From positions 138,628 through 202,627 of the forward strand of contig JBAYKX010000001.1 of assembly GCA_041664345.1 (NCBI GenBank): a stretch of DNA of 64,000 bases, written 5' to 3'. The translations under genes were made by a program, and so were the position numbers. The notes beneath the pieces are model-generated. The model was given only the letters and a program-made list of their open reading frames with translations. It did not search any database and was not told where the DNA came from. The stretch comes from Salinivirgaceae bacterium (GTDB taxonomy: Bacteria > Bacteroidota > Bacteroidia > Bacteroidales > SZUA-534). Of this stretch, positions 1-64,000 are shown piece after piece. Within the stretch, counting starts at the first letter, position 1. Every line of letters begins with the position of its first letter.

Positions 1-3000
1 AAAGTTAGCATCCAGATATAGCCTAACCGTGAAAAGCTCTCCGGCATTGGATATTAGGTAAGGATTCCCTTCGGATCCATCGCCGCCGCTAAACCCGGAA
101 TGTGCAAAGGTTGATGCATTGTTCGATGGGCTTGATTCGGAACCGCTGTAAATTGCGGTTATCTGGTAATTGTAAGTAATGTAATTTGTTAAACCACCGT
201 CATCATAGCTTAGAGTTGATGTTTGATTCAAATAGGAGCCATCGCGATAAATATAATACCCCGTAACACCTTCAAACGATGGCGCTTGCCATGTCAAGGA
301 AATATAACCATTGTGCGGGGTAGCTGTAAGCTTTGAAGGAGGAATGTACGTTGGAGGATAATTAAACGAACCCGGTGAACCTTGCCATTGCAAGAAAGGA
401 TAGGTTGAACCTTCATATATAGTCCAAATTGAGCTAAATGGCCACTCAATAAATGTAGTGGATGTAATCATTTGCAATGTATTTTTAGGTTCACCAAGTG
501 CTGAAGTTATCTGTGCACTGGTCTCAATGTTCCAGTAACAATTGGTTGCCGTTGATTCATATTGTAAACCAACTAAACCTCCGGCACCATCACCGGTAAC
601 CCTACCAACAGAATAGCAATTGGCTAAGCTACTATTATCGAATTCGCCAATTAGTCCTCCAATATTGGAATTGCCTATAACATCACCAGTAGCATAGCTA
701 TTTGAAATTGTACTCGATTCAGTTACAAGGCCAACTAAACCACCAAACCATGAACCAACACCTTCCACTTTTCCTGTAGAAAAACATCTATCTACTGAAC
801 TATTAATAAGCCGGGAGATTAGTCCTCCTGCTTGCTGGTGTGAACTTGCTCCACCTATCATTTGAACGTTAACTGAAGAGGAACTATTATCAATGGTACT
901 ACCAAAATAAAGGTTTGCCACCAAACCAGCGGAAAACATTTGGCCTTGAGAATTTCCGGAAGCATAACAATTTGAAATGTGTCCATTATCTTGCAGTCGG
1001 GCAACTAAAGGAGCTACCCTTTGATTTCCGGCAATGTTAGCATTTTCCAATCGGATGTTAGTAAGGGTTGCACCAATTGCCCAACCAAAGAGTGCTACAT
1101 AATTTGAGTCAGGACGGTTAATGGTTAGGCCGTTAATGAAATTATTATTACCGTTATAATTACCATAAAACTTTGATAATTTATTCCCAATAGGTTCCCA
1201 ACCTTCCCCATTATTCCAAGGGTAAACCCCAAGGTCAATATTTGCTATCTGGCTGAAGTATGTACCCGCATTTTCAATTCCTAATAAAAAGCGGACGTTG
1301 TTTAAGTGTTCCGGTGTTGATATTAGGTATGGATCGGCTTGTGAGCCACTACCTCCGGCAAATAGGTTTGCAATATTTACCAAATTCATATCTCCCAAGC
1401 TTACTAAGGAAATGTCATCAATATAAACAATTTCAGAGGTAGCCGATGGCATGATATTAAACTTTGTGGAAGTGTTAGATTCCAATTGGTCGAATGTTAC
1501 ATATCGCTTATAAACGGTAGGAGTAGTAGTTAAAGCTATAATCCATTCCGACCGGCCTCCAATAGCATCGGCATCGGTTGAAGCCCCAAAACGATTGTAA
1601 GTAACCTCATCTTCAAAGTCAATATTTATTTCTCTATACGCATCGGACCAAGCCGTAAAAGTTAACATATACGATGTATCTTTATAAACTACCCAATTCG
1701 ATTGATTTACATGCAGTTGCCAAACCTCTGCTGCTGCAACGGGAACCATGGTGCAAACACCATTCACAACACTTGCTGTGCCCCCATTACCCGACCAGGT
1801 AGCCCAAGGGTATTCAATGGGGCCATCAGTGGCAAAGCGACCGTTTTTTATGATATTCACATCGCTGAGCGTAACCACCTGATTGCTGAGGGTAATTTGC
1901 ATAGAACCTGTTATACCGGTGCCATCTTTTGCAGTAGCAACCACTGTAACAGTACCATCAACTTTGGCGGTAAGCAAGCCATTGGCATCAATTGAGGCTT
2001 TACCTGTTTCGTTTATTACGCTCCACGAAGGGATGGGGTAGGTTGTATTTTCAGGCAACACCAATGCACTCATTTGTAACGTTCCACCATCGGCAGAAAT
2101 GGTTGTTGCATTTCCTACGGAAGAAACTGTAATACTGGTAACCAATACCACCGCATCGGAAGTATCGAAAGTTGCTGTACCGCAACCGTCCATATTAAAA
2201 TACGATTCGTCTATTGCACCCACATTTGCCCAAACGGCCCGTTGACGTGGAATTTCTTCATTATCCCTGTCAATTATGGTAACATCGAACCCAATGGTAT
2301 CCGTTGTTTGCAATTGAAAACCTGTGTTGTCGAATAGTTTTGAAAAAGGGACAAAGTATTCAGCCACATAATTTGGGGCTGAAACCAAGAAAGCATTTAT
2401 AACTCCATCTGCAGCCGTTACAGGGGTACCATCAATCTCGGTTTCAACAAAAGGTGGAGAAACCTGATAATGACCTTGACCATCGATAGCACCAATACCA
2501 TCGGCCAAAATTGGATTTACATCAAAATAGATTTCAGGTTTGTCGTATTCCCAATTATTTAAAGGAGTTGCTCCCATATAAGCTGGGAAAAAAACATCAT
2601 CGGTTACCGTGAGTAAAATATAAATGCCATCATTAGTCCATAAGGCTTTCCAAGTTGTAGAGCCTGATACACCCAGAGTTGGGGTATTTGTTTGAAACGG
2701 TTTATCAATAGTATAAGTTAATGCTTCTGCCCATACTGCATCCATACTACCATCAACGATAGGAGCCGTTGAAGCCTTTTTAAATAAAGCAGTGGGTTTT
2801 ACTGCTGGATATATCCATACATCATTGGTTGTAAAATCAGCGGCATCAATAGTAATTATTCGGTCGCCGGTAACATTATCTCCAAAATTCCAAGTGGCGT
2901 TTTTAAAATATTTATATTTTAATTCGCCATAGTTGGTGTCAATAGCCACTGTTCCGGTGAATATCTTATCGTTGTTGTCATCCGTCAATACAAATGATTC

Positions 3001-4854
3001 ACCAGTTCCAGGCATATCCCAGCCTATAACTGGGTCTATTGCATTGGCAAAGGTTCCGGTAACATAAAGGGTATCGGTTCCAACTATAAAATCGCCCACA
3101 TTTATGGGTTGGGTCATATCAACGTTGAAGGTAAGGTTAATGGTGGAAGGGGCAGCTGCTGGAAGTACCGTAAAACCATAATCTTCAGATTCGCCGTACC
3201 ATAACTGAGCGCAAGGGTCAGTTGGTGCACCATAATAATTATAATCTGCTCTTACCCGCATTCTGTAGGTGCCAGGATTGGCAGAAACAGGTACCACAAA
3301 ACTGCTGGTTAAGGTGTATAAATTGCTTGAATTGGCATCTGCAATTACCTGTTCTGTTACATCAAAATAAAGGTCATCGTTAAAGTCGATCCAAACGGAA
3401 TATGCTAAATAATAAGGATATGTTGAAGGGGATGTAAATGAAAGGGTTGTTGTAGCACCTTGATAATTGGATGCAATTTTTGAACTGCTATAATCTGAAT
3501 ACGAAGATACAGAACAGTCGGTAGGGTTACTAAAATCGGAAACCCCGCCACTGGTTGTTACATCGGTAATCCAAAAATTATTACTGCACGCACCATAATA
3601 AGAATCCACGAGAGTACAATAGGATACCATCATTTGCTCCATAGAAAGGGTTGCTGCCGGTTCATGGCTGGTATATTTGCGCACCCTGATGTTGTCTTCG
3701 TATCGCAATTGAAGATTAGCAGATGCATACCAAACATGATCCCGGGTAAAAACGTTCAACGGGGTAGTAAGGGGCATGGTTGCCACAATATCGTTTTCCC
3801 ATAATAATGGTCCACCGGGTTGTGTTGCAGGAACATTCACCGAATAGTGAAACATACCATCAGGTTTCCTGGTAATACTAAGATAGTATTCCGGGTCGTA
3901 GGTGGTGCTCCAATACTGGTCGCTGTATGAGTTTCCGGTTGTAACACTATCAACATTTGTATTTACTGAAATCAAACCATAGTCCTGAAAATCAATTACC
4001 GATGAGTTTGTCCACGAAGATGATTCCATGCTTAAACCTACCGTACGGTAAACATATCCACCTTTCATAAAATTCATCTCGAGTACAACGGGTTCAGTAA
4101 AACTTTGGATAGATTGCACGTAAGCCTCAGATTCTGGGTTGGTAGCGGGCGAATGGTGTTCTAACCTTTGGTTTTGTTCGATAACTTGCCCCGAATTGGA
4201 GTAAATAACATTCCATTTTGCTGCATCTAAGGAATTATCATCAAAATCATCGCCCATTAAAAAGGTGGTGGCAATGTTGCTTTCGGAACCGGCAGATTGG
4301 TTTCCATATACTAAATGGACAGTGGTGCTGGATGATGCATTAATAACTGGAATCTTTACCCAAACGTGTGTAGTAGCTGTATTTGCGGCAAATTCGTTTT
4401 GGATTCCCGGATCGACCCAATAGGAAAGGTTATCGGAAAAATCAGTGGTGAACCGGATATCCGAACCATCAATATTCATTTTTCCTGCTGCAATAAGGTC
4501 ATAAGTATTCACAATTACCAATACTGAATAATCGGTAAGGGTATTTGGATTACCGGTATTATCAATGTTTATGGCGTTGTAGTATTGCCATGAACTAAAA
4601 GCACCTTTTGAGTGGTCTACAGCTTTGATTCCATTAACCGGCAGCTTTTCGTGAAAATTATCCCCTTTTGTATTAATTTGATTTGGAATGGGGATAATTT
4701 TTTTATCATTTGCTGCCATCGAACTTTTTGTTGTTGATGAAACAACCGCATTATTCGAAATATTTTGCCTGACTTGCGCGGATAAATTCTGTGAAAAAAT
4801 AATTGCTGTGATTAGGAGCCACAAACTCGTAAAGCCGAAGTATATTGTTTTCAT
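1..4854 (-). CDS. Large secreted multidomain surface protein; the C-terminal end runs off the left edge of the window
   Basis: Absent from the ORF track because no stop lies in the window. Minus-strand reading from ATG 4854..4852 (alternative in-frame ATG at 4872) gives MKTIYFGFTSLWLLITAIIFSQNLSAQ, a signal peptide, and my hand translation stays open to position 1. That translation shows a DIRF..YWV / HVWVKIP segment (DUF2341-like), YGESEDY (GEVED-like), an Ig-like Big_2-type segment, GLUG-type repeats and an Fn3-like end. Confidence 0.75.
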   Translation of the reverse strand, partial: MKTIYFGFTSLWLLITAIIFSQNLSAQVRQNISNNAVVSSTTKSSMAANDKKIIPIPNQINTKGDNFHEKLPVNGIKAVDHSKGAFSSWQYYNAINIDNTGNPNTLTDYSVLVIVNTYDLIAAGKMNIDGSDIRFTTDFSDNLSYWVDPGIQNEFAANTATTHVWVKIPVINASSSTTVHLVYGNQSAGSESNIATTFLMGDDFDDNSLDAAKWNVIYSNSGQVIEQNQRLEHHSPATNPESEAYVQSIQSFTEPVVLEMNFMKGGYVYRTVGLSMESSSWTNSSVIDFQDYGLISVNTNVDSVTTGNSYSDQYWSTTYDPEYYLSITRKPDGMFHYSVNVPATQPGGPLLWENDIVATMPLTTPLNVFTRDHVWYASANLQLRYEDNIRVRKYTSHEPAATLSMEQMMVSYCTLVDSYYGACSNNFWITDVTTSGGVSDFSNPTDCSVSSYSDYSSSKIASNYQGATTTLSFTSPSTYPYYLAYSVWIDFNDDLYFDVTEQVIADANSSNLYTLTSSFVVPVSANPGTYRMRVRADYNYYGAPTDPCAQLWYGESEDYGFTVLPAAAPSTINLTFNVDMTQPINVGDFIVGTDTLYVTGTFANAIDPVIGWDMPGTGESFVLTDDNNDKIFTGTVAIDTNYGELKYKYFKNATWNFGDNVTGDRIITIDAADFTTNDVWIYPAVKPTALFKKASTAPIVDGSMDAVWAEALTYTIDKPFQTNTPTLGVSGSTTWKALWTNDGIYILLTVTDDVFFPAYMGATPLNNWEYDKPEIYFDVNPILADGIGAIDGQGHYQVSPPFVETEIDGTPVTAADGVINAFLVSAPNYVAEYFVPFSKLFDNTGFQLQTTDTIGFDVTIIDRDNEEIPRQRAVWANVGAIDESYFNMDGCGTATFDTSDAVVLVTSITVSSVGNATTISADGGTLQMSALVLPENTTYPIPSWSVINETGKASIDANGLLTAKVDGTVTVVATAKDGTGITGSMQITLSNQVVTLSDVNIIKNGRFATDGPIEYPWATWSGNGGTASVVNGVCTMVPVAAAEVWQLHVNQSNWVVYKDTSYMLTFTAWSDAYREINIDFEDEVTYNRFGASTDADAIGGRSEWIIALTTTPTVYKRYVTFDQLESNTSTKFNIMPSATSEIVYIDDISLVSLGDMNLVNIANLFAGGSGSQADPYLISTPEHLNNVRFLLGIENAGTYFSQIANIDLGVYPWNNGEGWEPIGNKLSKFYGNYNGNNNFINGLTINRPDSNYVALFGWAIGATLTNIRLENANIAGNQRVAPLVARLQDNGHISNCYASGNSQGQMFSAGLVANLYFGSTIDNSSSSVNVQMIGGASSHQQAGGLISRLINSSVDRCFSTGKVEGVGSWFGGLVGLVTESSTISNSYATGDVIGNSNIGGLIGEFDNSSLANCYSVGRVTGDGAGGLVGLQYESTATNCYWNIETSAQITSALGEPKNTLQMITSTTFIEWPFSSIWTIYEGSTYPFLQWQGSPGSFNYPPTYIPPSKLTATPHNGYISLTWQAPSFEGVTGYYIYRDGSYLNQTSTLSYDDGGLTNYITYNYQITAIYSGSESSPSNNASTFAHSGFSGGDGSEGNPYLISNAGELFTVRLYLDANF
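540..1100 (-). repeat. GLUG-type repeat modules inside the partial giant CDS
   Basis: Hand translation gives recurring units: ..QQAGGLISRLINSSVDRCFSTGKVEG.., ..WFGGLVGLVTESSTISNSYATGDVIG.., ..NIGGLIGEFDNSSLANCYSVGRVTG.., ..GAGGLVGLQY.. Each has a GGLxG motif followed by N(S/C)Y. Confidence 0.6.
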
Positions 4855-5228
4855 AATGAAACGATTAAACATGTATGTTAATCAAAGGATTTTATTTATC
4901 AAAAATAAGAAATTATTGAATAGAAAAGTAGGAAGATTTTAAAAAAGGCAGTTCTTTTTTTTCGTGTTATCATCCTTGATGTTAGTTGCTACCATAATTG
5001 GCTATTGAAACGAAAACAAACCACTTCACAAAAGGCTATTCAAAGTATAAAAGATGCTGTTTTTGATTGTAACAAACTCTCAATATACCGTCTGCAATTT
5101 TCAATTCCTAATACCCAAATTGAGCGATTTGCTATCGCAAATCTGCTCAATCGACTAAGAAATTGTAAGCAATTCACTTTTATACTATTCACCTGTATTT
5201 TGAATTGCAACAATTTCTAGGTCGGGGT

Positions 5229-5290
5229 TATACCTAAGTAAAGCGCTTTTTCCCCCGAGGACTCGGGGTCAAATCGCTCAACTTAGGTAT
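5229..5290. repeat. Nested palindromic element directly downstream of the polyprenyl synthase stop
   Basis: The outer 10-bp arms are perfect: atacctaagt (5230-5239) and acttaggtat (5281-5290). They enclose an inner GC hairpin, ccccgag-gac-ctcgggg (5253-5268). No T-run follows on the minus strand, so I do not call it a classical terminator. Confidence 0.6.
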
Positions 5291-5293
5291 TAG

Positions 5294-6268
5294 TTACTTT
5301 TTCCGTTCTGTAGTATAAACAACCAACTGAACTAAGGCAGCGTTAGCCTCGTTTTGAGGGAATTGACCCAAGATAGTCAGGGCTTTGTTTTTATAGTCGA
5401 GCATAATAGTATGAGCATACTCCATGCCGCCATTATTTTTTACAAAATCCATGATTTCGTCCACCATTTGGGTGCTTTTATTTTTTTTGCGCATCAGTTT
5501 TATAATCCGGCTTTTTTCCGATGAACTGCATTTGGTAAGGGCGTGAATGAAAGGCAGAGTCATCTTTCGTTCTTTTATGTCGTTGCCCGATGGTTTACCA
5601 AAAATGCCATTACGGTCGTAATCGAACAGGTCGTCGCGAATTTGGAAGGCCATACCAAGGTATTCGCCAAATAATTCCATCTGCTTCTGGTTCTCAGCAT
5701 TAGTTCTCACCGAATGGGTTCCGGCTGCTGTACAGGCAACCATTAACGAGGCGGTTTTTTTTCGGATAATTTCAAAATAAGTGGCTTCGTCAATATCCAG
5801 TTTGCGTGATTTTTCAATTTGTATCAGCTCCCCTTCGCTCATGTTTTCTACCGCATGCGAAACTATTTTCAGCAATTCGAATTCTTCTTTATGTACTGCC
5901 AGCAACAATCCTTTTGCCAACAAGTAGTCGCCAAATAGTACGGCAATTTTGTTTTTCCACAGGGCATTGATTGAGAAAAAACCGCGCCTCATGTTCGAAT
6001 CGTCCACCACATCATCATGTACTAAAGAAGCCGTATGCATCATTTCAATCATGGAAGCTGCATGATAGGTTGATTCATTAACTTCGCCATTCAACCGGGC
6101 CGAAAGAAAAACCAGCATGGGACGCATTTGTTTTCCTTTTTGCTTAACCAGATAATTGATAATGATATTTAATAGCGTTGATTTACTTTTAAGGTAGGAG
6201 TTAAAATAAGTTTGGAAATTCTTCATTTCCTGCTCAATGGGAGCTTTTATAGAATCAATGGCTGACAT
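5294..6268 (-). CDS. Polyprenyl diphosphate synthase (trans-isoprenyl diphosphate synthase family)
   Basis: 324 aa with both aspartate-rich motifs: LVHDDVVDDSNMRRG and FQIRDDLFDY. Confidence 0.9.
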   Translation of the reverse strand: MSAIDSIKAPIEQEMKNFQTYFNSYLKSKSTLLNIIINYLVKQKGKQMRPMLVFLSARLNGEVNESTYHAASMIEMMHTASLVHDDVVDDSNMRRGFFSINALWKNKIAVLFGDYLLAKGLLLAVHKEEFELLKIVSHAVENMSEGELIQIEKSRKLDIDEATYFEIIRKKTASLMVACTAAGTHSVRTNAENQKQMELFGEYLGMAFQIRDDLFDYDRNGIFGKPSGNDIKERKMTLPFIHALTKCSSSEKSRIIKLMRKKNKSTQMVDEIMDFVKNNGGMEYAHTIMLDYKNKALTILGQFPQNEANAALVQLVVYTTERKK

Positions 6269-6434
6269 TCAAAATAATTTTGGCTAAAAATAGTAATTTA
6301 TATGCACTTCTAACCTAACGATACCTTTAATTATTGCGGAATGTCTTTAAGCATCTTGAATGCTTTAAATGCAAGTTTTTAATTAATGTCGGCTCGTTGA
6401 ATGTAACTTAGCTGGCAATGAAATTTTCACCATT

Positions 6435-6611
6435 GGGAAGATGGGGAAATAGAAAGATGGAAAACTGGAAAGATGAGAAAATGGGAAGGTGGAAAGAAGG
6501 AACTTGCAGCGCCCGCTGCGAGATTTTAAAAGATAGAAAAATAGAAGAGTAGAATGGTCCAAAACTGGGAAGATGGAAAATGGGAAGATGGGAAGGTCAG
6601 GAAATGGGAAT
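6435..6611. repeat. Purine-rich degenerate ~7-bp tandem array split by a GC palindrome
   Basis: Runs such as gggaaga/tggggaa/atagaaa/gatggaa lie on both sides of acttgcagcgcccgctgcgag (6502-6522). Confidence 0.7.
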
Positions 6612-6749
6612 ATCTTTATATAATTATCATTTTATCATTGTACTAATTTTGAGTTTTGGTTTTTTTTGATTTTTGTCCCGATAGCTATCGGGATGATTTA
6701 TGGAGTTTTCTACTAACACTGATTATCTTCATTGGGAAATCCTTTCGGA

Positions 6750-7346
6750 TTATTGCTGAACCGGATTTTTTTCGACAATATAAAAATCCAAAATGGAGTT
6801 TGGTATTATTACTTTTGAGATTTTACCTTCCGAAAAAATAAATTCCATGTGCGACTCATCGTTTAATATATAAGTAGAATCGTTCTTTTTTATAAAGGAT
6901 TTATTGAAACCCGAATATTCTGAAAACACGGAATCCTTGCCAACAAACTCATTAAAATACAGTTGAGTAATAGCGGAATACACTATTTGTGTGGTGCTGG
7001 TATCTTTGGCATTCAACCGCTCAATTCGGGTTACTCCCTTTTTACGGGTTACTTTGGCGTAATGTTGTGGTTTTCCGTTTACTTTTATCCATGCCAAGGA
7101 ATTAGTAAGCTCTTTGTCTTTAAAATCGGATTCCATAAGGTATTCAATTTCATAAAGCGACCATAAACCAAAGTGGGTTTCCAGTTTGTAGCTTTCATTG
7201 TGCGATTTGGCATCAATGTTTTGGGTAACTTTTAATTCGCCCAACTTCATTAATTTGGTTTCAATGCTAAAATACCTGACGTTTTGTCCAATGGAATTGG
7301 ACACCGATAAAAGGAATATTCCACCAATCAAAAAGTTACGCATCAT
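6750..7346 (-). CDS. Hypothetical secreted protein
   Basis: 198-aa ORF with an N-terminal signal-like segment, MMRNFLIGGIFLLSVSNSIGQ. I recognise no family. Confidence 0.6.
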   Translation of the reverse strand: MMRNFLIGGIFLLSVSNSIGQNVRYFSIETKLMKLGELKVTQNIDAKSHNESYKLETHFGLWSLYEIEYLMESDFKDKELTNSLAWIKVNGKPQHYAKVTRKKGVTRIERLNAKDTSTTQIVYSAITQLYFNEFVGKDSVFSEYSGFNKSFIKKNDSTYILNDESHMEFIFSEGKISKVIIPNSILDFYIVEKNPVQQ

Positions 7347-7528
7347 TTGATAATCTTATATTTACATGGCAGCCATGCAAAATACCAGTTCTTTATTTAG
7401 GGCACAAAAGTAATTATTTTGAGCAATAATAGAGCAACTCTCCGGTCATTCAAAAATCAACTTCTTTATGGAAAGGTTAATTGCTTGCGATTAGTTATCT
7501 TTACCGCCGAATTAAAGACAATAAGAAA

Positions 7529-7885
7529 ATGGCACACTCAATGGATACACCAAAACCCCGCCAAAATAAGGTAGCTCGGTTGGTACAAAAAGAATTGGCA
7601 GAAATGTTCCTGAAATTTGCTAAAGACTGGATGCCCGGTGTGTTGGTAAGTGTTTCATCGGTAAGGGTTAGCCCCGATTTTGCCTTGGCCAAGGTTTACA
7701 TTAGCATTTTCCCTACCGATAAGACAGAAAAAGTACTGGAAACGTTGAACCACAACAATAAAGAAATTCGGTATCAATTGGGACAACGGGTAAAAAATCA
7801 ATTACGGATAGTACCTGAAATAGCAATTTTTGTGGACGATTCGCTCGATTATATCGATAACATTGATAAACTGTTGAAAGAATAA
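7529..7885 (+). CDS. rbfA: Ribosome-binding factor A
   Basis: Shows KVARLVQKELAEMF, VSVSSVRVSPDFALAKVYISIF and a typical RbfA length. I prefer the internal ATG at 7529 (MAHSMD..) over the track start at 7481. Confidence 0.85.
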   Translation: MAHSMDTPKPRQNKVARLVQKELAEMFLKFAKDWMPGVLVSVSSVRVSPDFALAKVYISIFPTDKTEKVLETLNHNNKEIRYQLGQRVKNQLRIVPEIAIFVDDSLDYIDNIDKLLKE

Positions 7886-7889
7886 CAGC

Positions 7890-8672
7890 ATGAAATGGAT
7901 TATTGGTTTATTGAGCAGGTATATACCCCGCCATATACAACAAGTTATTGCTCACCGCTTGCTTATCATTCTGTCGGTTTTCTATCGGGGCAATCGCTAT
8001 CAGGATCCCATCGACGGTAAAACCTACCGGAAACTGTTGCCTTATGGTCAGGTGAACAAACGCGAAAATGCGTTAGCCCCGCTGAGTATGTCGTTGGAGC
8101 GGCACCGTTTGATTTGGTTGTATTTGAAAGAAAAAACCGATTTTTTCAGTGCTCCGCAAAGATTTTTACATGTGGCTCCCGAATATTGTTTTTTAAGGAA
8201 ATTCAAGAAGCAAAAAAACCTGACTTACATTACCGGAGACTTGATTTCGCCTTGGGCCGATGTTAAAATGGATGTACGCAACATTCCTTTTCCGGATAAT
8301 GAATTCGATGTGGCTATGTGTAACCACGTTTTTGAACATGTGGTGGAAGACCGTCAGGCCATGAGCGAATTTTACCGGGTGCTGAAACCCGGAGGATGGG
8401 CCATTTTTCAAGTGCCATTAGATACCACCCGCGAAACCACTTTTGAAGATGCGAGCATTACCAGCCCACAGGATAGGGAAAAGCATTTCTGGCAGCACGA
8501 CCACGTAAGGCTTTACGGGCGCGACTATGGCAAACGACTGTCTCAAGCCGGTTTTACAGTTACCGAAAATGACTTTATCAAAGAAGTAGGCCTGGAGCTT
8601 TCCAAACGATATGCATTACCGCTGGGCGAGATACTTTATATTTGCCGGAAAAAACTGGAAATTAGAAATTAG
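7890..8672 (+). CDS. Class I SAM-dependent methyltransferase
   Basis: Methyltransf_11-like core: FPDNEFDVAMCNHVFEHVVEDRQAMSEFYRVLKPGGWAIFQVP. The last codons and the stop lie inside the following heptamer array. Confidence 0.75.
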   Translation: MKWIIGLLSRYIPRHIQQVIAHRLLIILSVFYRGNRYQDPIDGKTYRKLLPYGQVNKRENALAPLSMSLERHRLIWLYLKEKTDFFSAPQRFLHVAPEYCFLRKFKKQKNLTYITGDLISPWADVKMDVRNIPFPDNEFDVAMCNHVFEHVVEDRQAMSEFYRVLKPGGWAIFQVPLDTTRETTFEDASITSPQDREKHFWQHDHVRLYGRDYGKRLSQAGFTVTENDFIKEVGLELSKRYALPLGEILYICRKKLEIRN

Positions 8673-8718
8673 AGTATAGAAGTTAGAAGACCGAAGATTG
8701 AAGTCAGAAGTTGGAATT
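8657..8718. repeat. Degenerate heptamer array (NNNGAAG)n
   Basis: Reads ttagaaa/ttagagt/atagaag/ttagaag/accgaag/attgaag/tcagaag/ttggaat with a period of 7. It abuts the left end of the IS. Confidence 0.75.
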
Positions 8719-8779
8719 TGTCCTCACATGAAATAGGTTGACAAAAAGTTTGGTTAATAACTTTTAAATTTGACCAATT

Positions 8780-9139
8780 ATGACAACAACAGAAAAAATG
8801 AGAAGACAATTTACGGAAGCATTCAAAAAAGAAAAAGTTTCCCAATTAGACGAACGGAAAATTACCGTTTTGCAATTATCAAGGATATATGAAGTATCTG
8901 AAACCGCCATCTATAAATGGGTAAGAAAGTATTCAAAATTTGCAGGCAAACATGAAAGGATTGTGGTTGAAAAAGAATCTGAAGGCCAGAAGAACATAGA
9001 ACTGTTGAAAAAGTTGGCTGAAACGGAAAGGCTCCTTGGCCGAAAAGAAATAGAGTTGGAGTACCTTAAAAAAGTGATAGAATTTGGTTCAGAATATGCC
9101 GGGGCTGATATCAAAAAAAAGTACGAATCCCAGTCCTGA
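8780..9139 (+). CDS. IS3-family transposase OrfA (HTH)
   Basis: 119 aa with FTEAFKKEKVSQL and an HTH (LSRIYEVSETAIYKWVRKY), followed by a leucine-zipper-like coiled coil. Confidence 0.9.
   Translation: MTTTEKMRRQFTEAFKKEKVSQLDERKITVLQLSRIYEVSETAIYKWVRKYSKFAGKHERIVVEKESEGQKNIELLKKLAETERLLGRKEIELEYLKKVIEFGSEYAGADIKKKYESQS
9113..9121 (+). promoter_or_regulatory. Candidate programmed -1 frameshift site (A8G) joining orfA to orfB
   Basis: The orfA frame reads GAT ATC AAA AAA AAG TAC. The -1 frame is open from here (..KKVRIPVLNWFSIHHKEFGYSMESVYEISGVSRQGYF) into orfB. A-rich heptamers are the usual IS3 slippery motif. Confidence 0.7.
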
Positions 9140-9177
9140 ATTGGTTTAGCATCCATCATAAAGAATTTGGGTATAGT

Positions 9178-10035
9178 ATGGAATCAGTATATGAAATATC
9201 AGGTGTAAGCAGACAAGGCTATTTTCAGGAAAAAAAGCGGGGCATGCAAAAAGAATCCATTCTGGAACGGACACAAGAAATGGTTCTACAAGTGCGGGCA
9301 GATCACCCCAAAATAGCGGCCAGGCCAATGCACTATATGCTTAATATTGATATGATGGGGATTAATAAGTTTGAGGAGTTAATCTCAAGTTTAGGCCTGG
9401 GGATAAAACGCAAAAAGCTATGGATAAAAACGACAAACAGCAACCACAATTACCGTACCTATGGCAACCTGGTAAATGGGATAGTGTTGGACGGAATAAA
9501 CCAATTATGGGTGAGCGATATAACATACCTCATAATGCAAGAAAAGGTATACTACATCATTTTCATCCAGGATGTATACAGCAGGGCAATTTTGGGATAT
9601 TCGGCAAGTGATAATATGTACACAATCAACAATATATGGACATTGAAGATGGCATTAAAAAGCAGGGGTACAAAGGCTATACCGGGGTTAATCCACCATT
9701 CGGATAAAGGCAGTCAATATTGTTCCAATGAGTACATAAAATTGATGAAAAGTTCGGGCATGAACATAAGTATGGCATCCAATAGTCTCGAAAACCCTTA
9801 TGCAGAAAGGCTAAATGGGACAGTAAAAAACGACTATCTTTTGGCATATGATAACAGTACTTTGAGCAAATTAAAAAAGTCATTGGATAGGGTGGTTTGG
9901 CTATACAATAACGAAAGGCCACATTCAGAACTTGGCTACTTATCGCCAGCCAAATATGAAGGCAAAATTGCAAATATGGCAATAGGGCAAAGGTATAAAA
10001 TGGAATTATATGATTTTAGGAAGGATTTGAAATAA
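9178..10035 (+). CDS. IS3-family transposase OrfB (DDE / rve integrase core)
   Basis: Shows WVSDITY, HHSDKGSQY and NPYAERLNGTVK, the DDE spacing typical of the rve fold. It is probably expressed as an OrfAB fusion. Confidence 0.9.
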   Translation: MESVYEISGVSRQGYFQEKKRGMQKESILERTQEMVLQVRADHPKIAARPMHYMLNIDMMGINKFEELISSLGLGIKRKKLWIKTTNSNHNYRTYGNLVNGIVLDGINQLWVSDITYLIMQEKVYYIIFIQDVYSRAILGYSASDNMYTINNIWTLKMALKSRGTKAIPGLIHHSDKGSQYCSNEYIKLMKSSGMNISMASNSLENPYAERLNGTVKNDYLLAYDNSTLSKLKKSLDRVVWLYNNERPHSELGYLSPAKYEGKIANMAIGQRYKMELYDFRKDLK

Positions 10036-10092
10036 GCCTTTCCTACGCTGGGTTTTGAAAGGCATGCCCCCATAAGAATAATAGAAAAAAGG

Positions 10093-10359
10093 ATGAGATA
10101 TAAAAATAAATTTGGAAATATGAAATATTATGATTATAGTTTGCATTTTGTTGTTGAACCTCATAAAGAAAGTTTAGTACACCAAACTTATTTTAAAATC
10201 AATAAAAAAACCGCAGCTTGTTTTGAAAAAGCTACGGTCTATCATTCTCATGGATCAGGCTATTCCTTGAAAAGTTGCTCCCCAGCAGAGCTTTTCTCCG
10301 CTTTGCCTGATAACTCAAAATTACAATTTTCTAATAAAACTTTTTATGATAATTATTAA
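10093..10359 (+). CDS. Possible passenger ORF inside the IS, between orfB and the right inverted repeat
   Basis: 88-aa ORF with no recognisable motif. It is supported only by being the single long ORF in the ~375 bp of otherwise unexplained IS-internal DNA. Confidence 0.25.
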   Translation: MRYKNKFGNMKYYDYSLHFVVEPHKESLVHQTYFKINKKTAACFEKATVYHSHGSGYSLKSCSPAELFSALPDNSKLQFSNKTFYDNY

Positions 10360-10415
10360 CAACCAAACTTAAAGTTTAGTAAAATCTGTCAACCTTATTT
10401 ATGAAAGGACAATTT

Positions 10416-10484
10416 AGTAACCAGCGACCAGTAACCAACAACCAGTAACCAGTAACAACGACTAGTAACCAGTAACCAGCAATC
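10416..10484. repeat. Degenerate heptamer array (AGTAACC)n
   Basis: Reads agtaacc/agcgacc/agtaacc/aacaacc/agtaacc/agtaaca/acgacta/gtaacca.. and runs up to the LolE-like start codon. Confidence 0.8.
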
Positions 10485-10485
10485 A

Positions 10486-11706
10486 ATGAATTTCTCCTCC
10501 TTCATAGCCCGACGATACCTTTTTTCGAAAAAGTCGCATCAGGTAATTACCTTTATTTCCATGATTTCGGTTCTGGGGGTGGCAACCGGTACCATGGCTT
10601 TAATTATTGTGCTGTCGGTATTTAATGGGTTCGATAGTCTTATAAAATCGGTATTCAGCACCTTTGATCCCGATTTGCGGATTACCGTTACCGAAGGAAA
10701 AGTGTTTGACCCCAATACTGCTGCTTTCGATTCAATAAAAGCACTGCCTTATGTTGATATGGCCTGCTTTACGTTGGAAGAGAACGTGTTGCTTGAATAC
10801 GAAAAGCGCATGACCCCGGCCATTGTAAAAGGGGTTCCGCCTGAATTCAAGACCCTCAGCGGGGTTGATACCATGGTTCGCGAAGGTTCTTTTATTTTAA
10901 CACAGGGCGATCGTGACTTTGCGGTAATTGGCGCCGGTATATCCTACTTTTTATCGGTGGGATTAAATTTTTTAAGCCCCATTGTAGTGTATGTCCCCAA
11001 ACGAACGGGCAGCGTTACCATGAATCCGGCCACGGCATTCAATAAAGAATACATTTTTCCTTCCGGGATATTTTCCATTCAACAAGAAATAGACAGTAAA
11101 TACATTTTAGTGCCCATGAGTTTTGCCCGAAGGTTACTGGGCTACGATACCGAGGTTTCTGCTATGGAAATCAAGCTTAAACCGGGAACCGATAATGAAC
11201 TGGCGCAAAAAACCATTGCGGAATTGGCTGGAATCCGTTTTACTATTAAAAACAGGTATCAGCAGCACGAAGTACTTTTCCGGGTTATGAAATCGGAAAA
11301 ATTTGCCATTTACCTCATTCTTACTTTTATACTTATTGTCGCTAGTTTTAATATCATCGGTTCCTTGTCCATGCTTATCATCGATAAAAAGAACGACATT
11401 GCCACCTTTCGGAGTATGGGACTTGATAAAGATCGGCTTCAGAAAATATTCCTTTTCGAAGGATGGATGATTAGTATAATCGGTGCCTTGTTGGGATTGA
11501 TATTTGGAGCTTTATTTTGTTGGCTGCAATTAAAATTCGGATTGATACGAATTGGGGATTTGGGAACCTTTTTAGTTGATTCCTTTCCGGTGAAATTGCT
11601 TTGGATCGACTTTGTCTTGGTTTTTGTAACCGTAGTGGTGATTGGTTTGGTGGCTTCGTGGTATCCAGTTAAGTATTTTACAAAACGTTATTTGCAGGAT
11701 TTATGA
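10486..11706 (+). CDS. FtsX/LolE-like ABC transporter permease (lipoprotein-release type)
   Basis: 406 aa. It has an N-terminal TM, a large periplasmic MacB-like domain and a C-terminal FtsX 3-TM bundle (FAIYLILTFILIVASFNIIGSLSMLIIDKKNDIATFRSMG). Confidence 0.8.
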   Translation: MNFSSFIARRYLFSKKSHQVITFISMISVLGVATGTMALIIVLSVFNGFDSLIKSVFSTFDPDLRITVTEGKVFDPNTAAFDSIKALPYVDMACFTLEENVLLEYEKRMTPAIVKGVPPEFKTLSGVDTMVREGSFILTQGDRDFAVIGAGISYFLSVGLNFLSPIVVYVPKRTGSVTMNPATAFNKEYIFPSGIFSIQQEIDSKYILVPMSFARRLLGYDTEVSAMEIKLKPGTDNELAQKTIAELAGIRFTIKNRYQQHEVLFRVMKSEKFAIYLILTFILIVASFNIIGSLSMLIIDKKNDIATFRSMGLDKDRLQKIFLFEGWMISIIGALLGLIFGALFCWLQLKFGLIRIGDLGTFLVDSFPVKLLWIDFVLVFVTVVVIGLVASWYPVKYFTKRYLQDL

Positions 11707-12887
11707 CACACTTTTTTCGAGTACTACCGATTTGGGTATTTACCGCTTTAGTTGCGATGCCTCTGTTTGCTCAACGGCAAATGCCGCCCACCCAACCGTT
11801 AAGCAGTTCGGCTTACATAACCTTAATAACTTGCGATCCGGGCGACCAGTTGTATTCAACCTTTGGACACAGTGCCATTGGGGTGATTGACCCCGAACAG
11901 GGCATTAACTGGGTATTCAATTATGGCACTTTTAATTTCGAGGTTCCACATTTCTATTCCAAATTTGTATCCGGAAAATTGCTTTATCAATTGAGTTACG
12001 GTTCTAAGGAACGCTTTTTATACGAATACAAACGCTCGCAGCGCAGAGTTACCGAAGATGTACTCAATTTAACCGAATCTCAAAAGCAGAAACTATTTGA
12101 TCACCTGAAAAACAATTATCTGCCTGAAAACCGCGAATATCAATACGATTTCTTTTTCGATAATTGCGCCACCCGTATTGTTGATTTGGTTTACGAGGCA
12201 CTGGGCGATAGTTTGGTTTACCATGCCGACAGTTCCCGTAAGGAGATTACCTATCGTAATTTGATTGATATTTACTTGCCCAAAAGCCATTGGAGCGATT
12301 TTGGGATTGACTTGGCGTTGGGCTCAGTAATCGATAAACCGGCAAACCCACGGCAACAGGCCTTTTTACCCGATTATTTGCGCGATTATTTGAGCCGTTG
12401 CACCATAAATGATCTTCCATTTTTCACCCATTCCCAAGAGTTGGTCAGCGAATCGGCTCCCTTACCAGAAACAGCTTGGTATGTTCGTCCCGGATTGCTG
12501 TTTTGGCTGGTGTTCATTTCATTTCTGGTGTTTTCAATTGTGTTGCAGCATAAAAGCTGGATTATTGCCGACCGTATTTTGTTTGCCTCCATCGGAATTT
12601 TGGGTGTGGTAATCCTGTTACTATGGGTAGCCACCGACCACGATGCCACAGCCGGAAACTTGAATCTTTTATGGGCTAACCCGCTGTACCTGATTTATGC
12701 ATTTTGTATATCTTCAAAAAAGGGATTCTGTTATGCTTGGGGTTCCCGCATAGTTGTAATTCTAAATTCATTGGTATTGCTGGGATGGTTTATAATCCCG
12801 CAGGAATTCAATCTGGTATTTATTCCAATTATTGCCACGTTATTATTGCGCGGTGGGGTTCATGTAATGCGGAGTTATTCCCGGTAG
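11703..12887 (+). CDS. DUF4105 / Lnb N-terminal-domain membrane protein (candidate Bacteroidota lipoprotein N-acyltransferase-like)
   Basis: Signal peptide, then YITLITCDPGDQLYSTFGHSAIGV..NYGTFNF..YQYDFFFDNCATRI, which I recall as the DUF4105 signature. The C-terminal part is polytopic. The ATGA start overlaps the upstream stop. Confidence 0.6.
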   Translation: MTHFFRVLPIWVFTALVAMPLFAQRQMPPTQPLSSSAYITLITCDPGDQLYSTFGHSAIGVIDPEQGINWVFNYGTFNFEVPHFYSKFVSGKLLYQLSYGSKERFLYEYKRSQRRVTEDVLNLTESQKQKLFDHLKNNYLPENREYQYDFFFDNCATRIVDLVYEALGDSLVYHADSSRKEITYRNLIDIYLPKSHWSDFGIDLALGSVIDKPANPRQQAFLPDYLRDYLSRCTINDLPFFTHSQELVSESAPLPETAWYVRPGLLFWLVFISFLVFSIVLQHKSWIIADRILFASIGILGVVILLLWVATDHDATAGNLNLLWANPLYLIYAFCISSKKGFCYAWGSRIVVILNSLVLLGWFIIPQEFNLVFIPIIATLLLRGGVHVMRSYSR

Positions 12888-13196
12888 AAACAAATGGAAG
12901 TGGACTATTTTTGTCATATCTCAAATTGATCATATTTCCTTAAAACCCCATTTACTATTCAATTCCTACAATAAAATTTCTGCTATGGAGATACCGTTCA
13001 ACAGTGTTTAAAACCCACTTCACTCCTGGTTGAGATTATGATTTAAATGTTGGAAAAAGGTATTTACTCTGCATTTGCTTTTGTTAATACATCAGACAAA
13101 AGGGGTTCAGAAAATCTAAAGTTCAGGATAAGCTTTGGGGATTCGCAATCCCGAAAAATCGCGACAAGTTGTTTGTGACTGTAACGCTTGGGCATT

Positions 13197-14198
13197 TTAT
13201 TTCTTCTTTTTAGTTTCAATTTTTTTTATTGCTCTTTCAAAGTCACTTTCTGCAATCATTATTTGTTGAGAATCTTTAAACTTTTCAAATTCTCTTTCTG
13301 CATTTTCTTTTGCTAATTCGTGTGATATTGAACCGGCATTATTTAAAATATCCCTGTCGTTTAAACTTAAAAACCCGTTTAATTTTTCAACCCAAGCTTT
13401 CATGTACATTGGGATTCTTCTCATTGCCTGTCCTTGTGCAAAAATCAAATATTGCTCCACTAGATTATTCAGTGATGTTAACTCGTTTTCATTCAAATAA
13501 TTTTTGGCAATGGTAACATCTGTTTTTCTGATTTTATCACCACGCCATGAGGTTAATCCCATATTATGTTTTGAACTATCTACTCTCAGGTTAACTATTT
13601 CAGCAGCAGTTTGTCCTGTAATTGCCCAGTGTAATTTATTTTGTACAGTTTTGAAAAAATCAATACTGATATTCAACGTAGGGTCATAATCGACACTTGT
13701 TGCATAAATATCGGTTATTTTGCGATAAAATCGTTTCTCTGATGTTCGAATATCTTGTATTCGCCTTTCGAGTTCTTCGAAATAATCGAAAGGCAAATCC
13801 GGATTTTTCAACCGTTCATCATCTAATATAAATCCTTTAATAATATATTCTTTTATGTGAAGAGTTGCCCATTGCCTGAATTTTGTTGCTACGTGGGATT
13901 TAATTCGGTAACCAACTGATATAATGGCATCAAGGTTGTAGAATTTTTGTTTGCGTTTAACTTCCCTGTTTCCTTCTTTTTGAACTTGTAAGAAATCCTT
14001 ACAAGTTGCTTCTTCTTCCAATTCTCCCTCTTCAAATATGTTTTTAAGGTGAATGGTTATATTTTGCGAAGTTGTTTGAAACAATTCAGCCATTAACTTT
14101 TGAGTTAGCCAAACTGTTTCGTCCTGAAAACGAACATCTAATTTTGTTTCTCCGTTTTCGGTTTGATATATAATTAATTGGGATATATTTTCTTCCAT
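13197..14198 (-). CDS. RhuM-family virulence-associated protein
   Basis: Shows ETKLDVRFQDETVWLTQKLMAELFQTT, YNLDAIISVGYRIKSHVATKFRQWAT and DIRTSEKRFYRKITDIY, which is characteristic of RhuM. Confidence 0.8.
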   Translation of the reverse strand: MEENISQLIIYQTENGETKLDVRFQDETVWLTQKLMAELFQTTSQNITIHLKNIFEEGELEEEATCKDFLQVQKEGNREVKRKQKFYNLDAIISVGYRIKSHVATKFRQWATLHIKEYIIKGFILDDERLKNPDLPFDYFEELERRIQDIRTSEKRFYRKITDIYATSVDYDPTLNISIDFFKTVQNKLHWAITGQTAAEIVNLRVDSSKHNMGLTSWRGDKIRKTDVTIAKNYLNENELTSLNNLVEQYLIFAQGQAMRRIPMYMKAWVEKLNGFLSLNDRDILNNAGSISHELAKENAEREFEKFKDSQQIMIAESDFERAIKKIETKKKK

Positions 14199-14406
14199 TT
14201 TCTAAAAAAATCAGGTTATTTATTAATCCATAAATATATAATTATCGGCATGTGCATTGGCAATAAAACAACTCTTCCCGCAAAGAACAGGTTTACTCAC
14301 AAAAATATTTCATTTTCAAAGGTGTTCCCCGCAAATTAGCTGGGCAGGCAGTGAGGGCTTCGCCGTTGTGGGTCGGATGTTCATTTTATTTTTTTTCACT
14401 GTTAAA

Positions 14407-15812
14407 CTACAACCTTTTAAGCGATTGGCGGATCAATCGCATGGCTTCATCGGCAGTCATTTTTCCCAAAAGTACATCGCGGTAATGGGTACTCAGGTTA
14501 TCGCTATTCCCAACCATGTATTGACTTACTACTTCGGTAAACCGATAGGTGTTTTTACCGTAATGGTTCTGAATGTAATAGGAGAATTCTTCGAATTGAT
14601 CGGATCCAAATGAAACATCGGTAAGTTTCCCTTTAATACCGGTTGGGCATTTGGTATATTGAACCCACATTTCCGCAATGTCAGGTGTATTCATGGCCAA
14701 TAAAAAATCGACGGCTTTATCTTTATTCGGTGAATTTTTTAATACAGCCCACATAATTTGGTAAGCTCCCGGATAGAGGTCAACACTTTTAAAAGTGGGG
14801 AATTCATTAGGAATGCAATTTTTGGTTTTTTGAGGATTTTCTCCTTCCCAAATATTGTACATCCAGGCGCCATTGCTATAGAGCAAACATTTTTCATTTA
14901 GTAAATCAAATCTCGAATCGCTCCACTTTACGTTTTCCAAATTAGGATCGCATGGGTTGTAGGCTGATATTTCTTCCAATACTTTCAATGTTTTTTGCCA
15001 TGCCAAGAGCTTTTTTTCAGTTATTTCAACGGTTAAAAGCTCCTTCGAATCTTTTAATTCCGAAACATACAATTGATAAGCTATAGCAAAAGCGGTTCTC
15101 CAATCAGTGGCATCGTGAATGGGTACAATTTGTTCCGATGGTTTTTTTTATTGTAAGCATCTACTGCTTTTACATAGCTAACAAAATCATTGGCTGTCAT
15201 GCCATATTGTTTTATATCGATACCTACTTTTTTTGCTACTTCGGAATTGCTCCAAAGAGCCCAATATTGTCCTTCAATAAACGGTCCTGGAATGATGCCT
15301 CCCCATCTGTTTTTTATCTCCTCAGATAAAAGCTGGGGTAATGTGTTTTTTCTGAATTCGGGAATGGTTGAAAAATCAACCAAATACTTTTTGGCCCATT
15401 CCTGGTCGTTGCTAAAATTGGCCACCTCTTCAAACTGGTCGTTTATTCTAATAATATCCCATTCCGGATTGGGTTCAACCATAATTTTGGATATAAACCG
15501 TTGATTGCTAAAAATATCAGTCCGATCAAAATAAATCTCTTCCGGAAATTTTAGTAATACGTTAACATCCTGATTTTCGAATTCATACTTGCGCACAAAA
15601 TCGCGTACCAGTTTCTCCCTTTTCCCTTCGTTTAACCATTGCCCTATAAACCTAACCTGCGAGGTAGGTTCTATTTTTCTGTAATCATCAGTGTTTGTCT
15701 TAGTTGTTGCCTCATTGGTACAACGGCTAAAAAGTAGCACACATATATAGGTGAGTAAAACAAACCGAATACTTTTTAATACTATATTCGAAATTTTATG
15801 GCTATTTGACAT
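14407..15812 (-). pseudogene. Extracellular solute-binding lipoprotein, split by a frameshift in an A8 run
   Basis: The N-terminal part starts at ATG 15812 (MSNSHKISNIVLKSIRFVLLTYICVLLFSRC, a lipobox) and stops at 15081. The C-terminal ORF (14407-15072) has a frame that is open back to the A8 tract (T8 on plus, 15142-15149). One extra A would read ..AYNKKKPSEQIVPIHDATDWRTAFAIAYQLYVSELKD.. as a single ~469-aa protein. Confidence 0.75.
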
Positions 15813-15837
15813 TATTGGTGGAAAGTGAATTTTTTTA

Positions 15838-16045
15838 TCCCTTTTACCCCTCTGTCTCCCGATCCCGAGTACTCGGGAGGGACAAATTGTCGACATATAC
15901 TCCCCCGAGTCCTCGGGGGCGTGAGACCGCCTTCGGCTAAGTTCCCCTGCAAGCAAGGGAGAATGCACTGATTGTGCGTTGCTGCCATATTTGTGATTTA
16001 GTGCAGCCCTACTCCCTCCTTTTACCAAAGGAGGGTTGGGGAGGA
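15838..16045. repeat. Patch of GC-rich palindromes between the sensor gene and the solute-binding gene
   Basis: Contains cccgagtactcggg (15864-15877), cccccgagtcctcggggg (15902-15919), gcactg..cagtgc-type arms and ccctcct-tttaccaa-aggaggg (16014-16035) followed by ttgggg. Confidence 0.7.
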
Positions 16046-16126
16046 TACTTTTTAATAAATTAAAACTTGTTTCCACACATTTTGTTGAATAATCAAATTT
16101 ATCCATTATGAAGAAAATTTCATGAT

Positions 16127-17992
16127 TTATTTTACTACCATTCCTATACTCATCACTTTATCAACAGATCCAATGCTATTTTTCATGGGAACATGCGATT
16201 GAATAAAGCGATAAGTGGCCCCATTTTTAATAAATTCGATGTTAATACGCTGATTCTGGCCGGCATCTACTTTCTGGCAGAACTCATGATACGCATCGTC
16301 ATTAGCAAACCCCGATTTTAAGATGTCTTTAATGTTCATATTGGATTTATCACCTATTTTATCGGAAAACGTATCAATAAATTGGTTGTTAGCTTCCAAT
16401 ACATTACCCCGAAGCTCATAAATTACTACGCAGTTTTCTTCTTTTACTGCTCTCCAAAAGCTGTTCATTTCTTCTTCTTTTCGGGCAGCTTCCTCCTTTA
16501 TGGCGGTCATTTCTTCTAGGTTTTGTCGCACTTCCTCTTCTTGAGCCATCAACTCTTCGCGTTGCTTTTGCGATTCGCTCAATAACCGGCCTGTCCGTTC
16601 GTTTACTTTAACATTGATTAAAGTGGATGCTAAGCTTACGGCCAATTTCTCAACAAATTGTATTTTATAGGTTTCAAATTGATTAAATGATACCAACTCA
16701 GTAACTCCCACTACTTCAGTATCGGCAAGTAATGGAACTAACAGTATGCAATTTGGATTTGCTTCGCCCAGTCCGGAGGTTATTTTTACATAATTCTGAG
16801 GAACATCAATCATATAAATGGTAGCTTTTTCGTAAGCTGCCCTGCCCACTAGGCTTTCACCAAACCGGAACTTGGAATCAACGGTTTTCCTCCTATCGTA
16901 GGCTATGGCAGCAGAGACTTCAAAATATAGGTCATCCGGGTCGGAATCGTTCAGTACAAATAGTGCCCCTTGATTGGCATCCATATAATTTATCAATTCC
17001 GCCATAAATGTGTAGGATAGCTTTTCAATATTGTCGTTATCCTGACGAAGGATATCGGCAAAATTGGCCAACCCTTTGGTAATCCAATTCTGGGTATCAA
17101 TTTCCTTTTGTCGTGCAATCTCCAGTTGTTGAGAGTGTTTTAAATTGTCACGCATATTCAACAACGACTTTCCCACTAAATCCTCATTGCTAAGTGCTTC
17201 ATAATCGGCATCAAAATTTCCTTTTGCTATTTCATCGGCAAAAATAACCCGGCCTTCAGTTCCTTTGATAAGCTCATTGATGGATTTTTTTATCACCCCG
17301 ATTTCATCGTTTTCATCAACGCTGAGCACTTCCACCGGTTTTCCTTTTGCTACTGCGGTAATGCGGCCTACGATATCTTCAATTTTATTGGCAAACCAAC
17401 TGTTGAATAGGAGAATGATTACCACCGAGGTTAAAACTATGCACAGAATGGAGCCAATAATGAACATCCAGGTAATGGAGTGTTTCTCATCCACAATACG
17501 TTCCATGTGTGCCTTGATAAAAAGATGGCCTAAAAATTTTCCATCTTCGAGCCGCAGCGGTTCAATGGCATACAAATAGGTTTTTCCGTCTTCTTCTTTT
17601 TGAATAAAGGTGTTCTCCAAAGTTTCCTTGGTTAATGCCTCAAAAGAGTTTAAAAATGTAATTTCAGCAATTGATTTATCCTGATATTCTTGATCCATGG
17701 AATAGTAAACTTTTCCGTTGGCACCAATAATCATGCAGTTATCAATTACTTCACCAACCATACTTTCCATTGTTTTTTTGTCCTGAACGGTTTGGTACCG
17801 GAGCATACCTTTTGCCATAAGATATCCAGGTGTCGAAAATTTTTGGTTTAACCCGGCATCTATTTGGTTTGTGAACCGGTTAATGTAAAAAACCCCAAGA
17901 CCCACAAATGCAATAACTTGGGTCACAAGTATCATTAAACCAATTTTGTAGGATAACTTTTTTACCTTTTTATTATCGGTTTTTTGTATCAT
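16127..17992 (-). CDS. Membrane sensor protein: periplasmic domain, HAMP, GAF, coiled coil and a PAS-like end, with no recognisable output domain
   Basis: 621 aa with two TM segments (res ~20-40 and ~175-197). It has a HAMP-like stretch (..IEDIVGRITAVAKGKPVEVLSVDENDEIGVIKKSINEL) and a GAF-like block (..GALFVLNDSD..VGRAAYEKATIYMIDVP..LLVPLLADTEVVGVTELVSF). I see no HisKA/HATPase or MCP signalling motifs. Confidence 0.6.
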   Translation of the reverse strand: MIQKTDNKKVKKLSYKIGLMILVTQVIAFVGLGVFYINRFTNQIDAGLNQKFSTPGYLMAKGMLRYQTVQDKKTMESMVGEVIDNCMIIGANGKVYYSMDQEYQDKSIAEITFLNSFEALTKETLENTFIQKEEDGKTYLYAIEPLRLEDGKFLGHLFIKAHMERIVDEKHSITWMFIIGSILCIVLTSVVIILLFNSWFANKIEDIVGRITAVAKGKPVEVLSVDENDEIGVIKKSINELIKGTEGRVIFADEIAKGNFDADYEALSNEDLVGKSLLNMRDNLKHSQQLEIARQKEIDTQNWITKGLANFADILRQDNDNIEKLSYTFMAELINYMDANQGALFVLNDSDPDDLYFEVSAAIAYDRRKTVDSKFRFGESLVGRAAYEKATIYMIDVPQNYVKITSGLGEANPNCILLVPLLADTEVVGVTELVSFNQFETYKIQFVEKLAVSLASTLINVKVNERTGRLLSESQKQREELMAQEEEVRQNLEEMTAIKEEAARKEEEMNSFWRAVKEENCVVIYELRGNVLEANNQFIDTFSDKIGDKSNMNIKDILKSGFANDDAYHEFCQKVDAGQNQRINIEFIKNGATYRFIQSHVPMKNSIGSVDKVMSIGMVVK

Positions 17993-18171
17993 AATGGGTA
18001 GTATTTATCAAAAATATAGTAGGTTCCCTTTTCGTTTTGTAGCGATTTAAAATTACAAAACCATAAAGCAAATTCAAACTATTTGCCGTTTTTTATTGAT
18101 AGGATTTCGGAAGTTTATTGAATGGCGTACTCGAATTGTGCGAAATATTAGGGATAATTATACATTTGTAT

Positions 18172-18930
18172 ATGGATAGGTTTACTAGAAATAGGTTACC
18201 CGTAATTTTTATACTTCTGGCTTTACTGGCATGCAACCGGTCAATTCGTATGGAAATAAAGGATTATGAAATAAAAATAAATGGGTGTCGGGTTAAACGG
18301 TTTATTTTTATTTCCGAATTCAACCCAATCTATGGAACCGATAGCTTACAGTGGTTGCAGGCTGAATACGATTCATTGTACCAAGAAAAACAGGCGGAAT
18401 TAAACCAGCAAATACAAGAGCAAAACAAAAACCTTAATTCAGCCCGTAAGGAGTATGATACCATTGCCAATTCAACTATGAAGAAAGTTTACAAACCAAT
18501 GCTGGATGGGATGGAACAGCGAATCATTCATCTAAAACATATTCAAGAAACCTATATCCAGAATCCGGAACATACACAATTCGGGGTTATTTCAGCAAGA
18601 ATAAATTATTACCAGTTGAATAAAACCCAACTTTTGGGATATTGGGTACAGGTTTCCTTTACCGGCACTGAAGGACTTTTACCCATGAAAACCTATCAAC
18701 ACAACTACCTTTTTGATACCAATAAAAGGACTCTGATATCAACAACTAATAGGGTTTCCTATCGCCCAACCGTTGCTACAATTTCCTCTACCGTAATGGG
18801 AATTCGTTTTCCTAACAACCGACAACCCGTATTGGTGATCAGCAAATCGTCTTCGAGCCGGATGCCTCCAAAATCGCGGTACTGGTTTACCTTGTCAAAG
18901 TTGATAAATTCGTGGTTTATTTTTTCCTGA
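18172..18930 (+). CDS. Hypothetical lipoprotein; the 3' end overlaps the convergent peptidase gene
   Basis: The internal ATG at 18172 gives MDRFTRNRLPVIFILLALLACNRS (lipobox). The last ~170 nt overlap the 3' end of 18759-20147, so the true C-terminus is uncertain. Confidence 0.4.
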   Translation: MDRFTRNRLPVIFILLALLACNRSIRMEIKDYEIKINGCRVKRFIFISEFNPIYGTDSLQWLQAEYDSLYQEKQAELNQQIQEQNKNLNSARKEYDTIANSTMKKVYKPMLDGMEQRIIHLKHIQETYIQNPEHTQFGVISARINYYQLNKTQLLGYWVQVSFTGTEGLLPMKTYQHNYLFDTNKRTLISTTNRVSYRPTVATISSTVMGIRFPNNRQPVLVISKSSSSRMPPKSRYWFTLSKLINSWFIFS

Positions 18931-20147
18931 TACCACTTATCAATCAATGCCGGGATGAAATAGATACCGGGTTCATTGGTAATAACAAATCCTGGTTCCA
19001 GTTTACGTCCCAAACGCAGGTACGCAGTTCCAAACTGGTCAATGGGACGGGTAACCTCATCGTAACCCACATAAATCTGGCCTAAGTCTTCCATATCGTG
19101 AACATCCAGTCCCATCATGTGTCCTAAACCATGTGGGAAAAAGAGAGCGTGTGCTCCTGCTTTTACGGCGGCATCCACAGCGCCTTTCATCAAACCTGCG
19201 TCTTTCAACCCTTGAGCAATTACCCGGGCTGTTTCCAGATGAACCGATTGGTAAGTTATTCCTGGTTTTGCAGCAGTAGTTGCGTAATTGTTAGCATTCA
19301 AAACAATCTGATAAATTTCTTTTTGCTTTTGGGTAAATTTTCCGTTTACCGGAACCGTTCGGGTAAAATCGGAAGCATAACCCATGTCCGTTTCAGCTCC
19401 GGCATCGGTAATCATTATTCTTCCGGCTTGCAGTATCTCCGTATGGTAATGGTTATGCAATGTTTGTCCGTTTTGAGTTAGGATAACTGGAAAAGAAATC
19501 CCTGCTCCGTGTTTAAAAGGGATGCTCTCAACAATTCCCGCAATCCGTTGTTCCGTTTCACCGGCTATGGCCATTTTCATCGAAGTAACGTGCATTTCAT
19601 ATCCAATGGCACAGGCCTTTTCAATTTCATCAATTTCAAAGGCATCTTTTATGGAGCGTAATTTAATAATTGCTTTTACCAATTCCAGTGAACGTTTTTC
19701 ATTCAGTTGGGTGGGATGGATTCCCAATAAATCGAAAAGTAAAATCTTGTTTTCAGCTCGGTAAGGAGGTAAAAAATGGATGAACCTTCCTTTCGCTGCG
19801 GCAGTTTTTAAAGTCTCAGCAAGCATTTTAAAAGCAGCTGATTTTCCAACACCCACTTGTGTGGCTTTATCTTTGAGCATCGGTTGGACTCCCATCCAGA
19901 TGATGTCCTCTATTTCCACATCGTTGCCAAAAAGGGTTTCTTCACCGGTTTCAAAATCAATCACCGCGGCCAATCCGGGATGATTAATTCCAAAAAAATA
20001 AAGAAAAGAACTGTCCTGACGGAAATGATATGTATTATCAGTATAATTCATGGGAGATTCAACATTACCAAGAAATAATCCTATTCCTTTTGTAACCAGT
20101 TTTTTTAGGTCGGCCCGGCGGCGGACATATACTTCTTTTTGAAACAT
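18759..20147 (-). CDS. Xaa-Pro aminopeptidase (M24B, aminopeptidase P family)
   Basis: 462 aa with an N-terminal AMP_N-like part and a C-terminal pita-bread fold: DAGAETDMGYASDFTRT, HGLGHMMGLDVHD, VITNEPGIY and GGIRLEDDLLIT. Confidence 0.9.
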   Translation of the reverse strand: MFQKEVYVRRRADLKKLVTKGIGLFLGNVESPMNYTDNTYHFRQDSSFLYFFGINHPGLAAVIDFETGEETLFGNDVEIEDIIWMGVQPMLKDKATQVGVGKSAAFKMLAETLKTAAAKGRFIHFLPPYRAENKILLFDLLGIHPTQLNEKRSLELVKAIIKLRSIKDAFEIDEIEKACAIGYEMHVTSMKMAIAGETEQRIAGIVESIPFKHGAGISFPVILTQNGQTLHNHYHTEILQAGRIMITDAGAETDMGYASDFTRTVPVNGKFTQKQKEIYQIVLNANNYATTAAKPGITYQSVHLETARVIAQGLKDAGLMKGAVDAAVKAGAHALFFPHGLGHMMGLDVHDMEDLGQIYVGYDEVTRPIDQFGTAYLRLGRKLEPGFVITNEPGIYFIPALIDKWYQEKINHEFINFDKVNQYRDFGGIRLEDDLLITNTGCRLLGKRIPITVEEIVATVGR

Positions 20148-20237
20148 AGCCTAAATTTTAAGATTTTTCGATGGGAGAAAATTACCATTCCTTTTTGTTT
20201 TTAGCAACTTTTAAAAATAACTTATGTAGCATATTCA

Positions 20238-20311
20238 AGTTAGAAGTCAGAAGAAGGAAGTCGGAAGTCAGGAGTGGGAAGACAGAAGTTAGAGATTAGA
20301 AAATAGAAAAA
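20238..20311. repeat. Degenerate heptamer array (GNNNGAA)n
   Basis: Reads gttagaa/gtcagaa/gaaggaa/gtcggaa/gtcagga/gtgggaa/gacagaa/gttagag/attagaa/aatagaa. Confidence 0.8.
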
Positions 20312-20714
20312 GCCCTCGTATGTTTGTGTATTTATTATTATTTGTAAAGTTTCAAACAAGCTGTTGTAGGTAATTTCGGGGGAAAGTACCTGAAATGTAT
20401 TGAGAATAAAGGTAAATTTAAATAATTAATACAAAAGGAACACATGGAAATACCAGATAGCCCTTGATAACATTTTTATGTATATAGTCTTTCAGATGCA
20501 GCACCCATGATTTTTCTCTTTTGAGTCTGAATAGTATCTAAGAAATAAACTAAGTCGTTTATATTCAGCACAATTTATGAGGAAAGAGGGCAAAGAGAAT
20601 TTCTTTTCATGAAATATATAAAAACCTTTCCTTTTTTTACATTATTTTTAACCAAATCATTAAACTTATTTAGCAAAAAAATTGTTAACCATTCAACTTT
20701 AAAATATTTAAATT

Positions 20715-20915
20715 ATGGCAGTAAGTGAAAGTAATGCAAGGTTAAGGAAATTAATTGATCAGGTGATTGATGACGGTGTTATTACTCATGAGGAATATGA
20801 TAGCATCATGCATATTGTTACTGAGGATGGTCATATCGATAATCAGGAAAGAGCAATGATAAAACAATTGCAAGGAATGATTGAAGACAAAACAGTAAAG
20901 TTTAGAAAGGGGTAA
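20715..20915 (+). CDS. Small hypothetical protein (66 aa)
   Basis: Isolated ORF in an AT-rich spacer. It contains the duplicated motif DDGVITHEEYDSI / EDGHIDNQERAMI. The family is uncertain. Confidence 0.4.
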   Translation: MAVSESNARLRKLIDQVIDDGVITHEEYDSIMHIVTEDGHIDNQERAMIKQLQGMIEDKTVKFRKG

Positions 20916-21013
20916 TATTTTTTTTAGTTTTTATACCCAAATCGTTGATTTAAAAGCTATTATTTTATCAATTGCTTAATAGCATCAATTAGAGATTTCC
21001 GAATTTTACAAAA

Positions 21014-21349
21014 TTACAATTCATTGTATTTTTTATTGGAATTAAAGCTTTTTTCCACCGGGTATTTTATCGCATTCTTGTCCACTTTTTTATTAATAGC
21101 ATCCAGCAAATCTATGCCAAAATGTTCTGAAATGTATATTAGGTAAATAGCAATATCGGCTAATTCATCCTTCATCTCTTCCCGGTTTATCTTCTCTTGC
21201 TGTTCCTTATCCTTCCAAAGAAAAAGTTCTTGCAATTCAGCTGCTTCAATGTTTAGTGCTAATAGCAAATCTTTAATCTGGTGGAATTGCTTCCAGTTTC
21301 TTTCTTCGCGGAATGCGATTACTTTATCGTGAATTTCGGTGTAGTTCAT
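21014..21349 (-). CDS. MazG-like nucleotide pyrophosphohydrolase (dCTP-pyrophosphatase-like)
   Basis: 111 aa with NWKQFH, NIEAAELQELF and DELADIAIYLIYI, the EExxE/D metal-binding helices of the all-alpha NTP-PPase fold. Confidence 0.75.
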   Translation of the reverse strand: MNYTEIHDKVIAFREERNWKQFHQIKDLLLALNIEAAELQELFLWKDKEQQEKINREEMKDELADIAIYLIYISEHFGIDLLDAINKKVDKNAIKYPVEKSFNSNKKYNEL

Positions 21350-21530
21350 TGCTTTTTTGATTTTGAGAGGTTATAACAATTACCAAAGTAAGCAAATTTT
21401 CTGTTATGGCTTTTCGGAATAATCGGTCGCACGGATATTTGAAACTATCATTTAGCTTATTTTTTTAGGATTCATTTATCACATAAAATATAATTGCTAC
21501 TTTCGTTTCTTTACCAAAACAATACCAACT

Positions 21531-22988
21531 ATGAAAACAAAAACGCAGCTATTGGTTTCTACTTTATGTACAAAATTGTTCCTTTTGTTAGGATTTATAT
21601 TCTTTAGCTTAACGGCAGGTGCAACAAAACCCGTTATTTCAAGCAATCCTTCTAATGAACCAAAATCCGGTATGCAATTATGGCTCACTCTACCCGACCA
21701 GTCCGTGCTTTTTCAAAAACAACCCGTAGTCCTTAATTTCGAAAATAGTACCAATGAATGGGAAACCATTGAAGTTGATACGGCAGTTACTTACCAATCC
21801 ATGGATGGATTTGGATATACCTTAACCGGAGGAAGTGCGCTGCTAATCAATTCCTTGGATGCTGAAACTAAAAAAGATTTGCTAATGGAGCTTTTTTCGA
21901 CCCATGGCGATGGCATTGGTGTTAGTTACCTGCGCATTAGCATTGGCGCCTCCGATTTAAGCGATACGGTATTTACTTACGATGAAATGCCCACTGGTCA
22001 GACGGATGAGAAACTTGCTAATTTTTCAATCCATCGCGAAAAAGCCGACTTGATTCCACTTTTAAAGCAAATTCTGGAAATAGCTCCTGATTTAAAAATA
22101 TTGGGTTCCCCCTGGACTGCGCCAACTTGGATGAAAACCAACAACAGCTATAAAGGAGGAAGCTTAAAGCTGGAATATTACAATGCGTATGCCCGATATT
22201 TTGTTAAGTATATACAAGCTATGGGAAAAGAAGGCATTCCCATTGATGCCATCACGGTGCAAAATGAACCACTGCATCCGGGGAATGTTCCGAGTATGTA
22301 TATGGAAGCAACGGATCAGGCTCTGTTCATCAAGAATCATTTGGGTCCGATATTTCAGGAGGCTGCAATTTCCACAAAAATAATTGTTTACGACCACAAC
22401 GCTGACCGACCCGATTACCCTTTAACGATTCTAAATGATCCGGAGGCTAAAAAATACATTGATGGTTCAGCCTTTCATTTGTATGGTGGAAATGTAAGTG
22501 CATTGTCGGAGGTACACAACACACACCCCGATAAAAACGTCTATTTTACCGAGCAGTGGGTTGGTGGTCCCAGCAATTTTGGGGGTGATTTAGGCTGGCA
22601 TATCGAAACCCTTATTATAGGTGCTCCAGGCAATTGGAGCCGTAATGTTCTGGAGTGGAAACTGGCTTCCGATACAAACTATTACCCTCATACCGATGGA
22701 GGTTGTACTAATTGTTTGGGAGCATTAACTATTTCCGATGGAGTATCGCGCAATGTGGCCTATTATATCATTGCTCATGCTTCAAAATTTGTTCGACCGG
22801 GTTCTGTCAGAATTAATTCGAATATGCCTGAAAAATTAAGCAATGTTGCGTTTATATCCCCCACAGGACAAAAAATTCTTGTTGTATTAAACAAAAGTGC
22901 CAATGCACAATCATTCAACATAAAATTTAATGGAAAGCAGGTTACTACTTCCTTGGAAAAAGGAGCCGTGGGAACTTATGTTTGGTAA
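21531..22988 (+). CDS. Glycoside hydrolase family 30 (glucosylceramidase / beta-1,6-glucanase-like), secreted
   Basis: Signal peptide, MDGFGYTLTGGSA, SPWTAPTWMK, ITVQNEP (acid/base Glu) and YFTEQW (nucleophile Glu). Confidence 0.85.
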   Translation: MKTKTQLLVSTLCTKLFLLLGFIFFSLTAGATKPVISSNPSNEPKSGMQLWLTLPDQSVLFQKQPVVLNFENSTNEWETIEVDTAVTYQSMDGFGYTLTGGSALLINSLDAETKKDLLMELFSTHGDGIGVSYLRISIGASDLSDTVFTYDEMPTGQTDEKLANFSIHREKADLIPLLKQILEIAPDLKILGSPWTAPTWMKTNNSYKGGSLKLEYYNAYARYFVKYIQAMGKEGIPIDAITVQNEPLHPGNVPSMYMEATDQALFIKNHLGPIFQEAAISTKIIVYDHNADRPDYPLTILNDPEAKKYIDGSAFHLYGGNVSALSEVHNTHPDKNVYFTEQWVGGPSNFGGDLGWHIETLIIGAPGNWSRNVLEWKLASDTNYYPHTDGGCTNCLGALTISDGVSRNVAYYIIAHASKFVRPGSVRINSNMPEKLSNVAFISPTGQKILVVLNKSANAQSFNIKFNGKQVTTSLEKGAVGTYVW

Positions 22989-23031
22989 GCATCTTTTTAG
23001 GACATCTGTTTTCGGAAAATGGATCATTTAC

Positions 23032-24978
23032 TTATCTGGAAACAATTTCAGGAATCACCGTTTTACAAGGCACGGTTAGTGGTATTCTTTCTATGGTTAC
23101 GATACTTGAGTCGAGTCCCCATGAATTGACATCACTGATACCAAAACGTTTAAAGAAATAATACAAGTTGATGATTATTTTATCAAAATAAGGTAAATCA
23201 ATTTGCTTTGATGCCCTGCGCTCAATCTGAACAATCCGGAAGTCCGTTTGAATATCATGCTTCCTCAGCGATGGGTACGGACTTATCAAATCAACAATCC
23301 CTTCTTTATTCAAATGGTTTAACACCTGTTTGAAGTAGTCGTTTATCCGGGGTTGCATTTTAAAGCCCATATAAAAATCAACCCGGATAATCTTTTTTGG
23401 AATCAGGTGAGTAACCTTATACTCCAAGGTGTATGGGTTATCCACAATGTCAACATGCAAAAACCAATAACAATCGGCACGCTTAGGGGTACGGTTTAAA
23501 ATGCTTTGAATGGCTTTGGCTTCAATATCGTTGCGGTTATCGGCATGAGTAGTGTACACCAGATGACTTGAAAACTTTGGAATGGACTTATCGACACTTA
23601 AATCATTAATAATTGGTAAGTAATGATCTATTTTATCGAAGGTAATAAACCGGTTCCGGATACGGCGCCCCCTGAAAAGCACAAACATAATAATTGATAA
23701 TAATGAGGCAACCATAATGGTAAACCAGCCACCATGCGAAAACTTATTCATGTTGGAGATTAAGAAAGAGCCCTCAATAATAAAATAACTCAATCCAAAA
23801 AAAGCCACAAACCACAACGATTTTTTCCGTAACATCAGATAATAAATCATCAAAACAGTGGTCATGAGCATGGTGATGGTGATGGATAAGCCATAAGCCG
23901 CCTCCATATTCGATGAACTTTGGAATAACAGTACAACTATGATGCATGAAACAAAAAGTAACCAATTAATGGCTGGTATAAACATTTGCCCTTTTGCACT
24001 CGATGGGTATTTAATCCTAATTTTAGGCCAAAAATTGAGCGAAATGGCTTCACTAATCAGGGTATAAGAACCGCTTATCATGGCCTGACTGGCAATAACG
24101 GCCGCAACGGTGGCTAATACAATGCCAAAAGGTAAAAACCATTCGGGCATCATGGCATAAAAAGGATTGATAGATGGGTTGATTTTGTCTAGATTAGAAA
24201 TAACCCATGCACCCTGTCCTAAATAATTAAGAATGAGGGCTGTTTTTACAAATCCCCAACTTATTCTAATATTGTGAATGCCACAATGACCCAAATCGGC
24301 ATACAATGCTTCTGCCCCTGTAGTACAAAGGAAAACAGCCCCCAACAATAAAAATCCTTGTGGATAATGAGCTAATAAGTTGTAGGCATAGTAAGGATTA
24401 AACGCTTTTAAAACCTCAGGAAATACCAATAAGTTGATAAAACCCAGAGTTCCTAAAACAGAGAACCAAATAAACATAATAGGGCCAAATGACTTACCAA
24501 TAAAGGAGGTTCCAAATTGCTGAATAAAAAACAGACCGGTTATAATTAAAATTGCAATAGCTAGTACTGGTATTCCATGGTTAATAAGTTTTAATCCTTC
24601 CACTGCTGATAATACTGTAATAGAAGGGGTAATTATACCATCGGCCAATAAAGTACTTCCACCAACAATTGCGAAAATGAACAACCATTTACGTTTACGA
24701 CGTAACAAGGCAAAAAGCGAAAAAATACCTCCTTCTCCCCTATTATCGGCTTTTAAGGTAATCAAAACGTACTTTACCGTGGTTTGTAAGGTCAGCGTCC
24801 ATATAATACAGGAAATTGCCCCCAGAATTAAATCAAGATTGGGCAAACCCCCTGCAGATAAGATGGCTTTCATCACATATAAGGGAGATGTCCCTATATC
24901 TCCATAGATAATCCCTAACGAAATGATAACTCCAACTGCACTTAACTTTTTGAAATGATTTGAAGATTGAATCGCCAT
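23032..24978 (-). CDS. kup: KUP/HAK/KT family potassium transporter
   Basis: 648 aa. Shows GVIISLGIIYGDIGTSPLYV and TGAEALYADLGH, ~12 TM segments and a cytosolic C-terminal domain. Confidence 0.92.
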   Translation of the reverse strand: MAIQSSNHFKKLSAVGVIISLGIIYGDIGTSPLYVMKAILSAGGLPNLDLILGAISCIIWTLTLQTTVKYVLITLKADNRGEGGIFSLFALLRRKRKWLFIFAIVGGSTLLADGIITPSITVLSAVEGLKLINHGIPVLAIAILIITGLFFIQQFGTSFIGKSFGPIMFIWFSVLGTLGFINLLVFPEVLKAFNPYYAYNLLAHYPQGFLLLGAVFLCTTGAEALYADLGHCGIHNIRISWGFVKTALILNYLGQGAWVISNLDKINPSINPFYAMMPEWFLPFGIVLATVAAVIASQAMISGSYTLISEAISLNFWPKIRIKYPSSAKGQMFIPAINWLLFVSCIIVVLLFQSSSNMEAAYGLSITITMLMTTVLMIYYLMLRKKSLWFVAFFGLSYFIIEGSFLISNMNKFSHGGWFTIMVASLLSIIMFVLFRGRRIRNRFITFDKIDHYLPIINDLSVDKSIPKFSSHLVYTTHADNRNDIEAKAIQSILNRTPKRADCYWFLHVDIVDNPYTLEYKVTHLIPKKIIRVDFYMGFKMQPRINDYFKQVLNHLNKEGIVDLISPYPSLRKHDIQTDFRIVQIERRASKQIDLPYFDKIIINLYYFFKRFGISDVNSWGLDSSIVTIERIPLTVPCKTVIPEIVSR

Positions 24979-25286
24979 TTTTTAAAGAATAAAACCCGGC
25001 AAAGTTAGGTGTATTCCTCTTAAATTATTCGCCTCAATAAAAATAATTGTTTTTGTAACGGAGTTCTTATAACAAGCATACAATCTGTTTTCATCTAATA
25101 AATCAACAAATGCATACAAAAAGACCAATCTATTACTTATGCAAACGTTAACTTAAATTCATGGGAATTATTCGGAAAAGCCATTTTTCACTGATAGGAT
25201 AACGTAGGTTAATAATTTCGATTTAGTATTTATACAATTTGAATAGTTGTACTTTTGAATCATAAACTTATGATAAAACCTATTTT

Positions 25287-25628
25287 ATGATTAATCAAAC
25301 ACTTAGTATTCATGCAGCCCAACAGAAAGTGGATGAATGGATAAAAACCATCGGGGTGCGCTATTTTAGTGAATTAACCAATATGACTATACTAACCGAA
25401 GAAGTGGGTGAATTGGCGCGTATTATGGCCCGCACTTATGGCGACCAATCGTTTAAAGAGTCGGATTTGAAGGGCAACCTTGCCGATGAAATGGCTGATG
25501 TATTATGGGTTCTAATATGTTTGGCAAATCAAACCGGGGTGAATTTAACCGACGCTTTTTTAAAAAACATAGAGAAGAAAACCCTCCGCGATGGAGAAAG
25601 ACACCGGAATAATATCAAACTTCAATAA
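25287..25628 (+). CDS. MazG-type nucleotide pyrophosphohydrolase domain protein
   Basis: 113 aa with LTEEVGELARI and LADEMADVLWVLICLAN, the EExxE plus ExxD helices. Confidence 0.75.
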   Translation: MINQTLSIHAAQQKVDEWIKTIGVRYFSELTNMTILTEEVGELARIMARTYGDQSFKESDLKGNLADEMADVLWVLICLANQTGVNLTDAFLKNIEKKTLRDGERHRNNIKLQ

Positions 25629-25636
25629 AAAGAAAA

Positions 25637-25668
25637 ACCAGCCTGTTTTTTGGTAATAGGCTGATTTT
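25637..25668. terminator. Possible shared terminator between convergent genes
   Basis: cagcct (25639-25644) pairs with aggctg (25658-25663). It has a U-rich loop, an A-run on the left flank and a T-run on the right. The stem is weak. Confidence 0.35.
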
Positions 25669-25767
25669 GTATGATGATTTATGGAAATACTAGCATTTTA
25701 ATTGGCTAGGCCACATTTACTTTTATCTTCGAAAAATATTCAGTTAACCCTACTCCGTTTTTCCTGA

Positions 25768-26547
25768 TTAATAATTTCCTTGAGCCTTTGCTCCTGTTAT
25801 AACGGCAACACTTGAGCCGCAGCCAATTCTGCTGGCACCAGCTTGTATCAAAGCAATTGCTTGATTGTATTCTTTAATCCCTCCGCTCGCTTTAACTCCT
25901 ATTTTTGGCCCTACAATACGCCGCATTAGCATAATATCGGCAACTGTTGCTCCGCCACCGCTAAATCCTGTGCTGGTTTTCACAAAGTCGGCTTCTGCTT
26001 TTTTTGCAATCTCACAGGCAATAACTTTCTCATCATCGGTCAACAGTACCGTTTCAATTATCACCTTTAAAATCGTGTTTTTCCTACAAACCCGTTTTAT
26101 TGCCCTGATATCCTCTTCAACTAATTTGTAATCCTTCGATTTTAGCGAACCTACATTAATTACCATATCCAATTCATTCGCCCCGGCTTCGATGGCATTA
26201 CTTGCTTCAAATGCCTTACTGCGGCTATCCATAGCACCTAAAGGAAACCCAATCACGGCACAAATTTTTATTCCTGAACCCCGTAGTTTTTTTGTGACAT
26301 AAGGAACCCAGCTTGAATTTACACAAACCGAATAAAATTTGTATTGCACTGCTTCATCGCAAAGTTTGTCGAATTGAGCTTTTGTAGCATCGGGCTTTAA
26401 TAAGGTGTGGTCAATGAACCCTGCCAATTCTGACTGTGAAATAAACGGTCCGGAATGAGAATTCGATTCCTGTTGAACCTTCTTTATCCCTTCCAACCGG
26501 GACATTACCTCTTGAGTAATTTTGTCAACTAATTCTTTATGATCCAT
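25768..26547 (-). CDS. deoC: Deoxyribose-phosphate aldolase (DERA) with an N-terminal ~40-aa extension
   Basis: The core aligns well with what I recall of Bacillus-type DeoC: IDHTLLKPDAT, VCVN, VIGFPLG, DMVIN, FVKTSTGF (Schiff-base Lys) and VKASGGI. Residues 1-~41 are additional. Confidence 0.9.
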   Translation of the reverse strand: MDHKELVDKITQEVMSRLEGIKKVQQESNSHSGPFISQSELAGFIDHTLLKPDATKAQFDKLCDEAVQYKFYSVCVNSSWVPYVTKKLRGSGIKICAVIGFPLGAMDSRSKAFEASNAIEAGANELDMVINVGSLKSKDYKLVEEDIRAIKRVCRKNTILKVIIETVLLTDDEKVIACEIAKKAEADFVKTSTGFSGGGATVADIMLMRRIVGPKIGVKASGGIKEYNQAIALIQAGASRIGCGSSVAVITGAKAQGNY

Positions 26548-26554
26548 GTTTTTG

Positions 26555-27031
26555 TTACAATTTTTCTATTGACATCATTTTATTAATCCTTGGCCAATGC
26601 CTTCCACCTTCAAACCTTGTTTTAAGCCACAATTTCGACATAGAACAAAGTTCATCCATAGTATGTTGTGCAGTCCCCAAAGTTAACACATTGGCACAAT
26701 TATGTTCACGGCTGTTCAAAATAGTTTTTGGGCTCCAGCATAATGCCGCCCTGATACCATTTACTTTATTACAAACCATGCAAGAGCCAATTCCGGCAGC
26801 ATCGAGCATAATCCCACGCTCACACTCGCCGGTAACCACTTTACGTGCAACCGCCAATGCAAAATCGGGATAATCAACCTTTATTGTGCTGTTATTGGTT
26901 CCTACATCAATCACTTTATAACCAATCAACTGAAGATAGGACTTTATGGTTTCTTTTGCCTCGTAAGAGCCATGATCAGCGCCAATGGCTACTCTCCGGA
27001 CCTGATCATGCGTGTTAGCATTTTCGCTCAT
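26555..27031 (-). CDS. RpiB/LacA/LacB-family sugar-phosphate isomerase-like protein
   Basis: 158 aa with VAIGADHGS, DYPDFA, GIRAALC, REHNCANVL and GGRH. The motif at the expected catalytic Cys reads GIMLDAAGIG. Confidence 0.8.
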   Translation of the reverse strand: MSENANTHDQVRRVAIGADHGSYEAKETIKSYLQLIGYKVIDVGTNNSTIKVDYPDFALAVARKVVTGECERGIMLDAAGIGSCMVCNKVNGIRAALCWSPKTILNSREHNCANVLTLGTAQHTMDELCSMSKLWLKTRFEGGRHWPRINKMMSIEKL

Positions 27032-27056
27032 TTATTTCAATTTACATTATAATTTT

Positions 27057-27326
27057 TCAACCAGCAATCTGATCCACAATTCCTACAATCACGGTTTTAA
27101 CAGTTAATGAGTCTGGTTCATTTAATATGGTGCGGGCTGAGTTCCCTTCATCTAAAACCAAAACAATATCTCCAACTCCTGCTTGCACTGCATCAATCGC
27201 CAACAAAGATTTTCCAATCAGGTTCCCATTGGTATCGATAGGTTGTACTATCAAAATCTTTTTCGATTCATAGCCTTTGGCTTTAATGGTGGAAACTACA
27301 TTTCCTATAATTTTCGCTAATATCAT
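27057..27326 (-). CDS. BMC-P pentameric vertex protein (EutN/CcmL family), copy 4
   Basis: MILAKIIGNVVSTIKA..KILIVQP..AIDAVQAGVGDIVLV..GNSAR..VIVGIVD. The ATGA start overlaps the upstream stop. Confidence 0.88.
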   Translation of the reverse strand: MILAKIIGNVVSTIKAKGYESKKILIVQPIDTNGNLIGKSLLAIDAVQAGVGDIVLVLDEGNSARTILNEPDSLTVKTVIVGIVDQIAG

Positions 27327-27598
27327 TTTCCCTCCTCAACCAGCATTTCATCAATAATTCCCATTATGGCAGTATCGCAGGGGTTCATTATAGTTTCAAT
27401 AACACGGCTCGCTTCGCGGCTTGTTTCATAATATACAAATTCACCGATGCCGCATTGTATGGTATCTGCCACAACAATAGGATCGCCCACATTTGCCATT
27501 TTTTCATCCAACGGTTGCAGCAAGAGAAGTTTTACCCCTACCAACGATTCCACTTTTACGGTACTAACAACCCTCCCCAAAACTTTGCCAAATTTCAT
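27323..27598 (-). CDS. BMC-P pentameric vertex protein (EutN/CcmL family), copy 3
   Basis: MKFGKVLGRVVSTVKV..KLLLLQP..VADTIQCGIGEFV..AIMGIIDE. I prefer the ATG at 27598 because the track start at 27640 would overlap the AldDH 3' end. Confidence 0.85.
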   Translation of the reverse strand: MKFGKVLGRVVSTVKVESLVGVKLLLLQPLDEKMANVGDPIVVADTIQCGIGEFVYYETSREASRVIETIMNPCDTAIMGIIDEMLVEEGK

Positions 27599-27606
27599 GG
27601 TTGCAA

Positions 27607-29022
27607 TTATATAATTCTGAAATAATCGACCAACGTACAACGCCGTTCCCTACTGAAAGTGCGGGCACGGGTAACTCCTTCGCCTGTTGGGCTCGCAATG
27701 GTAAAAGATGCAAAACCCGCGCCACCAAAACCCAATCCGGCATAGCTGGGTCCGTTTTTAATAAAAATGGAGCAGTTCATCCTTTTGGCCATTTTACTCA
27801 ATTTAGCAATATTTAACGAATGCATAATGGCGGTATGCCGGAATCCATGTTCACAAGCTACCGCAAGATCGATGGCCGCATCCACATCCGATATGCGGAC
27901 AATGGGCATTACAGGCATGAGCTGCTCAGTCCAGACTAAAGGGTGTTCTCTTCCCACTTCGCAAATCAACAATCGTGTGGAAGCAGGAACCGTTATTCCA
28001 ATTTCTTGGGCAATAAAGTCAGCATTTTTCCCCACATATTTTTTGTTTGCAGCTCCTTCGTGTCCAGGTCGTCCAGCATCTGAAATTATCAGTTCCGTAA
28101 TCTTTTTTATTTGATCTCCGTTTAGTTCAAAGGCTCCGTTCTTCTTCATCTCCTCCTTTAATCTATCGGCCACTGATGCAACTACCAACACTTCTTTTTC
28201 GCAAATGCAAATTACATTGTTATCGAAACTTGCGCCATCAACTATGTCTTTACCGGCTTTTGCAATATCCGCTGTTTCATCAACAACCACCGGAGGATTC
28301 CCCGGTCCTGCTGCAATCACTTTTTTTCCGCTGTTCATGGCAACATTCACATCCGCCGGTCCGCCTGTTACTACAAGAATAGCAATTTTCTTGTGAGCCA
28401 TCAATTCTTTTGCCGATTCAATGGTTGGTTCATCAATGCAAGTCAATAAGTTTTCAGGCCCACCAACTTCTATGATTGCTTCATTTAACAGTTTAACCAA
28501 AAAGCAGGAAACTTTTTTAGCAGAAGGATGCGGATTAAAAACAACCGCATTACCGGCAGCTATCATACCTATGGAATTGCTAATAATGGTAGCTGTTGGA
28601 TTCGTGCTGGGTGTTATGGAACCAATGACACCATAGGGTGCATTTTCGACCAAAGTGAACCCATGGTCGTCTGAAAAAGCTTCAGGAACAATATCTTCGG
28701 CCCCCGGTGTTTTATTAATAGCCAATTCATTTTTGAGCATTTTATCTTGCCAACGCCCCATTCCGGTTTCTTCACTGGCCATTTTTGATAAAAGTTCATT
28801 GTTTGTCAATGAAACTTTTCTCATGTTTGCAATAATCTCCTTGCGTGTTTCAAGGCTTAGCTGAACAAACTCCTTATAAGCTAAATCGGAAGCATTAACC
28901 GCACTATCTAAATTCGAAAATATTCCTGCTCTCCCGCTCCCGGTCTCTTTTACAGGATTTAAATTCATGCCATTGAGGACCTCTTCAACTAGCTGGCGTA
29001 TATTTTGTTCTAAATTATCCAA
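27607..29022 (-). CDS. Acylating (CoA-dependent) aldehyde dehydrogenase, EutE/PduP-like
   Basis: 471 aa. The catalytic-Cys context is FDNNVICICEKEVLVV, with GGPA..V and GPGNPP also present. The N-terminus is an amphipathic helix, LEQNIRQLVEEVLNGM. Confidence 0.9.
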   Translation of the reverse strand: MDNLEQNIRQLVEEVLNGMNLNPVKETGSGRAGIFSNLDSAVNASDLAYKEFVQLSLETRKEIIANMRKVSLTNNELLSKMASEETGMGRWQDKMLKNELAINKTPGAEDIVPEAFSDDHGFTLVENAPYGVIGSITPSTNPTATIISNSIGMIAAGNAVVFNPHPSAKKVSCFLVKLLNEAIIEVGGPENLLTCIDEPTIESAKELMAHKKIAILVVTGGPADVNVAMNSGKKVIAAGPGNPPVVVDETADIAKAGKDIVDGASFDNNVICICEKEVLVVASVADRLKEEMKKNGAFELNGDQIKKITELIISDAGRPGHEGAANKKYVGKNADFIAQEIGITVPASTRLLICEVGREHPLVWTEQLMPVMPIVRISDVDAAIDLAVACEHGFRHTAIMHSLNIAKLSKMAKRMNCSIFIKNGPSYAGLGFGGAGFASFTIASPTGEGVTRARTFSRERRCTLVDYFRII

Positions 29023-29037
29023 TGGGTTTTCCTCCTA

Positions 29038-29589
29038 TTACATAAAAAATGGTTTTGTTTCTTTATGAGGCTGTGGAATAATGGTATCCATGCACCACAA
29101 ATTTTTTTCTTTGGCTACAGCAGTCCCTGCTTCCATGGCTGTTTCAATCGCATCGAGGCTTCCTATCATCTTTACATACGATTTTCCACCAAATCCCACG
29201 GCAAGCCTGATTTCAATAATAGTAACCCCACCCCTTTTTGCTGCTTTATCGGCCGCCTCAATACTTGAAACCACTGACAACGTTTCTGTTATTCCAATGG
29301 AATCCCAAATATCTGTTTTAATAATTTTACCAATGGCTGGAACTACAGAAGGATGTATCATGGGAAGGAATAAGGAGTCAACAATCCGGTCTTTTCCAAT
29401 TTCAAATCCTTTGTGGAATGAATACTCCACCGATGCCACATCACCAGTAAAAACAATTAGATATTTTCCGGGACATATAGTTTTGGCTTCAATAATTTCA
29501 ATGGGTGCCAATTTTACCATTTCGTCGAGGGCTTTCATCCCCAGTGCCATGCTACTAAACTCCAATACACCTAAAACGGTCAATTCCAT
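29038..29589 (-). CDS. PduT-like tandem-domain BMC-T shell protein
   Basis: 183 aa with two BMC domains: LGVLEFSSMALGMKALDEMVK.. and IGITETLSVVSSIEAADKAAK... KTICPGKYLIVFTGDV matches the PduT Fe-S Cys context. Confidence 0.85.
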   Translation of the reverse strand: MELTVLGVLEFSSMALGMKALDEMVKLAPIEIIEAKTICPGKYLIVFTGDVASVEYSFHKGFEIGKDRIVDSLFLPMIHPSVVPAIGKIIKTDIWDSIGITETLSVVSSIEAADKAAKRGGVTIIEIRLAVGFGGKSYVKMIGSLDAIETAMEAGTAVAKEKNLWCMDTIIPQPHKETKPFFM

Positions 29590-29596
29590 GTCGTGG

Positions 29597-29884
29597 TTAT
29601 TTCTTGTACACTATGGTCTCATTATCATCTATCAGGTCAATAATGCCCACAATTAAAGCATCAACTGGCTTATTTACAGTACCGGGAGTTTCTCTGGCCG
29701 AAGTGCTTTCAGAAACAAAAACCAGTTCATCGTAACCCGCACCAACAATATCGAGAGCTACTAAATAGTCGCCTTTTTTATCGCCACGTTGATTTGTCTT
29801 TTCCACCAACAAATACCTAGCACCTTGAATGTTTATGCTATTTGAGCTACTAACCACTGTTCCAACAACTCTACCTATCACCAT
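29597..29884 (-). CDS. BMC-P pentameric vertex protein (EutN/CcmL family), copy 2
   Basis: MVIGRVVGTVVSS..YLLVEK..ALDIVGAGYDELVFV..STSAR..LIVGIIDLI. Confidence 0.88.
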   Translation of the reverse strand: MVIGRVVGTVVSSSNSINIQGARYLLVEKTNQRGDKKGDYLVALDIVGAGYDELVFVSESTSARETPGTVNKPVDALIVGIIDLIDDNETIVYKK

Positions 29885-29897
29885 ACATGTTCAACTA

Positions 29898-30191
29898 TTA
29901 GTTCTTTTGGTATGTAAAACTGCCATCTTTTTCAATAAAATCAACAATTGCAATCACAGCCGAATCGGTAGGTTTTCCATCGGTTGCTTCGGTAAACCGC
30001 GCACTGCTGCCCGATACATAAAACACAATTTCCCCAACACCCGCTCCAACACTGTCCATAGAAACAACAAAATCGTTTTTCCCTTGTAAGGTTACCGGAT
30101 CTATTTTCTCTAGCAGAAGGAGTTTGATTCCCTCAATTTTTTGTGCTTTTTGGCTCGAAACAACGGTACCAACAACTCTTGCTAAAATCAT
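29898..30191 (-). CDS. BMC-P pentameric vertex protein (EutN/CcmL family), copy 1
   Basis: MILARVVGTVVSSQKA..KLLLLEK..SMDSVGAGVGEIVFY..GSSAR..AVIAIVDFI. Confidence 0.88.
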   Translation of the reverse strand: MILARVVGTVVSSQKAQKIEGIKLLLLEKIDPVTLQGKNDFVVSMDSVGAGVGEIVFYVSGSSARFTEATDGKPTDSAVIAIVDFIEKDGSFTYQKN

Positions 30192-30311
30192 AATTTAATT
30201 TTTATTCTGGATAAGGAAATGCTTTTTTGAGTTTGATATAGAGGAGAAAAGACTAATTCTGTTTTAATAAACACCAGAATCGATTTTTAAATTTATCCTT
30301 ATTTCACTTTT

Positions 30312-30602
30312 CTACTTCCTACCTAAAGGCAAAGCACTATCCACATTGTTATGCGGACGTGGGATTACATGCGATGATACAATTTCGCCCACTCTTTCAG
30401 CGGCTTTAATACCGGCATCAACAGCAGCTCTTACGGAGGCCACATCACCCCGAACAATAGCCGTTACATAACCACCGCCAATTTTTTCATAACCCACCAA
30501 TTCTACTTTTGCGGCTTTAAGCATTGCATCCGAAGCTTCTACCAAAGCGGTAAAACCTCTTGTCTCAATCATTCCTAAAGCATCCGTTTTTATTTCTGAC
30601 AT
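30312..30602 (-). CDS. BMC-H hexameric shell protein (Pfam00936 type), paralog 2
   Basis: [74 protein letters not shown]. Confidence 0.93.
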
Positions 30603-30636
30603 TCTATGATTCTCCTATTTTAATTAGTTATTTCTT

Positions 30637-31257
30637 TTAATATTCTTCTCTTCCGGTAATTTCAGCCAAGCGTTTTTCAACCGTCTTTTTACATTCTAAA
30701 ACTTCTGCTTCGGAACCTCCAATATAAACCCTGCCAAATTTACCGAAACCAATTACCTCAATAATGTTAATGCGCGCCGATTTTTCGGCTTCGTTTGCCG
30801 CATAATAAGCATATCCAGCAGGCTCCACTTCAAGAATGAATAAGGTGTCGCCCCGTAAAAGCATCGATCCATGACGAGTCCTGTTTATCAATTGAGCATG
30901 ATGATCCTCAATGTTTTTGATTAATTGGCTTGTCAAAATCCTGGGTTTAATTCTTTGATTCTCCGTTTGATCAATTGCTTTTAACACAGCTTCTCCGGCC
31001 ATGCGGGTGTCGCCTTGGCTGCTTGAATGTACTTCGAGCATTCCATAAGCCCTTTCTACTATTTGCATTCCAGGAGTAACGTTAGTAGCTTTTAAGGCCA
31101 CATCGGTCAATGTATTAATTTCAATACCCGGCGCAATCTCAATAATGCAACATGTTTGACCCCCAACAGGTAAATATCCACGGGAAACCGTTGATAAATA
31201 GGAGGCCATTTGCAACTGCAATGAATCTAAAAAAATATAAGTTCTTAAATCTACCAT
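30637..31257 (-). CDS. Tandem-domain BMC-T shell protein of the CcmP/CsoS1D-like (double-stacking) class
   Basis: 206 aa. LRTYIFLDSLQLQMASYLSTVSRGYLPVGGQ..IEIAPGIEINTLTDVALKAT..VERAYGMLEVHS.. then LFILEVEPAGYAYYAANEAEKSA..FGRVYIGGSEAEV. It closely resembles my recollection of the Haliangium BMC-T2/T3 sequences. Confidence 0.7.
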   Translation of the reverse strand: MVDLRTYIFLDSLQLQMASYLSTVSRGYLPVGGQTCCIIEIAPGIEINTLTDVALKATNVTPGMQIVERAYGMLEVHSSSQGDTRMAGEAVLKAIDQTENQRIKPRILTSQLIKNIEDHHAQLINRTRHGSMLLRGDTLFILEVEPAGYAYYAANEAEKSARINIIEVIGFGKFGRVYIGGSEAEVLECKKTVEKRLAEITGREEY

Positions 31258-31259
31258 GA

Positions 31260-31568
31260 CTATTTTCCTTTCTTAGTTATTTTCGCACCTAATGGCAGGG
31301 CGCTATCAACATTTTCATGAGGCCTTGGGATTACATGAGTAGATACTATTTCACCCACTTTTTCACCCGCCTTAACACCAGCATCAACAGCAGCTCGCAC
31401 GGAGGCTACATCGCCACGCACAATGGCTGTAACATAGCCGCCACCAATCTTTTCATACCCAATTAGTTCAACTCTAGATGCTTTTACCATAGCATCGGCA
31501 GCTTCAACCATAGCTACAAAACCCCGGGTTTCTATCATTCCCAAAGCTTTCATTTCAATATCTTCCAT
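31260..31568 (-). CDS. BMC-H hexameric shell protein, paralog 1 (first gene of the operon)
   Basis: [76 protein letters not shown]. The start may be the ATG at 31553. It is highly similar to paralog 2, by eye roughly four-fifths or more of protein positions. Confidence 0.93.
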
Positions 31569-32277
31569 AAAAATTCTCCTTTTATAAAAATTTGTAAATA
31601 CGTTACTATGTCCTTAATGAGAGCGTTTAAAAAGCTAGTGTAAAATTAGAAACTATTTTGAATAAACAATATACCCTTTTTTATGAACGTAATGACTCCT
31701 AAATGTTTAGCTAATTAAACACGTTAAAACTAAGCCAATAGTACCCATTACCTTAAAAATCCAAATTAATACAAACTCCTTACTTGCAATATCCCTCTAT
31801 TGAGGGTTCATCAATTATTAAAATGTAAACAAAATTAAGTATTATATTTGGATTACAATACTGAATTCTATCTTAATATTAGTCTTTTTCACTATTTTTA
31901 ACATCTATTAAAAAACTACCGGATTGAGATTCGCCTTTTTTAAAGTATTTTTTAAAATATTATAGTTAGATTTATTTCCCTTCTAAAAAACACATCACCA
32001 ATAACATAAATCCAAAACCAGTATGAATGAAGCTGTCATTCGTTTTAGGTTCGACCATGAATTTACTGGACATTTTACTATCACAAATTAATAACAGAAA
32101 AGTGGTGCACTAAACTAATTGAATCAAATGTAAGGACAATTTTGATACGATCCGTAATTACGAAAGATTGACGGGCTGTAATAGCAATAAAGCCATTTTT
32201 ATTAACTATTAACCAAAGTAACATTTCAACAAACAATCACTTGCTGAAAAACCACTATTATTTTAAAGGGATTTTGC

Positions 32278-32285
32278 TAATTTTG
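32278..32285 (+). promoter_or_regulatory. Candidate Bacteroidota -7 promoter box (TAnnTTTG) for tyrS
   Basis: taattttg lies 32 nt upstream of the tyrS ATG. This rests on a motif match only. Confidence 0.35.
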
Positions 32286-32316
32286 CCATCCTGAAAACGA
32301 ATAAAATACTCACAAT

Positions 32317-33608
32317 ATGATTTTTACAGAAGAACTGAAATGGCGGGGAATGTTGCACGATGTGATGCCCGGAACCGATGAGCAATTGGCTAAGGAAATG
32401 ACATTGGCTTATGTAGGATTTGATCCAACGGCTGATTCGTTGCATATTGGAAGTCTTGCTCCAATCATTTTATTGAAAAGGTTTCAATTAGCTGGCCATA
32501 AACCCATTGCTTTGGTGGGCGGAGCTACCGGTATGATTGGCGACCCATCGGGAAAATCGCAGGAACGGAACCTCCTGAATGAAGAAACGCTGCAAAAAAA
32601 TCTGGATGGTATAAAAAACCAATTGAGTAAGTTCATCGATTTTGAATCGGATGCTCCCAATAAAGCCTTGATGGTGAATAATTACGACTGGATGAAGGAA
32701 CAAACCTTTCTATCGTTTATCCGCGATATTGGCAAGCATATTACCGTAAATTATATGATGGCCAAAGATTCGGTTAAAAAACGGTTGAGTTCCGATTCCA
32801 ACAGCGGCATGTCGTTTACTGAATTTACTTACCAGTTGGTGCAAGGATACGATTTTTACTGGCTTTACGCGAATATGGGCTGCAAACTCCAAATGGGCGG
32901 CAGCGACCAATGGGGAAACATTACCACGGGAACCGAACTTATCCGCCGTAAAACAGGTGGTGAGGCGTTTGCCTTAACCATTCCGCTCATTACCAAATCG
33001 GATGGCGGAAAATTCGGAAAAACCGAATCGGGCAATGTTTGGCTCGACCCCGATAAAACATCACCGTACAGTTTTTATCAGTTTTGGCTCAACACCAGCG
33101 ACGAAGACGCTGAAAAATTCATTAAAATTTTCACCTTTCTGATAAACCGACTATTGATAGCATGATTGCCAAACACCGTGAAGCACCGCATTTGCGTGAA
33201 TTGCAGCGCACACTGGCACATGAAGTAACCGTAATGGTTCATTCACAAGCCGATTACGATTCTGCTGTGGAAGCTTCGGAAATCCTTTTTGGGAAAGCTA
33301 CCAGCGAAGCCCTTGCAAAAATTGACGAGCGGACTTTTTTAGCGGTTTTCGAAGGAGTTCCGACGTTCGACATCAATAAAAGCGATCTGACAAACGGTGT
33401 TTCCATTGTTGACCTGCTGACCGATTTAGCACCCGTTTTCCCTTCGAAAGGGGAACTGCGCCGGCTATTGAGCGGTGGAGGGGTCAGCATCAATAAAGAT
33501 AAAATTGAAAGTGCCGACTTGAAAGTTACCTCCGAAATGTTGATTAACGGCAAATACCTGCTCATTCAAAAAGGTAAAAAGAATTACTTTTTGATAACGG
33601 CAAAATAG
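32317..33608 (+). pseudogene. tyrS: Tyrosine--tRNA ligase, reading frame broken by an apparent 1-nt deletion near 33141 (possibly a sequencing error)
   Basis: HIGS (HIGH) and KFGKT (KMSKS) motifs lie in ORF 32317-33165. The C-terminal S4-like domain is in ORF 33162-33608. Frame 0 is open from 33126 and reads [22 protein letters not shown] directly after ..KIFTFL once one base is restored (ctgGataaa). Confidence 0.85.
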
Positions 33609-33659
33609 AGTCGAATTCTATATATGGGTTATTATTGAACAAGAAGTTGAGAAACTCGC

Positions 33660-33850
33660 TTCAATTAAGAATAAATCACCCTTTTAGTCCCCTCAAGGGG
33701 ACACTGTGCGCTGTAGTCGGGATTTGTGCCATGTTTTTTAAACCGCAACGAAAGTTTTATTAATTGACTCTAATCCTCACTACAGAGGCTGTCCTTCCGC
33801 CGCAGCGGAGAGGTTAGGCGGGTGAATGAATTTTTCCGTGAATTAGCAAA
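33660..33850. repeat. GC-rich palindrome patch downstream of tyrS
   Basis: Contains gtcccctcaaggggac (33687-33702), ccgccgcagcgg (33797-33808) and further short GC stems embedded in AT-rich DNA. Confidence 0.6.
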
Positions 33851-34012
33851 GCGATCTCGCCACAGGCAATATGTGGCATTTAAAACAATTAATAAACTAA
33901 TTTCTAAGTCTCAATAGTTTCTATTTTTCACTAAATTTGCAGTTCAGAAAGTATAAAACTAGCATCATGCAATGAATTATTGTGAAACCATAAAATAAAA
34001 TTGAAAAGTAAT

Positions 34013-34144
34013 ATGTCAATTTCGGAATCTAAAAAAAGAAAGCACAAATTGCTTTCAGAGATTGAATCCGGTTTAAAAGAAGTAAAACTTATGCAGGAAG
34101 GTAAAATAAAGAAAAAGAGCCTAAAGGAAATTTTTAATTCATAG
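34013..34144 (+). CDS. Possible small ORF (43 aa)
   Basis: MSISESKKRKHKLLSEIESGLKEVKLMQEGKIKKKSLKEIFNS. It is below the track cut-off, and its lysine-rich helical character is reminiscent of small antitoxin-like proteins. No partner gene is present. Confidence 0.25.
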   Translation: MSISESKKRKHKLLSEIESGLKEVKLMQEGKIKKKSLKEIFNS

Positions 34145-34204
34145 TAAAACAGATTTTAAGTATTCCAATCCACACCACCCCAGATGTGGTTTTTTTTTAC
34201 CAAT

Positions 34205-34837
34205 ATGGCATCAACTTATTATATCGATACTTTTATAAACTCTTTGAAGGAGAAGTTTCCGAAGGAACATTCCATTCCATTGGCCCATCAATTAATGATG
34301 CCACAAGGCCGCATAATGGTTCCCGACCATTCAAATCCACCACTTAAAAGCGCCGTGTTGCTGTTATTGTTCCCAAAACAGGGCCAATTGTATTTTCCCA
34401 TCATCCGCCGCCCGGTTTATGATGGAATGCACAGCGGCCAAATGGCGCTGCCCGGCGGAAAGCAAGAAGAAATAGATGTAACACTGGAACAAACTGCTGT
34501 GCGCGAGGCTTGCGAAGAAATTGGCATTTGTAGCTCCGATATCCGTATATTAGGTCATTTAACCGAGCTTTACATAGCGGTTACCAATATTCATGTGCTT
34601 CCGGTAGTTGCCTTAGCAATCCAGGAACCTTCGTTTGTTTTAGATGCCCGTGAAGTAGATGAATTGTTTAGTATTCCCCTAACCGATTTGCTAAACCCGG
34701 AACTGAAAAAAAAGGAACTATGGGACTTGCGCGGGCAACAAGTGGAGGTGCCTTTTTACCTTTTGGCCAACCATAAAGTTTGGGGTGCCACTGCCATGAT
34801 TCTGAGTGAGTTTGAAAGTATTGCAAAAGGTTTATAG
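34205..34837 (+). CDS. NUDIX hydrolase (CoA pyrophosphatase-like)
   Basis: Nudix box GGKQEEIDVTLEQTAVREACEEIGI, with LLLLFP..RRP..HSGQMALPGG upstream. I prefer the ATG at 34205 (MASTYY..). Confidence 0.8.
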   Translation: MASTYYIDTFINSLKEKFPKEHSIPLAHQLMMPQGRIMVPDHSNPPLKSAVLLLLFPKQGQLYFPIIRRPVYDGMHSGQMALPGGKQEEIDVTLEQTAVREACEEIGICSSDIRILGHLTELYIAVTNIHVLPVVALAIQEPSFVLDAREVDELFSIPLTDLLNPELKKKELWDLRGQQVEVPFYLLANHKVWGATAMILSEFESIAKGL

Positions 34838-34851
34838 TAATTGGCAAATAA

Positions 34852-36273
34852 TTATTGAACCAATGCCTGATAAATCTGATATCGTTTCATAATATCATCT
34901 ACATATTCACACGCATCTTCACCACGGCAAAAGCCATATTTTACCAGCTCATGATTAAAGTAGTGGGGATCCGATTTATTTACAAGGAAAGTATCCACCT
35001 GGCCTTCCCAAATATTTGGGTTTTTTCCGTAAGCCAATGCTAATCGGCGCGCATCCTGAACATGTCCTAATCCAACATTATACGCCGCCAAAACAAACTT
35101 AACCCGTTGCTCAGAATCGGGAATGGAGTCAACCAATTGCTTATCAATCCAATCAATGAATTTAACACCGGCCCGAATGTTCAATTCCGGTGAAGAACCT
35201 TCTGAAGCTCCAAAACGGTTAGCCGTTTGCGGCATTAGTTGCATCAAACCGTAAGCTACAGCCCAGGATTTCATTTTAGGGTTAAACCTCGATTCCTGAT
35301 AAATTACCGAGGCCAGTAAACGCCAGTCCCAACTAATCTGCGCACTGTATTTATGGATATAAGCATCGTATTCCGAAATTTTACCTCCATTTACCGACAA
35401 GTAAGGGCTGAGCGTGCGGCTTCGGGCTTTTATATCCTTATAATATTTGTTATAAATTACGGCATGCAAATCGGAATCTTTCATATCCAAAATCCAGTTA
35501 TTTACTTTATCCAATAGTATGGGAGAGTTCTTATTTACAGCCCAAGCCTGATTCTGAGGAAATGAAATGGCTGTTTTTATATCAATGTTTGGATAATAGG
35601 TTTGGTTCAATAGCGCCACGTTTTCATCGGCAACAGTGTATTCAATCTCACCCTTGGCTACTTTCGAAATTAGCTTTTCCACTTCAAAAACATCGTCTTC
35701 CACAATGTCTATTGTATCACCAATTTCATCCGATAAGTTACTCAACCGTTGCAGAAAAGTCGAGTTTTTCATTACATGAATGGTCTTTCCTGCCAAATCA
35801 AGCTGATTTCGCAACAACAGATTATCAATGGTATAATCAGCCATAACCTGCCAGTTTTCTGGTTTTCTTTGAATCAATACTTGACGGGTTTGCCCAATAG
35901 GTTCTGTAAAAGCAATCTCTTTTTGCCTTTCTTTGGTAACATTCAAATTAATTGCCAATATGTCACATTCATTGTTCTGAAGACGCTCAAATGCACTATT
36001 TAAATCATTTTCGACCACAATTTCCAATTCCAAATTCAAATGACTGGCCAATTGATGAAGCAATTCATATTGATACCCCATGGGGGTTCCTTTATAAATA
36101 AAATAGCTCGATGAATTGTAATCGGTAACGGCAACCAGTTTACCTTTTGCCATTATTTCCGGTAGATCATAGCCTGCCTTGACTTGATTTTGACGGCTCC
36201 TACATGAATTTTGACCTATGAGGATAAGCCCAATGACTAATATATATCGTATCCAAAATATTCTTCTCTTCAT
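34852..36273 (-). CDS. mltF: Membrane-bound lytic murein transglycosylase F-like (SBP_bac_3 plus SLT domains)
   Basis: 473 aa. An N-terminal solute-binding-like domain is followed by the SLT motif ASVIYQESRFNP..SWAVAYGLMQLMPQTA..AYNVGLGHV. Confidence 0.85.
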   Translation of the reverse strand: MKRRIFWIRYILVIGLILIGQNSCRSRQNQVKAGYDLPEIMAKGKLVAVTDYNSSSYFIYKGTPMGYQYELLHQLASHLNLELEIVVENDLNSAFERLQNNECDILAINLNVTKERQKEIAFTEPIGQTRQVLIQRKPENWQVMADYTIDNLLLRNQLDLAGKTIHVMKNSTFLQRLSNLSDEIGDTIDIVEDDVFEVEKLISKVAKGEIEYTVADENVALLNQTYYPNIDIKTAISFPQNQAWAVNKNSPILLDKVNNWILDMKDSDLHAVIYNKYYKDIKARSRTLSPYLSVNGGKISEYDAYIHKYSAQISWDWRLLASVIYQESRFNPKMKSWAVAYGLMQLMPQTANRFGASEGSSPELNIRAGVKFIDWIDKQLVDSIPDSEQRVKFVLAAYNVGLGHVQDARRLALAYGKNPNIWEGQVDTFLVNKSDPHYFNHELVKYGFCRGEDACEYVDDIMKRYQIYQALVQ

Positions 36274-36681
36274 TCAATGGTTTTAACGTAAATACTAAGT
36301 ATTATCCCATTCAAAAATTTTAACTGTCAGATTGATTGTGGGTTAATACAATTCAGGGCGCAAAAGTACAAATAGTTTACCAAAAGCATAATAAAACATG
36401 TTTTGTCGTAAACGTTGTTTTTAACAATTTGTAAAAACCTTTAGTAATTGCTGTTTGATTTTTATTTCCGAAAAATGTTTACATCCACGATATAACTGGA
36501 AGTAGAGAGAAGTAAAACAGTATAAATAAGTGTGTTAATAACTTATGCAAAGGATTGCCTTGTTTTAGTATTTTTTTTTTGAGTGAAAGTGAAATTGCCG
36601 AAATGGCAGGGATTTACTACTATCCTTAACGACCGTTCGATGGATGCAAAGATGCAATAATGGTTTAATATTTTAATGAAA

Positions 36682-36798
36682 AGGTGCAAGGTTGCAGGGT
36701 AACAAGGTAGCAGGGTAGCAAGGTGGGAAAGGTAGCAAGGTAACAGGGTAACAAGGTGAAAAAATGAGAAGATTGGAAGGGTGGGAAAATGGGAAAGA
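36682..36798. repeat. Degenerate ~8-bp tandem array (RCARGGTA)n merging into GGAAR repeats
   Basis: Reads gcaaggtt/gcagggta/acaaggta/gcagggta/gcaaggtg/..gcaaggta/acagggta/acaaggtg, then gagaagattggaagggtgggaaaatgggaaag. It ends at the PEGA gene stop. Confidence 0.8.
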
Positions 36799-38446
36799 TT
36801 AAAATGTATAAGCCAGATTTACTCCATTTGATTTAGAGTTACTGAAAAAACCAACGTTCAGCTTGCTTTTCGGATTCGAAGGGGAATAATATTTTGCAAA
36901 AACAACGGCATCAACAATATTCAATAGATAAACACCAGCGGTCGCAACTGTAAAAATATTTCTTGTTTTTGCTGCATCTTCATATTCGGTATAGGCATCT
37001 ACCATTTGTGCACGGACGGTAGGAATGTTATCAATGGATGTTTCGTTATCATACATTGTTTTTGCTGCTTCGTATTCATTAGCTAATTGGTCGGTTTTTT
37101 GATAAAAATACGTGGCAGTTCCGGCTAATGCTAAAGTAGAAAACATATAAGCCAAACCGACTTTGTTTCGTTGGGTATAAAACTGCCCGCCACCAGGAAA
37201 CAAGGTAGAGAATGTTCCTGCGGCAATTCTATTAAATTTACGTTCAGTAAGTTTTAAATTTAGATTGGTTCGTTGCTCATCCTGGATGATGAATGAGGTA
37301 TCTATTTTAAAATATCCTTTTTGATTTAAATTGAGTAAATAATTGCCTATGGGTAATTTTTGCACCTTATTGCCTACCCAATTAGCCGATTGACCGCGAT
37401 TATTCGAAACCTGAATTGGTATGTTTGTCGGTTCAATAATGAATGAAAGCTCCCCTTCTTGCGGTTGCATTAGTATGCTCTTTTGCAGGGTACTGTTCTT
37501 TTCAATTGAAATTGCTTCGATATAGGGTTTGTAGAACTGAGCCGTTCCGGTAATTTGATGAGCCATTCCAGCATTAAGTTTATGAATTCCTGGCATAACT
37601 TTAACTCCATCAATTGTAAGCAGGGTGTTGGCTGGTGTTACAGTTAAATTTATCCATCCCACATTTTTTACCATTTCCATTTTAAATTCCGCAGATTTTT
37701 CAGGATCAAATAATAGGATTGTATCAATGGGCATATAATCAATCATGGCTAACTGAATTCGATATTCACCCGGATAATAAAATCCGGTAAAAGCAGTCCT
37801 ACCAATTGGTTGCCCATTAATGGTAAGCATGGCATTGGTTGGGTTCGATTCTATTTTTAAAATATGCTGGGTAGCCCGGGTTAAGTTATAAGCAAAAAAA
37901 AGTTTCCCTTTCGATACGGTAATCGTATCAATTACCGGTTTAAAACCAATTTTGCTGATAACAACGGGGTATTCGCCTGCGGGAAGACCAGAAATGGTTG
38001 AATTGGATGAATATTTTTTATGATTAATGCTAACGTCTGCTATCTCGTTTCCGGTGCTAATAATAATTGAAAAGAGCTCATCGGTCGCTAATTCAAAAGA
38101 ATATACCGAGCTTTTCTCCAATTCCTTTTCGAAATAATAGGGGAGCAGCGCAAACCCATCTTTCGATATTTTTAACTGCCTTGTACCTTGAGGAACCCAA
38201 ACCCAAAAAGCTCCATTCTTTTCTTCCACCCTTTCAACCCCTTGGTTTCCATCAACTTTAATGCTCTTTAATCCGGTATAAATTTTTACAATGGCACAGG
38301 GATCGTCGTTTACATCCAATACCTCAAATTCACGCCGATATATCGGTTGGTAATTCAACAAAATTAGATACAATCAGTTTTTGGGCAGAACCTTGGTAGC
38401 TAAAGCACAATAAAAGCAAGATCACGATGGACAATAATTTTCTCAC
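36799..38446 (-). pseudogene. PEGA-domain repeat protein whose signal peptide is out of frame with the body
   Basis: The body ORF (36799-38373) has repeated P(A/I)GEY/GNY..K.GF modules. A 38-codon ORF from GTG 38446 (VRKLLSIVILLLLCFSYQGSAQKLIVSNFVELPTDISA) ends at TGA 38332-38330. Skipping one base joins it to EFEVLDVNDDPCAIVKIYT. Confidence 0.65.
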
Positions 38447-38654
38447 AATTAAAGGAATGAATTTACATTTTAGTTAATTGTATAAACATATTTCTTATGA
38501 ATATATCTCTTAATTAATATTTCTACGTTTCGGCGCATGTGCCATTTGCTCGCTTATAAATATCCTACTTACACCGATTTCTTTTTGCAATTTTGATTCC
38601 CGGTGCGTTGCACCAGGCTATGTTCTTTTAGCCTGAAAGGCTAAACGACTAAAT

Positions 38655-40520
38655 TTAATTAAAAAATGTTCCCAATCCAATAATGGAACCATCAGGGTTT
38701 TTCTCCGGCTGCCAGCTCCTGACATAAATCTTGGGTTGAATGGTATCGGTTAAATCGACCATTAAAAACAGATACCCCTGATCGGCATAACTGGTCGAAA
38801 AATAGTTTTGAGCTATCTGAATGCCATAAATCTCACTGTTGTTATCCCGTTTACGTACTTCACATTCTTCGAACTGGATGTTTACAAATTCATTGTTTTG
38901 GAAAACATTACCTAACCGTTCCAGAAACTCCTTTTTACTGACTTTAATGTATTGATATTGTTCGTTTTTCATAAGAGCGTACATTTTATCGATGGGTTCT
39001 CCCTTCTCCAATTTTTTACCCACAATAATCAAGGCATCGTCGGAAAATATTTTATCGATGTAATCGAGCCGTTCCAAGGCATAAGCGGTTTGATAATTTT
39101 CCAGAAAATCGATAATATGCCACTTGGTGTTTTCCGGCCATTTGGAATGTGCTAAAATCCCCTCCAGCGACAAATTGCTCAACGAAAAAGAGATGTTTTT
39201 AATTAACCCCAACGTATCGAAAGCAAACGAAAGTTTCTCCACAAATTTCCGGTTGTTAGTAGGAAAATTGAATACAAAAGAAACATCGCGAATGATGGCA
39301 TCTTTGCCCATACAGGAAACTTCGAAAACCCGATCGGTTGGAATTAATTTAGCTTGACCATAACGGATTAGCTTTTGATAAACTTCAAATCCATCTTTTG
39401 TAAATAAATACTCCAGCGATTTTTTTTCTTTCCCCTGAATGGCAGTTAAAAGCGAATTCATAGTAGTTAACGCTTTTTCCTTAGAGCCACAAATACAGGC
39501 ATCGGGTACTCCATTGGCCAAATTCTTTTTTGGTTCGGTTGAACCCGGCTGTTTGGTTGCTGGTTTTTCGGCCGATACCGGATTATCATTTATTTTGTTT
39601 TTACGGATGATTTTCTCGGCCTGTTTGTAATAAGGAAGCTGGATAACTTCAATTACATTGGGCAATTCGGGATCCAATTTGCTTTTATTAACATACTCGT
39701 ATTCTACTTTAAGCCGAACCTCCTGCATTGATTTTTCAGCCTCTCCAAACAATTCAACAATGCCTTCTCCGTTAGTTGCTCCCACAAGGGTTGACCAATC
39801 ACTGCCGTTCCAATAGGAATAATCCATGTTATATGCCTTTTTGTCCTGGTACTTGATTTCAAAAACTACTTCCTGCTGCATACCTTCGGTTTCAATTTTG
39901 GTTGGCATAACCATAAGCATTGAGAATATCCGGTTTATCCGGTCGGGCAACCAAGTAAAAAGCTGATAATACATACCATCATAAGAATAAGTCATTTCCT
40001 GATTATCGGGATGGCTGTAAAGCAGTACCTGAGCCCAATAAAAATAACGGAGGGCATCGCCAATCCTACCCTCTTTTTCGGCGTTCAATGCATTGGTCAC
40101 ATATCCTTTCAATCGGTTTTCGCGCTTTTTAAAAATCGCCCCCATTTCATCTTTTTTAATGTAGCGAAACACCACAACTCCCGAATCACTCTCATTTACC
40201 AAGCGTTGTGCATTGACTAACGTAGTGGATGAATAGGTTTTAATAATCCCTTCGAGGGTTTCTTTAAAATTGCCCTCTTTTTCAGAAATAACATATTCAT
40301 ACTTGCTTTCAACGGAAGTGCAAATTTGACTGGTCAAATCTCGTAATGCCTGTTTATCGGCTTCCGACAGCGTTTTGCCCACTCCAAAACCCCACATATA
40401 GTTAAAACTTGTTTTTATTTCGGCCATGGTTTGCCCATGGATGGTTTGAGAGAAAAATAGTGCAAGAAAAAGCAGTTTAAAAATCTTTGGAAACGGAACT
40501 GAAAAAAAGGTGGCTTTCAT
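38655..40520 (-). CDS. Hypothetical secreted protein (621 aa)
   Basis: Signal peptide MKATFFSVPFPKIFKLLFLALFFSQTIHGQ. I can name no diagnostic motif. It lies 37 nt downstream of the giant gene. Confidence 0.6.
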   Translation of the reverse strand: MKATFFSVPFPKIFKLLFLALFFSQTIHGQTMAEIKTSFNYMWGFGVGKTLSEADKQALRDLTSQICTSVESKYEYVISEKEGNFKETLEGIIKTYSSTTLVNAQRLVNESDSGVVVFRYIKKDEMGAIFKKRENRLKGYVTNALNAEKEGRIGDALRYFYWAQVLLYSHPDNQEMTYSYDGMYYQLFTWLPDRINRIFSMLMVMPTKIETEGMQQEVVFEIKYQDKKAYNMDYSYWNGSDWSTLVGATNGEGIVELFGEAEKSMQEVRLKVEYEYVNKSKLDPELPNVIEVIQLPYYKQAEKIIRKNKINDNPVSAEKPATKQPGSTEPKKNLANGVPDACICGSKEKALTTMNSLLTAIQGKEKKSLEYLFTKDGFEVYQKLIRYGQAKLIPTDRVFEVSCMGKDAIIRDVSFVFNFPTNNRKFVEKLSFAFDTLGLIKNISFSLSNLSLEGILAHSKWPENTKWHIIDFLENYQTAYALERLDYIDKIFSDDALIIVGKKLEKGEPIDKMYALMKNEQYQYIKVSKKEFLERLGNVFQNNEFVNIQFEECEVRKRDNNSEIYGIQIAQNYFSTSYADQGYLFLMVDLTDTIQPKIYVRSWQPEKNPDGSIIGLGTFFN

Positions 40521-40557
40521 ATTCGTTTTGTATTATCAATTTCAAAAAAACTAGACT

Positions 40558-43500
40558 TTACTGTTTAACTATTTTAAAATATTTTGTTTTGCTTCCGGAG
40601 GTTACTTCTATAAACAAGATTCCTTGGGGCAATCCGGAAATATCAATGGTTGTTTGTTGCTCGTTAAAGTGCTCCATTTTAACAATTTTCCCGGTTAAGT
40701 CACGGAGGGAAACCCGAGCTTCCGAATTATCCGAGGGTTTCGAAATGGTAATGAATGTTGTTGTCGGATTTGGGAATATTGAAATACCGCCGGATACTTC
40801 CAGCATTTTGGCAATGCCATACCGGTTGGGTTCATTTTGGATATGTATTTCATAACTAGCCACCGGTACTACAAAATCTTGGCCTATAAGGTCAAATGTG
40901 ACGCTTACCAGTTCAACTTCTTGCTTAATAATAGGTTCATCCAACATTCCGATGCTGATTTCAAAAAATCCCGGTTCGGTATAATCGGTCACTAAACTCA
41001 TAGCCGGGTGCAAAGCATTCAATAAAACGTCCTGTTTTACAAAGCGCAATAATTTACTGTTGTATTGAAGCACTAGTTTGTTACTGAAAAAATTACCATT
41101 TCCTTTCAGTATATATTTGAGGGTAACTGTATTCGTTTTTCGATTCACGGTTGGGATGCATTCCATATACCAATCCTGAAGGGATTCATTATGAGATGCA
41201 ATAAGAGTTGGATTCCCGGACTTATTGGTATTGTAAAAATCCCACAACATCCCAAAGATCATCAAATCTTCGAAATTGAAGGCGTTATCGGGTATAACCG
41301 TGAATTCGGGAGCATTCCCAATCGCTGGACCCATTTCAAGTAATGGGTTTTCAGCTCTCCAATTAATAATCACCGAATCTAAATCGGTGATATCAATTTG
41401 AGTATCGCCGTTATAATCAGCAAGTGTTGGCAATACTACCAATAAGGAAATTAATTTATCGGTTATTTTTAAATTGTTCTTGGAAAAATTAAAATAGCCG
41501 GGTTTATTTAGATTAACTCCATAGGTTCCCGGGGGCAAGCGGAATGGGCCAATAATACCAGAGGTTGGGGTTTTTCCAGTTAAAATTTGGTTGGGGTTTA
41601 TAATGTAATTTACATCGGAAATACCCACCTTATTAAAATCGGTAACGGTAATTTGCAAGGCACTGTTGGTTACAACAAACTGCTGTTCTGCAGACCATTC
41701 ACTGCCGAGCCATCCATTATCTATGGCTTGCACACTCCAATAATAGGTTCCCGGTTCCAAATTGTTCAGTAGGAACGAGGTCCCCAGTTGTGCATTTCCC
41801 AACGCCGGTTTGGTTAACTTACCGGTATTCAACGCAGCCGGACTCACTATATCGAAACCATCGGATGTAGAACCTACCTTTATATTATAGGATAAAGAAC
41901 CTGCAACAGTATCAGTGGCTATATTCCATGCTAAAGTTGCTTTATCAAAATCAACGGAATTGGTCATATTGGCCGGAGTGCTGGGTGGAAAATTAAAAAC
42001 CGTGCTGTTGTTGCGATATATTTTTGAAAATGGTTTGACCCCATCTTCACCTGTTATCAGTAGATCGATATCGCCATCATTATCAAAATCGGCAACATCC
42101 ATAGAACCATTTTGAACTCCAACCAATGAAATATCCGACTGTTCGGTAAAGGTGGAATTGCCATTGTTTTTGTAAATTTTGGCTATAATGGAGTTACTAT
42201 CCCATCCCGAGAATAAAATATCTAGAAGTCCATCGTTATTAAAGTCAAGCCAACGAACAGAACCCTCGGCAACCCACGGCAATTCCAAATTACTTGCTTC
42301 TGAGAATAGGTTGTTCCCTTCGTTTTTGAAGATTTTTGTTTTATTGGTTACCCCATCTGTACCAACCAGAATAATATCTAAATCATTATCGTTGTCATAG
42401 TCGCCCCAAGCTAACGAACGTGGATCGATTCCATTAATACTGGAATTTGGATGCAACGTAAAGTCACCAGTTCCATCGTTTAGGTATAAGTTGGTTTTAT
42501 AACCTGATTCATAATGGCCAATCAAGAACACATCCAAATCGTTGTCGTTATCAAAGTCAATCCAGGTTGCCTGACCAGAATGCATCCCTTCGAACACAAA
42601 ATCGGTTTTCTCTGAAAAGGTATTATTGCCGTTGTTTTTATATATTTTTGAAATCTGACCCGAACTCATAAATCCCGAAAGTAAAATATCCAAATCACCG
42701 TCGTTATCATAGTCCCCCCATTGGGTAGAGCCTCCGGATACTTCAGTTAAGAGTATCTGGTTTTGTATGCTAAACGTGTTATTCCCATTGTTTTTATAAA
42801 TGGCAGCCAAGTCGGAAGTTCCATTATTTCCCGTTATAAGGATATCTAAATAGCTGTCGTTGTTGTAATCGCCCCATGATGCGTTACTGGATTGAATACC
42901 CGGTAGCGAAATAGCGGTTGGTTCAAAAATCATCTCCCCCTTGTTTTGATATATTTTTGCGATGCTGGAAGTTCCGTCGAATCCGGTAATTGCAAAATCC
43001 ATATTGCCATCGTTGTCGTAATCGGCTGCTGCAATGGCCCCATTTTTAACTCCTGTTACATCGGCATTCATATCGGTAAAATAGCTTGAAATAGTGCCTT
43101 CAACTGTGTTCGATGGTTCACTTTCCAAACGAAGGGTATCCATAGCTGTAACCCTAAAGTAATATAATGAATTGCTATTTAATCCAGTTACAATTTTCAT
43201 CGTATCAGTGATGGAAGTTTTCGAAGAATCAATCAATTCAAGAACGGTAGCTTCGGTACCCATATAAATGAGGTATTTAAGGAAGTCAGATTCAGTATTC
43301 TGCTGCCATTTTAAGGATACCCCGCAAAGGCTAACTGAAGCGGTTAGATTTATGGGAGCTGCCGGAGCTGCGTTTGGAATCGCTTTAGCGGTATTACTTG
43401 TGCCACTTTCTAAATTTAAGGTGTCAATGGCCGAAACCCTGAAATAGTAAACCGCATTGTTGGTTAGTCCGGTGATTGTTTTAGTAACATCGGTATTAGA

Positions 43501-46500
43501 AGCTGAGGTTGAATCATTTAAAATCATGGTTACCGAATCGGAACCCATATAAATCATGTACTTTAAGAAATCAGATTCCGAATTCTGACTCCAAGTTAGC
43601 GTGATTTGATGGTTGCCTGAAACGGCCAAAAGATTTGCCGGGGCTTCTGGTGCTGCATTGGGTATAGCTTCCACGGCATTACTGGGTTCACTTTCCGAAC
43701 GCAGGTTATCCATGGAGGTAATCCTAAAATAGTAACGGAGGTTGTTGGTTAATCCACTTATTACGATGCTGGTATCGGCTAATGAAACTGAGGTTGAATC
43801 CTTTAATTCCATGGTTACCGAATCGGAACCCACGTAAATCCGGTATTTCAGAAAATCGGGTTCCGTGTTTTGATTCCATTTCAAGGTAACCTGACCATTG
43901 CCCGATTGGGCGGTTAGATTTTTAGGGGCAGCCGGAAATTCATTGGGTATTACTTTTACCGCATAACTTTTTACGCTCTCTAACCGATTTGTATCCATTG
44001 CCGTAACTCTAAAATAATAAGGAATATTATTGGTTAATCCTTGCATCAATTTAGAAGTATCGGCTATTGAAACCGAAGATGAATCCTTTAATATCATGGT
44101 TACCGAATCGGTGCCCATATAAATGCGGTATTTCAAAAAATCGGGTTCCTGGTTCTGATTCCAAAGCAACAGAGCCTGACCGTTACCTGCTTTTGTTGTA
44201 AGTCCTGATGGTGTGTTGGGCGCAGGCCATCCTCCAACACAATACTGTGCCAGCATTTCGGATTCCGAAAGAGCACAGGAATATATCCGAATATCGTCAA
44301 TTATACCATTCCAAAAATATCCCCCTGAATTCACGCCATCGTTGGAATTGCAACCAATATATAATTTGCCCTGATCTAAAATTTCATCGGTATATGAATG
44401 AGTGTCTATTAAGGCGCCATTGATGTAACATCTCAAATTGGTGCCATCGAAGGTCACTCCCACATGCATCCATGTATCATAAGGAAAATCAAAGGAAACA
44501 TCCCGAATAGCGCCTTGATTGTAAATTCGGATTAGTTTATTGGTAACACTGTACATCATTCCGTAGCCTGAGGTATTCCCATAATCCAAAAAGAAGGTAT
44601 GCCAATCGGAGGCAGCAGCATTCGCATATAGATTAAACCAACCGCTGAATGTGGCTGTCGTCAGTAAATCATAGTTATGAACATTGTATAAATAATCGTC
44701 GGTACCATTAAACACAAAGGCACTGTTTATTATACCAAACCGATCGGAGGCATGGGAAATAAAATTGCCCGTTGAAGCATGGTTTCCATAACCACTTTCA
44801 TCGTTCAGGCTTACATTATTAAACGGGTAATATGCCAAAAGCGAAGGATCATTCACTACCCTTACGCTTACCTCATTGCTGTAATCGCTTTCAAGCCCAA
44901 CATTATTAACGGCTGTAATGCGGAAATAGTAGGTAACCCCGTTGGTTAATCCGGTGATGGTTTTGGAGGTGTCGGTTGCTCCATTTGTGGTTGAATCCAT
45001 TTTGGATGTGGGATTGGCCGATGTTCCCCCATAAATACGGTAGCGCAAAAAGTTAGATTCTGTATTTTGATTCCATTGCAGTGAGACTTGTTTATCGGCA
45101 GCTGTGGCCTTAAGGTTGGTTGGGGCATCGGGCAATTGCTCATAAGCAAAAGCCCCCATATCGTTGGTGCTGCCATCGGTATCGTTATAAACCGCCGATG
45201 GATCGCCAGCATCAATAGCCGGGGAACCTGGCAGCAATCGGAAATCACGATTGGTTGCATTTTTAAATAGAGGGTTCACTGAAATATCGCCATTTCCCGG
45301 GTTTGTATCAAAACCGGTATAACTGTAGGTATTTCCATAAACACAATTGTAGGAACGTACCGAAGCATCGTAGGAATTGGTGCTAACGCCAAAAGAAGTG
45401 TTACAGAAAATATTGTTTTTAATAACCGGTGTGCCTGTCCCTGAGTTAATGTCGATGGCCACAGAACCTCCGTAAACCGTATTGTTTATTACCTTTGCCC
45501 CTCCATAAAGTTCAATATTGTTTGCCATTGTGGCTGTTAAGTTCTGAAATACATTCCGGGTCAATACTGAACCATTATAAAGTTTTACTACGGCATCGCT
45601 GGTACTGCTTCCCCCATTAAAAACAAATCCATCAATAGAGGAACCTTTGGTATCATTAAGAACTACAGTGCTTACCCCATTTAAGGTGGTTTTATTTTGA
45701 AAAATATTCCGGTTGTTTTCGGTGAAGGTTCCGTCGTAACCTCCTCGCAATATCACATTGGTTAAGGTATTCAGATACTGACTGTACGAACCGGCTGCTA
45801 CTTTGACGGTATCGCCGGAAACGGATTTGTTTAGTGCGGTTTGAATGTATCGTAAAGGAGAATCGGAGGTTCCAGAATTTGCATCGTTTCCGGTAGTTGC
45901 CACATGAATTACTCCAGGGGTTGTAGTAAATGTGTACGATGAGGAGAACAGCCCATCGCCTATCGTGACCGATGCACGTACCCTCCAGTAATACGTTGTG
46001 TTATTCGTTAAATTGGGTATATCGACTAAAGTGTCGGTGAGTGTTGAGTTTTCATGGATCATCGCTGTAGCAAATGTAGGATCGGTACTCAACTGAATAT
46101 GATACGTATTAACTTCGGGCAGCGAATACCATTTGAATGTGATACTCAATGGTTGATGGGTTGCATTGTTTGCCGGAAGTGCCAGCGTTGGTGCATCCGG
46201 TAGAGGTGGTAAATAGGGTGAATGTTTTGTTCCGCCATAAGCACCCATATCAATGCGGGAGGTTTGGTAAGTTTCAGCACCGGGTGAATCGTTAGGATCG
46301 CCTGCATCAACGGAAGGCGAATTTTCAAGAATCCGGAAATCGTAATTGGCAGCATCCCTGAAAAGAGGCTCTAACGAAATATCGCCAGTACCCGGGTTTT
46401 GATCGGTGCTGGAGTAGTCCATTATACTTGCAAATACATTGTTGTAGGTACGAACGGCAGCAGTAAAATAGTACGTGTTCATTCCATAGTTACCCCCTTT

Positions 46501-49500
46501 AATAATGTTGTTCCTGATGTTAGGTGTTCCGGTGCCATCCCAAATATCGAGACCATAATAGCAATTATTCAGTGAATTATTTATTACAGAAGACCCACCA
46601 TACGTCTTAATACCGGTTGAGTATGCACTAAAATAGCCTATCACTATATTGTGTGTGAAAATGGATCCATTGTAAAGAGATACCTGTTCGTCGGTAACAC
46701 TACTGGTTCCATGGAAAATAAATCCATCAATGGTTGAGGCGTATTGATCGGTAAGTTGCTTGGTACTGATGCCCTCAACGATAGTTTTGTTATTGAAGAA
46801 ATCCCGCTCAGCCATTAAAAATGAGGCGCTAAACCCTCCCAAAAGCCGCACACTAACTCCAGTTGTAAGAACTTGACTGTATGTTCCTGCCGCAACTTTA
46901 ATGGTATCGCCGCTAACAGCTCTGTTAAGAGCTGTCTGGATATTTCTGAGAGGAGAGGATGTACTTCCGTCGTTGGCATCATTCCCTGATGTTGTTACAT
47001 GCAAATTTCCTGTGGTTGTGGTAAAGTAATTTGATGTCGAATAAGGGCTATCACCCAGAGTAACTGATCCAAGGACTCTCCAGTAATAAGTTGTATTTAT
47101 ATTCAGGCTAGAAATTGATACGAATGTGTCAGCAAGATACGCATCTTCATAAATGATACCTGTTAAAAACATAGGATCGGTGCTCACCTGTAGATAGTAC
47201 ATATCAGTTTCTGATAAAGAATACCATTGTAGGGTAATAGTTTGAGGTTGGTGAGTTGCTCCATTGACCGGAAGTGCCAGAGTTGGTGCATCCGGAACGG
47301 GTGGTAAGTATGGCGAATGGATAGTTCCACCATAAGCTCCCATATCGATTCGGGTGTTGTAGTAACTTGGCTCATCCAATACATTATCAGCAGGATCGCC
47401 GGCATCAACGCATGGAGAACTTTCGAGTAACCGGAAATCATTATTTGCAGGATCCCTGAATTTAGGAATCTGGGTAATATCACCAGTGCCCGGATTCTGA
47501 TCGGTGCCGCTATACACTTGATTCAATGGATGAACGTTATTGTAAGTGCGAACCGCGGACGAGAATGCGTACGTGTTCATTCCATATGAACCGTTCTCAA
47601 TAATATTATTCCTAATGTTGGGGGTTCCTGTTCCCGATTGAATATCGATACCCCAATAGCAAATATAAAGGGTGTTGTTGATTACAGTAGCTCCGCCATT
47701 TACTCTAATTCCTATTGGATATGCGTTGTACAAGCCTATAACAATATTATGTGAGAAAATGGATCCATTGTTAAGGGTAATTTGCTCATCGGTTACACTG
47801 CTGTTGCCATGGAAAATAAATCCATCAATGGTTGAAGCGTATTGATCGGTAAGCATTTTGGTGCTAACCCCCTCAACGATAGTTTTGTTATTGAAGATAT
47901 CCCTTTCCACCTCGGAAAAGGTCTCATTATAACCCCCAAATAATTTAACACCCGTTTGAGTAGTGAGTACTTCATTATACGCGCCTGAGGCAACCTTAAT
48001 GGTATCACCGGCTACTGCATTATTTAATGCCGTTTGAATGTTTCTAAGGGGCGATGCAGCTGTTCCCGTATTGGCATTGTTGCCGGAGGTTGAAACACAA
48101 TAGCTGGTTGCAGCTCTATCTTTTATGCAGCGGACTGACATTCCAAAACTTTTATGATTGTAATACCTATACAGAATAGGACTAAGGTTATTCATTTCCC
48201 TGAATCTTGCGTTGGATGCATCATATTGTGTTGAGGACCATATAGCACAGAAAGTCCCTTGGTCGCCGAAATGCCCATCGAAGTAGTTTCGTGAACCACC
48301 TGGCAGTGCAGTAAAACCACTTTCGTTCGAAGCACCAGTATTTGGATCAACCCAATGTATAACCCCAACTTCTTTCATTTTTCCACCAGCAGAGTCTATA
48401 CCATTTAGGTAATTGGATAATATAGTCCATTCTGTATCATTAGGTACATGCCAACCAACCGGGCAAAGGAATCGGCTATCAGTTACCGAATAATAATTGT
48501 ATAAAGCCCCATAGGTAGGAGCATACGTAGTGAAATCATTACTATAATAGCAATAGGCTCCATTAGTTAAACCCGCCCAAGTAGCATCCACGGTAACATT
48601 GGGTATTTCCTCCCCATTCTGGTAATGGGTAACCGCCAGATTTTGCTGTGCCCAAATTTGGGTACCAATTTTTACCGTGGTGTAGGTATTGCCGTCTATG
48701 TCGGTAATCAGTTCACAAGGTTGAACCATAACCGTATCCGAAGGCTGACTAACATTGCCCGCCGTATCTACCGAGGTAATGTAAAACTGGTAGTTCTGGT
48801 AATTGATTAGTCCTGTAATGGTTTTAACGGTATCGTTGGCGGTTGCCACGGTTACAATGTCAACCTTTACTCCATCTAGGTAAATTCGGTACTTGGCAAT
48901 TTCAGCAATCCGTTCGGAACTCCATTTTAAGGTAATTTCGCCGTTTCCCTTTTCGGCTATTAGGGTATCTGGTGCATGATAGTTGGCATAAAGCTGCGAA
49001 ATTTCAGTAGCAGAAATAGCGCGGTTGTAAATGCGGATGTCATCGAGAGAGCCGTTGAAAAAGCCACGATTGATTTCGATGTTATCAGGCAATTTTCCAA
49101 TTAATAAATTTCCTGTTCCTGATAGTAACCAAGTGCCGAGCAGACTTGCATCAGTGCCACTTAATATACCATCAAGGCAAATTTCAGCTTTATCATTATT
49201 ATTAATTACCCCTACAACCTGATGCCAATTGTTATCAACAACTTTTTTGTTTGTTGAAGGAACTAAATATCCTGCACCAGAAGATTGCCAAGCTGTAACA
49301 TGAGCAAAACTATCCGTGAACACGCACAAATTATATTGATAATTATCGTTAATTCCTTTTGAAATAATATAGGAAGCATCAGGTAATGAGGTAATACTAT
49401 TAATTTTGAACCACGCTACTAATGTTATGTTTGAATTATTGTTTAAATAGCTTGCATTGTTCATTTCAATATAATTAGAGGTTCCATCAAAACTAAAGGC

Positions 49501-49704
49501 ACTATTGGCATTCCCAAACCTATCGGTGGTTGGGGTGGCGCCGATGTTAATGCCGTTGTTGGCGTTGCCGCTGCTATCGGCTGCGTTACTGGCGGTAAAG
49601 GGGTAATAGGCAACTAGGCCTTGTGCATAAACAGGTACTGTTACTACAAAAAGCAGTAACCCAATTGTAACCTGTTTTAATACCCGCTTTAATAAAATCA
49701 GCAT
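40558..49704 (-). CDS. Giant (3048 aa) T9SS-secreted multidomain surface protein
   Basis: In order it carries a signal peptide, then two LamG/ConA-like modules (RFGNANSAFSFDG..LDDIRIYNRA and RFGIINSAFVFNG..IDDIRIYSCA). Next comes a FISUMP-like domain (DGNTYTTVKIGTQIWAQQNL..GALYNYY..CPVGWHVPNDTEW..GMSVRCIKD). Three DUF1565/beta-helix modules follow (SPLRNIQTALN..GDTIKVA.G.Y), then many Fn3 units and FG-GAP/VCBS repeats (DYDNDGDLDILLSG). The C-terminal T9SS sorting domain reads ISIFPNPTTTFITIS..GILFIEVTSGSKTKYFKIVKQ. Confidence 0.9.
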   Translation of the reverse strand: MLILLKRVLKQVTIGLLLFVVTVPVYAQGLVAYYPFTASNAADSSGNANNGINIGATPTTDRFGNANSAFSFDGTSNYIEMNNASYLNNNSNITLVAWFKINSITSLPDASYIISKGINDNYQYNLCVFTDSFAHVTAWQSSGAGYLVPSTNKKVVDNNWHQVVGVINNNDKAEICLDGILSGTDASLLGTWLLSGTGNLLIGKLPDNIEINRGFFNGSLDDIRIYNRAISATEISQLYANYHAPDTLIAEKGNGEITLKWSSERIAEIAKYRIYLDGVKVDIVTVATANDTVKTITGLINYQNYQFYITSVDTAGNVSQPSDTVMVQPCELITDIDGNTYTTVKIGTQIWAQQNLAVTHYQNGEEIPNVTVDATWAGLTNGAYCYYSNDFTTYAPTYGALYNYYSVTDSRFLCPVGWHVPNDTEWTILSNYLNGIDSAGGKMKEVGVIHWVDPNTGASNESGFTALPGGSRNYFDGHFGDQGTFCAIWSSTQYDASNARFREMNNLSPILYRYYNHKSFGMSVRCIKDRAATSYCVSTSGNNANTGTAASPLRNIQTALNNAVAGDTIKVASGAYNEVLTTQTGVKLFGGYNETFSEVERDIFNNKTIVEGVSTKMLTDQYASTIDGFIFHGNSSVTDEQITLNNGSIFSHNIVIGLYNAYPIGIRVNGGATVINNTLYICYWGIDIQSGTGTPNIRNNIIENGSYGMNTYAFSSAVRTYNNVHPLNQVYSGTDQNPGTGDITQIPKFRDPANNDFRLLESSPCVDAGDPADNVLDEPSYYNTRIDMGAYGGTIHSPYLPPVPDAPTLALPVNGATHQPQTITLQWYSLSETDMYYLQVSTDPMFLTGIIYEDAYLADTFVSISSLNINTTYYWRVLGSVTLGDSPYSTSNYFTTTTGNLHVTTSGNDANDGSTSSPLRNIQTALNRAVSGDTIKVAAGTYSQVLTTGVSVRLLGGFSASFLMAERDFFNNKTIVEGISTKQLTDQYASTIDGFIFHGTSSVTDEQVSLYNGSIFTHNIVIGYFSAYSTGIKTYGGSSVINNSLNNCYYGLDIWDGTGTPNIRNNIIKGGNYGMNTYYFTAAVRTYNNVFASIMDYSSTDQNPGTGDISLEPLFRDAANYDFRILENSPSVDAGDPNDSPGAETYQTSRIDMGAYGGTKHSPYLPPLPDAPTLALPANNATHQPLSITFKWYSLPEVNTYHIQLSTDPTFATAMIHENSTLTDTLVDIPNLTNNTTYYWRVRASVTIGDGLFSSSYTFTTTPGVIHVATTGNDANSGTSDSPLRYIQTALNKSVSGDTVKVAAGSYSQYLNTLTNVILRGGYDGTFTENNRNIFQNKTTLNGVSTVVLNDTKGSSIDGFVFNGGSSTSDAVVKLYNGSVLTRNVFQNLTATMANNIELYGGAKVINNTVYGGSVAIDINSGTGTPVIKNNIFCNTSFGVSTNSYDASVRSYNCVYGNTYSYTGFDTNPGNGDISVNPLFKNATNRDFRLLPGSPAIDAGDPSAVYNDTDGSTNDMGAFAYEQLPDAPTNLKATAADKQVSLQWNQNTESNFLRYRIYGGTSANPTSKMDSTTNGATDTSKTITGLTNGVTYYFRITAVNNVGLESDYSNEVSVRVVNDPSLLAYYPFNNVSLNDESGYGNHASTGNFISHASDRFGIINSAFVFNGTDDYLYNVHNYDLLTTATFSGWFNLYANAAASDWHTFFLDYGNTSGYGMMYSVTNKLIRIYNQGAIRDVSFDFPYDTWMHVGVTFDGTNLRCYINGALIDTHSYTDEILDQGKLYIGCNSNDGVNSGGYFWNGIIDDIRIYSCALSESEMLAQYCVGGWPAPNTPSGLTTKAGNGQALLLWNQNQEPDFLKYRIYMGTDSVTMILKDSSSVSIADTSKLMQGLTNNIPYYFRVTAMDTNRLESVKSYAVKVIPNEFPAAPKNLTAQSGNGQVTLKWNQNTEPDFLKYRIYVGSDSVTMELKDSTSVSLADTSIVISGLTNNLRYYFRITSMDNLRSESEPSNAVEAIPNAAPEAPANLLAVSGNHQITLTWSQNSESDFLKYMIYMGSDSVTMILNDSTSASNTDVTKTITGLTNNAVYYFRVSAIDTLNLESGTSNTAKAIPNAAPAAPINLTASVSLCGVSLKWQQNTESDFLKYLIYMGTEATVLELIDSSKTSITDTMKIVTGLNSNSLYYFRVTAMDTLRLESEPSNTVEGTISSYFTDMNADVTGVKNGAIAAADYDNDGNMDFAITGFDGTSSIAKIYQNKGEMIFEPTAISLPGIQSSNASWGDYNNDSYLDILITGNNGTSDLAAIYKNNGNNTFSIQNQILLTEVSGGSTQWGDYDNDGDLDILLSGFMSSGQISKIYKNNGNNTFSEKTDFVFEGMHSGQATWIDFDNDNDLDVFLIGHYESGYKTNLYLNDGTGDFTLHPNSSINGIDPRSLAWGDYDNDNDLDIILVGTDGVTNKTKIFKNEGNNLFSEASNLELPWVAEGSVRWLDFNNDGLLDILFSGWDSNSIIAKIYKNNGNSTFTEQSDISLVGVQNGSMDVADFDNDGDIDLLITGEDGVKPFSKIYRNNSTVFNFPPSTPANMTNSVDFDKATLAWNIATDTVAGSLSYNIKVGSTSDGFDIVSPAALNTGKLTKPALGNAQLGTSFLLNNLEPGTYYWSVQAIDNGWLGSEWSAEQQFVVTNSALQITVTDFNKVGISDVNYIINPNQILTGKTPTSGIIGPFRLPPGTYGVNLNKPGYFNFSKNNLKITDKLISLLVVLPTLADYNGDTQIDITDLDSVIINWRAENPLLEMGPAIGNAPEFTVIPDNAFNFEDLMIFGMLWDFYNTNKSGNPTLIASHNESLQDWYMECIPTVNRKTNTVTLKYILKGNGNFFSNKLVLQYNSKLLRFVKQDVLLNALHPAMSLVTDYTEPGFFEISIGMLDEPIIKQEVELVSVTFDLIGQDFVVPVASYEIHIQNEPNRYGIAKMLEVSGGISIFPNPTTTFITISKPSDNSEARVSLRDLTGKIVKMEHFNEQQTTIDISGLPQGILFIEVTSGSKTKYFKIVKQ
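43090..44215 (-). repeat. Four tandem, highly similar Fn3 units (~285 nt each) inside the giant CDS (approximate bounds)
   Basis: Repeating GNGQ.TL.WNQN.EPDFLKYRIY.G.DSVTM.L.DS.S....T....GLTNN..YYFR..A.D. The FLKYRIY-encoding stretch recurs near 43270, 43555, 43845 and 44125. Confidence 0.8.
44860..48110 (-). repeat. Tandem triplication of a ~365-aa (about 1095-nt) beta-helix plus Fn3-like module inside the giant CDS (approximate bounds)
   Basis: The landmark tgcatccgg (PDAP) recurs at 47287 and 46192, an offset of 1095 nt, with a diverged copy near 45125. The out-of-frame shadow ORFs 47184-47483 and 46146-46355 share ..RMHQ.WHFR... Confidence 0.8.
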
Positions 49705-49740
49705 TGGTGGTGATTTTTATGTTTTAATAATATTATTAAG

Positions 49741-49900
49741 TTTCTTTATACCCCTCCGCCTATCGGCACCTCCCCTTCAAGAAGGGGAGATCGGTTTGAA
49801 TTGGGGTTTGTTGTTCTTTAATTATTTCAATTTGTTACTTATTTTAAAATCTGGTACTGCCTTGCTCCCTCCTTTTCAAGGGAGGGTTGGGGTGGGTATA
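49741..49900. repeat. GC-rich palindrome patch upstream of the giant gene
   Basis: Contains ctccccttcaagaaggggag (49770-49789) and tccctcc-ttttcaag-ggaggg followed by ttggggtggg (49866-49895). The latter is nearly identical to 16012-16045. Confidence 0.7.
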
Positions 49901-49950
49901 TTTTGTTGTATTTTTTTCATCTTCGCTTTTTTCAGCTTCATATACTCCTT

Positions 49951-50772
49951 TCAATAAATCTCAATAATGCCATCTCTAAACGTAATAACCTCAATCGGTT
50001 GGTTGGTTACATCCCGAATTTGTGTGGAATCGGAAATATATTTCAATTCGCCGTCTCCAATTGCTTTAAAATAAATGCGGCAAATGGGGGCACTCCCGGT
50101 AAAGCCATTGGTGCTGCCCAATAAAATTCCATCGAGCATTAAAACATGATTATGATTTATTTCATATAAAGAATTGGTAATCTGCAACAAAAGAACTCCT
50201 TCTCCTTCCATCTGGCCACTGTTTTTTTCAATTTGGGTAACGGTTATATTTTCATCGGTTTGTATCTGGGTGGTAATTCCTTTAAAAAGGGAAACTTCTT
50301 CAATCCAAACATCAACAAAGCTTTCGGTATTAGCTGGTGCCCGGTTGTACCAATGGGTAAGCAGTAAAGAGGTTTGCTGCAAGGCATTGACAGTAAACGT
50401 AAGGGAAGTGGGTTCTGTTTGTTCGAAGTTTCCTGCTTTTTCCCTCACATAAAAAGTATAACTCCCTTCATCCAGGTAAGAGTAGGTAATGCTAGTTCCC
50501 GCTTTCCAAGCACTGTATTCATCATCCCTTCCTCCTAATTTAAAGGAAAAGGATGATTTACTAAAGATTCCCACCCAACTTAAGGTAACACTAGTTTCGT
50601 CAAGAATTTGTCCATTAGCAGGATTGGTAATGGTTGCTTTTGGGTATTGGAAATTTGGATTTTCAGGATCATACGGATTATCAAATACCGGAGGATCCAC
50701 CTGCTGGCAGGTTGCAAATGAGAAGAGGAACCATCCCACAAATACCCATTTAAAAAATCTAAACGGATTCAT
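49951..50772 (-). CDS. Lipoprotein with an Ig-like (Y_Y_Y-type) module and a cohesin-like C-terminal module
   Basis: Lipobox WFLFSFATC, and YSYLDEGSYTFYVREKAGN. The C-terminal beta-rich part resembles the module just before the CTD of the giant protein. The domain calls are tentative. Confidence 0.55.
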   Translation of the reverse strand: MNPFRFFKWVFVGWFLFSFATCQQVDPPVFDNPYDPENPNFQYPKATITNPANGQILDETSVTLSWVGIFSKSSFSFKLGGRDDEYSAWKAGTSITYSYLDEGSYTFYVREKAGNFEQTEPTSLTFTVNALQQTSLLLTHWYNRAPANTESFVDVWIEEVSLFKGITTQIQTDENITVTQIEKNSGQMEGEGVLLLQITNSLYEINHNHVLMLDGILLGSTNGFTGSAPICRIYFKAIGDGELKYISDSTQIRDVTNQPIEVITFRDGIIEIY

Positions 50773-51074
50773 AAGTAGATGAGTTGCTTGGCTGAAGTAA
50801 AATTAACAAACTAATTATCAGTATCCAAATATATTACACCAATATGCAAGTTAGTTTTATGATAAATACTCCCTCCAGAAGTATCATCGCTCATATTGAA
50901 TCCTTTTGGGATTTTTCTGATTGACCAGATGGCACCGAAACCTAAAATTTTCTCGAATTATTTCAGCGGCAAGCATGGATCACCGGGCTTTTTCCTACTG
51001 AATGAAAGTTGGTAAGCCAGCCCGGCATTTTTCAATTGCTGTAACAAGGTGTCCTATCATTCATTCTACCTATT

Positions 51075-51125
51075 TGAAAATTAACGATTGAAGATTAACG
51101 ATCTATGATTTTAGATTTAAATTTC
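51075..51125. repeat. Degenerate heptamer array (NNNGATT)n
   Basis: Reads gaaaatt/aacgatt/gaagatt/aacgatc/tatgatt/ttagatt/taaattt. Confidence 0.75.
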
Positions 51126-51370
51126 CCTCCAACTCCGAGTACTCAGGGCTAGTCCGTACCATTTGCACTATAACCAGCAGGGGAAAGCGAAGCGCCAGCT
51201 TCGCTATTGTTTTCCTCGCAGCAGCCTGTCTCGCAGCGGGCGCTGCAAGTTCCCAAAAGTCCGGCTTGCAGAGGGGTACAAACAAAATCATCTCCCAATA
51301 CCAACAGCCTAACCGGCATGTCGGCGATCCAAATCTTTCGCTTTAGCGGATCGCTGCGAGTTCCTACCAT
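51126..51370. repeat. Composite GC-rich palindrome patch
   Basis: Contains agcgaagc-gcca-gcttcgct and gcgatcc..ggatcgc. It also contains ctcgcagcgggcgctgcaagt (51230-51250), the exact reverse complement of 6502-6522. The ORFs predicted here look spurious. Confidence 0.7.
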
Positions 51371-51404
51371 AAAAAAAGCTCCACACCGCTAACGATATGG
51401 AGCC
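51371..51404 (-). terminator. Probable terminator of kbl
   Basis: The minus strand reads gctcca-(14 nt)-tggagc followed by TTTTTTT, about 20 nt after the kbl stop. Confidence 0.5.
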
Positions 51405-51425
51405 CCACTTAAATATCCTTACTTG

Positions 51426-52616
51426 TTATTTCAGTACCTTCAATTCTTTTCCAACTTTGGTAAAAGCAGCAATGGCTTTGTCCAAATGCTCTTTTTGGTG
51501 AGCCGCAGATAGCTGAACCCGAATGCGGGCTTGCCCTTTTGGTACCACCGGAAAATAGAACCCAATCACATAGATTCCTTCTTTCAACAATCGGGAGGCA
51601 AAATCCTGAGCCAGCTTGGCATCATAAAGCATTACGGCACAAATAGCCGATTGGGTTGGTTTTATATCAAAGCCGGCTTTAAGCATGTGCTTCATGAAAT
51701 ATTCGGTGTTGGAGTGCAATTTATCCTGTAAAACATTGGTTTCATTCATCATATCCACCATTTTCACTCCAGCTGCAGCTACCAATGGCGGTATGGAATT
51801 CGAAAACAAATAGGGACGCGACCGTTGGCGGAGCAAGTCAATAATCTCCCGTTTGCCGGTGGTAAAGCCGCCAATGGCTCCACCAAAAGCCTTGCCCAAG
51901 GTTCCGGTAATAATTTCCGCTTTTCCGCGCACATTGAATAACTCGGTCACTCCGCGGCCGGTTTTTCCCACCACCCCGGCTGAGTGCGATTCATCAATCA
52001 TTACCATGGCGTTGTATTTTTCGGCCAGTTTAATTATCTCATCCAATGGGGGAACATTTCCATCCATGCTGAAAACCCCATCGGTAACAATGATGCGGAA
52101 CCGTTGAGCCTGCGACAGTTTCAGTTGCTCTTCCAAATCGTCCATGTCGGCATTTTGGTAACGATAACGAACCGCTTTGCACAAACGTACTCCATCAATA
52201 ATTGAAGCATGATTCAAAGCATCGGATATAATGGCATCGTCCTGACCAAACAACGGTTCAAACACGCCTCCATTGGCATCAAAGGCTGCGGCGTATAAAA
52301 TGGTATCTTCGGTTCCGAAAAACTCGGCAATTTTTTTCTCCAGCAATTTATGGATATCGGTGGTTCCACAAATAAACCGTACCGATGACATTCCATATCC
52401 ATGAGTGTCGAGGGCTTTTTTTGCAGCTTCCACCAGTTCTGGGTTGTTTGATAACCCCAGGTAATTGTTGGCACAAAAGTTCAATACTTTTTGTCCGGTA
52501 CTGATTTCAATTTCTGCTCCTTGAGGTGAAACCAGAATGCGCTCGTTTTTATATAATCCTGCATCGGCAATATCAGCCAGCTCTTTGCGTAAATATTCTT
52601 GGAAGTTTTGATACAT
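51426..52616 (-). CDS. kbl: Glycine C-acetyltransferase (2-amino-3-ketobutyrate CoA ligase)
   Basis: 396 aa with NFCANNYLGL, GMSSVRFICGT, DALNHASIIDG, DGVFSMDG, DESHSAG and TGTLGKAFGG (PLP Lys). Confidence 0.92.
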   Translation of the reverse strand: MYQNFQEYLRKELADIADAGLYKNERILVSPQGAEIEISTGQKVLNFCANNYLGLSNNPELVEAAKKALDTHGYGMSSVRFICGTTDIHKLLEKKIAEFFGTEDTILYAAAFDANGGVFEPLFGQDDAIISDALNHASIIDGVRLCKAVRYRYQNADMDDLEEQLKLSQAQRFRIIVTDGVFSMDGNVPPLDEIIKLAEKYNAMVMIDESHSAGVVGKTGRGVTELFNVRGKAEIITGTLGKAFGGAIGGFTTGKREIIDLLRQRSRPYLFSNSIPPLVAAAGVKMVDMMNETNVLQDKLHSNTEYFMKHMLKAGFDIKPTQSAICAVMLYDAKLAQDFASRLLKEGIYVIGFYFPVVPKGQARIRVQLSAAHQKEHLDKAIAAFTKVGKELKVLK

Positions 52617-52784
52617 AATGGCGTTTTTGAGTGATTAGAATGACAGCAAAATTAAGCTATTCAAAAGAATTGTTCATCACGAAAGGTATGATTTGAAGCA
52701 TAAATTATAATGTATTATTGTCATACCTAGTTGCTGGGTTTACCCTATTTTTGTAAGTGATTTTGATTAATAATTAAATACACC

Positions 52785-52802
52785 GCCACAGATTCACTGA
52801 TT
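52785..52802. repeat. Left arm of an 18-bp inverted repeat bracketing the GxxExxY gene
   Basis: gccacagattcactgatt. The reverse complement of 53203-53220 is gccacagattcacagatt, matching at 17 of 18 positions. Confidence 0.85.
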
Positions 52803-52870
52803 TATTTATGAAATATCCAGAAGACGAATATCCATTGCAAAAATAAAGCTATCAGGTAATTGGGATATGT

Positions 52871-53194
52871 ATGGAGGTTCATCGGATTTTGGGAAAAGGC
52901 TTATTGGAAATAGTTTATAAAGATGCGATAGAATATGAATTTAAAAAGAGAGAAATACCTTATCACCGGGAAAAGAAATATGAAGTAAAATACAAAGACA
53001 TAATTCTACCTCATTATTTTTTTGCTGATTTTGTGGTTTATGATAAAATTATCCTCGAAATAAAGGCACAAAGTGGAATTGTGGATGAGCAAATTAGTTG
53101 GGTAATTAATTACTTAGCTATATCAAAATGTCCACTGGGATTAATAATCAACTTTGGAGAATCATCATTAGTTACAAGACTTCTTATTTTATAA
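52871..53194 (+). CDS. GxxExxY-family protein (PD-(D/E)XK-like); the N-terminal 21 codons are cut off by an in-frame TAA
   Basis: EVHRILGKGLLEIVYKDAIEYEFKKREIPYHRE..ADFVVYDKIILEIKA. The in-frame upstream reading from ATG 52808 gives MKYPEDEYPLQK*SYQVIGICM.., with the TAA at 52844-52846. Confidence 0.8.
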   Translation: MEVHRILGKGLLEIVYKDAIEYEFKKREIPYHREKKYEVKYKDIILPHYFFADFVVYDKIILEIKAQSGIVDEQISWVINYLAISKCPLGLIINFGESSLVTRLLIL

Positions 53195-53202
53195 TCTGTG
53201 AA

Positions 53203-53220
53203 TCTGTGGCCATTTTTTAG
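53203..53220. repeat. Right arm of the inverted repeat bracketing the GxxExxY gene
   Basis: aatctgtgaatctgtggc, beginning 9 nt after the stop codon. Confidence 0.85.
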
Positions 53221-53250
53221 TTTTAATTTAAATCTTAAAAAACTTGATAT

Positions 53251-54279
53251 ATGAATACAATGAAAGCCCTTGTTAAGGCTAAAGCTGAAAAAGGAATATG
53301 GATGCAGGAAGTACCCATTCCGGTAGTTGGACCCAACGATGTACTTATAAAAGTTTCCAAATCGGCTATCTGTGGCACCGATTTGCACATTTACAAATGG
53401 GACGAATGGTCACAAAAAACCATTCCGGTTGGTTTGACTATTGGTCACGAATATGTGGGACATGTAGCCAAAGTAGGAAGCGAAGTCAGTGAATTCAAAG
53501 AAGGGGATCGGGTTACGGGTGAGGGTCATATTTCCTGCGGACATTGCCGGAACTGCCGCCGCGGCCGTCAACACATCTGCGAAACCACCATTGGCATTGG
53601 TGTAAACCTCAACGGTTCATTTGCCGAGTACGTGAAAGTACCTTCGAGCAATGTGATGCGGATAAACGCCAAAATCCCTGATGAAATCCTAGCTATTATG
53701 GATCCATTTGGAAATGCAACCCATACGGCTCTTTCGTTCCCCATGATTGGCGAAGATGTGCTGGTAACGGGAGCCGGACTAATTGGAAGCATGGCTGTTG
53801 CCGTGGCACATTTTGCAGGAGCCCGTTATGTGGTGGCCACCGAAACCAGTCCTTACCGGGCCGAACTGGCAAAAAAAATGGGAGCTACCCGCGTTGTGAA
53901 TCCCTTAAAAGAAAATTTGCGCGATGCCATGAATGATATCGGTATCATCGGATTTGATATCGGTTTGGAGTGTTCGGGTTCGCCGGTTGCTTTCAATCAA
54001 TTAGTAGAACACATGTACAATTCCGGGAAAATTTCACTATTGGGAATACTCCCATCTTCAACTCAGGTTGATTGGAACCGAATTATTTTTAAAGGGCTTA
54101 CCCTGAAAGGGATTTATGGACGCGAAATGTACGAAACCTGGTACCAGATGGAGCAAATGCTCATGTCGGGACTCGATATTTCAGCCATCATTACGCACCG
54201 TTTCCCCATTGACGATTTCCAAAAAGGGTTTGATGTAATGGAACAGGGGAATTGTGGGAAGGTGATTTTGAATTGGTAA
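53251..54279 (+). CDS. tdh: L-threonine 3-dehydrogenase (Zn-dependent MDR family)
   Basis: [38 protein letters not shown] and GAGLIGSMA. It is divergent from kbl, its pathway partner. Confidence 0.92.
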
Positions 54280-54304
54280 ACTGAGTAATAACAAAATATC
54301 CGCA

Positions 54305-54384
54305 AGTCACGGTGTGACTCTTTAATTAAAATTACCTAGTCAGCTTTATTAAGCGACTTTTAATTAGTAAGTCACGCCGTGACT
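54305..54384. repeat. Two copies of a 15-nt palindrome, AGTCAC-N3-GTGACT, 65 bp apart
   Basis: agtcacggtgtgact (54305-54319) and agtcacgccgtgact (54370-54384), with AT-rich ttaattaaaa / ttttaattag between them. Confidence 0.8.
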
Positions 54385-54423
54385 ATCAGTAGGTTAACTT
54401 TTTACTTGCTGATTTAAGGAAAC

Positions 54424-54463
54424 AAAAAAAGCCCGTTTAAATGGTTTTAAACGGGCTTTTTTC
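54424..54463. terminator. Bidirectional rho-independent terminator shared by tdh (+) and sdhB (-)
   Basis: aaaaaaa-agcccgtttaaa-tggt-tttaaacgggct-tttttt: a perfect 12-bp stem flanked by an A-run and a T-run. Confidence 0.85.
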
Positions 54464-54481
54464 TATATTAATACAATTCTC

Positions 54482-55243
54482 TTATTCCACCACTTTAGCC
54501 ATTAAATATTCCCTGTTAAGGGTAGCAATGTTGGCAATGGAAATTCCTTTTGGGCATTCCACTTCGCAAGCCCCGGTATTGGAGCAGTTGCCAAAACCCA
54601 GTTCGTCCATTTTCGATACCATGGCACGAGCCCTACGGGCAGCTTCCACTTTACCTTGCGGCAAGCGGGCCAGATGCGAAACCTTGGCCGATACAAAAAG
54701 CATGGCCGATGAATTTTTACAGGTTGCCACACAAGCACCACATCCAATGCATGAGGCTGCGTCCATAGCCGCTTCAGCATCGTCGTAACCAATAGGAATG
54801 GCATTACCATCAGGCACTCCACCAGTATTTACTGAAACAAACCCTCCGGCATGCAATATTTTCTCAAATGCCGACCGATCTACCATTAAATCCTTAACCA
54901 CCGGAAAGGTACCGGCACGGAATGGTTCCACCACAATGGTTTCGCCGTCTTTAAACTTCCGCATGTGCAACTGACAGGTTGTAATAGCATCATCGGGGCC
55001 ATGGGCACGGCCGTTTATAAACAAACTGCACGTACCACAAATACCTTCGCGGCAGTCGTGATCAAAAACAATTGGTTCTTTTCCGCTTTCAATCAGTTGG
55101 AAATTTAAAATATCCATCATTTCCAAAAAAGAGGTGTCGGTAGATATATTGGTAACAGGATAGGTTTCAAACTGACCCTTGGAGGTGCTGTTTTTTTGCC
55201 TCCATACCTTAACTTTTATTTCTTTTAGAATTTTTTCAGACAT
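54482..55243 (-). CDS. sdhB: Succinate dehydrogenase / fumarate reductase iron-sulfur subunit
   Basis: 253 aa with [15 protein letters not shown] (2Fe-2S), [13 protein letters not shown] and [15 protein letters not shown] (4Fe-4S/3Fe-4S). Confidence 0.92.
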
Positions 55244-55261
55244 TGTTGTAAGTTTTTATGG

Positions 55262-55294
55262 TTTTAAGTATCAAGTATAGAGTATCAAGTATTA
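55262..55294. repeat. Heptamer array (TATNNAG/AAGTATN)n downstream of the four-helix-bundle gene
   Basis: Reads aagtatc/aagtata/gagtatc/aagtatt/aag. The stop codon of the gene lies inside it. Confidence 0.75.
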
Positions 55295-55645
55295 AGATTG
55301 TTTTGAACTGCGGAAACTAAAAAGCATTTTCTGTATCTCTTTCACTCTTTCTTCATACAGAGTTAATTCAATTTCAGTAATTAAATCCACATCAAAGGAG
55401 AGTATAAGCTGAGTCTCTAATTCAAACGCACTTCCATTTGCCATATCCAGAAACCGGCACAGATCTTTATCCGAATTGCGGCCACAGCCTTCTGCAATAT
55501 TCGAAGGTATTGATTGGGAGCTTCTCCTTAGCTGGGAGGTTAAACCAAATAATTCTTCCTTTGGAAATCTCCTGGTTAAGTTATAAATATCTTTATGAAG
55601 GCTTCTGGCTTTTTGCCAAACTATCAATTCTCTAAAATTATGCAT
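55292..55645 (-). CDS. Four-helix-bundle protein (family formerly called 23S rRNA intervening-sequence protein)
   Basis: FRELIVWQKARSLHKDIYNLTRRFPKEELFGLTSQLRRSSQSIPSNIAEGCGR..FLDMANGSAFELETQL. Confidence 0.88.
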   Translation of the reverse strand: MHNFRELIVWQKARSLHKDIYNLTRRFPKEELFGLTSQLRRSSQSIPSNIAEGCGRNSDKDLCRFLDMANGSAFELETQLILSFDVDLITEIELTLYEERVKEIQKMLFSFRSSKQS

Positions 55646-55660
55646 CTTACTTTCTATAAT

Positions 55661-55712
55661 CTGATTCTTGCTACTTGTATCTTGCGTCTTGATTCTTGTG
55701 TCTTGTGTCTCA
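55661..55712. repeat. Heptamer array (NNTCTTG)n upstream of the four-helix-bundle gene
   Basis: Reads gattcttg/ctacttg/tatcttg/cgtcttg/attcttg/tgtcttg/tgtctca. Its reverse complement, (NNNCAAG)n, mirrors the array at 55262-55294. Confidence 0.75.
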
Positions 55713-55719
55713 ATCCTCT

Positions 55720-57660
55720 CTATTTATAACTCCGCTGGGCCAACTCAATCGCCTCAAATTTAAGATCCTCTTTATGCATCACTGGTTCTTGGTTTTCTCC
55801 TTTATATTCCCAAGCAGAAACATAAGCCCCAATTTCATCATTCCGTTTGGCTTCGCCATCCTCAGTAACACTTTCCTCACGGAAGTGCCCACCACACGAT
55901 TCGTTTCGAGCCAAGGCATCGCGGGCCATTAAATCGGCCAGTTCAATAAAATCGGCAACCCGTCCGGCTTTCTCCAATTCTTGGTTTACCTCACCTTGAA
56001 CTCCGGGAACCCTTACATCTTTCCAGAATTCAGCTTTTATTTCAGCAATTTCCTGAATGGCTTGTTTCAATCCGGCTTCATTGCGGCTCATCCCAACCTT
56101 ATCCCACATCACTTTTCCCAATTTTTTATGGAAATAGTCAACAGGTTTGGTTCCTTTAACCGCCATCAAGCGGTCCAACCGTGCCTGAACTTCTTTTAAT
56201 GTTTGTTCAAATTCGGGTGCGTTGGTATTAATTTTTGGAACCTGAATTTCGTTGGCCAGATAATCGCCAATGGTATAAGGCAACACAAAATATCCGTCGG
56301 CCAATCCCTGCATCAATGCCGAAGCTCCTAAACGGTTAGCCCCGTGATCGCTGAAGTTGGCTTCACCAATGGCATACAATCCGGGAACGGAAGTCATCAG
56401 GTTGTAATCAACCCAGGTTCCGCCCATGGTATAGTGGATGGCGGGATAAATCTGCATGGGTTCTTTATAGGGATCTGTATCGGTAATTTTTTCATACATC
56501 TGAAACAAATTCCCATAACGGGCTTCAATAACAGGTCGTCCTAATCTGGCTATTGAATATTTAAAATCGAGATAAACAGCCAACCCTGTATTGTTAACCC
56601 CAAACCCGGCATCGCATCGCTCCTTACCCGCTCTTGAAGCCACATCACGTGGAACAAGGTTTCCATAAGCCGGATACCGGCGCTCCAAGTAAAAGTCACG
56701 ATCCTCTTCGGCAATATCATTGGGCCCAATCAATCCTTTTTGCAATTTTTCCGCATCTTCTTTCTTTTTGGGAACCCAAATCCTACCGTCGTTGCGCAAC
56801 GATTCCGACATTAACGTCAGTTTCGATTGTTGATCGCCATGAACCGGGATACAGGTAGGGTGAATTTGCACAAAACAAGGATTACTCATGTAAGCACCGC
56901 GTTTGTAAGCTTGCCACGATGCACCGCCATTACATCCCATGGCATTGGTGGATAGGAAAAATACGTTTCCGTATCCGCCACTGGCAATAACAACAGCATG
57001 GGCACCAAATTTTTTAATTTCGCCCGAAACCATGTCGCGGGCAATAATTCCACGGGCTTTACCATCAATTTTAACAATATCCAACATTTCGTGGCGAGGA
57101 AACATTTTAACAGTTCCTGCTCCAATTTGACGGTTCAAGGCACTGTATGCGCCTATCAACAGCTGCTGTCCGGTTTGTCCGCGGGCATAAAACGTACGTG
57201 AAACCAACACACCACCAAATGAACGGTTCGATAATAGGCCTCCATATTCGCGTCCAAAAGGTACTCCTTGTGCCACACACTGATCAATGATGCTTCCCGA
57301 AACTTCAGAGAGTCGGTGAACATTCGCTTCACGTGAGCGGTAGTCGCCCCCTTTAATGGTATCGTAAAACAAGCGGTAAACACTGTCGTTATCGTTCTGA
57401 TAATTTTTTGCTGCATTTATTCCACCTTGCGCAGCAATGGAGTGGGCTCGGCGTGGACTATCCTGATAACAGAATGCTTGCACATTATAGCCCAGTTCGG
57501 CCAAACTGGCAGCCGCTGAGGCTCCTGCTAATCCGGTACCAATAACAATAACATCCAATTTCATTTTATTGGCCGGACTTACCACTTTAATTTTAGCCTT
57601 ATGTTTCGACCATTTTTCAGCCAATGGTCCTTCGGGTATTTTTGAGTTTAATAGTGTCAT
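55720..57660 (-). CDS. sdhA: Succinate dehydrogenase / fumarate reductase flavoprotein subunit
   Basis: 646 aa with [12 protein letters not shown] (FAD), [23 protein letters not shown] and [10 protein letters not shown]. Confidence 0.93.
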
Positions 57661-57728
57661 TTCCTTGTCGATTTTTGTAAATACGCAATTTTATAACTTC
57701 AATTTAATTTGTCTTTACAGAGGCTTCT

Positions 57729-58409
57729 TTAAAACCTAATAATAAAGTACAATGGGATGATAGAAAAACCTACGGCAATTAGTACAGCAAATATTTTTCC
57801 AACCAGTTCAATCCGCTTACGCCAGATATTTCCGCTCCATCCCATAGTCTGAAAAGCACTCCAAAAACCATGTGTTAAATGAATGCCTAAAAAAACAGCT
57901 CCCGCAATATATACCAAGTTATAAAACAAACTATTCTTAAACAAACCACCAACCAAACTATACGTATCTTCCATCTCAATGCCGCCAATTAAAACAGCAG
58001 GATGTGGATTTTCGGTCACCTTGAGCTTCCAATAGAAATTCATGATGTGCAGAACCAAGAAAATGGTAATTAAGGTTCCCAACACAAACATATTCCTTGA
58101 TGGCCATGTGCTGGCTTCACTTTGATCCACTTTATTGTAACCTACCGGACGGGCTTTCTGGTTCATGAGGGTAAGGTAACCCGCATAAATCATGTGCATT
58201 AGGAAACCAATTGCCAAAAGAGGCTCCACTATCTTAATAATGGGATTGGTAGCCATAAAATGAGCCCCTTGATTAAACAATACGCCGGTATCATCAAATA
58301 TAAGCAGTAAGTTTACTGTTAAGTGTACCGATAAAAACATCATCAGAAAAAATCCTGTTATACTCATAAAGAATTTTTTTCCGATGGAAGAACTAACAAA
58401 ATTGCTCAT
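57729..58409 (-). CDS. sdhC: Succinate dehydrogenase / fumarate reductase cytochrome b subunit (b558-type, single membrane subunit)
   Basis: 226 aa, five TM helices with conserved His, first gene of the sdhCAB order typical of Bacteroidota. Confidence 0.85.
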   Translation of the reverse strand: MSNFVSSSIGKKFFMSITGFFLMMFLSVHLTVNLLLIFDDTGVLFNQGAHFMATNPIIKIVEPLLAIGFLMHMIYAGYLTLMNQKARPVGYNKVDQSEASTWPSRNMFVLGTLITIFLVLHIMNFYWKLKVTENPHPAVLIGGIEMEDTYSLVGGLFKNSLFYNLVYIAGAVFLGIHLTHGFWSAFQTMGWSGNIWRKRIELVGKIFAVLIAVGFSIIPLYFIIRF

Positions 58410-58586
58410 AGCACCATTATTTTAGAATTATTTGTTAAAATACTATTCTTACGTCTGAAATACAAATCTAATTATTTTGGTGGCTAAATTAGAAGTAAGA
58501 AACCTATTTTTCTTTAGGCTTATCAACATATTTTAAATATATCCAGATATAATTGATTAGGGTTTAAAGGTAAGTCCAGCCCGAAA

Positions 58587-58667
58587 AGTCATCCGATGAA
58601 TGTTTCTGCTATAATTGCGAATAATTTTAATCTGCTATTCAATTAATTATGAATTCATCGGATGACT
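58587..58667. repeat. Perfect 15-bp inverted repeat in the sdhC upstream region
   Basis: agtcatccgatgaat (58587-58601) and attcatcggatgact (58653-58667), separated by 51 nt of AT-rich spacer. Confidence 0.85.
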
Positions 58668-58979
58668 CATTTAGAGTTTATATACTTTACGGAGTACACT
58701 CAAAGGTCTTTCATAAATGTTTCTGGCAAATAAAAAACAGTACGCTAAATTCTATGTGTTTTTTGATCCAAATACCGTTTCATTGAAAAATTAACGTTGT
58801 TTTTCAAAACGAAAGCATCTCAGTTTTAATTTATGCTTTTACAAATTTATGTTAGCCTTAAATTAAGGCATTCCTATTAACTTTTTGTTTTTCAATTATT
58901 TTCATGTGCGAATGTCTTGCATATTTAAAATGTGTTTAATATATTCGTGCTTTATTAACAATTTGTTGATAACTTGATT

Positions 58980-59702
58980 ATGCCATACAGAAGACTACCA
59001 AACACCGACAGTGCTCGCCTACGGGCTATGCAAAAGGCTCTTCAAAAATCGGAAGACTTGCCTCCTTACAAATTGCCGTATAGTGTTTCAACTTTTCAGG
59101 AATTAAAAAACTTCTTTCCGGAATTTAAACTGGCCTTAGAATATCAGAAAGATTCTTTTGATAGGCAAGTAACTAAAAATAAACACCTTCAGGATAGTCA
59201 AAAAAAGGCGAAGCTTTACATTTCGCATTTTATACAAGTGTTGAACTTTGCCATTGCTAGAGGTGAACTTAAGCCCGAAACCCGCGGTTTGTTTGGTATG
59301 GATGAAGATGAGAAGAAATTGCCCCAGCTTAATACAGATAAGGAAATTATTGAATGGGGCCAAATTATTATAGCAGCAGAACAGAAACGATTGGCCGCTG
59401 GTAATGCCCCCATAACCAATCCCACCATTGCCCGGGTTAAAGTGCATTACGAGGATTTTCTGAGAATTCACCATAACCAAAAAAATTTACAAGAAACCCA
59501 AAGTAAAGGAAGTGGAAAGTTGATTCAATTGAGGGAAAAAGCCGATTTATTAATTATCAAGCTTTGGAATGAAATTGAAGAATCCTATTCTGATTTAACA
59601 GCAGATGAAAAGCGGGAAAATTCTGAAAAGTATGGGTTGATTTATGTTTATCGGAAAAATGAAAAGCTTTCATTTACTAATCTAAAACTCAATTTGGTTT
59701 AA
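58980..59702 (+). CDS. Hypothetical protein (about 240 aa)
   Basis: Long ORF with normal coding composition. I recognise no motif. I prefer the start at MPYRRLPNTDSARL. Confidence 0.55.
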   Translation: MPYRRLPNTDSARLRAMQKALQKSEDLPPYKLPYSVSTFQELKNFFPEFKLALEYQKDSFDRQVTKNKHLQDSQKKAKLYISHFIQVLNFAIARGELKPETRGLFGMDEDEKKLPQLNTDKEIIEWGQIIIAAEQKRLAAGNAPITNPTIARVKVHYEDFLRIHHNQKNLQETQSKGSGKLIQLREKADLLIIKLWNEIEESYSDLTADEKRENSEKYGLIYVYRKNEKLSFTNLKLNLV

Positions 59703-59768
59703 TCTTCCATTTAGTAAAATGCGAATGATCATGTTAAGAAGTCCTATTTTTTAATTCGCAAGTGTTTA

Positions 59769-60152
59769 TTAATTGGTTTGCAGATACTTCTCAAGTATAG
59801 CCAAAAGTTTATTAATATTGATGGGTTTACGGATAAAAGCATCAAAGGAGGCATTTTCAATTTTCTCATTTTCAATTTGGCTCTCAAAAAATGTCTGAGC
59901 AATAATAGGAAGTTTCGGTCTAATTTTTTTAATTTTTTCTGCTGCTTCAAATCCATCCATTTCGGGCATATAAATGTCCATTAAAACAACATCTATTTCC
60001 TGGTTTTTATTAACTATCGAAAGAGCTTCGGAACCGTTTGCTGCACGAATAATAGTAGCCTGAGTTGGTTTTATAATCTTTTCTACAAATAAAAAATTGG
60101 TTGCTTCATCCTCAGCTACCAATATCGTTTTGTTACTCCAGTTATAGCTCAT
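59769..60152 (-). CDS. Stand-alone response-regulator receiver domain protein (CheY-like)
   Basis: ILVAEDE, DVVLMDIYMPEMDG and PIIAQT give the typical D-D-T-K receiver layout. There is no output domain. Confidence 0.85.
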   Translation of the reverse strand: MSYNWSNKTILVAEDEATNFLFVEKIIKPTQATIIRAANGSEALSIVNKNQEIDVVLMDIYMPEMDGFEAAEKIKKIRPKLPIIAQTFFESQIENEKIENASFDAFIRKPININKLLAILEKYLQTN

Positions 60153-60435
60153 AGTAAGTTTTTAATTCTGTAAATTACGTAATTTTTTGATATGCGAATC
60201 AAGCTTACGGTAAAATATATTTGAGTTTTCAAATTATTTATCAATAAATAACAACTGTTGATGAATATCAAATAACCGGAGACTACTGGAAACAAGGCCC
60301 TCGAAGAAAACTGTTTTTATAAATGCTGCATTCGGTTTGGATCGCCGGGCTCCAGCCCGGTTTTAGGATCAACTTCCCACAAGAGAGGACTCGTGCGGTA
60401 GCGGAGAACTTCTTAACTATTCAAAAAAGCTGGAA

Positions 60436-61995
60436 TCATTGCCTCTTTGGTTCCAATCGGATGAGTGGAATCATCATCTCCTCCATAGATATTCCGCCGT
60501 GTTGAAAGGTGTTTTTGTAATAGCTTACGTAATGGTTGTAATTGTTGGGATAGGCAAAAAAATCGTTCCCCATGGTAAATATATAGCTGCTACTCACATT
60601 TAGTTTTGGTAAATATATTGATTGAGGAACGGTAACTTCAAACACCTCTTTGGGATTATAATTCAACGATTTGCCTTGCTTATACCGCAGATTGGTACTG
60701 GTATTGCGGTCGCCGGTAACTTTAATGGGGTTGTTAACCCTTATGGTACCGTGGTCGGTAGTTATAAATACTTCCACATCTTTTTGTGACAGTGATTTCA
60801 TCAAATCGAACAAGGTGCTGTGTTCAAACCAGGACAGGGTTATACTCCTGTAAGCGGCTTCATCGCTTGCCAATTCCTTAATCATGTCCATTTCAGTTCG
60901 TGCGTGCGAAAGCATATCCACAAAGTTGACTACAATAACCGACAATTGATGATCCATTATTTGGGATATATTGCCCAGCAACTTCCTTCCCTTTTCCAGA
61001 TTGTGCACTTTCTCGTAAAAAAAGCTGGACTTAATTCCAAGGCGGGCCATCTGTTTTTGCATCAATTGCTCCTCATAAGGGTTTTTGCTTCCTTCGTCGT
61101 CCTCGTTCAACCACAATTCAGGATACAGTTTTTCAATTTCAGAGGGCATTAAGCCTGCAAACATGGCGTTCCTGGCAAATTGTGTAGCCGAGGGTAATAT
61201 ACTAAAAAAAAGATCCTCTTCCTTAACGGTATAATATTGGTTAATAAGCGGTTCTATGGTTTTCCATTGATCAAAACGGAGGTTATCGATAAGAAAAACC
61301 ACTGCTTTTTTGTCGTTTTTTAAGGTTGGAAATATTTTTTCGCGAAATACATTGGGCGACATCAATGGTTTTTGTTCTGAATTACCATGAAACCATGTTG
61401 TATAGTTTTTTTTAATGAATTTTGAAAAGCCTTTATTGGCATCCTCTTTTTGCATCTGAAGCACTTGATCCATCTGCTCTCCATCGCTTTTTAACAATTC
61501 AAGTTCCCAATAAACCAATTTCCGATAAACATTTTTCCATTCTTCGGTAGTCATGGAATCATTGATTTGCATACCCAATTGACCAAATTGAGCCTGATAA
61601 GTAGAAGTAGTTTTTTGGCTAACCAAACGTTTTTGTTCAATAACCTTTTTAATGGCCATTAAAATCTGTTTTGGGTTTACCGGTTTTATCAAATAATCGG
61701 CAATTTTAGAACCAATGGCCTCATCCATAATGAATTCTTCTTCACTTTTGGTAATCATTATAACAGGCATAGCCGGACGAATGTCTTTTATTTTCGATAA
61801 GGTCTCTAATCCACTTAAGCCTGGCATGTTTTCGTCCAAAAAAATAAGGTCGTAAGGGTTTTCTTTTACCATTTCAATGGCATCATTCCCATTATTAGCG
61901 GTCTCCACTTGATAATCCTTCGATTCAAGGAAAATTATATGAGGTTTCAACAAATCAATCTCATCGTCAACCCATAAAATAGTTACGTCTTTCAT
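60436..61995 (-). CDS. porX: PorX-like response regulator: receiver domain fused to a PglZ / alkaline-phosphatase-superfamily domain
   Basis: 519 aa with ILWVDDE, LIFLDENMPGLSG and PVIMITK, then FLIDNLRFDQW, FVDMLSH and TTDHG in the C-terminal half. Length and architecture match T9SS PorX. Confidence 0.75.
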   Translation of the reverse strand: MKDVTILWVDDEIDLLKPHIIFLESKDYQVETANNGNDAIEMVKENPYDLIFLDENMPGLSGLETLSKIKDIRPAMPVIMITKSEEEFIMDEAIGSKIADYLIKPVNPKQILMAIKKVIEQKRLVSQKTTSTYQAQFGQLGMQINDSMTTEEWKNVYRKLVYWELELLKSDGEQMDQVLQMQKEDANKGFSKFIKKNYTTWFHGNSEQKPLMSPNVFREKIFPTLKNDKKAVVFLIDNLRFDQWKTIEPLINQYYTVKEEDLFFSILPSATQFARNAMFAGLMPSEIEKLYPELWLNEDDEGSKNPYEEQLMQKQMARLGIKSSFFYEKVHNLEKGRKLLGNISQIMDHQLSVIVVNFVDMLSHARTEMDMIKELASDEAAYRSITLSWFEHSTLFDLMKSLSQKDVEVFITTDHGTIRVNNPIKVTGDRNTSTNLRYKQGKSLNYNPKEVFEVTVPQSIYLPKLNVSSSYIFTMGNDFFAYPNNYNHYVSYYKNTFQHGGISMEEMMIPLIRLEPKRQ

Positions 61996-62117
61996 ACTCT
62001 TATGCTTTTAATTAATCGTGTTTGATGAATGTAACCTGCGTTTTTACAACTTCAAAAAAATGTTTGATTCCTTGCTAAACGCTAAATTACAAAAATGAGT
62101 AGCGGTGTATTCGATAA

Positions 62118-64000
62118 TTACTGATTTATATAATTTTGATTAAAGAACTTCTGGTAGGTAATCAGATTTTTATCCTTAAGAAAGGTTGCATAATTCTCAG
62201 CTGAAATAACAAAATCCCGGTAGCCGTCTTCAGTAAGTTCCTGCAACACTTCACCAGCAATTATTACCCCTTCAAAGTAATTATTAGCCATGCTTTGGTT
62301 TTTAAATTTCTTAACTACTATGCAGGTATAATCAGCCGAAAGCAGCTCACTGGTCACATCAAATTCCAAAAAACTATAATAATCGAGATTAAAATTGGTG
62401 AGGTTGAATTGAACTCTTTTTGCATCGGCTTTTTGATTGGCAACAACTAATAGATAATAATGTACCTGCTGTGGATTTGCCGTATAAATGGTTAAATCAA
62501 TTGAGTCGGTAGCCGCTGTTGCTAATTCTACACCAAATTCGTCCTTTTTAGCTTCCTCCAATTCCAATTCATGAGGTTTTCTTTCCAAGGCAGCTAATAC
62601 TTCATTGGCATAATTTACCTCTTCGCTTTCAGGGAACCGCTCTTTGAATTTCCCCAAACTTTCCTTTAATGCCAACGTATCGCCAGTGTGTCCTTTACAT
62701 AAAGCACTAAGAATAGCAAATTTAGGCAACAAGGTACTTTGGTTAAAAGCGGAATCAACAAATTGATAGGTACGGTTCACTTCATCGCAGTTGTTGGCAA
62801 TAAAATATTTATAGGTGGCTTGATACATGAACTTAACCTGATTATCAACTTTCTCCAGTTCTTTAAAATAATCAGGATTACCTAAAACTTTGGCGTATTC
62901 GCTTTGTGGATATTCATTCATTATTTTTGCTTTGTATTCCTCAGCCAGTGTAAAGTTTTTAGTAAGGGCATAAAGTTTATACAAATTATAATAGGTTGAC
63001 AAACGGTATTCTGTTTCCGGAAATCGGGTTAAAAGGTTTTGAAATCCTTCGATGCTTAAGGGCAAATCGTTAAATCGGTCCTTATATATTGAAGCCATAT
63101 CAAAGTAGGCTTTTTCAATTTTTTCCTTTGAAGCAAGAAGCATTGAATCATTCAGTGGTAAATCAACCAAATAATAATCGCGGGTTTTGTTACTATATAT
63201 AATTTTTGTTGAATCAGCAGTTTTTTCGCTTTCGGAACTGACATCTTCAAAACTAACAACATTTTTATTTTTTCTGCGCCAATTATCCTCCAATTTGCGA
63301 TCACCCCATTTTTTCTTAAATTCTTGCATACCCATGCCCATCATACCCGGATTATAAAAGTACCAATTCCCTTCTTGATTGGTATTTTCGTTTCCTTGCT
63401 GCTGAAGGTAAACCAAATCTTGCTGCTGCAGTGCTAAAAGCTCTTTTTCCTGTTTTTCAATTTCCAATAGTTGAGCAATAATATTATCAATAACCGCATT
63501 CCTTTCACTATCCGATAAACCAGCAATTCGCTGCAAGCTGTCTTCCCGTTCAATAATTACTAAATTTTTAACTAATTCGTTCAAATTCTGGCTCTTATTT
63601 TTCACCGAAATATAGTCGGGATATTCGGGCGTTAAAATGGAAACGGCACTATCATAAAATGCTTGGGAATTCCTATAATCAGGTCTATCAAAATATATAT
63701 CGGCTGCGGCTAAATACGAAAGCGCTTTTTGATTGGGATTTAGAGTGCTCAAATTTGCGGAAAGCAAAAAGTACTTTATGGCAATTTCCGCATCCGATTC
63801 ATTTAATGCTATATTCCCCAGAGCATAATAGATTTGATCCCGGAAATCGAAGTTCTTATCGTCCTTTAGCATTTTAACGAGCTCTTTTTTCAATGGTTTA
63901 CTATCCTCTGATGCAGCATTAAAAATACTTGCCCTGTTTATTCGGGCATTAAAGGTCATTTCGTAGTCCGGATTTAAATCAACTACCTTTCCATAAATTT
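62118..64000 (-). CDS. TPR-repeat protein; the N-terminus is beyond the right edge (possibly PorW/SprE-like, unconfirmed)
   Basis: The frame stays open upstream of the track ATG (63959) to position 64000 (..IYGKVVDLNPDYEM..). It has TPR-like helices, a QQQ-rich coiled segment and WYFYNPGMMGMGMQEFKKKWGDRKLEDNWRRKNK. Confidence 0.7.
   Translation of the reverse strand, partial: IYGKVVDLNPDYEMTFNARINRASIFNAASEDSKPLKKELVKMLKDDKNFDFRDQIYYALGNIALNESDAEIAIKYFLLSANLSTLNPNQKALSYLAAADIYFDRPDYRNSQAFYDSAVSILTPEYPDYISVKNKSQNLNELVKNLVIIEREDSLQRIAGLSDSERNAVIDNIIAQLLEIEKQEKELLALQQQDLVYLQQQGNENTNQEGNWYFYNPGMMGMGMQEFKKKWGDRKLEDNWRRKNKNVVSFEDVSSESEKTADSTKIIYSNKTRDYYLVDLPLNDSMLLASKEKIEKAYFDMASIYKDRFNDLPLSIEGFQNLLTRFPETEYRLSTYYNLYKLYALTKNFTLAEEYKAKIMNEYPQSEYAKVLGNPDYFKELEKVDNQVKFMYQATYKYFIANNCDEVNRTYQFVDSAFNQSTLLPKFAILSALCKGHTGDTLALKESLGKFKERFPESEEVNYANEVLAALERKPHELELEEAKKDEFGVELATAATDSIDLTIYTANPQQVHYYLLVVANQKADAKRVQFNLTNFNLDYYSFLEFDVTSELLSADYTCIVVKKFKNQSMANNYFEGVIIAGEVLQELTEDGYRDFVISAENYATFLKDKNLITYQKFFNQNYINQ

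Follow-up and report, generated by a model that had tools for sequence, protein, structure and literature searches.

An SPU2-type microcompartment operon with a proposed role in deoxyribose-5-phosphate catabolism in an uncultured Bacteroidales-type bacterium

We analyzed a 64-kb stretch of DNA (the window) from a 232-kb contig and found that it carries a genuine, intact bacterial microcompartment (BMC) operon of 11 genes, all on the minus strand, at positions 25768 to 31568. By gene content and synteny, rather than by the catalogue's own HMMs, the locus is the previously catalogued sugar-phosphate type SPU2. We consider it quite probable that this is an intact SPU2 operon of an uncultured Bacteroidales-type bacterium with the proposed function of this type, the catabolism of deoxyribose-5-phosphate. 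The gene content, the synteny with a catalogued SPU2 locus, and the catalytic and targeting residues of the encoded proteins are established here.

Every open reading frame (ORF) was present at the coordinates given in the preliminary description, in the order H-Tdp-H-P-P-Ts-AldDH-P-P-RPI-DERA, and strong matches to Pfam and NCBIfam HMMs for all 11 genes bore out the microcompartment content reported there. The intergenic gaps are 2 to 26 nt, with the exception of 34 nt between the Tdp gene and the second BMC-H gene and 120 nt between the latter and the first BMC-P gene. All shell and enzyme ORFs matched their expected models, but the start of BMC-P 3 had to be moved: in the longer ORF, which starts at TTG 27640, the PF03319 match begins at residue 15, and the start is most likely ATG 27598 (91 amino acids [aa], MKFGK...), in agreement with the public gene call of 91 aa. 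A candidate bidirectional intrinsic terminator (25639..25663), with a 9-bp stem and flanking T runs on both strands, is common to the operon and a convergent MazG gene and likely closes the operon at its 3' end, a function suggested by its sequence. A putative promoter region on the minus strand (31569..31840) showed two candidate Bacteroidota -7 elements in a motif scan, TAATTTTA and TAATTTTG, which lie 80 and 269 nt, respectively, upstream of the ATG. The region upstream of the operon had no Rfam matches and no block kept outside close relatives.

The predicted shell includes the major hexamer protein BMC-H 1 (31260..31568, 102 aa; PF00936, E = 7.5e-32) and BMC-H 2 (30312..30602, 96 aa; E = 2.7e-32), both matching the model at E values of about 1e-32. 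The two are 81% identical, and each carries the KAA.../PRPH motifs and the C-terminal motif quoted in the preliminary description. The nearest solved BMC-H structure is Haliangium HO-5815 (140 bits). The four pentamer vertex proteins, BMC-P 1 (29898..30191, 97 aa; PF03319, E = 5e-24), BMC-P 2 (29597..29884, 95 aa; E = 2.7e-24), BMC-P 3 (27323..27598; E = 6e-24), and BMC-P 4 (27057..27326, 89 aa; E = 5.6e-23), all matched PF03319, at E values of 1e-23 to 1e-24 with BMC-P 4 the weakest. Their mutual identity is 32 to 42%, and BMC-P 1 shares 33 to 42% with its three paralogs.

Two tandem-domain proteins complete the shell set. BMC-Tdp (30637..31257, 206 aa) is a CcmP-like stacking pseudohexamer protein with a predicted gated pore, whose Glu68-Arg69 gate pair is invariant in 63 of 63 orthologs. 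Its NCBIfam CcmP score of 284 bits lies below the 340-bit equivalog cutoff, precomputed annotation lists PF27545 (CsoS1D_N), and in the PDB it matched CcmP (235 bits) and Haliangium T3 (5v76, 232 bits) about equally. Together with the HO-5815 match, this result upheld the earlier view of a Haliangium-like shell. BMC-Ts (29038..29589, 183 aa) is a PduT-like tandem-domain trimer protein with two PF00936 domains (E = 5e-35), and its PDB matches were 3nwg, 3pac, and 3n79 (PduT) at 130 to 141 bits. Its Cys39 aligns with PduT Cys38, an Fe-S ligand, and the cysteine is kept in 67 of 71 orthologs; within the operon, a partner for this Fe-S pore cysteine was not apparent. None of the shell proteins reaches the equivalog cutoffs for EutM, EutN, and PduT.

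The enzymes in the locus are limited to an acylating aldehyde dehydrogenase (AldDH), a deoxyribose-phosphate aldolase (DERA), which is the signature enzyme of SPU loci, and an RpiB/LacAB-family protein (RPI). The CoA-acylating AldDH (27607..29022, 471 aa, TTG start; PRK15398, 681 bits) aligned with the BMC AldDH 5jfl from residue 29 (497 bits), and its catalytic Cys272 is invariant in 81 of 81 sequences. Residues 1 to 28 lie ahead of the solved AldDH cores and contain a conserved helix, MDNLEQNIRQLVEEVL, with a hydrophobic moment of 0.65, followed by a variable linker. DERA (25768..26547, 259 aa) matched PF01791 and, over residues 41 to 250, TIGR00126 deoC at 286 bits, against an equivalog cutoff of 117 bits; Asp127, Lys190, and Lys219 are invariant in 65 of 65 orthologs. 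Solved DERA structures in the PDB align from residue 40, and the 40-aa N-terminal extension contains a conserved predicted helix, ELVDKITQEVMSRL, followed by a variable linker; an extension of this kind with an amphipathic helix is a feature of SPU DERAs that DERAs outside BMCs lack. Helix-plus-linker N termini have been described for SPU enzymes, and we infer from the sequences that these encapsulation-peptide helices would target both DERA and AldDH to the lumen.

The RpiB-like gene (26555..27031, 158 aa; PF02502, 155 bits) adjoins DERA. Its product lacks its own encapsulation peptide and has an N-terminal overhang of only 12 residues. Aligned with Clostridium thermocellum RpiB (3he8), it shows a change of the catalytic Cys to Asp and of a Thr to Ala, and the resulting Asp77, at the position of Escherichia coli Cys66, and Ala79 are invariant in 71 of 71 orthologs. 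The same Cys-to-Asp substitution has been reported for all SPU RPIs. Asp19/His20, His110/Asn111, and Arg148 are invariant or nearly so, and Arg144 is present in 69 of 71 orthologs.

These features match the SPU2 type of the 2021 BMC catalogue (Sutter 2021, supplement to PMC8217296), which holds 53 SPU2 loci, mostly from environmental Bacteroidetes and Spirochaetes. Its SPU2 members have AldDH, DERA, and RPI as their only enzymes, usually without PTAC, TPI, ADH, or PduS, and a shell that combines one or two BMC-H and four BMC-P with a CcmP-like Tdp and a Ts (PMC8217296); the Ts is PduT type, and about 80% of members have the cysteine in its pore. The residue-level hallmarks of SPU loci are all present here: the N-terminal helices, the RPI Asp, the Ts pore Cys, and the Tdp Glu-Arg gate. 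PTAC, TPI, ADH, and PduS are absent from the genes of the window (ORFs of at least 150 aa, plus public calls at 15768-36547), and the lack of PduS is shared with about three quarters of SPU2 loci.

Synteny gave the same assignment. The Bacteroidetes genome GWF2_33_38 has the same 11-gene order (A2W98_02440-02465), with protein identities of 66 to 83%, and the catalogue trees label three of its proteins SPU2: the Ts (A2W98_02440), a P (A2W98_02445), and the Tdp (A2W98_02460), the last as "petrol, ccmP-like." The two loci agree in phylum, enzyme set, N-terminal AldDH peptide, and shell set (a pair of similar BMC-H, four BMC-P, a Tdp resembling CcmP, and a PduT-like Ts whose pore has a Cys); nothing structural separates them, and the locus described here belongs to a separate species-level lineage. 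The catalogue defines SPU2 in part by a BMC-P triplet (grey, orange, and green) plus one additional green-clade copy. We counted four BMC-P genes, of which only BMC-P 2 has a color label, given by its positional ortholog, the "kermit" (green-clade) SPU2 pentamer A2W98_02445, a 95-aa protein to which it is 68% identical. The earlier assignment to the SPU group was confirmed by DERA, AldDH, the Asp-bearing RPI, and the catalogue match, and classification against the catalogue narrowed it to SPU2 by definition and by synteny with GWF2_33_38.

The identical gene order was found in 36 of 80 related loci, and most of the others were broken off at contig ends. Species-level representative genomes of Bacteroidota account for 48 of the 80, with AldDH identities of 74 to 82%; among GTDB representatives, the highest AldDH identity was 82%, and the nearest relative overall is a Salinivirgaceae metagenome-assembled genome. 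Loci in Atribacterota belong to the same family. In 10 genomes of Spirochaetota and Atribacterota, a DeoR-family regulator adjoins the orthologous locus, which fits a deoxyribose or sugar-phosphate inducer. None of the Bacteroidota SPU2 loci comes from a cultured, studied organism, and in a cultured Atribacter with such a cluster, a BMC was not visible by electron microscopy.

The only SPU type with characterized enzymes is SPU6 of the Chloroflexi (Dwyer, Sutter & Kerfeld 2024). Its DERA is active on deoxyribose-5-phosphate and complexes with its RPI, which showed no activity on ribose-5-phosphate (PMC11585597). The preliminary description had called SPU loci uncharacterized, which holds for SPU2 itself, described by bioinformatics alone, but not for SPU6, whose enzymes were partly characterized in 2024 (PMC11585597). 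The present locus resembles SPU6 in the N-terminal extension and canonical active site of DERA, in the Cys66-to-Asp change of RPI, and in the use of AldDH for the second step. However, the AldDH encapsulation peptide is C-terminal in SPU6 and N-terminal here, RPI of SPU6 bears an encapsulation peptide itself, with a linker of ~75 residues, instead of a 12-residue overhang, the SPU6 Tdp is of a different clade, and the SPU6 BMC-H is of the pink clade.

We compared the locus with other BMC types. Haliangium ochraceum (HO) has the nearest BMC-H (HO-5815), T3/T2 proteins that are, with CcmP, nearest to the Tdp, and several BMC-P paralogs. Unlike the present operon, the HO main loci are described in the catalogue as having AldDH with a PF00596 class II aldolase, not DERA and RPI; in HO genomes, PF01791 DERA occurs only elsewhere in the genome, and only in some, and the catalogue does not mention PF02502. 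We rejected an HO-type BMC, as the present operon itself includes DERA and RPI and has no class II aldolase. The Tdp shares its fold and Glu-Arg gate with CcmP of beta-carboxysomes and CsoS1D of alpha-carboxysomes. A beta-carboxysome, which would combine a CcmP equivalog with RuBisCO, CcmM/N, and CcmK/L/O, was rejected, with the CcmP score below the cutoff (284 < 340) and genes for RuBisCO, CcmM/N, and carbonic anhydrase absent. The PDU and EUT types were also rejected, given the absence of PduCDE diol dehydratase and EutBC ethanolamine ammonia-lyase from the locus and its flanks.

For the substrate, the direction of flux, encapsulation, and cofactor exchange, we infer the following scheme. 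The two near-identical BMC-H hexamers would tile the shell, the four divergent BMC-P pentamers would cap its vertices, and the PduT-like trimer with its pore cysteine and the CcmP-like double-stacked trimer with its Glu-Arg gated pore would provide larger conduits. Tdp proteins of the CcmP/CsoS1D type are believed to let large metabolites, such as sugar phosphates, through. The N-terminal amphipathic helices would bring DERA and the acylating AldDH into the lumen, and the RpiB-like protein, without its own peptide, would probably enter bound to DERA; its role in the pathway has no evident logic. Deoxyribose-5-phosphate from the breakdown of DNA or deoxynucleosides would enter the shell, DERA would cleave it to glyceraldehyde-3-phosphate, which would exit, and acetaldehyde, and AldDH would turn the acetaldehyde into acetyl-CoA while reducing NAD+. 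This sequence of reactions is the likely function of SPU2. Since the operon lacks a phosphotransacetylase, an alcohol dehydrogenase, and PduS, the gated Tdp pore is the presumed route by which acetyl-CoA/CoA and NADH/NAD+ would be exchanged with the cytosol, and any recycling of cofactors without these proteins is conjecture. The 64-kb window contains none of deoB, deoD, deoK, pta, and ack.

The preliminary description had read the locus as an undescribed microcompartment type and BMCs as unusual in Bacteroidota. The SPU2 loci of this phylum come from organisms outside culture and study, and only three papers in the literature searched mention SPU2, which leaves some room for such a reading, but we consider it extremely improbable, as the locus agrees point for point with catalogued SPU2 (PMC8217296), a type found mainly in Bacteroidetes and Spirochaetes, and is syntenic with a catalogued member. 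Catalogue membership and the 48 Bacteroidota genomes argue against rarity of this type in the phylum. Because of this match, the locus is a new locus of a known type and not an undescribed organelle; in essence, it is syntenic with a type already recognized across Bacteroidota, albeit one described bioinformatically only.

Within SPU2, the chemistry could run in reverse, with AldDH reducing acetyl-CoA as an NADH sink and DERA condensing acetaldehyde with glyceraldehyde-3-phosphate into a stored sugar phosphate. Nobu et al. 2016 (cited in PMC6281690) put this mode forward for Atribacteria, and the orthologous Atribacterota loci are of the same family as ours. AldDH and DERA can each work in either direction, and without PTAC, ADH, and PduS, the oxidative direction has no built-in NAD+ regeneration. 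The organism also seems to be an anaerobe or a fermenter, and the window includes fumarate reductase genes. We nevertheless regard the reverse mode as improbable: catabolism is favored both by the authors of the catalogue and by the biochemistry of 2024, DERA cleavage has been measured, the DeoR-type regulators beside orthologous loci suggest substrate induction, and stored deoxyribose-5-phosphate would have no known use. The substrate might instead be another sugar phosphate, with the Asp-variant RpiB-like protein an active isomerase and the aldehyde perhaps not acetaldehyde, an option kept open by Dwyer et al. The RpiB-like protein is conserved to the same degree as AldDH and more than DERA (76% versus 70% within Bacteroidota; 64% versus 56% across phyla), and the invariance or near invariance of its phosphate- and sugar-binding residues and of its Asp exceeds what would be expected of a pure scaffold. 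Against this, the SPU6 RPI is inactive on ribose-5-phosphate, the DERA active site is canonical with a deoC score above the cutoff, and no candidate sugar phosphate is known, so that we judge this substrate change highly improbable.

In our preferred reading, deoxyribose-5-phosphate catabolism, what is new is one more SPU2 locus in another species-level lineage, the compartment type itself having been catalogued before. It is unlikely, though worth keeping in mind, that SPU2 compartments do something other than just break down deoxyribose-5-phosphate, with the strictly conserved Asp-variant RpiB-like protein acting on, or sensing, an unrecognized sugar phosphate or with the compartment serving as a reverse redox sink. 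If so, the actual chemistry of a BMC type that is among the most widespread would be yet to be found, and this compact Bacteroidota operon would offer a minimal 11-gene system for finding SPU2 chemistry.

Eleven co-directional minus-strand open reading frames (ORFs) lie between positions 25768 and 31568 (~5.8 kb), mostly separated by gaps of 2 to 26 nt, with one exception of 34 nt and one of 120 nt. Pfam and NCBIfam models backed all 11 gene assignments, and the microcompartment operon proposed in the preliminary description was confirmed with a single correction, at the third BMC-P pentamer gene, where the ATG at 27598 (91 aa) is a more likely start than an upstream TTG. On the minus strand, the operon encodes two BMC-H hexamer proteins (96 to 102 aa; PF00936, E about 1e-32), a stacked BMC-T protein (Tdp, 206 aa), a single-layer, PduT-like BMC-T protein with two BMC domains (Ts, 183 aa), and four EutN/CcmL-type BMC-P pentamers (89 to 97 aa). 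The Tdp is a CcmP-like tandem protein; its score with the CcmP model, 284 bits, falls short of the equivalog cutoff of 340 bits. The enzymes are an aldehyde dehydrogenase of the EutE/PduP-type acylating subfamily (AldDH, 471 aa; PRK15398, 681 bits), an RpiB/LacAB-family protein (RPI, 158 aa, 26555 to 27031; 155 bits), and a deoxyribose-phosphate aldolase (DERA, 259 aa; deoC, 286 bits versus a cutoff of 117). The locus is complete and has no accessory enzymes. GC skew is strongly negative over 26 to 32 kb, as a run of minus-strand genes should give, and the operon GC content (0.37 to 0.41) is the same as in the remaining window and therefore gives no hint of recent foreign origin.

This operon fits the description of SPU2, a subtype of the sugar-phosphate-utilisation (SPU) microcompartments, in the catalogue of Sutter 2021 (PMC8217296). 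SPU2 comprises 53 loci there, mostly from Bacteroidetes and Spirochaetes, with others from Atribacteria and further candidate phyla, and its only enzymes are AldDH, PF01791, and PF02502 (PMC8217296). The same source describes a BMC-P triplet plus one extra green-clade copy, a Tdp of the CcmP-like clade, an N-terminal encapsulation peptide on the AldDH, and a Ts that retains its pore cysteine in 80% of loci with PduS alongside in only one quarter. Scanning GTDB species-representative genomes with the window AldDH returned 108 relatives, and we compared the best 80 of these. Bacteroidota metagenome-assembled genomes (MAGs) account for 48 of the best 80 (69 to 82% AldDH identity), including Bacteroidales, Lentimicrobiaceae, Prolixibacteraceae, Tenuifilaceae, Salinivirgaceae, and others; the remainder are chiefly Spirochaetota, Atribacterota, and Planctomycetota, plus a small number from other groups or without an assignment. 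When all 11 window proteins were searched by tblastn, the identical order H-Tdp-H-P-P-Ts-AldDH-P-P-RPI-DERA was found in 36 of these 80 loci, and most of the other 44 have the same order interrupted by a contig end or with one gene different.

One fully syntenic locus, from Bacteroidetes bacterium GWF2_33_38 (L030), is itself in the catalogue, whose tree files carry "bmcType=SPU2 (main)" on its Ts (A2W98_02440, "dullYellow_SPU2"), one pentamer (A2W98_02445, "kermit, spu2like"), and its Tdp (A2W98_02460, "petrol, ccmP-like"). Since the locus-tag spacing also agrees with the window gene order, the window locus is almost certainly a member of SPU2. The locus of this particular lineage was previously undescribed; its kind is known, catalogued as SPU2, and, as SPU, partly characterised, so the view of an undescribed system did not hold. 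Nor did the view that such organelles are unusual in Bacteroidota, which are among the commonest hosts of SPU2. Of the loci fetched, that of a Salinivirgaceae MAG (L046) is the closest relative. Several related loci (L050, L053, L005, L017, and L045) have duplicated Tdp-H modules, and in L042 the first five shell genes are partially duplicated.

The operon is flanked by ordinary Bacteroidota housekeeping genes, with a divergent tyrS on the upstream side and, downstream, a small convergent MazG gene followed by Kup, a GH30 glycosidase, and an M24 peptidase; farther out are an IS integrase, RhuM, fumarate reductase, a Zn-ADH/aminotransferase pair, and giant surface proteins. Clustering of ORFs within 6 kb of the 80 loci gave no conserved flanking partner for the Bacteroidota loci. 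Flanks are not conserved over the 80 loci, and the cassette is therefore self-contained. The largest flanking family, a RecQ-like helicase, occurs at only 14 of the 80 loci and represents lineage synteny. A DeoR-family regulator lies directly beside the SPU2 locus in 10 of 80 (L052, L055, L058, L060, L067, L068, L070, L072, L074, and L080), all from Spirochaetota or Atribacterota and none from Bacteroidota. A PduL with an N-terminal extension lies 3' of DERA in three Atribacterota loci (L052, L055, and L056) and in no Bacteroidota locus. With these counts, we rejected conserved accessory genes in the flanks.

The MazG-family nucleotide pyrophosphohydrolase gene (25287 to 25628, plus strand) converges on the DERA gene. 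A tie to deoxynucleotide catabolism is possible; an ortholog borders the locus in only 6 of 80 cases, in two arrangements and usually traveling with dtd, and we therefore rejected MazG as a functional partner and consider that its adjacency probably reflects lineage synteny. A near-identical ENA metagenome contig (ERZ27249449, k141_1208821, 232 kb) differs from the window over 20.8 kb by eight isolated single-nucleotide polymorphisms, followed by an indel near 33142 that makes a 1-nt net length difference within tyrS (32317 to 33608, plus strand). In the window, tyrS is broken into overlapping ORFs of 282 and 148 aa, but the ENA contig has it as an intact 430-aa gene; the split is a strain variant, an assembly variant, or a sequencing error. 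Exact-sequence look-ups matched the window DERA but neither its AldDH nor two further proteins. The window's initial 5 kb only appears to be ORF free, as a giant minus-strand ORF (1 to 4881, at least 1,627 aa) runs off the left edge; this and a second giant ORF (40558 to 49704, minus strand, 3,048 aa) presumably encode surface/adhesin-type proteins. An rve-family integrase of an IS element (9178 to 10035, plus strand) and a RhuM-family gene (13197 to 14198, minus strand) lie ~12 to 16 kb from the operon, and two ORFs adjoining this region (14407 to 16106) have no Pfam match. A gene at 60436 to 61995 (minus strand) fuses a response-regulator receiver domain to a PglZ domain.

A hairpin at 25639 to 25663, with a 9-bp stem and T tracts on both sides, is plausibly a bidirectional terminator common to the operon and the MazG gene. 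Upstream of the operon are two candidate Bacteroidota-style -7 elements; a sigma-70 promoter scan, uninformative for Bacteroidota, gave 21 matches versus 21.2 expected from shuffled sequence. We rejected a riboswitch or leader RNA 5' of the operon, as there was no Rfam match at an E of ≤1 on 25000 to 33000 or at the gathering threshold across the whole window, and no block was common to the window and the sequences that precede the first BMC-H gene of 48 related loci, which are similar only among close relatives. The 120-nt gap between the second BMC-H gene and the first BMC-P gene (30192 to 30311, minus strand) has a weak, AT-rich hairpin (ATTCTG...CAGAAT) ahead of a T-rich stretch, which might attenuate transcription past abundant shell genes.

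Both core enzymes have intact catalytic residues and a targeting helix. Solved DERAs and the deoC model begin to align with the window DERA only at residue 40; the extra N terminus consists of a conserved helix (consensus M-D/E-Q-N/K-E-L-I-D-K-I-T-K-E-V-M-x-R-L) and, after it, a low-complexity linker that varies. The catalytic Asp127, the Schiff base Lys190, and Lys219 are unchanged across 65 orthologs. In the AldDH, residues 1 to 28 are N-terminal to the solved cores and form a conserved helix, MDNLEQNIRQLVEEVL (hydrophobic moment, 0.65), again followed by a variable linker, and all 81 sequences have the catalytic Cys272. A helix plus linker is the reported form of encapsulation peptides on SPU enzymes.

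The shell inventory is also present. In alignment, Cys39 of the Ts falls opposite Cys38 of PduT (the Fe-S ligand; structure 3n79 has it mutated to Ser), and 67 of 71 orthologs have the pore Cys. The Tdp scores about equally with CcmP (235 bits) and Haliangium T3 (232 bits), and its Glu68-Arg69 pore gate is found in 63 of 63 orthologs. Haliangium HO-5815 is the closest solved structure to the BMC-H proteins, so the earlier remark on a Haliangium-like shell was correct; it agrees with the relatedness of HO and SPU shells in the catalogue (PMC8217296).

Aligned with Clostridium thermocellum RpiB, the window RPI has Asp77 where the catalytic Cys would be and Ala79 at the position of the neighboring Thr, and both are invariant in 71 of 71 orthologs from four phyla. 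Asp19/His20, His110/Asn111, and Arg148 are invariant or nearly so, and Arg144 is present in 69 of 71 orthologs. Dwyer et al. 2024 reported the Cys66-to-Asp change in all SPU RPIs (PMC11585597); Asp77 is therefore one more mark of membership rather than a new finding. The RPI of SPU6, another subtype, has an encapsulation peptide, whereas the window RPI has no room for one, with a 12-residue N-terminal overhang and an upstream gene that ends 26 nt away.

In the published SPU model, deoxyribose-5-phosphate would enter the shell, DERA would cleave it to glyceraldehyde-3-phosphate (G3P) plus acetaldehyde, and AldDH would turn the acetaldehyde into acetyl-CoA, reducing NAD+ as it does so. We consider this catabolic route likely for the window locus, and we infer encapsulation and the in vivo substrate. 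For SPU6 only, DERA is active on deoxyribose-5-phosphate, RPI is inactive on ribose-5-phosphate, and the two form a 1:1 complex (PMC11585597); the peptide-less window RPI probably loads by piggy-backing on DERA. None of the annotated genes of the 64-kb window encodes PTAC, acetate kinase, Fe-ADH, PduS, or deo functions. SPU subtypes without PTAC typically have a Tdp (PMC11585597), and acetyl-CoA/CoA and NADH/NAD+ might be exchanged through its gated pore. The reverse direction, in which the compartment is an NADH sink that condenses aldehyde, was put forward for orthologous Atribacteria loci and is improbable here. Only one organism with such a cluster, Atribacter laminatus, is in culture, and it showed no microcompartments by electron microscopy. 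A substrate other than deoxyribose-5-phosphate is possible, as RPI is as conserved as AldDH, more conserved than DERA, and intact in its binding site, which exceeds the needs of a pure scaffold.

The window locus offers nothing conceptually new; its remaining interest is that SPU2 organelles have never yet been studied and that the role of RPI is unexplained. As a clean and complete example, with 11 genes in ~5.8 kb, it is a possible construct for heterologous shell assembly and cargo loading. It is also suited to asking how a metabolosome runs without built-in CoA or NAD+ recycling. The Bacteroidales lineage that carries it is a probable scavenger of DNA-derived deoxyribose.

Follow-up and report, generated by a model that had tools for sequence, protein, structure and literature searches.

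We analysed a window of 64,000 nucleotides of DNA from a Salinivirgaceae bacterium, in which 11 co-directional, tightly packed genes, eight of them shell genes, form an operon that ends in the gene of a deoxyribose-phosphate aldolase (DERA). This DERA begins with ~40 residues that precede its catalytic domain, and the question that the locus raises is whether these residues direct the enzyme into the shell. An encapsulation peptide has been defined as a helix of 15-20 residues that is predicted to be amphipathic, is joined by a poorly conserved linker and is found only on encapsulated homologues (Kinney 2012; Aussignargues 2015, PMC4594438). The original prediction for this locus read the start of DERA as such a peptide, and our results support that reading. 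DERA residues 1 to ~39 very probably constitute an N-terminal encapsulation peptide that would recruit the enzyme into the lumen of an SPU-type shell. That SPU DERAs carry a putative encapsulation peptide is already published (PMC11585597). What is added here is a short, clean form of the tag, consisting of helix and linker only and conserved in hundreds of metagenomic homologues of ~70% identity, evidence from related genomes that the tag disappears once the shell is lost, and a concrete database protein whose start has been called inside the helix.

The operon reads, in order, BMC-H, a CcmP-like BMC-T, a second BMC-H, two BMC-P, a PduT-like BMC-T, AldDH, two further BMC-P, RpiB and DERA (Table 1). 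The same gene order is repeated in seven other loci, namely five related loci and one locus in each of two MAGs, the first from Salinivirgaceae and the second labelled Spirochaetota. The enzymes that define SPU loci are pfam01791, pfam02502 and AldDH (PMC4207490, PMC8217296, PMC11585597), and the locus criteria that we used, taken from Axen 2014, Sutter 2021 and Dwyer 2024, add to AldDH a shell composed of BMC-H, at least one BMC-T(s) and at least three BMC-P. In the window, matches to PF01791 and PF02502 adjoin the shell genes and are accompanied by a match to PF00171, two BMC-H, a PduT-like T(s), a CcmP-like T(dp) and four BMC-P. The families matched by the 11 operon genes were only DeoC, RpiB, Aldedh and the two shell families, with no match to a PduS-type or PTAC family. 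A search of the host genome for a PduL-type phosphotransacylase likewise found none; Pta-type genes are present elsewhere in that genome. A T(sp) identity was considered for the 206-residue shell protein and was ruled out by its PDB match, which identifies it as a CcmP-like T(dp). BMC-P paralogue 3 most probably begins with the ATG at 27598, since its orthologues in all loci align by blastp from residue 15 of the longest ORF. A MazG-like gene next to DERA was considered as a functional partner of the enzyme, but it neighbours DERA in no relatives other than the closest two (L011 and L003), and we took it as local synteny.

Table 1. Positions in the window of the operon genes and of the parts of DERA and AldDH discussed in the text.
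Feature	Position	Strand	Basis or remark
DERA gene	25768-26547	minus	259 residues, distal end of 11-gene operon
DERA TIM-barrel core, residues 40-259 and stop codon	25768..26430	minus	Pfam PF01791 E = 9e-17; PDB 8qps, 6d33 E = 1e-78
DERA codons 19-39, helix tail then polar linker EGIKKVQQESNSHSGPFISQS	26431..26493	minus	no conserved column, variable length, low pLDDT
DERA codons 1-18, conserved helix core MDHKELVDKITQEVMSRL	26494..26547	minus	conservation, pN/pS, AlphaFold2, helical wheel
RpiB-type sugar-phosphate isomerase, core from residue 14	26555..27031	minus	Pfam PF02502 residues 14-152
BMC-P (pentamer) paralogue 4	27057..27326	minus	Pfam PF03319; syntenic in 7 related loci
BMC-P paralogue 3	27323..27598	minus	Pfam PF03319 residues 15-97 of longest ORF
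AldDH, including an N-terminal helix like an encapsulation peptide and a variable linker	27607..29022	minus	Pfam PF00171 residues 36-434
AldDH codons 1-21, amphipathic helix MDNLEQNIRQLVEEVLNGMNL	28960..29022	minus	hydrophobic moment, shuffle, orthologue conservation
PduT-like tandem BMC-T(s), Cys39 (ICPGK) context	29038..29589	minus	Pfam PF00936 two stretches; PDB PduT 3n79 E = 1e-36
BMC-P paralogue 2	29597..29884	minus	Pfam PF03319
BMC-P paralogue 1	29898..30191	minus	Pfam PF03319
BMC-H hexamer protein 2	30312..30602	minus	Pfam PF00936 E = 3e-32
CcmP-like double-stacking BMC-T(dp)	30637..31257	minus	PDB CcmP 5lsr, 4ht5 E = 7e-69, residues 2-204
BMC-H hexamer protein 1, first operon gene	31260..31568	minus	Pfam PF00936 E = 8e-32

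Translation of the DERA ORF on the minus strand gave MDHKELVDKITQEVMSRLEGIKKVQQESNSHSGPFISQSE, followed by LAGFIDHTLLKPDAT, and its first 55 residues are identical to the N-terminus quoted in the original prediction, for which the interval 26425-26547 corresponds to codons 1-41. The Pfam DeoC match covers residues 45-230. In a PDB search, the solved DERAs 8qps and 6d33 matched residues 40-259, query residue 40 being aligned with residue 4 of 6d33 (224 aa) and with residue 11 of 8qps (230 aa). The query therefore extends ~36-39 residues beyond canonical short DERAs, in good agreement with the earlier placement of the aldolase core at about residue 42, behind an extension of ~40 residues. The motifs ELDMV, FVKTSTGF and GVKASGG, which contain D127, K190 and K219, respectively, are identical to those of the solved DERAs, and these three residues are invariant in 20 homologues. 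We take them to correspond to D102, K167 and K201 of the E. coli enzyme. With a Schiff-base lysine and its partner aspartate and lysine in a TIM barrel, the query is predicted to be a class I deoxyribose-phosphate aldolase (EC 4.1.2.4). The 5.6-Mb genome, which is 99.99% complete, contains no other DeoC-family gene.

An extension of this kind could be an annotation artefact, translation beginning further downstream and residues 1-40 never being made. The sequence offers three alternative in-frame starts, an ATG at M15 and TTG codons at L18 and L41, and the NCBI protein of the Salinivirgaceae orthologue (P0009, 247 aa) begins precisely at M15; the DNA of the Salinivirgaceae locus nonetheless codes for the full helix. 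The ATG at 26547 lies 7 nt past the rpiB stop and is the earliest ATG, GTG or TTG in the frame, the upstream in-frame stop being seven codons away. It is the common start in eight loci, five of which have an in-frame stop at most 10 codons upstream. Over codons 2-18 in the eight loci, pS was 0.78 and pN 0.23 (pN/pS = 0.30), whereas the two alternative frames gave pN/pS values of 0.93 and 1.70 for the same bases. Conservation of amino acids upstream of M15, against saturated synonymous change, is thus confined to the DERA frame, and the peptide is translated and under purifying selection. M15 itself is replaced by L or I in several orthologues, and a downstream start would imply ~120 nt of intergenic DNA, although the operon is tightly packed elsewhere. 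Automated start calls are moreover reported to miss the extensions of SPU DERAs routinely (Dwyer et al., PMC11585597). Because the ATG is conserved, selection acts in frame upstream of M15 and M15 is variable, and given the packing of the operon, we reject the starts at M15, L18 and L41 and regard an artefactual extension as barely conceivable. A true start at a downstream codon, which would have removed the basis of the original prediction, is contradicted by the same observations.

The extension consists of a helix and a linker, as had been predicted for it, and the linker is disordered. AlphaFold2, run with the homologue alignment, gave a DERA model with a mean pLDDT of 87 in which residues 3-24 form a helix and the barrel starts at residue 38. 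The confidence of the helix is not high (pLDDT 65-73), residues 22-32 fall below 50, and coil continues up to residue 37. DSSP assigned only coil, and no beta-strand, between residues 25 and 37 of the model. The sequence has no cysteine upstream of C63. On a helical wheel, L6, V7, I10, V14, M15 and L18, together with T11 and I21, form a hydrophobic face, D8, K9, Q12, E13, S16 and E19 form a polar face, and R17 lies at the border of the hydrophobic face. The spacing of L6, I10, V14 and L18 presumably resembles that in PduP. The best 15-residue window of the extension has a hydrophobic moment of 0.48, which is among the top 12 of the 244 windows of the protein (top 5%), and shuffling of residues 4-21 gave a p value of only 0.09. 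The amphipathicity of the DERA helix is therefore moderate.

Homologues numbering in the hundreds (256-274 residues, ~70% identity) span the query from end to end, and those of the metagenomic homologues at this identity that bear names are Bacteroidota. In an alignment of 20 homologues of ~70% identity, 10 of the first 18 positions (M1, E5, L6, D8, I10, E13, V14, M15, R17 and L18) are conserved at 90% or more. No column reaches this level within residues 19-39, where the length of the linker varies by ~9 residues, and conservation returns at E40-L41-A42. A word-based search with residues 1-40 alone retrieved only the query and one weak DERA match.

A search of genome contigs for related loci had yielded 10 loci, and the association between the extension and shell genes was therefore tested on a survey of 151 genomes of the same order, in which we looked for matches to the full DERA protein and to the BMC-P family. 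Of these genomes, 133 contained a DERA-like match. In six of the 151 (the genome of the window, G063, G068, G111, G121 and G133), the match began at query residue 1-2 and ran on without a stop, and BMC-P genes were found in exactly these six genomes, on the same contig as DERA and 0.3-5 kb away from it. About 125 other DERAs of the order match the query only from about residue 35-45 or later. The Fisher test of tag against BMC-P gives p = 1.5e-10, a naive value since all six cases fall in one clade. The six tagged, shell-linked DERAs thus represent one gain plus losses rather than six independent events. Within the 151 genomes, DERAs that are not linked to a microcompartment lack the helix, which supports the proposal that the extension is specific to BMC-linked copies, with one possible exception outside this sample that is described below (L014).

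Two genomes within the tagged clade have lost the shell, and their DERAs have lost the helix. The DERAs of G049 and G129 are close orthologues of the query, with 66-68% identity. No BMC-H or BMC-P domain was found in G049 (98% complete), and the neighbours of its DERA are housekeeping genes. The protein starts MDHNEAGSGQQNPEMTPQELARYIDHT, in which the first residues and the tail of the linker are retained and the helix has been cleanly removed by an in-frame deletion. None of the three frames upstream of this gene contains a hidden, frameshifted helix. In G129 (99% complete), the sole BMC remnant is a BMC-H fragment of 32 positions located ~170 nt upstream of the DERA ORF. Translated with its stop codons, the DNA ahead of the DERA core reads stop, NELIDKITQEVISRTKNDMSEKNFVTDNSNKTK, stop, STNMTKQELAKYFDHT, and the relic of the helix can also be written as stop, NELIDKITQEVISRT...TK, stop, STNM. 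This relic has no start codon and contains an in-frame stop, and the ORF resumes at the equivalent of residue 36.

In a maximum-likelihood tree built from the catalytic core only, G049 and G129 are sisters (support 99/97), and the pair nests within the tagged clade (97/97) beside G121. This position means that the absence of the helix from both is secondary. Since the two are sisters, a single loss of the shell may account for its absence from both, and what is independent is only the two modes in which the helix was destroyed. The mutations that destroyed it differ between the two genomes, and in both the catalytic core has remained intact. These losses are the strongest support in our analysis for the view that the helix would serve the compartment and not the enzyme.

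One DERA outside the tagged clade carries a comparable N-terminus. The protein of the Saganbacteria MAG L014 (JACRPM01) is 50% identical to the query and begins MNQQELIQKISEEMDELGIKQIKSPAKVKIERPGPINKPSDLAPYIEHT (MNQQELIQKISEEMDELGIK...), an extension of ~40 residues with a start similar to that of the query. The 10 kb upstream of this gene contain no shell gene, the contig stops 600 nt downstream, and no BMC-H or BMC-P domain was found in the 1.6-Mb record of this MAG, which may be incomplete. The L014 DERA may be the cargo of a shell encoded on a contig that is missing from the bin; it may also be a relic in decay or a genuine exception.

Of the two other enzymes encoded in the operon, AldDH has a tag of its own. 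Its N-terminal helix has a hydrophobic moment of 0.57-0.66 (shuffle p = 0.002) and is thus more strongly amphipathic than the DERA helix. Among six orthologues the helix is conserved and is followed by a variable linker. Comparison by eye suggests a resemblance between LVEEVLNGM of AldDH and ITQEVMSRL of DERA. An alignment of six RpiB orthologues showed neither an N-terminal extension nor a conserved helix.

Together, these observations are consistent with a mechanism of cargo recruitment in which we infer how DERA is physically targeted, what its helix binds, which reactions the enzymes catalyse and how RpiB enters. An amphipathic helix of ~18-22 residues would sit on a flexible polar linker of ~15-20 residues, which would give it reach, and the microcompartment would be the one encoded by the ten genes that lie upstream of DERA in the operon. 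The hydrophobic face of the helix would dock onto shell proteins; alternatively or additionally, the helix may coalesce with that of AldDH into a cargo core that is then enclosed by the shell. By either route DERA would be enclosed during assembly of the compartment. Inside the shell it would cleave deoxyribose 5-phosphate and release acetaldehyde, and co-encapsulated AldDH would convert the acetaldehyde to acetyl-CoA. As AldDH bears a similar helix, acetaldehyde would be both made and consumed within the shell. RpiB, which is untagged, may enter by binding DERA.

The coalescence of the two helices could also be the main function of the tag, so that it would be a cargo-cargo aggregation module that nucleates a DERA-AldDH(-RpiB) core and leaves contact with the shell to another component. 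The likeness by eye of the DERA and AldDH helices would fit this, as would the reports that its extension rendered the SPU6 DERA insoluble and that encapsulation peptides promote aggregation of the core proteins (PMC11585597). The published encapsulation peptides of PduP, PduD and CcmN nevertheless bind shell proteins (PMC4594438), and binding of peptides at the gaps between tiles of the shell has been described (Gu et al. 2024, cited in PMC11585597). Our data fit shell binding equally, and we consider aggregation as the principal role unlikely; it is in any case a version of the encapsulation-peptide idea and not an alternative to it. A more radical departure would be a role unrelated to the microcompartment, for example in the oligomerisation, regulation or stability of DERA, with the co-occurrence of tag and shell being a lineage effect. 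All tagged DERAs of the order belong to one clade, from which the co-occurrence could simply be inherited, and the L014 DERA has a comparable extension although shell genes were not detected in its MAG. Such a role is hard to reconcile with the two shell-less members of the clade, both of which lost the helix, by different mutations, and kept the core intact. Nor would it account for AldDH, an unrelated enzyme of the same operon with the same helix-plus-linker architecture, and the solved DERAs dimerise without such a helix. We therefore consider a role outside the compartment highly improbable and favour an encapsulation peptide.

If DERA and AldDH are both cargo, the acetaldehyde-generating and the acetaldehyde-consuming steps would both be built for the interior of the shell, which is the logic of a metabolosome, and this would fit the role proposed for SPU organelles in the salvage of deoxyribose from DNA debris. 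With only 11 genes, the operon is compact and could suit tests of SPU cargo targeting.

The extension can be compared feature by feature with the published definition of an encapsulation peptide. It is a terminal extension (residues 1-39) on an enzyme encoded with shell genes, it contains a helix (residues 3-24) with a hydrophobic face, though with the shuffle p value of 0.09 given above, it has a poorly conserved hydrophilic linker ahead of the catalytic domain, and it is missing from homologues without a link to a microcompartment, L014 being the possible exception. Every feature of the original prediction that can be computed, namely the terminal helix, the linker and the restriction to BMC-linked copies, is thus present. 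Like the peptides of PduP, PduD, EutC and CcmN, it combines a helix of ~18 residues in which hydrophobic and hydrophilic residues alternate with a poorly conserved hydrophilic linker, and it occurs on BMC-linked homologues only (PMC4594438). It differs from them in the cargo enzyme that bears it and in having no detectable sequence homology to them, the latter being expected, since what encapsulation peptides have in common is a pattern rather than a sequence. Targeting by the PduP, PduD and CcmN peptides is also established by experiment, whereas the DERA tag described here is known from sequence and a structural model. The HO-type loci (Sutter et al. 2021, PMC8217296) offer another parallel, as their pfam01791 aldolases have an EP-like N-terminal extension like that of the query; the HO-type aldolase genes lie outside the shell locus, whereas DERA is here the last cistron of the shell operon.

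Among SPU loci, the closest comparison is with the study of Dwyer, Sutter and Kerfeld (2024, Commun Biol, PMC11585597), in which all SPU DERAs have an N-terminal amphipathic-helix extension that is absent from non-BMC DERAs, and in which putative N-terminal encapsulation peptides are described on the DERAs of all SPU subtypes. The same study notes that automated start calls often miss these extensions, a problem that recurs in the Salinivirgaceae orthologue. The SPU6 DERA of Chloroflexi bacterium GWB2_54_36 shares with the query the enzyme family, the type of organelle and the N-terminal amphipathic helix; deletion of its extension made it soluble, and a stable DERA-RPI complex was demonstrated for the SPU6 pair (PMC11585597). 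The SPU6 extension is ~70 residues long and comprises a helix of 25-30 residues and two beta-strands, whereas that of the query has ~39 residues, with a helix and coil in place of the strands. In SPU6 the RPI is likewise tagged with an encapsulation peptide, on a linker of ~75 residues, whereas RpiB is here untagged, and the AldDH tag is C-terminal in SPU6 and N-terminal here (PMC11585597). Across SPU1-7, PduS is present in all subtypes except SPU6, PTAC occurs in SPU1, 4 and 7, a C-terminal AldDH tag occurs in SPU6, and SPU2 and 3 have a CcmP-like T(dp) (Axen 2014; Sutter 2021; Dwyer 2024). The locus in the window resembles SPU6 in its enzyme set, in the lack of PduS-type and PTAC genes in the operon and in the lack of PduL in the genome, and it resembles SPU2 and SPU3 in its N-terminal AldDH tag and its CcmP-like T(dp).

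We suggest tentatively, and with slightly less than even confidence, that this locus belongs to a Bacteroidota-centred SPU clade with a minimal organelle, which would have three enzymes, neither PduS nor PTAC, look-alike tags of ~18 residues on DERA and AldDH only, RpiB brought in via DERA, and a tag that is functionless outside the organelle. The last of these features is suggested by the decay of the tag through different mutations in G049 and G129 once the shell genes had gone. If the proposal is correct, the clade would be a compact natural test-bed for the targeting rules of encapsulation peptides. A counterpart for which such targeting has been reported is the SPU-type compartment of the Hodarchaeales (Asgard), where shells recruited enzymes that bore an encapsulation peptide and a GFP tag, Flav+DERA among them, but not the deletion variants (preprint PMC12747264). 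The Asgard DERA is fused to a flavoprotein domain, with the peptide sometimes located between the domains, whereas the query is a DERA without a fusion partner and its tag is terminal. Common to both is a DERA with a predicted encapsulation peptide (PMC12747264).

The N-terminal tag of DERA could be traced in two genomes that lack the microcompartment shell. In G129, the locus L003 holds a 64-codon open reading frame whose first 36 residues are a BMC-H N-terminus. This is followed by a relic of the DERA tag, which has no start codon and carries an in-frame stop, and directly 3' of the relic lies an intact but shortened DERA gene. The fragment and the relic are the leftovers of a deleted microcompartment operon. 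In the other shell-less genome, G049, no BMC domains were found and the DERA orthologue is flanked by housekeeping genes. Its tag helix is missing cleanly and in frame, with residues 1-5 (MDHNE) and the tail of the linker retained.

Features described in this section
Feature	Coordinates	Strand	Source
Operon remnant and DERA tag relic	L003:808-1169		genome G129
DERA orthologue without helix	L002:8966-9682		genome G049
DERA with tag-like extension	L014:10001-10759		Saganbacteria MAG, JACRPM010000002
Tandem-duplicated first shell module	L006:1407-4898		genome G063
Operon counterpart	L013:2783-8753		MAG labelled Spirochaetota, CAWEAK010000020
DERA orthologue	L011:10001-10786		Salinivirgaceae MAG, JAEINW010000089
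RpiB-like isomerase of the operon	26555-27031	minus	window
Split tyrosyl-tRNA synthetase gene	32317-33608	plus	window
MazG-family gene	25287-25628	plus	window
MazG-family gene	21014-21349	minus	window
NUDIX gene	34184-34837	plus	window

A tag-like extension of ~40 residues was also observed on a Saganbacteria DERA. No shell genes were detected in the 10 kb upstream of it, the contig ending 600 nt downstream, and neither BMC-H nor BMC-P domains were found across the 1.6-Mb record.

Among shell-bearing genomes, G063 has a tandem duplication of the operon's first shell module (BMC-H, BMC-T(dp), BMC-H, BMC-P), which brings its number of BMC-P genes to five. A MAG labelled Spirochaetota shares the operon of the Bacteroidota genomes at 64-87% protein identity; there, BMC-T(dp) is broken into two ORFs and a TAG interrupts one BMC-P. 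This occurrence could reflect horizontal transfer, mis-binning or assembly errors.

In the vicinity of the window operon there are two genes for MazG-family nucleotide pyrophosphohydrolases and one NUDIX gene; the MazG gene adjoining DERA is kept in only the two closest relatives. The tyrosyl-tRNA synthetase gene consists of two overlapping ORFs encoding the catalytic domain (282 aa) and the C-terminal domain (148 aa), which suggests a frameshift or sequencing error.

With regard to cofactor recycling, none of the 11 operon genes matched alcohol dehydrogenase or PduS-type families, and no PduL-type phosphotransacylase was found anywhere in the genome to which the window belongs. The PduT-like BMC-T protein, with its Cys39, may be relevant to the recycling of CoA and NAD+ inside the shell. 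While RPI of SPU6 is described as tagged, the RpiB-like isomerase of the window operon is untagged, a terminal tag being absent from all six orthologues. P0009, the 247-aa protein deposited for the Salinivirgaceae DERA orthologue, begins within the helix, at M15, whereas the DNA encodes the complete MDQEKLINKITEEVMSRL start. P0009 is a start-site mis-annotation, of the same kind as described by Dwyer et al. (PMC11585597).

Follow-up and report, generated by a model that had tools for sequence, protein, structure and literature searches.

A broken GxxExxY gene within an 18-bp inverted repeat between kbl and tdh: a candidate copy of a compact gene-and-hairpin cassette

The spacer between the divergent genes kbl and tdh of a Salinivirgaceae bacterium contains a 426-bp insert, which we are somewhat inclined to regard as one copy of a compact promoter-less cassette whose gene occupies the loop formed by an 18-bp inverted repeat. 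The gene belongs to the GxxExxY family, and this copy of it is a pseudogene or a truncated gene. The window analyzed is a stretch of 64,000 nucleotides (contig JBAYKX010000001.1, positions 138,628 to 202,627) from the genome designated G000, and the kbl–tdh spacer in it measures 634 nt. The locus is composed of the following features.

51426–52616, minus strand: kbl
52746–52753, plus strand: candidate tdh promoter box TATTTTTG, matching TAnnTTTG, upstream of the insertion point
52785–53210, plus strand: whole cassette of 426 bp, made up of the left arm, a 5-nt linker, the GxxExxY frame, and a right arm that overlaps the stop
52785–52802, no strand: left arm GCCACAGATTCACTGATT, that is, GC followed by two 8-nt units, CACAGATT and CACTGATT
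52808–53194, plus strand: full GxxExxY frame (PD-(D/E)XK, PF13366/TIGR04256), 128 codons, broken at codon 13
52844–52846, plus strand: in-frame TAA at codon 13, where homologs have glutamate (consensus GAA)
52871–53194, plus strand: residual ORF of 107 aa, beginning at the first in-frame ATG past the TAA
53193–53210, no strand: right arm AATCTGTGAATCTGTGGC, complementary to the left arm at 17 of 18 positions
53251–54279, plus strand: tdh
Arm sequence: GCCACAGATTCACAGATT

The coordinates and strands bear out most of the anatomy given in the initial annotation: the divergence of kbl and tdh, the left arm at 52785–52802, the 17/18 inverted match, the ATG at 52808, the TAA at 52844–52846 and the next in-frame ATG at 52871. 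The right arm had been placed at 53203–53220, 10 nt away from its true position at 53193–53210, and the arms had been described as lying 6–9 nt from the start and the stop. In fact, 5 nt separate the left arm from ATG 52808, and the last two bases of the stop codon TAA (53192–53194) are at the same time the first two of the right arm; the interval from arm to arm is 390 nt. The frame from 52808 translates as MKYPEDEYPLQK, then the stop, then SYQVIGICMEVH onwards, the stretch past the stop also being given as SYQVIGICMEVHRILGKGLLEIVY. A T-run, GTGGCCATTTTTT, is found 3' of the right arm. The cassette has a G+C content of 31% versus 43% for its flanks, and an Rfam scan of positions 50000–58000 at a permissive threshold gave no match, to rRNA or other families, on the cassette.

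The four relatives in which the locus was compared (G002, G003, G018, and G001) also have divergent kbl and tdh genes, separated by a spacer of ~200 nt with no gene and no arms. The distribution is explained most economically by one insertion event on the branch leading to G000. In the nearest relative, G002, tdh is 97% identical, and once the 426 bp are removed the window spacer aligns to the G002 spacer straight across the junction. The G002 empty site, set against the window, displays neither an arm remnant nor a target-site duplication, and the analysis revealed no scar and no excision product of the cassette either. The comparison of presence and absence is one between species, not between near-identical strains, all three further samples of this species carrying the cassette; on this scale, the 426-bp unit is a gain in the lineage of this species. 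A recent intragenomic duplication was considered as its source and rejected: the closest paralog, a second and intact GxxExxY gene that lies among similar arms on contig C36 of G000, is 74% identical, and the closest homolog in other genomes stands at a dS of ~1.3. It had been asked whether the 18-mer occurs elsewhere in the genome and whether relatives carry the gene without the repeats; the arm proves to be multi-copy, and the relatives are devoid of both gene and arms.

The interruption of the frame is a property of the species. When the 107-aa product was looked up by exact match in other assemblies, an identical locus was retrieved from three of them (Logan SRR6484324, JGI 3300037810, and Logan SRR18595301), where it lies between an aminotransferase gene and an alcohol-dehydrogenase-type gene. 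All four sequences, that of the window included, are identical over 140 nt comprising the TAA, and two of the three assemblies differ from the window over 1446 nt by one and two substitutions, both in the flanks. Because the flanks differ by 1–2 SNPs, SRR6484324, 3300037810, and SRR18595301 represent independent samples of one species. The agreement of these independent assemblies shows that the TAA is real and fixed in the species, and a sequencing artefact was rejected on the same ground. In other assemblies, the gene annotated by gene callers at this locus is the 107-aa form starting at ATG 52871.

The read-through frame matches TIGR04256 with 119.7 bits from profile position 2 (cut-off 35) and PF13366 with 110.1 bits (cut-off 22), and the form starting at ATG 52871 matches TIGR04256 with 109.2 bits from position 11. 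Since the read-through match begins at position 2 and that of the 107-aa form at position 11, the stretch before the stop is the true N-terminus. What this copy lacks as a member of the GxxExxY family is an uninterrupted frame. Homologs were collected by a scan of one genome per species, which gave 506 relatives, of which the best 80 were kept. Among these best 80 of 506 loci, the codon corresponding to the TAA specifies glutamate, and about six loci (L080, L087, L095, L098, and L122 among them) have a stop or a frameshift at a different point of the frame, as does one copy each in G300 and G004. A programmed stop and an alternative genetic code were both rejected, as homologs have glutamate at this position and the other broken copies break at different places, which indicates ordinary decay. 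All the invariant or near-invariant residues of a 51-sequence alignment are kept, with G29, G31, E34, Y37, D74, E84, and K86 among them, so that either the decay is recent or the truncated product is still used. This product would lose residues 1–21 and thereby more than half of helix 1 (residues 11–28 in the model described below). Most likely, the copy in the window is inactive, or gives at best an N-terminally truncated protein from ATG 52871. The two options offered at the outset, a decaying gene or one expressed from the internal ATG, thus describe it fairly.

The AlphaFold2 model of the read-through sequence, based on 51 homologs, has a pLDDT of 95 and a pTM of 0.87, with a topology of helix-helix-three strands-helix-two strands. 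The top PDB match found by Foldseek is Cas4 SSO0001 (4IC1), with a probability of 1.0 and a TMq of 0.54–0.58, followed by the nuclease domains of AddAB, RecE, and AdnAB and then by MGME1 and a Cas4-family protein; all these matches have an E value above 0.001. The catalytic signature is present as G31-L-L-E34-I-V-Y37, D74, and E84-I-K86, and each of its columns shows complete or at least 90% conservation across the 51 sequences. The model points to a minimal RecB/Cas4-like PD-(D/E)XK domain with no Fe-S cysteines. Cas4-type nucleases carry a four-cysteine Fe-S module, measure ~200 aa, and have cas or helicase partners. The predicted protein shares the RecB-like fold, but it contains only two cysteines in 128 aa, and its neighbors are kbl and tdh, with no cas or helicase gene; as modeled, it resembles Cas4 in fold without being a Cas4 member. 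A sequence search of the PDB gave no match to the protein, and the PADLOC defence models matched neither it nor the second small protein of the window, a four-helix-bundle (4HB) protein described below. PF13366 is a large family that extends over many phyla. No activity of any PF13366 protein was found in the literature, and the one comment on the family in the papers searched reads 'unknown, multiple transfers' (PMC3424549).

Comparison of the homologs reveals that the arms accompany the gene well beyond this locus. Both arms, with at most two mismatches from the 13-mer core GCCACAGATTCAC, are found at 44 of the best 80 of 506 homolog loci in a fixed geometry. The 80 loci come from Bacteroidales, Ignavibacteria, Chitinophagales, several Methylococcales MAGs, and a few oddly labelled bins, and the 44 arm-bearing ones span Bacteroidia, Ignavibacteria, and Methylococcales. 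Canonically, ~24 nt lie between the start of the left arm and the ATG, and 19 nt between the last sense codon and the end of the right arm; the right arm of the window has this 19-nt spacing, found in most of the close homolog loci. The conserved segment of 23 canonical copies is delimited precisely by GCCAC and GTGGC, outside which the flanks are unrelated and AT-rich. At about 10 of the best 80 of 506 loci the arms have the inward polarity, GTGGC-gene-GCCAC, so that not every copy has its gene in the loop. Gene and arms are passed on together as one unit in Bacteroidia, Ignavibacteria, and Methylococcales alike.

Among the 30 copies that possess two arms and a complete ORF, identity amounts to 94.4% for the arms, 77.6% for the ORF, and 55.5% for the third codon positions, with a dS of ~1.4 and a dN/dS of 0.08; in 99.8% of the 435 pairs, the arms surpass the ORF in conservation. 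By these values, the GxxExxY protein is under strong purifying selection, and the arm sequence is itself held constant while silent sites saturate. Among 34 distinct arm pairs, compensated double changes occur at 11 of the 18 arm positions, and G.T wobble is nearly absent from the arm variants (3 cells versus 51 mismatches). Selection on the pairing or on a common recognition of the arms is indicated by these alignments, and the near absence of G.T wobble leans to recognition as DNA or by a protein over an RNA helix. More distant GxxExxY paralogs possess different arms of a like design, a GCCAC cap with CAC-N4-6 units every 8–10 nt. Such paralogs with their own arms are found in G000 itself and in relatives, and include all 12 genes of G274 and G032.

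A palindrome arising by chance or acting as a terminator beside an ordinary decaying gene, or combined with an artefactual stop, would agree with the T-run GTGGCCATTTTTT after the right arm. Its probability is very small: G000, a genome of 5.57 Mb, contains 34 copies of the core GCCACAGATTCAC and 0 of the reversed control pattern, and a flanking inverted-repeat score of at least 14 is reached at 56 of 79 homolog loci but by none of 400 long control ORFs of G000. Similar arms surround homologs in dozens of genomes, and the absence of the cassette from the relatives and the identical TAA of the three assemblies also stand against this explanation.

The position of the cassettes relative to their neighbors bears on how they are expressed. 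In the window, the octamer TATTTTTG matches TAnnTTTG, the Bacteroidota -7 promoter box, and is conserved in the G002 empty kbl–tdh site. From its sequence it is a candidate tdh promoter, which would also transcribe the cassette. Because this conserved -7-type box is situated upstream of the insertion point, the cassette, which is sense to tdh, probably lies within the tdh leader; the kbl–tdh spacer would then form the tdh 5' leader. Elsewhere, the upstream neighbor is co-directional with the cassette gene at 51 of 57 callable loci and the downstream neighbor at 55 of 62; both are co-directional at 39 loci and both opposed at one. As the loci were picked by protein similarity, this sense bias may be partly due to survivorship. 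The 5 nt between arm and ATG leave no room for a promoter, and the cassettes would therefore ride on host transcription. On average the ORF has 30% G+C versus 39% in the flanks across cassettes, the flanks reaching 46–53% in Methylococcales contigs; with an ORF below its flanks in G+C, the cassette is compositionally foreign in most hosts. RNA folding of the whole cassette pairs the arms in both the MFE and the centroid structures, the stem covering AUG 52808, with a marginal z of -1.6 relative to shuffles.

These features suit an explanation in which the arms act mainly in RNA, like the stem of a 23S intervening sequence. Once transcribed as part of host messages, the arms would form a long stem that is cleaved by RNase III or masks the start codon. 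The small gene would thereby be freed or silenced and the host cistrons shielded, and the DNA would spread by general recombination and not through the encoded protein. The cassettes are sense to their neighbors in ~89% of callable cases, they have no promoter of their own within the 5-nt gap, and the predicted stem extends over AUG 52808. The ORF classically carried by intervening sequences belongs to PF05635, the family of the neighboring 4HB gene. In Coxiella, the 23S intervening sequence measures 428 nt; its ends pair in a 28-bp stem that RNase III cleaves, its G+C content is low, and its ORF is decaying (PMC4990558). As in such intervening sequences with an S23p/PF05635 ORF, the cassette consists of ~430 nt with terminal inverted repeats around one small ORF, lies in the sense orientation in a transcribed region, is low in G+C, sporadic, and horizontally acquired, and often has a decaying ORF. 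Unlike them, it is situated in the kbl–tdh spacer, a probable mRNA leader, and not in an rRNA helix, its ORF has a nuclease fold, and its arm sequence is conserved beyond the needs of pairing. Indeed, the 94% identity of the arms while silent sites are saturated, and the ratio of 3 wobble cells to 51 mismatches, are unlike selected RNA helices. Gene-less hairpins also occur between convergent genes, with a z of -1.6 the fold is not significantly more stable than shuffles, and the lineage-specific arms of the paralogs are left unexplained. We hold this explanation to be rather unlikely.

Outside the cassettes, the arms form a repeat family of their own. The 34 core copies of G000 make up ~17 inverted pairs, all intergenic and usually at most 50 nt from gene ends. 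These gene-less hairpin or MITE-like elements comprise simple hairpins of 29–60 nt, a family of ~133 nt with a nested second inverted repeat, and a few other interiors. Some hairpins are mosaic with a second palindromic motif, and the interiors are variable; 12 of 19 hairpins lie between co-directional genes and some between convergent ones. For two gene-less elements, the orthologous G003 spacer is shorter and arm-less. At one such site, the G002 element shares its ends and junctions with that of G000 while its interior is unrelated, and this G002 interior is homologous to another G000 element, on contig C56. The same ends with different interiors at one site suggest either an exchange of interiors between arms or a repeated insertion at one spot. 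For the solo hairpins on C8, C37, and C67, the flanks were not found joined in relatives.

Within the class, at least four copies of the core are present in 19 of 301 genomes, with the highest counts in G274 (226), G032 (49), G155 (38), G000 (34), and G212 (26). A homolog of at least 70% identity is encoded in 8 of the 301 genomes, all of which have the core, 7 of the 8 with at least four copies. The association between hairpin and gene is strong, not obligatory. G274, G032, G165, and G048 have many hairpins and no homolog at an E value of 1e-40 or better, and none of the GxxExxY genes of these four genomes carries these arms. A strict dependence of the hairpins on the cognate gene was thus rejected, G274 and G032 being rich in hairpins without a gene so armed, and their counts imply that hairpins can be numerous without it.

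This abundance could mean that the hairpins belong to a REP/BIME-like or MITE family of their own, dispersed by another enzyme (a host Y1/RAYT or an unseen transposase), and that the GxxExxY genes are passengers which became trapped in the hairpin loops or insert there by preference. The 226 and 49 copies of G274 and G032, the variable interiors and the mosaics with a second palindromic motif, the orthologous G000/G002 site with identical ends and unrelated interiors, and the four Y1_Tnp genes encoded by G000 all agree with this proposal. On the other hand, the geometry of gene and arms is nucleotide-exact across copies at a dS of ~1.4, which repeated independent capture would not yield, and every paralog lineage has arms of its own. 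The search of G000 gave no long element that combines these ends with a transposase. The arms are absent from all 12 Y1_Tnp loci examined in six genomes (G000, G274, G032, G155, G212, and G300), these loci including two of the four of G000 and the matches in G274 being weak; a RAYT as mobiliser was rejected on this basis. We judge an independent hairpin family to be improbable.

The cassette was also compared with the remaining systems that combine repeats with a mobile or nuclease gene. REP/REPIN sequences are intergenic palindromes that form hairpins or doublets, in lineage-specific families, with one cognate RAYT (Y1 HUH) gene that they flank in inverted orientation. The cassette arms likewise form intergenic hairpins, flank a single cognate gene as inverted copies, are lineage-specific, and occur in mosaics with other palindromes. 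Unlike REP/RAYT, the cassette gene is not a Y1 HUH gene (PF01797), the Y1_Tnp loci are devoid of arms, and the genomes richest in hairpins can lack the cognate GxxExxY gene. With insertion sequences and MITEs the cassette shares discrete ends, presence or absence between relatives, and short gene-less derivatives; unlike them, it has neither a transposase domain nor a target-site duplication. To our knowledge, 426 bp is far below the size of any autonomous IS. The attC sites of integrons have RYYYAAC and GTTRRRY cores, which the arms lack, and this assignment was rejected.

The genes of the Ssn nucleases (GIY-YIG) are flanked on both sides by their own hairpin-forming NTS/SRM repeats of 20–50 nt; these repeats are also dispersed without a gene and co-vary with the Ssn lineage, the phyletic distribution is patchy, and the authors noted the resemblance of the repeat-gene-repeat layout to an insertion sequence (PMC11893778). 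The cassette gene, also a small single-domain nuclease gene by its predicted fold, is similarly flanked by hairpin repeats that are dispersed in the genome; here too, the repeats vary with the protein lineage, and the occurrence among phyla is patchy. It differs in that its protein is a PD-(D/E)XK (PF13366) and not a GIY-YIG protein, its arms are built of phased CAC-N5 units, and the gene usually lies inside one hairpin loop at a fixed spacing. The cassette is a member of none of the three systems Ssn/NTS, REP/RAYT, and 23S intervening sequences. Searches of the literature on GxxExxY, PF13366, PDDEXK_3, and REPIN/RAYT with nuclease found no description of such cassettes.

By analogy with Ssn/NTS and RAYT/REP, we lean, by a small margin of belief, to reading the locus as a decayed copy of an element that would couple a nuclease with its cognate hairpins. 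By the same analogy, the protein may recognize, and would probably nick or cut, the CAC-phased arms of its own cassette when the DNA is folded or single-stranded. Such cutting would drive the copying of cassettes and hairpins, or an exchange of interiors between arms. The cassette would be expressed by read-through from host promoters, and in RNA the paired arms may mask the start codon. The binding or cutting of the arms is pure inference, as the literature gives no activity for PF13366 proteins. It is tentative, and in our estimate rather doubtful, that these cassettes constitute, beside RAYT/REP and Ssn/NTS, a third class of nuclease-repeat systems built on the PD-(D/E)XK fold, in which a 15-kDa Cas4-like enzyme would recognize and cut its own arms and thereby copy the cassette, seed hairpins, or swap interiors.

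For such an analysis the locus is an unusually clean case, combining a dated gain, a site that is empty in congeners, arms at 94% identity against saturated silent sites, and gene-less derivatives. If the protein does act on the arms, this would account for palindromes of a kind that is widespread between the genes of Bacteroidota and other phyla, link these palindromes to the long-puzzling ORF-bearing 23S rRNA intervening sequences, and could yield compact sequence-specific nucleases, as Ssn did. Should the cassette be self-mobilising, no smaller gene cassette with this ability would be known, and it could provide new sequence-specific nucleases for single-stranded or hairpin DNA. For annotation, the small gene and its arms are best treated as one inserted unit. 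Units of this kind are located within operons and leaders (in this case probably that of tdh), the expression of which they may influence.

A second small gene of the window had been put forward as a parallel and is listed here.

55292–55645, minus strand: 4HB gene (PF05635/TIGR02436), between sdhA and sdhB, in the sense orientation

This gene lies in the sdh operon, ~2 kb from the GxxExxY cassette, and is flanked by CAAGA-type repeats (~55662–55711) and complementary CTTGATA repeats (~55266–55291). The G002 ortholog occupies the corresponding position and is flanked by arrays of another sequence (GAGAC / GTCTC), and G003 retains a relic of the 5' end of the gene only. As a variable insert with inverted repeat arrays, it follows the design principle invoked in the initial annotation, but it has no comparable 18-bp repeat, and its stem is weak, the fold being no better than shuffles (z = +0.64). 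Of the mobilisation logic proposed for both genes, the part that concerns the GxxExxY cassette agrees with its discrete gain relative to four relatives and with the conservation of the unit across phyla; the parallel with the 4HB gene is only a loose one.

One orthologous intergenic site was compared three ways, between the genome of the window (G000:C34:46757-46889), its nearest relative G002 (contig C341, locus L145) and the related genome G003 (contig C40, locus L143). The site is empty in G003, while the hairpin elements that occupy it in G000 and G002 have identical ends and junctions and unrelated interiors. The interior of the G002 element matches an element on another G000 contig, C56. 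The same ends around unrelated interiors suggest either that the segment enclosed by the arms has been exchanged or that the site is a strong insertion hot spot. Several G000 hairpin elements also adjoin another palindromic motif, either TTAATTGGGGTGAATAGTCACCCCAATT itself or a variant of it, forming composite mosaics reminiscent of BIMEs:

Second palindromic motif beside hairpin elements in G000
C3:33793-33822
C33:51259-51288
C34:46890-46919
C56:19795-19824
C66:7071-7100

Two hairpin-rich genomes of the same class (loci L126-L142) carry exact copies of the 13-mer arm core, 226 in G274, mostly paired about 100–120 nt apart, and 49 in G032. None of their 12 GxxExxY genes has the arms of the window cassette; all 12 possess their own, differing arms.

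Among the homolog loci (the best 80 of 506 relatives), about ten carry inward arms, GTGGC-gene-GCCAC, and the gene lies between two hairpins, not within one loop:

Loci with inward arms
L086, L088-L091, L093, L097, L114, L116, L122

Tandem runs of 3–8 arm copies, spaced about 32–48 nt, precede or follow the cassette at L051, L071, L074, and L083 as hairpin arrays adjoining the gene. The close homologs L048 and L100 have canonical arms, and the bins that contain their contigs are labelled as a Thermoplasmata archaeon and as a Synechococcus MAG, a placement that may reflect mis-binning rather than cross-domain transfer. Four Methylococcales contigs with homologs, with a flank G+C of 46–53%, look genuine.

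The four-helix-bundle (PF05635) gene of the sdh operon is a variable insert too:

Four-helix-bundle gene between sdhA and sdhB
window 55292-55645 (flanks 55262-55711), minus strand; compared with L002 1-560 (G002) and L003 3350-3600 (G003)

In G002, an ortholog occupies the same sdh site with other flanking repeat arrays, GAGAC/GTCTC, and in G003 the gene is reduced to a relic of the first ~19 codons only. Rfam also gives Thr_leader and Trp_leader matches on both strands of window 54380-54549, where tdh and sdhB converge; at 35 bits they fall below the gathering score of 55, and they most likely correspond to a shared terminator hairpin, not a leader.

Follow-up and report, generated by a model that had tools for sequence, protein, structure and literature searches.

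A four-helix-bundle gene between mirrored heptamer arrays at the sdhA-sdhB junction of a Salinivirgaceae bacterium is probably an inserted cassette of the intervening-sequence type

In a Salinivirgaceae genome, sdhA and sdhB are separated by a small gene for a four-helix-bundle (4HB) protein, and this locus raises the question of whether the gene is an ordinary member of the operon or an insert with an architecture of its own. A first-pass annotation of the 64-kb window (the whole stretch of DNA that was analyzed) had favored an insert, describing a 117-aa 4HB gene that splits the sdhC-sdhA-sdhB operon on the same strand and is bracketed by degenerate heptamer arrays. ORF calls and profile scores confirmed the split operon, with sdhC, sdhA, the 4HB gene and sdhB all co-directional on the minus strand (Table 1). 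The genome of this window, designated G000, is a 5.57-Mb draft with 37% G+C in 127 contigs, and its sdhA is 78-82% identical to that of Prolixibacteraceae MAGs. A single terminator-like hairpin was found on the operon strand, after sdhB, and none within the cassette or the sdhA-sdhB interval. A scan for sigma-70-type promoters gave counts at chance level and was uninformative, as was a search for the Bacteroidetes-type TAnnTTTG box, which had one match (55762, inside sdhA) against ~0.5 expected. An Rfam scan of the window gave zero matches.

Table 1. Features of the sdh operon around the 4HB gene (window coordinates)
Feature	Coordinates	Strand	Evidence
sdhC, cytochrome b558-type membrane subunit, first gene of the operon	57729..58409	-	TIGR02046 171.9 bits, cut-off 96
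sdhA, flavoprotein subunit; stop codon 7 nt ahead of the upstream arm	55720..57660	-	PF00890, PF02910; NF005749 1158.6 bits, also TIGR01811
Upstream (5') arm, ~7 degenerate heptamers, (NNNCAAG)n in gene sense	55661..55712	-	Tandem Repeats Finder and sequence
4HB gene, 117 aa (23S rRNA IVS protein / S23p family)	55292..55645	-	PF05635 E 2.3e-40; TIGR02436 E 1.8e-37
Downstream (3') arm, ~4.4 heptamers, (CTTGATA)n in gene sense	55262..55296	-	Tandem Repeats Finder and sequence
sdhB, iron-sulfur subunit, final gene of the operon	54482..55243	-	PF13085; NF005746 411 bits
Terminator-like hairpin 3' of sdhB	54424..54463	-	18-pair stem, then T run

The gene had been placed in a family first seen in 23S rRNA intervening sequences (IVS), and both family profiles bore this out with scores far above their cut-offs: 137.6 bits against 33.8 for PF05635, with residues 5-109 on profile positions 1-105, and 127.9 bits against 24 for TIGR02436. 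The hallmark of this family is a four-helix-bundle fold assembled into a pentameric ring. Residues 6-83 were similar to the solved structure of Xanthomonas XCC0516 (PDB 2gsc; E 2e-18). Among orthologues the dN/dS ratio was 0.12-0.17 where dS was measurable. Judged from these ratios the 4HB protein is maintained by purifying selection and hence has some function. We also considered the gene as Avd, the accessory protein of diversity-generating retroelements (DGR), and rejected this since the Avd model NF033474 gave 24.6 bits (E 2.4e-5) against a cut-off of 80. The two share a distantly related four-helix-bundle fold family, as a match to the Avd-related profile PF22296 (E 9e-4) also indicated, but the 4HB protein scores far under the Avd family cut-offs, and no reverse transcriptase, template repeat or variable repeat adjoins the sdh 4HB gene. 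The two RVT_1 genes of G000 (C2:143781 and C7:86623) both lie far from any 4HB gene.

Degenerate heptamer arrays were detected on both sides of the 4HB gene, at the positions previously described, by Tandem Repeats Finder at period 7. The array at 55266-55296 had 4.4 copies with 79% matches, and the array at 55674-55710 had 5.3 copies with 80% matches and reached 55666 at period 14/21. On the gene strand the upstream spacer reads GAGACAC AAGACAC AAGAATC AAGACGC AAGATAC AAGTAGC AAGAATC, and the downstream spacer, from the stop codon on, reads CTTAATA CTTGATA CTCTATA CTTGATA CTTAAAA. The upstream arm begins a few bases past the sdhA stop and finishes 16 nt ahead of the 4HB ATG; the downstream arm overlaps the 4HB stop codon and finishes ~20 nt ahead of the sdhB ATG.

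The two arrays had been described as mutually reverse-complementary, with the gene between imperfect inverted repeats, and this held in part. In the G000 copy the arms mirror each other in the CAAG/CTTG core only; when one arm was simply aligned with the reverse-complemented other arm, the match was no better than chance. Plain reverse-complement alignment, run over 352 arrays, was too insensitive for degenerate units and was replaced by RNA duplex energies with shuffled or mismatched controls. The best arm-arm duplex of the G000 copy had an energy of -13.5 kcal/mol; dinucleotide shuffles gave -9.2 +/- 2.4 (z -1.8), and 23 of 500 were as good. The mirrored 7-nt arrays are genuine, while the stem predicted for this copy is weak and its pairing marginal. 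When the same upstream arm was paired with the downstream arms of G002 and G009, the energies were -38.8 and -38.7 kcal/mol, respectively.

Arrays of this kind are frequent in G000. A census of arrays with a period of 7 or 8 and no fewer than 3.5 copies found the 352 arrays mentioned above, nearly all intergenic, many of them adjoining ordinary genes and 26 inside long ORFs. Within operons, neighboring junctions often share one array unit, for instance CAATTNN at four junctions (C41:15530-18008) and GGTNNCAAG-type octamers (C2:55000-75000). The window itself has further arrays at 6434-6595, 8658-8716, 10416-10479, 20237-20293 and 36681-36757. Heptamer arrays exist independently of 4HB genes, and their presence per se is not cassette-specific. 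G000 also carries a conserved non-coding element of ~125 nt in ~45 copies, located between CTGGTTN-type and ACTTCNN-type arrays (examples L091-L098: C2:26450-26950, C55:19850-20300 and C65:23430-23880). The GC hairpin of this element scored 41.3 and 39.2 bits for Rfam Acido-Lenti-1 (RF01687; gathering score 37), and five more copies were just under.

Flanking by an array on both sides is rare for ordinary genes. Among 3,824 control genes of G000, 5.3% had an array within 160 nt upstream, 6.9% downstream and 0.7% on both sides. On the other hand, all five 4HB ORFs of G000 were flanked by short-period arrays. Four of these ORFs, including the sdh copy, are intact and one is disrupted; each lies between two same-strand genes, the other four in a hut-like operon, two ABC-transporter operons and a peptide-exporter operon. 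Thus the three intact copies and the disrupted one elsewhere in the genome all have the flanking arrays first noted at sdh. Each copy has its own unit; the five differ in their arms and their proteins are divergent, and no identical second copy of the sdh cassette was found in G000. Folding of the C48 and C2 copies indicated that the outer arrays pair over ~100 nt around the ORF. The disrupted fifth gene (C34:27130-27800) is split by a GC-rich insert of ~130-250 bp (CCCTCCGCCCTTCGGGCACCTCCC...), and its flanking arrays persist.

The association extended to other genomes. Of 67 4HB genes from 40 relatives, upstream arrays were present at 36, downstream arrays at 44 and both at 26. The corresponding numbers for the closest 80 homologues in named genomes (mostly Bacteroidota, with some Acidobacteriota, Planctomycetota, Myxococcota and Ignavibacteriota) were 50, 45 and 36, and the period was 7 in 84 of the 95 arrays of this set. 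Arrays on both sides were therefore present at 39-45% of these 147 4HB genes, against 0.7% of the G000 control genes. At 23/67 and 24/80 loci the pairing of the two flanks was beyond the 5th percentile set by mismatched pairs, where ~5% was expected. The 4HB genes were co-oriented with both neighbors in 52/60 and 58/72 cases (81-87%), as compared to 59% of control genes. The TATCAAG/CTTGATA unit occurred in the sdh clade and again in a second 4HB clade, whose Mucilaginibacter members lie at metH|metF and whose Spirosoma and Algoriphagus members precede a thiolase gene; this hints that gene and arms travel together. The individual same-unit cassettes (AGTATCAAG / CTTGATACT) are L129, L130 and L174 in Mucilaginibacter (between a methionine-synthase-like gene and metF), L168 in Spirosoma and L177 in Algoriphagus (both before the thiolase gene). 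The general claim of a separate heptamer for each protein subfamily was dropped after arm 6-mer content had been compared with protein identity in a Mantel-type test, which found no relation below 60% identity (145 loci; Spearman -0.01, with 184 of 300 permutations as high).

We located SdhB in 36 of 41 related genomes and could read the sdhA-sdhB junction in 30. A 4HB gene with mirrored arrays occupied the junction in G000, in G002 of the same genus, and in G009, G011 and G014. G003 (same genus) and G007 kept the arrays with a 4HB gene cut to its first 20-40 codons, and G018 had arrays alone. The junction was empty, with a 63-84 bp spacer and no arrays, in the congeners G001, G004 and G005 and in the family members G012 and G016. 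Five junctions read in same-order genomes (7-265 bp) had no arrays, and a scan for the gene itself gave no 4HB match at sdhA|sdhB in the remaining same-order genomes. Hence the comparison of occupied and empty sites that the first-pass annotation had called for showed arrays accompanying the gene or its remnant and absent from the five empty junctions; in no genome compared did the 4HB gene occur here without arrays. Comparison of filled with empty junctions revealed no target-site duplication and no shared end motif. Contigs encoding an identical SdhB came from two other assemblies of the same strain; the cassette was identical in both, and no strain-level polymorphism was seen among these assemblies. 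A scan of named genomes added an sdhA|sdhB 4HB gene in four Prolixibacteraceae MAGs (Mariniphaga, Draconibacterium and two unnamed) and in one Blastocatellia MAG. The latter (L145, DASRDU010000088.1, Acidobacteriota) has a 4HB gene that is 53% identical, with well-mirrored AGCNNTC / GANNGCT arms at -58.4 kcal/mol; a separate insertion, a preference for this site or movement of the whole operon may account for it.

At the filled sdhA|sdhB sites the arms were mirrored in 10 of 10 cases, with units of the CAAG, GAGA, TAATGAGA, AGTAGTG and AGCNNTC types, and the unit changed in concert on both sides among these ten cassettes. The first arm unit often overlapped the sdhA stop codon. Cognate arms of the ten cassettes had a duplex energy of -27.2 kcal/mol against -19.4 kcal/mol for non-cognate arms (permutation p 0.01). 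In the orthologues the arm-arm duplex z was -6.2 (G002) and -4.8 (G009), and minimum free energy folds paired arm with arm around the ORF at five of five occupied junctions.

The 4HB proteins of the sdh junction formed one clade with 99/96 support (97/87 when the Prolixibacteraceae ones were added), so the insertion is likely to be old and mostly vertically inherited. This fits one old insertion in a Prolixibacteraceae-like family followed by mostly vertical descent, in which the empty and remnant sites would be losses. The phylogeny points to a single insertion with later losses and one swap, not to repeated insertion. The swap was seen between G000 and G002. Their sdhA and sdhB flanks are ~92% identical at the nucleotide level (pS 0.30-0.33, pN ~0.01), whereas the cassettes are ~62% identical, with a pS of 0.85, a pN of 0.22 and 66% amino-acid identity for the 4HB gene. 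The island of divergence has its edges at the sdhA stop and at 'CATAAAAAC' ~20 nt ahead of the sdhB ATG, and divergence in the adjoining 60-nt windows was not raised. As a calibration, orthologous 4HB genes at two other sites had a pN of just 0.12-0.20 even against the more distant congener G003, and congeners in another genus had nearly identical 4HB genes (branch lengths 0-0.04); therefore, general fast evolution does not explain the island. Most likely the cassette was replaced as a unit by a diverged allele, a reading taken from one 4-kb contig of G002, which is a fragmented MAG. The remnant in G003 has arms and an N-terminus of the G002 type, which supports the swap. At other junctions, too, the sister species do not have the same set of filled sites. 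Three G002 contigs (C371, C273 and C415; L099-L101) start 28-81 nt before a 4HB gene, inside an arm, and arrays appear to break short-read assemblies. The orthologous G000 sites lack a 4HB gene: one is an 8-nt junction (C79) and another holds arrays and the 125-nt element (C65).

Taken together, we consider it reasonably probable that an inserted, IVS-type cassette, selfish or at most loosely domesticated, makes up the ~450-bp unit between a point just past the sdhA stop and one ~20 nt short of the sdhB start. The filled, decayed, swapped and empty states among relatives support the earlier proposal of a small selfish or domesticated cassette as opposed to an ordinary gene; on this comparative evidence the 4HB insert appears to behave as a long-lived selfish insert and not as a respiratory gene. 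Since it contains no terminator and lies co-directionally in an operon junction, the cassette is most likely part of the sdhCAB transcript, as the same-strand bias of 4HB genes also suggests. In the transcript the two arms could form a long, imperfectly paired stem that places the ORF in its loop, as the folds predict, if weakly for the G000 copy. By analogy with the Coxiella IVS, RNase III, which is encoded in G000 (C7:101812-102195), would cut this stem and separate sdhCA, 4HB and sdhB RNAs. After the old insertion the site would have undergone clean loss, decay to arm-bearing remnants and at least one precise replacement of the unit between sister species. A classical transposable element or MITE is not supported, as there is no target duplication, no shared terminal repeats, no enzyme gene in the unit and no identical second copy. 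A bolder extension is that the 4HB pentamer binds its own heptamer-repeat stem, as RNA or DNA, and thereby drives copying and exchange of the cassette between operon junctions and rRNA genes, perhaps with an RNA intermediate given the kinship with Avd. We regard this as a long shot; if it were true, rRNA intervening sequences would be one branch of a widespread and undescribed class of transposase-less mobile elements, each a self-recognizing gene with its arms.

A role of the arms at the level of DNA could account just as well for the precise edges of the swap and for the clean losses. The mirrored arrays would then be recombination or hairpin substrates for exchange, capture and deletion of cassettes, similar to integron attC sites or to REP hairpins with a nuclease acting in trans, and the RNA stem would be a by-product. 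The edges of the G000/G002 island coincide exactly with the cassette ends without raised divergence beside them, some congeners lost the cassette cleanly together with its arrays, sister species differ in filled junctions, the ~45-copy hairpin element also lies between arrays, and in many cassettes the arms begin at the stop codon of the upstream gene. However, the cassettes have no linked recombinase or nuclease, neither a target duplication nor a conserved end motif was found, and the units vary among the cassettes of a genome, a variation that would be hard to reconcile with one site-specific enzyme. In addition, the same-strand bias of 81-87% is predicted by transcription dependence and not required by a DNA mechanism. 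We therefore judge DNA-acting arms to be unlikely, though with a real chance of being right. A domesticated regulator, in which the pentamer binds its own heptamers in mRNA or DNA and sets either the output of SdhA versus SdhB or its own synthesis, is improbable in our view. It would account for purifying selection on the protein over a family-wide time span, for retention of the cassette at sdhA|sdhB in at least nine genomes, and for the recurrence of the TATCAAG unit with two 4HB clades at three junctions (sdhA|sdhB, metH|metF and before the thiolase gene), but most relatives have an intact sdh operon in which the cassette is missing or decayed, and in the Mantel-type test arm k-mer content did not track protein relatedness below 60% identity.

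Two further readings dispense with an inserted or exchanged unit. In one, the arrays are ordinary simple repeats born by slippage in many spacers, and the 4HB gene merely sits in one of them. The census of mostly intergenic arrays beside ordinary genes, with units shared by neighboring junctions, is what this predicts, and intergenic heptamer arrays are known from Bacteroidetes, cyanobacteria, Beggiatoaceae and Xanthomonas (PMC4679880, PMC4692102). Yet both-side arrays accompany so few control genes and so many 4HB genes, in G000 and elsewhere, the five junctions free of gene and remnant have no arrays, and the two arms change their unit together, that coincidence is very unlikely. In the other, the cassette was never replaced and diverges fast in place, through hairpin-induced or retroelement-linked mutagenesis. 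The excess divergence of the cassette over its flanks between G000 and G002 would follow, and the family is related to the Avd of DGR (NF033474, E 2.4e-5). This local hypermutation is scarcely credible when set against the nearly identical 4HB genes of congeners in another genus, the persistently low dN/dS, the large distance of both G000 reverse transcriptases from any 4HB gene and the low score of the Avd model relative to its cut-off.

With the inserted IVS-type cassette as the favored reading, its closest known system is the ORF-bearing 23S rRNA IVS of Coxiella, Leptospira, Brucella and the Xanthomonas-type S23p (PMC4990558). In Coxiella burnetii an ORF of the same family lies inside a 28-bp stem, with tandem GACAGAT heptamers upstream of the ORF, and RNase III removes the IVS from the transcript (Warrier et al. 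2016, PMC4990558). The two systems share the PF05635/S23p family and tandem heptamers adjoining the ORF, which in the sdh cassette have period 7 on both sides; the sdh 4HB ORF likewise lies between arms that may form a stem, with marginal predicted pairing in the G000 copy. They also share a decay-prone ORF, a variable heptamer copy number and passive carriage in a host transcript, the last being probable for the sdh cassette. On the other hand, the rRNA IVS sits in helix 25 or 45 of 23S rRNA and the sdh cassette at an mRNA-operon junction of protein-coding genes; the arms are one near-perfect 28-bp repeat in Coxiella and degenerate heptamer arrays here; and the Coxiella ORF is regarded as an untranslated frame in decay, whereas the sdh 4HB ORF is under purifying selection. 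RNase III excision is described for Coxiella and proposed by analogy for the sdh cassette. The G000 assembly, searched for a 23S rRNA gene that might carry an IVS, contained none. A full-text search of a limited literature collection found no paper that places PF05635 genes at operon junctions with mirrored heptamer arrays around them.

Intergenic heptanucleotide tandem arrays are also known as STRR in cyanobacteria. MacGregor (2015, PMC4679880) describes TAACTGA repeats, and Rehm et al. (2015, PMC4692102) describe GGGAATC heptamer repeats in Xanthomonas, convergent (inverted) pairs included. The STRR, TAACTGA and GGGAATC arrays resemble those at sdh in being non-coding 7-nt arrays between co-directional genes, each with its own consensus and abundant in some Bacteroidota. 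They differ in that the accessible text of the two papers links no enclosed gene to them, whereas here paired mirrored arrays come and go with a 4HB gene. REP/REPIN elements with RAYT and the repeat-framed small nuclease genes GxxExxY and Ssn likewise place a small gene or a gene-less hairpin in an inverted-repeat frame and are scattered in spacers, but the 4HB protein is a 117-aa helical bundle without a recognizable nuclease or transposase motif, and its arms vary among the copies of one genome.

How bacterial rRNA intervening sequences arose and spread, and what the S23p/PF05635 proteins do, are questions that date from the early 1990s. At the sdh locus the design of a gene in a repeat stem is found in an mRNA operon of central metabolism, and the filled, decayed, swapped and empty states of this single site within one family offer a natural series for the study of RNase III sites, arm recognition and exchange. 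On the practical side, 4HB cassettes split operons in annotation and their arrays may interrupt short-read assemblies.

The window contains two further small loci framed by repeats. One is a gene of the GxxExxY family (PD-(D/E)XK; PF13366 / TIGR04256) at 52871-53194 on the plus strand, between kbl and tdh, which is framed by inverted repeats that match perfectly over 13 bp (GCCACAGATTCAC, 52785-52797; GTGAATCTGTGGC, 53198-53210). Its ORF lacks the first positions of the profile, beginning at 11-12, and a short frame upstream of it ends in a stop, so the gene may be damaged. The other is a candidate IS3-type OrfA/OrfB pair, formed by the ORFs at 8780-9139 (119 aa) and 9178-10035 (285 aa), which lies exactly between (GAAGTTA)n and (AGTAACC)n arrays in the region 8658-10479.
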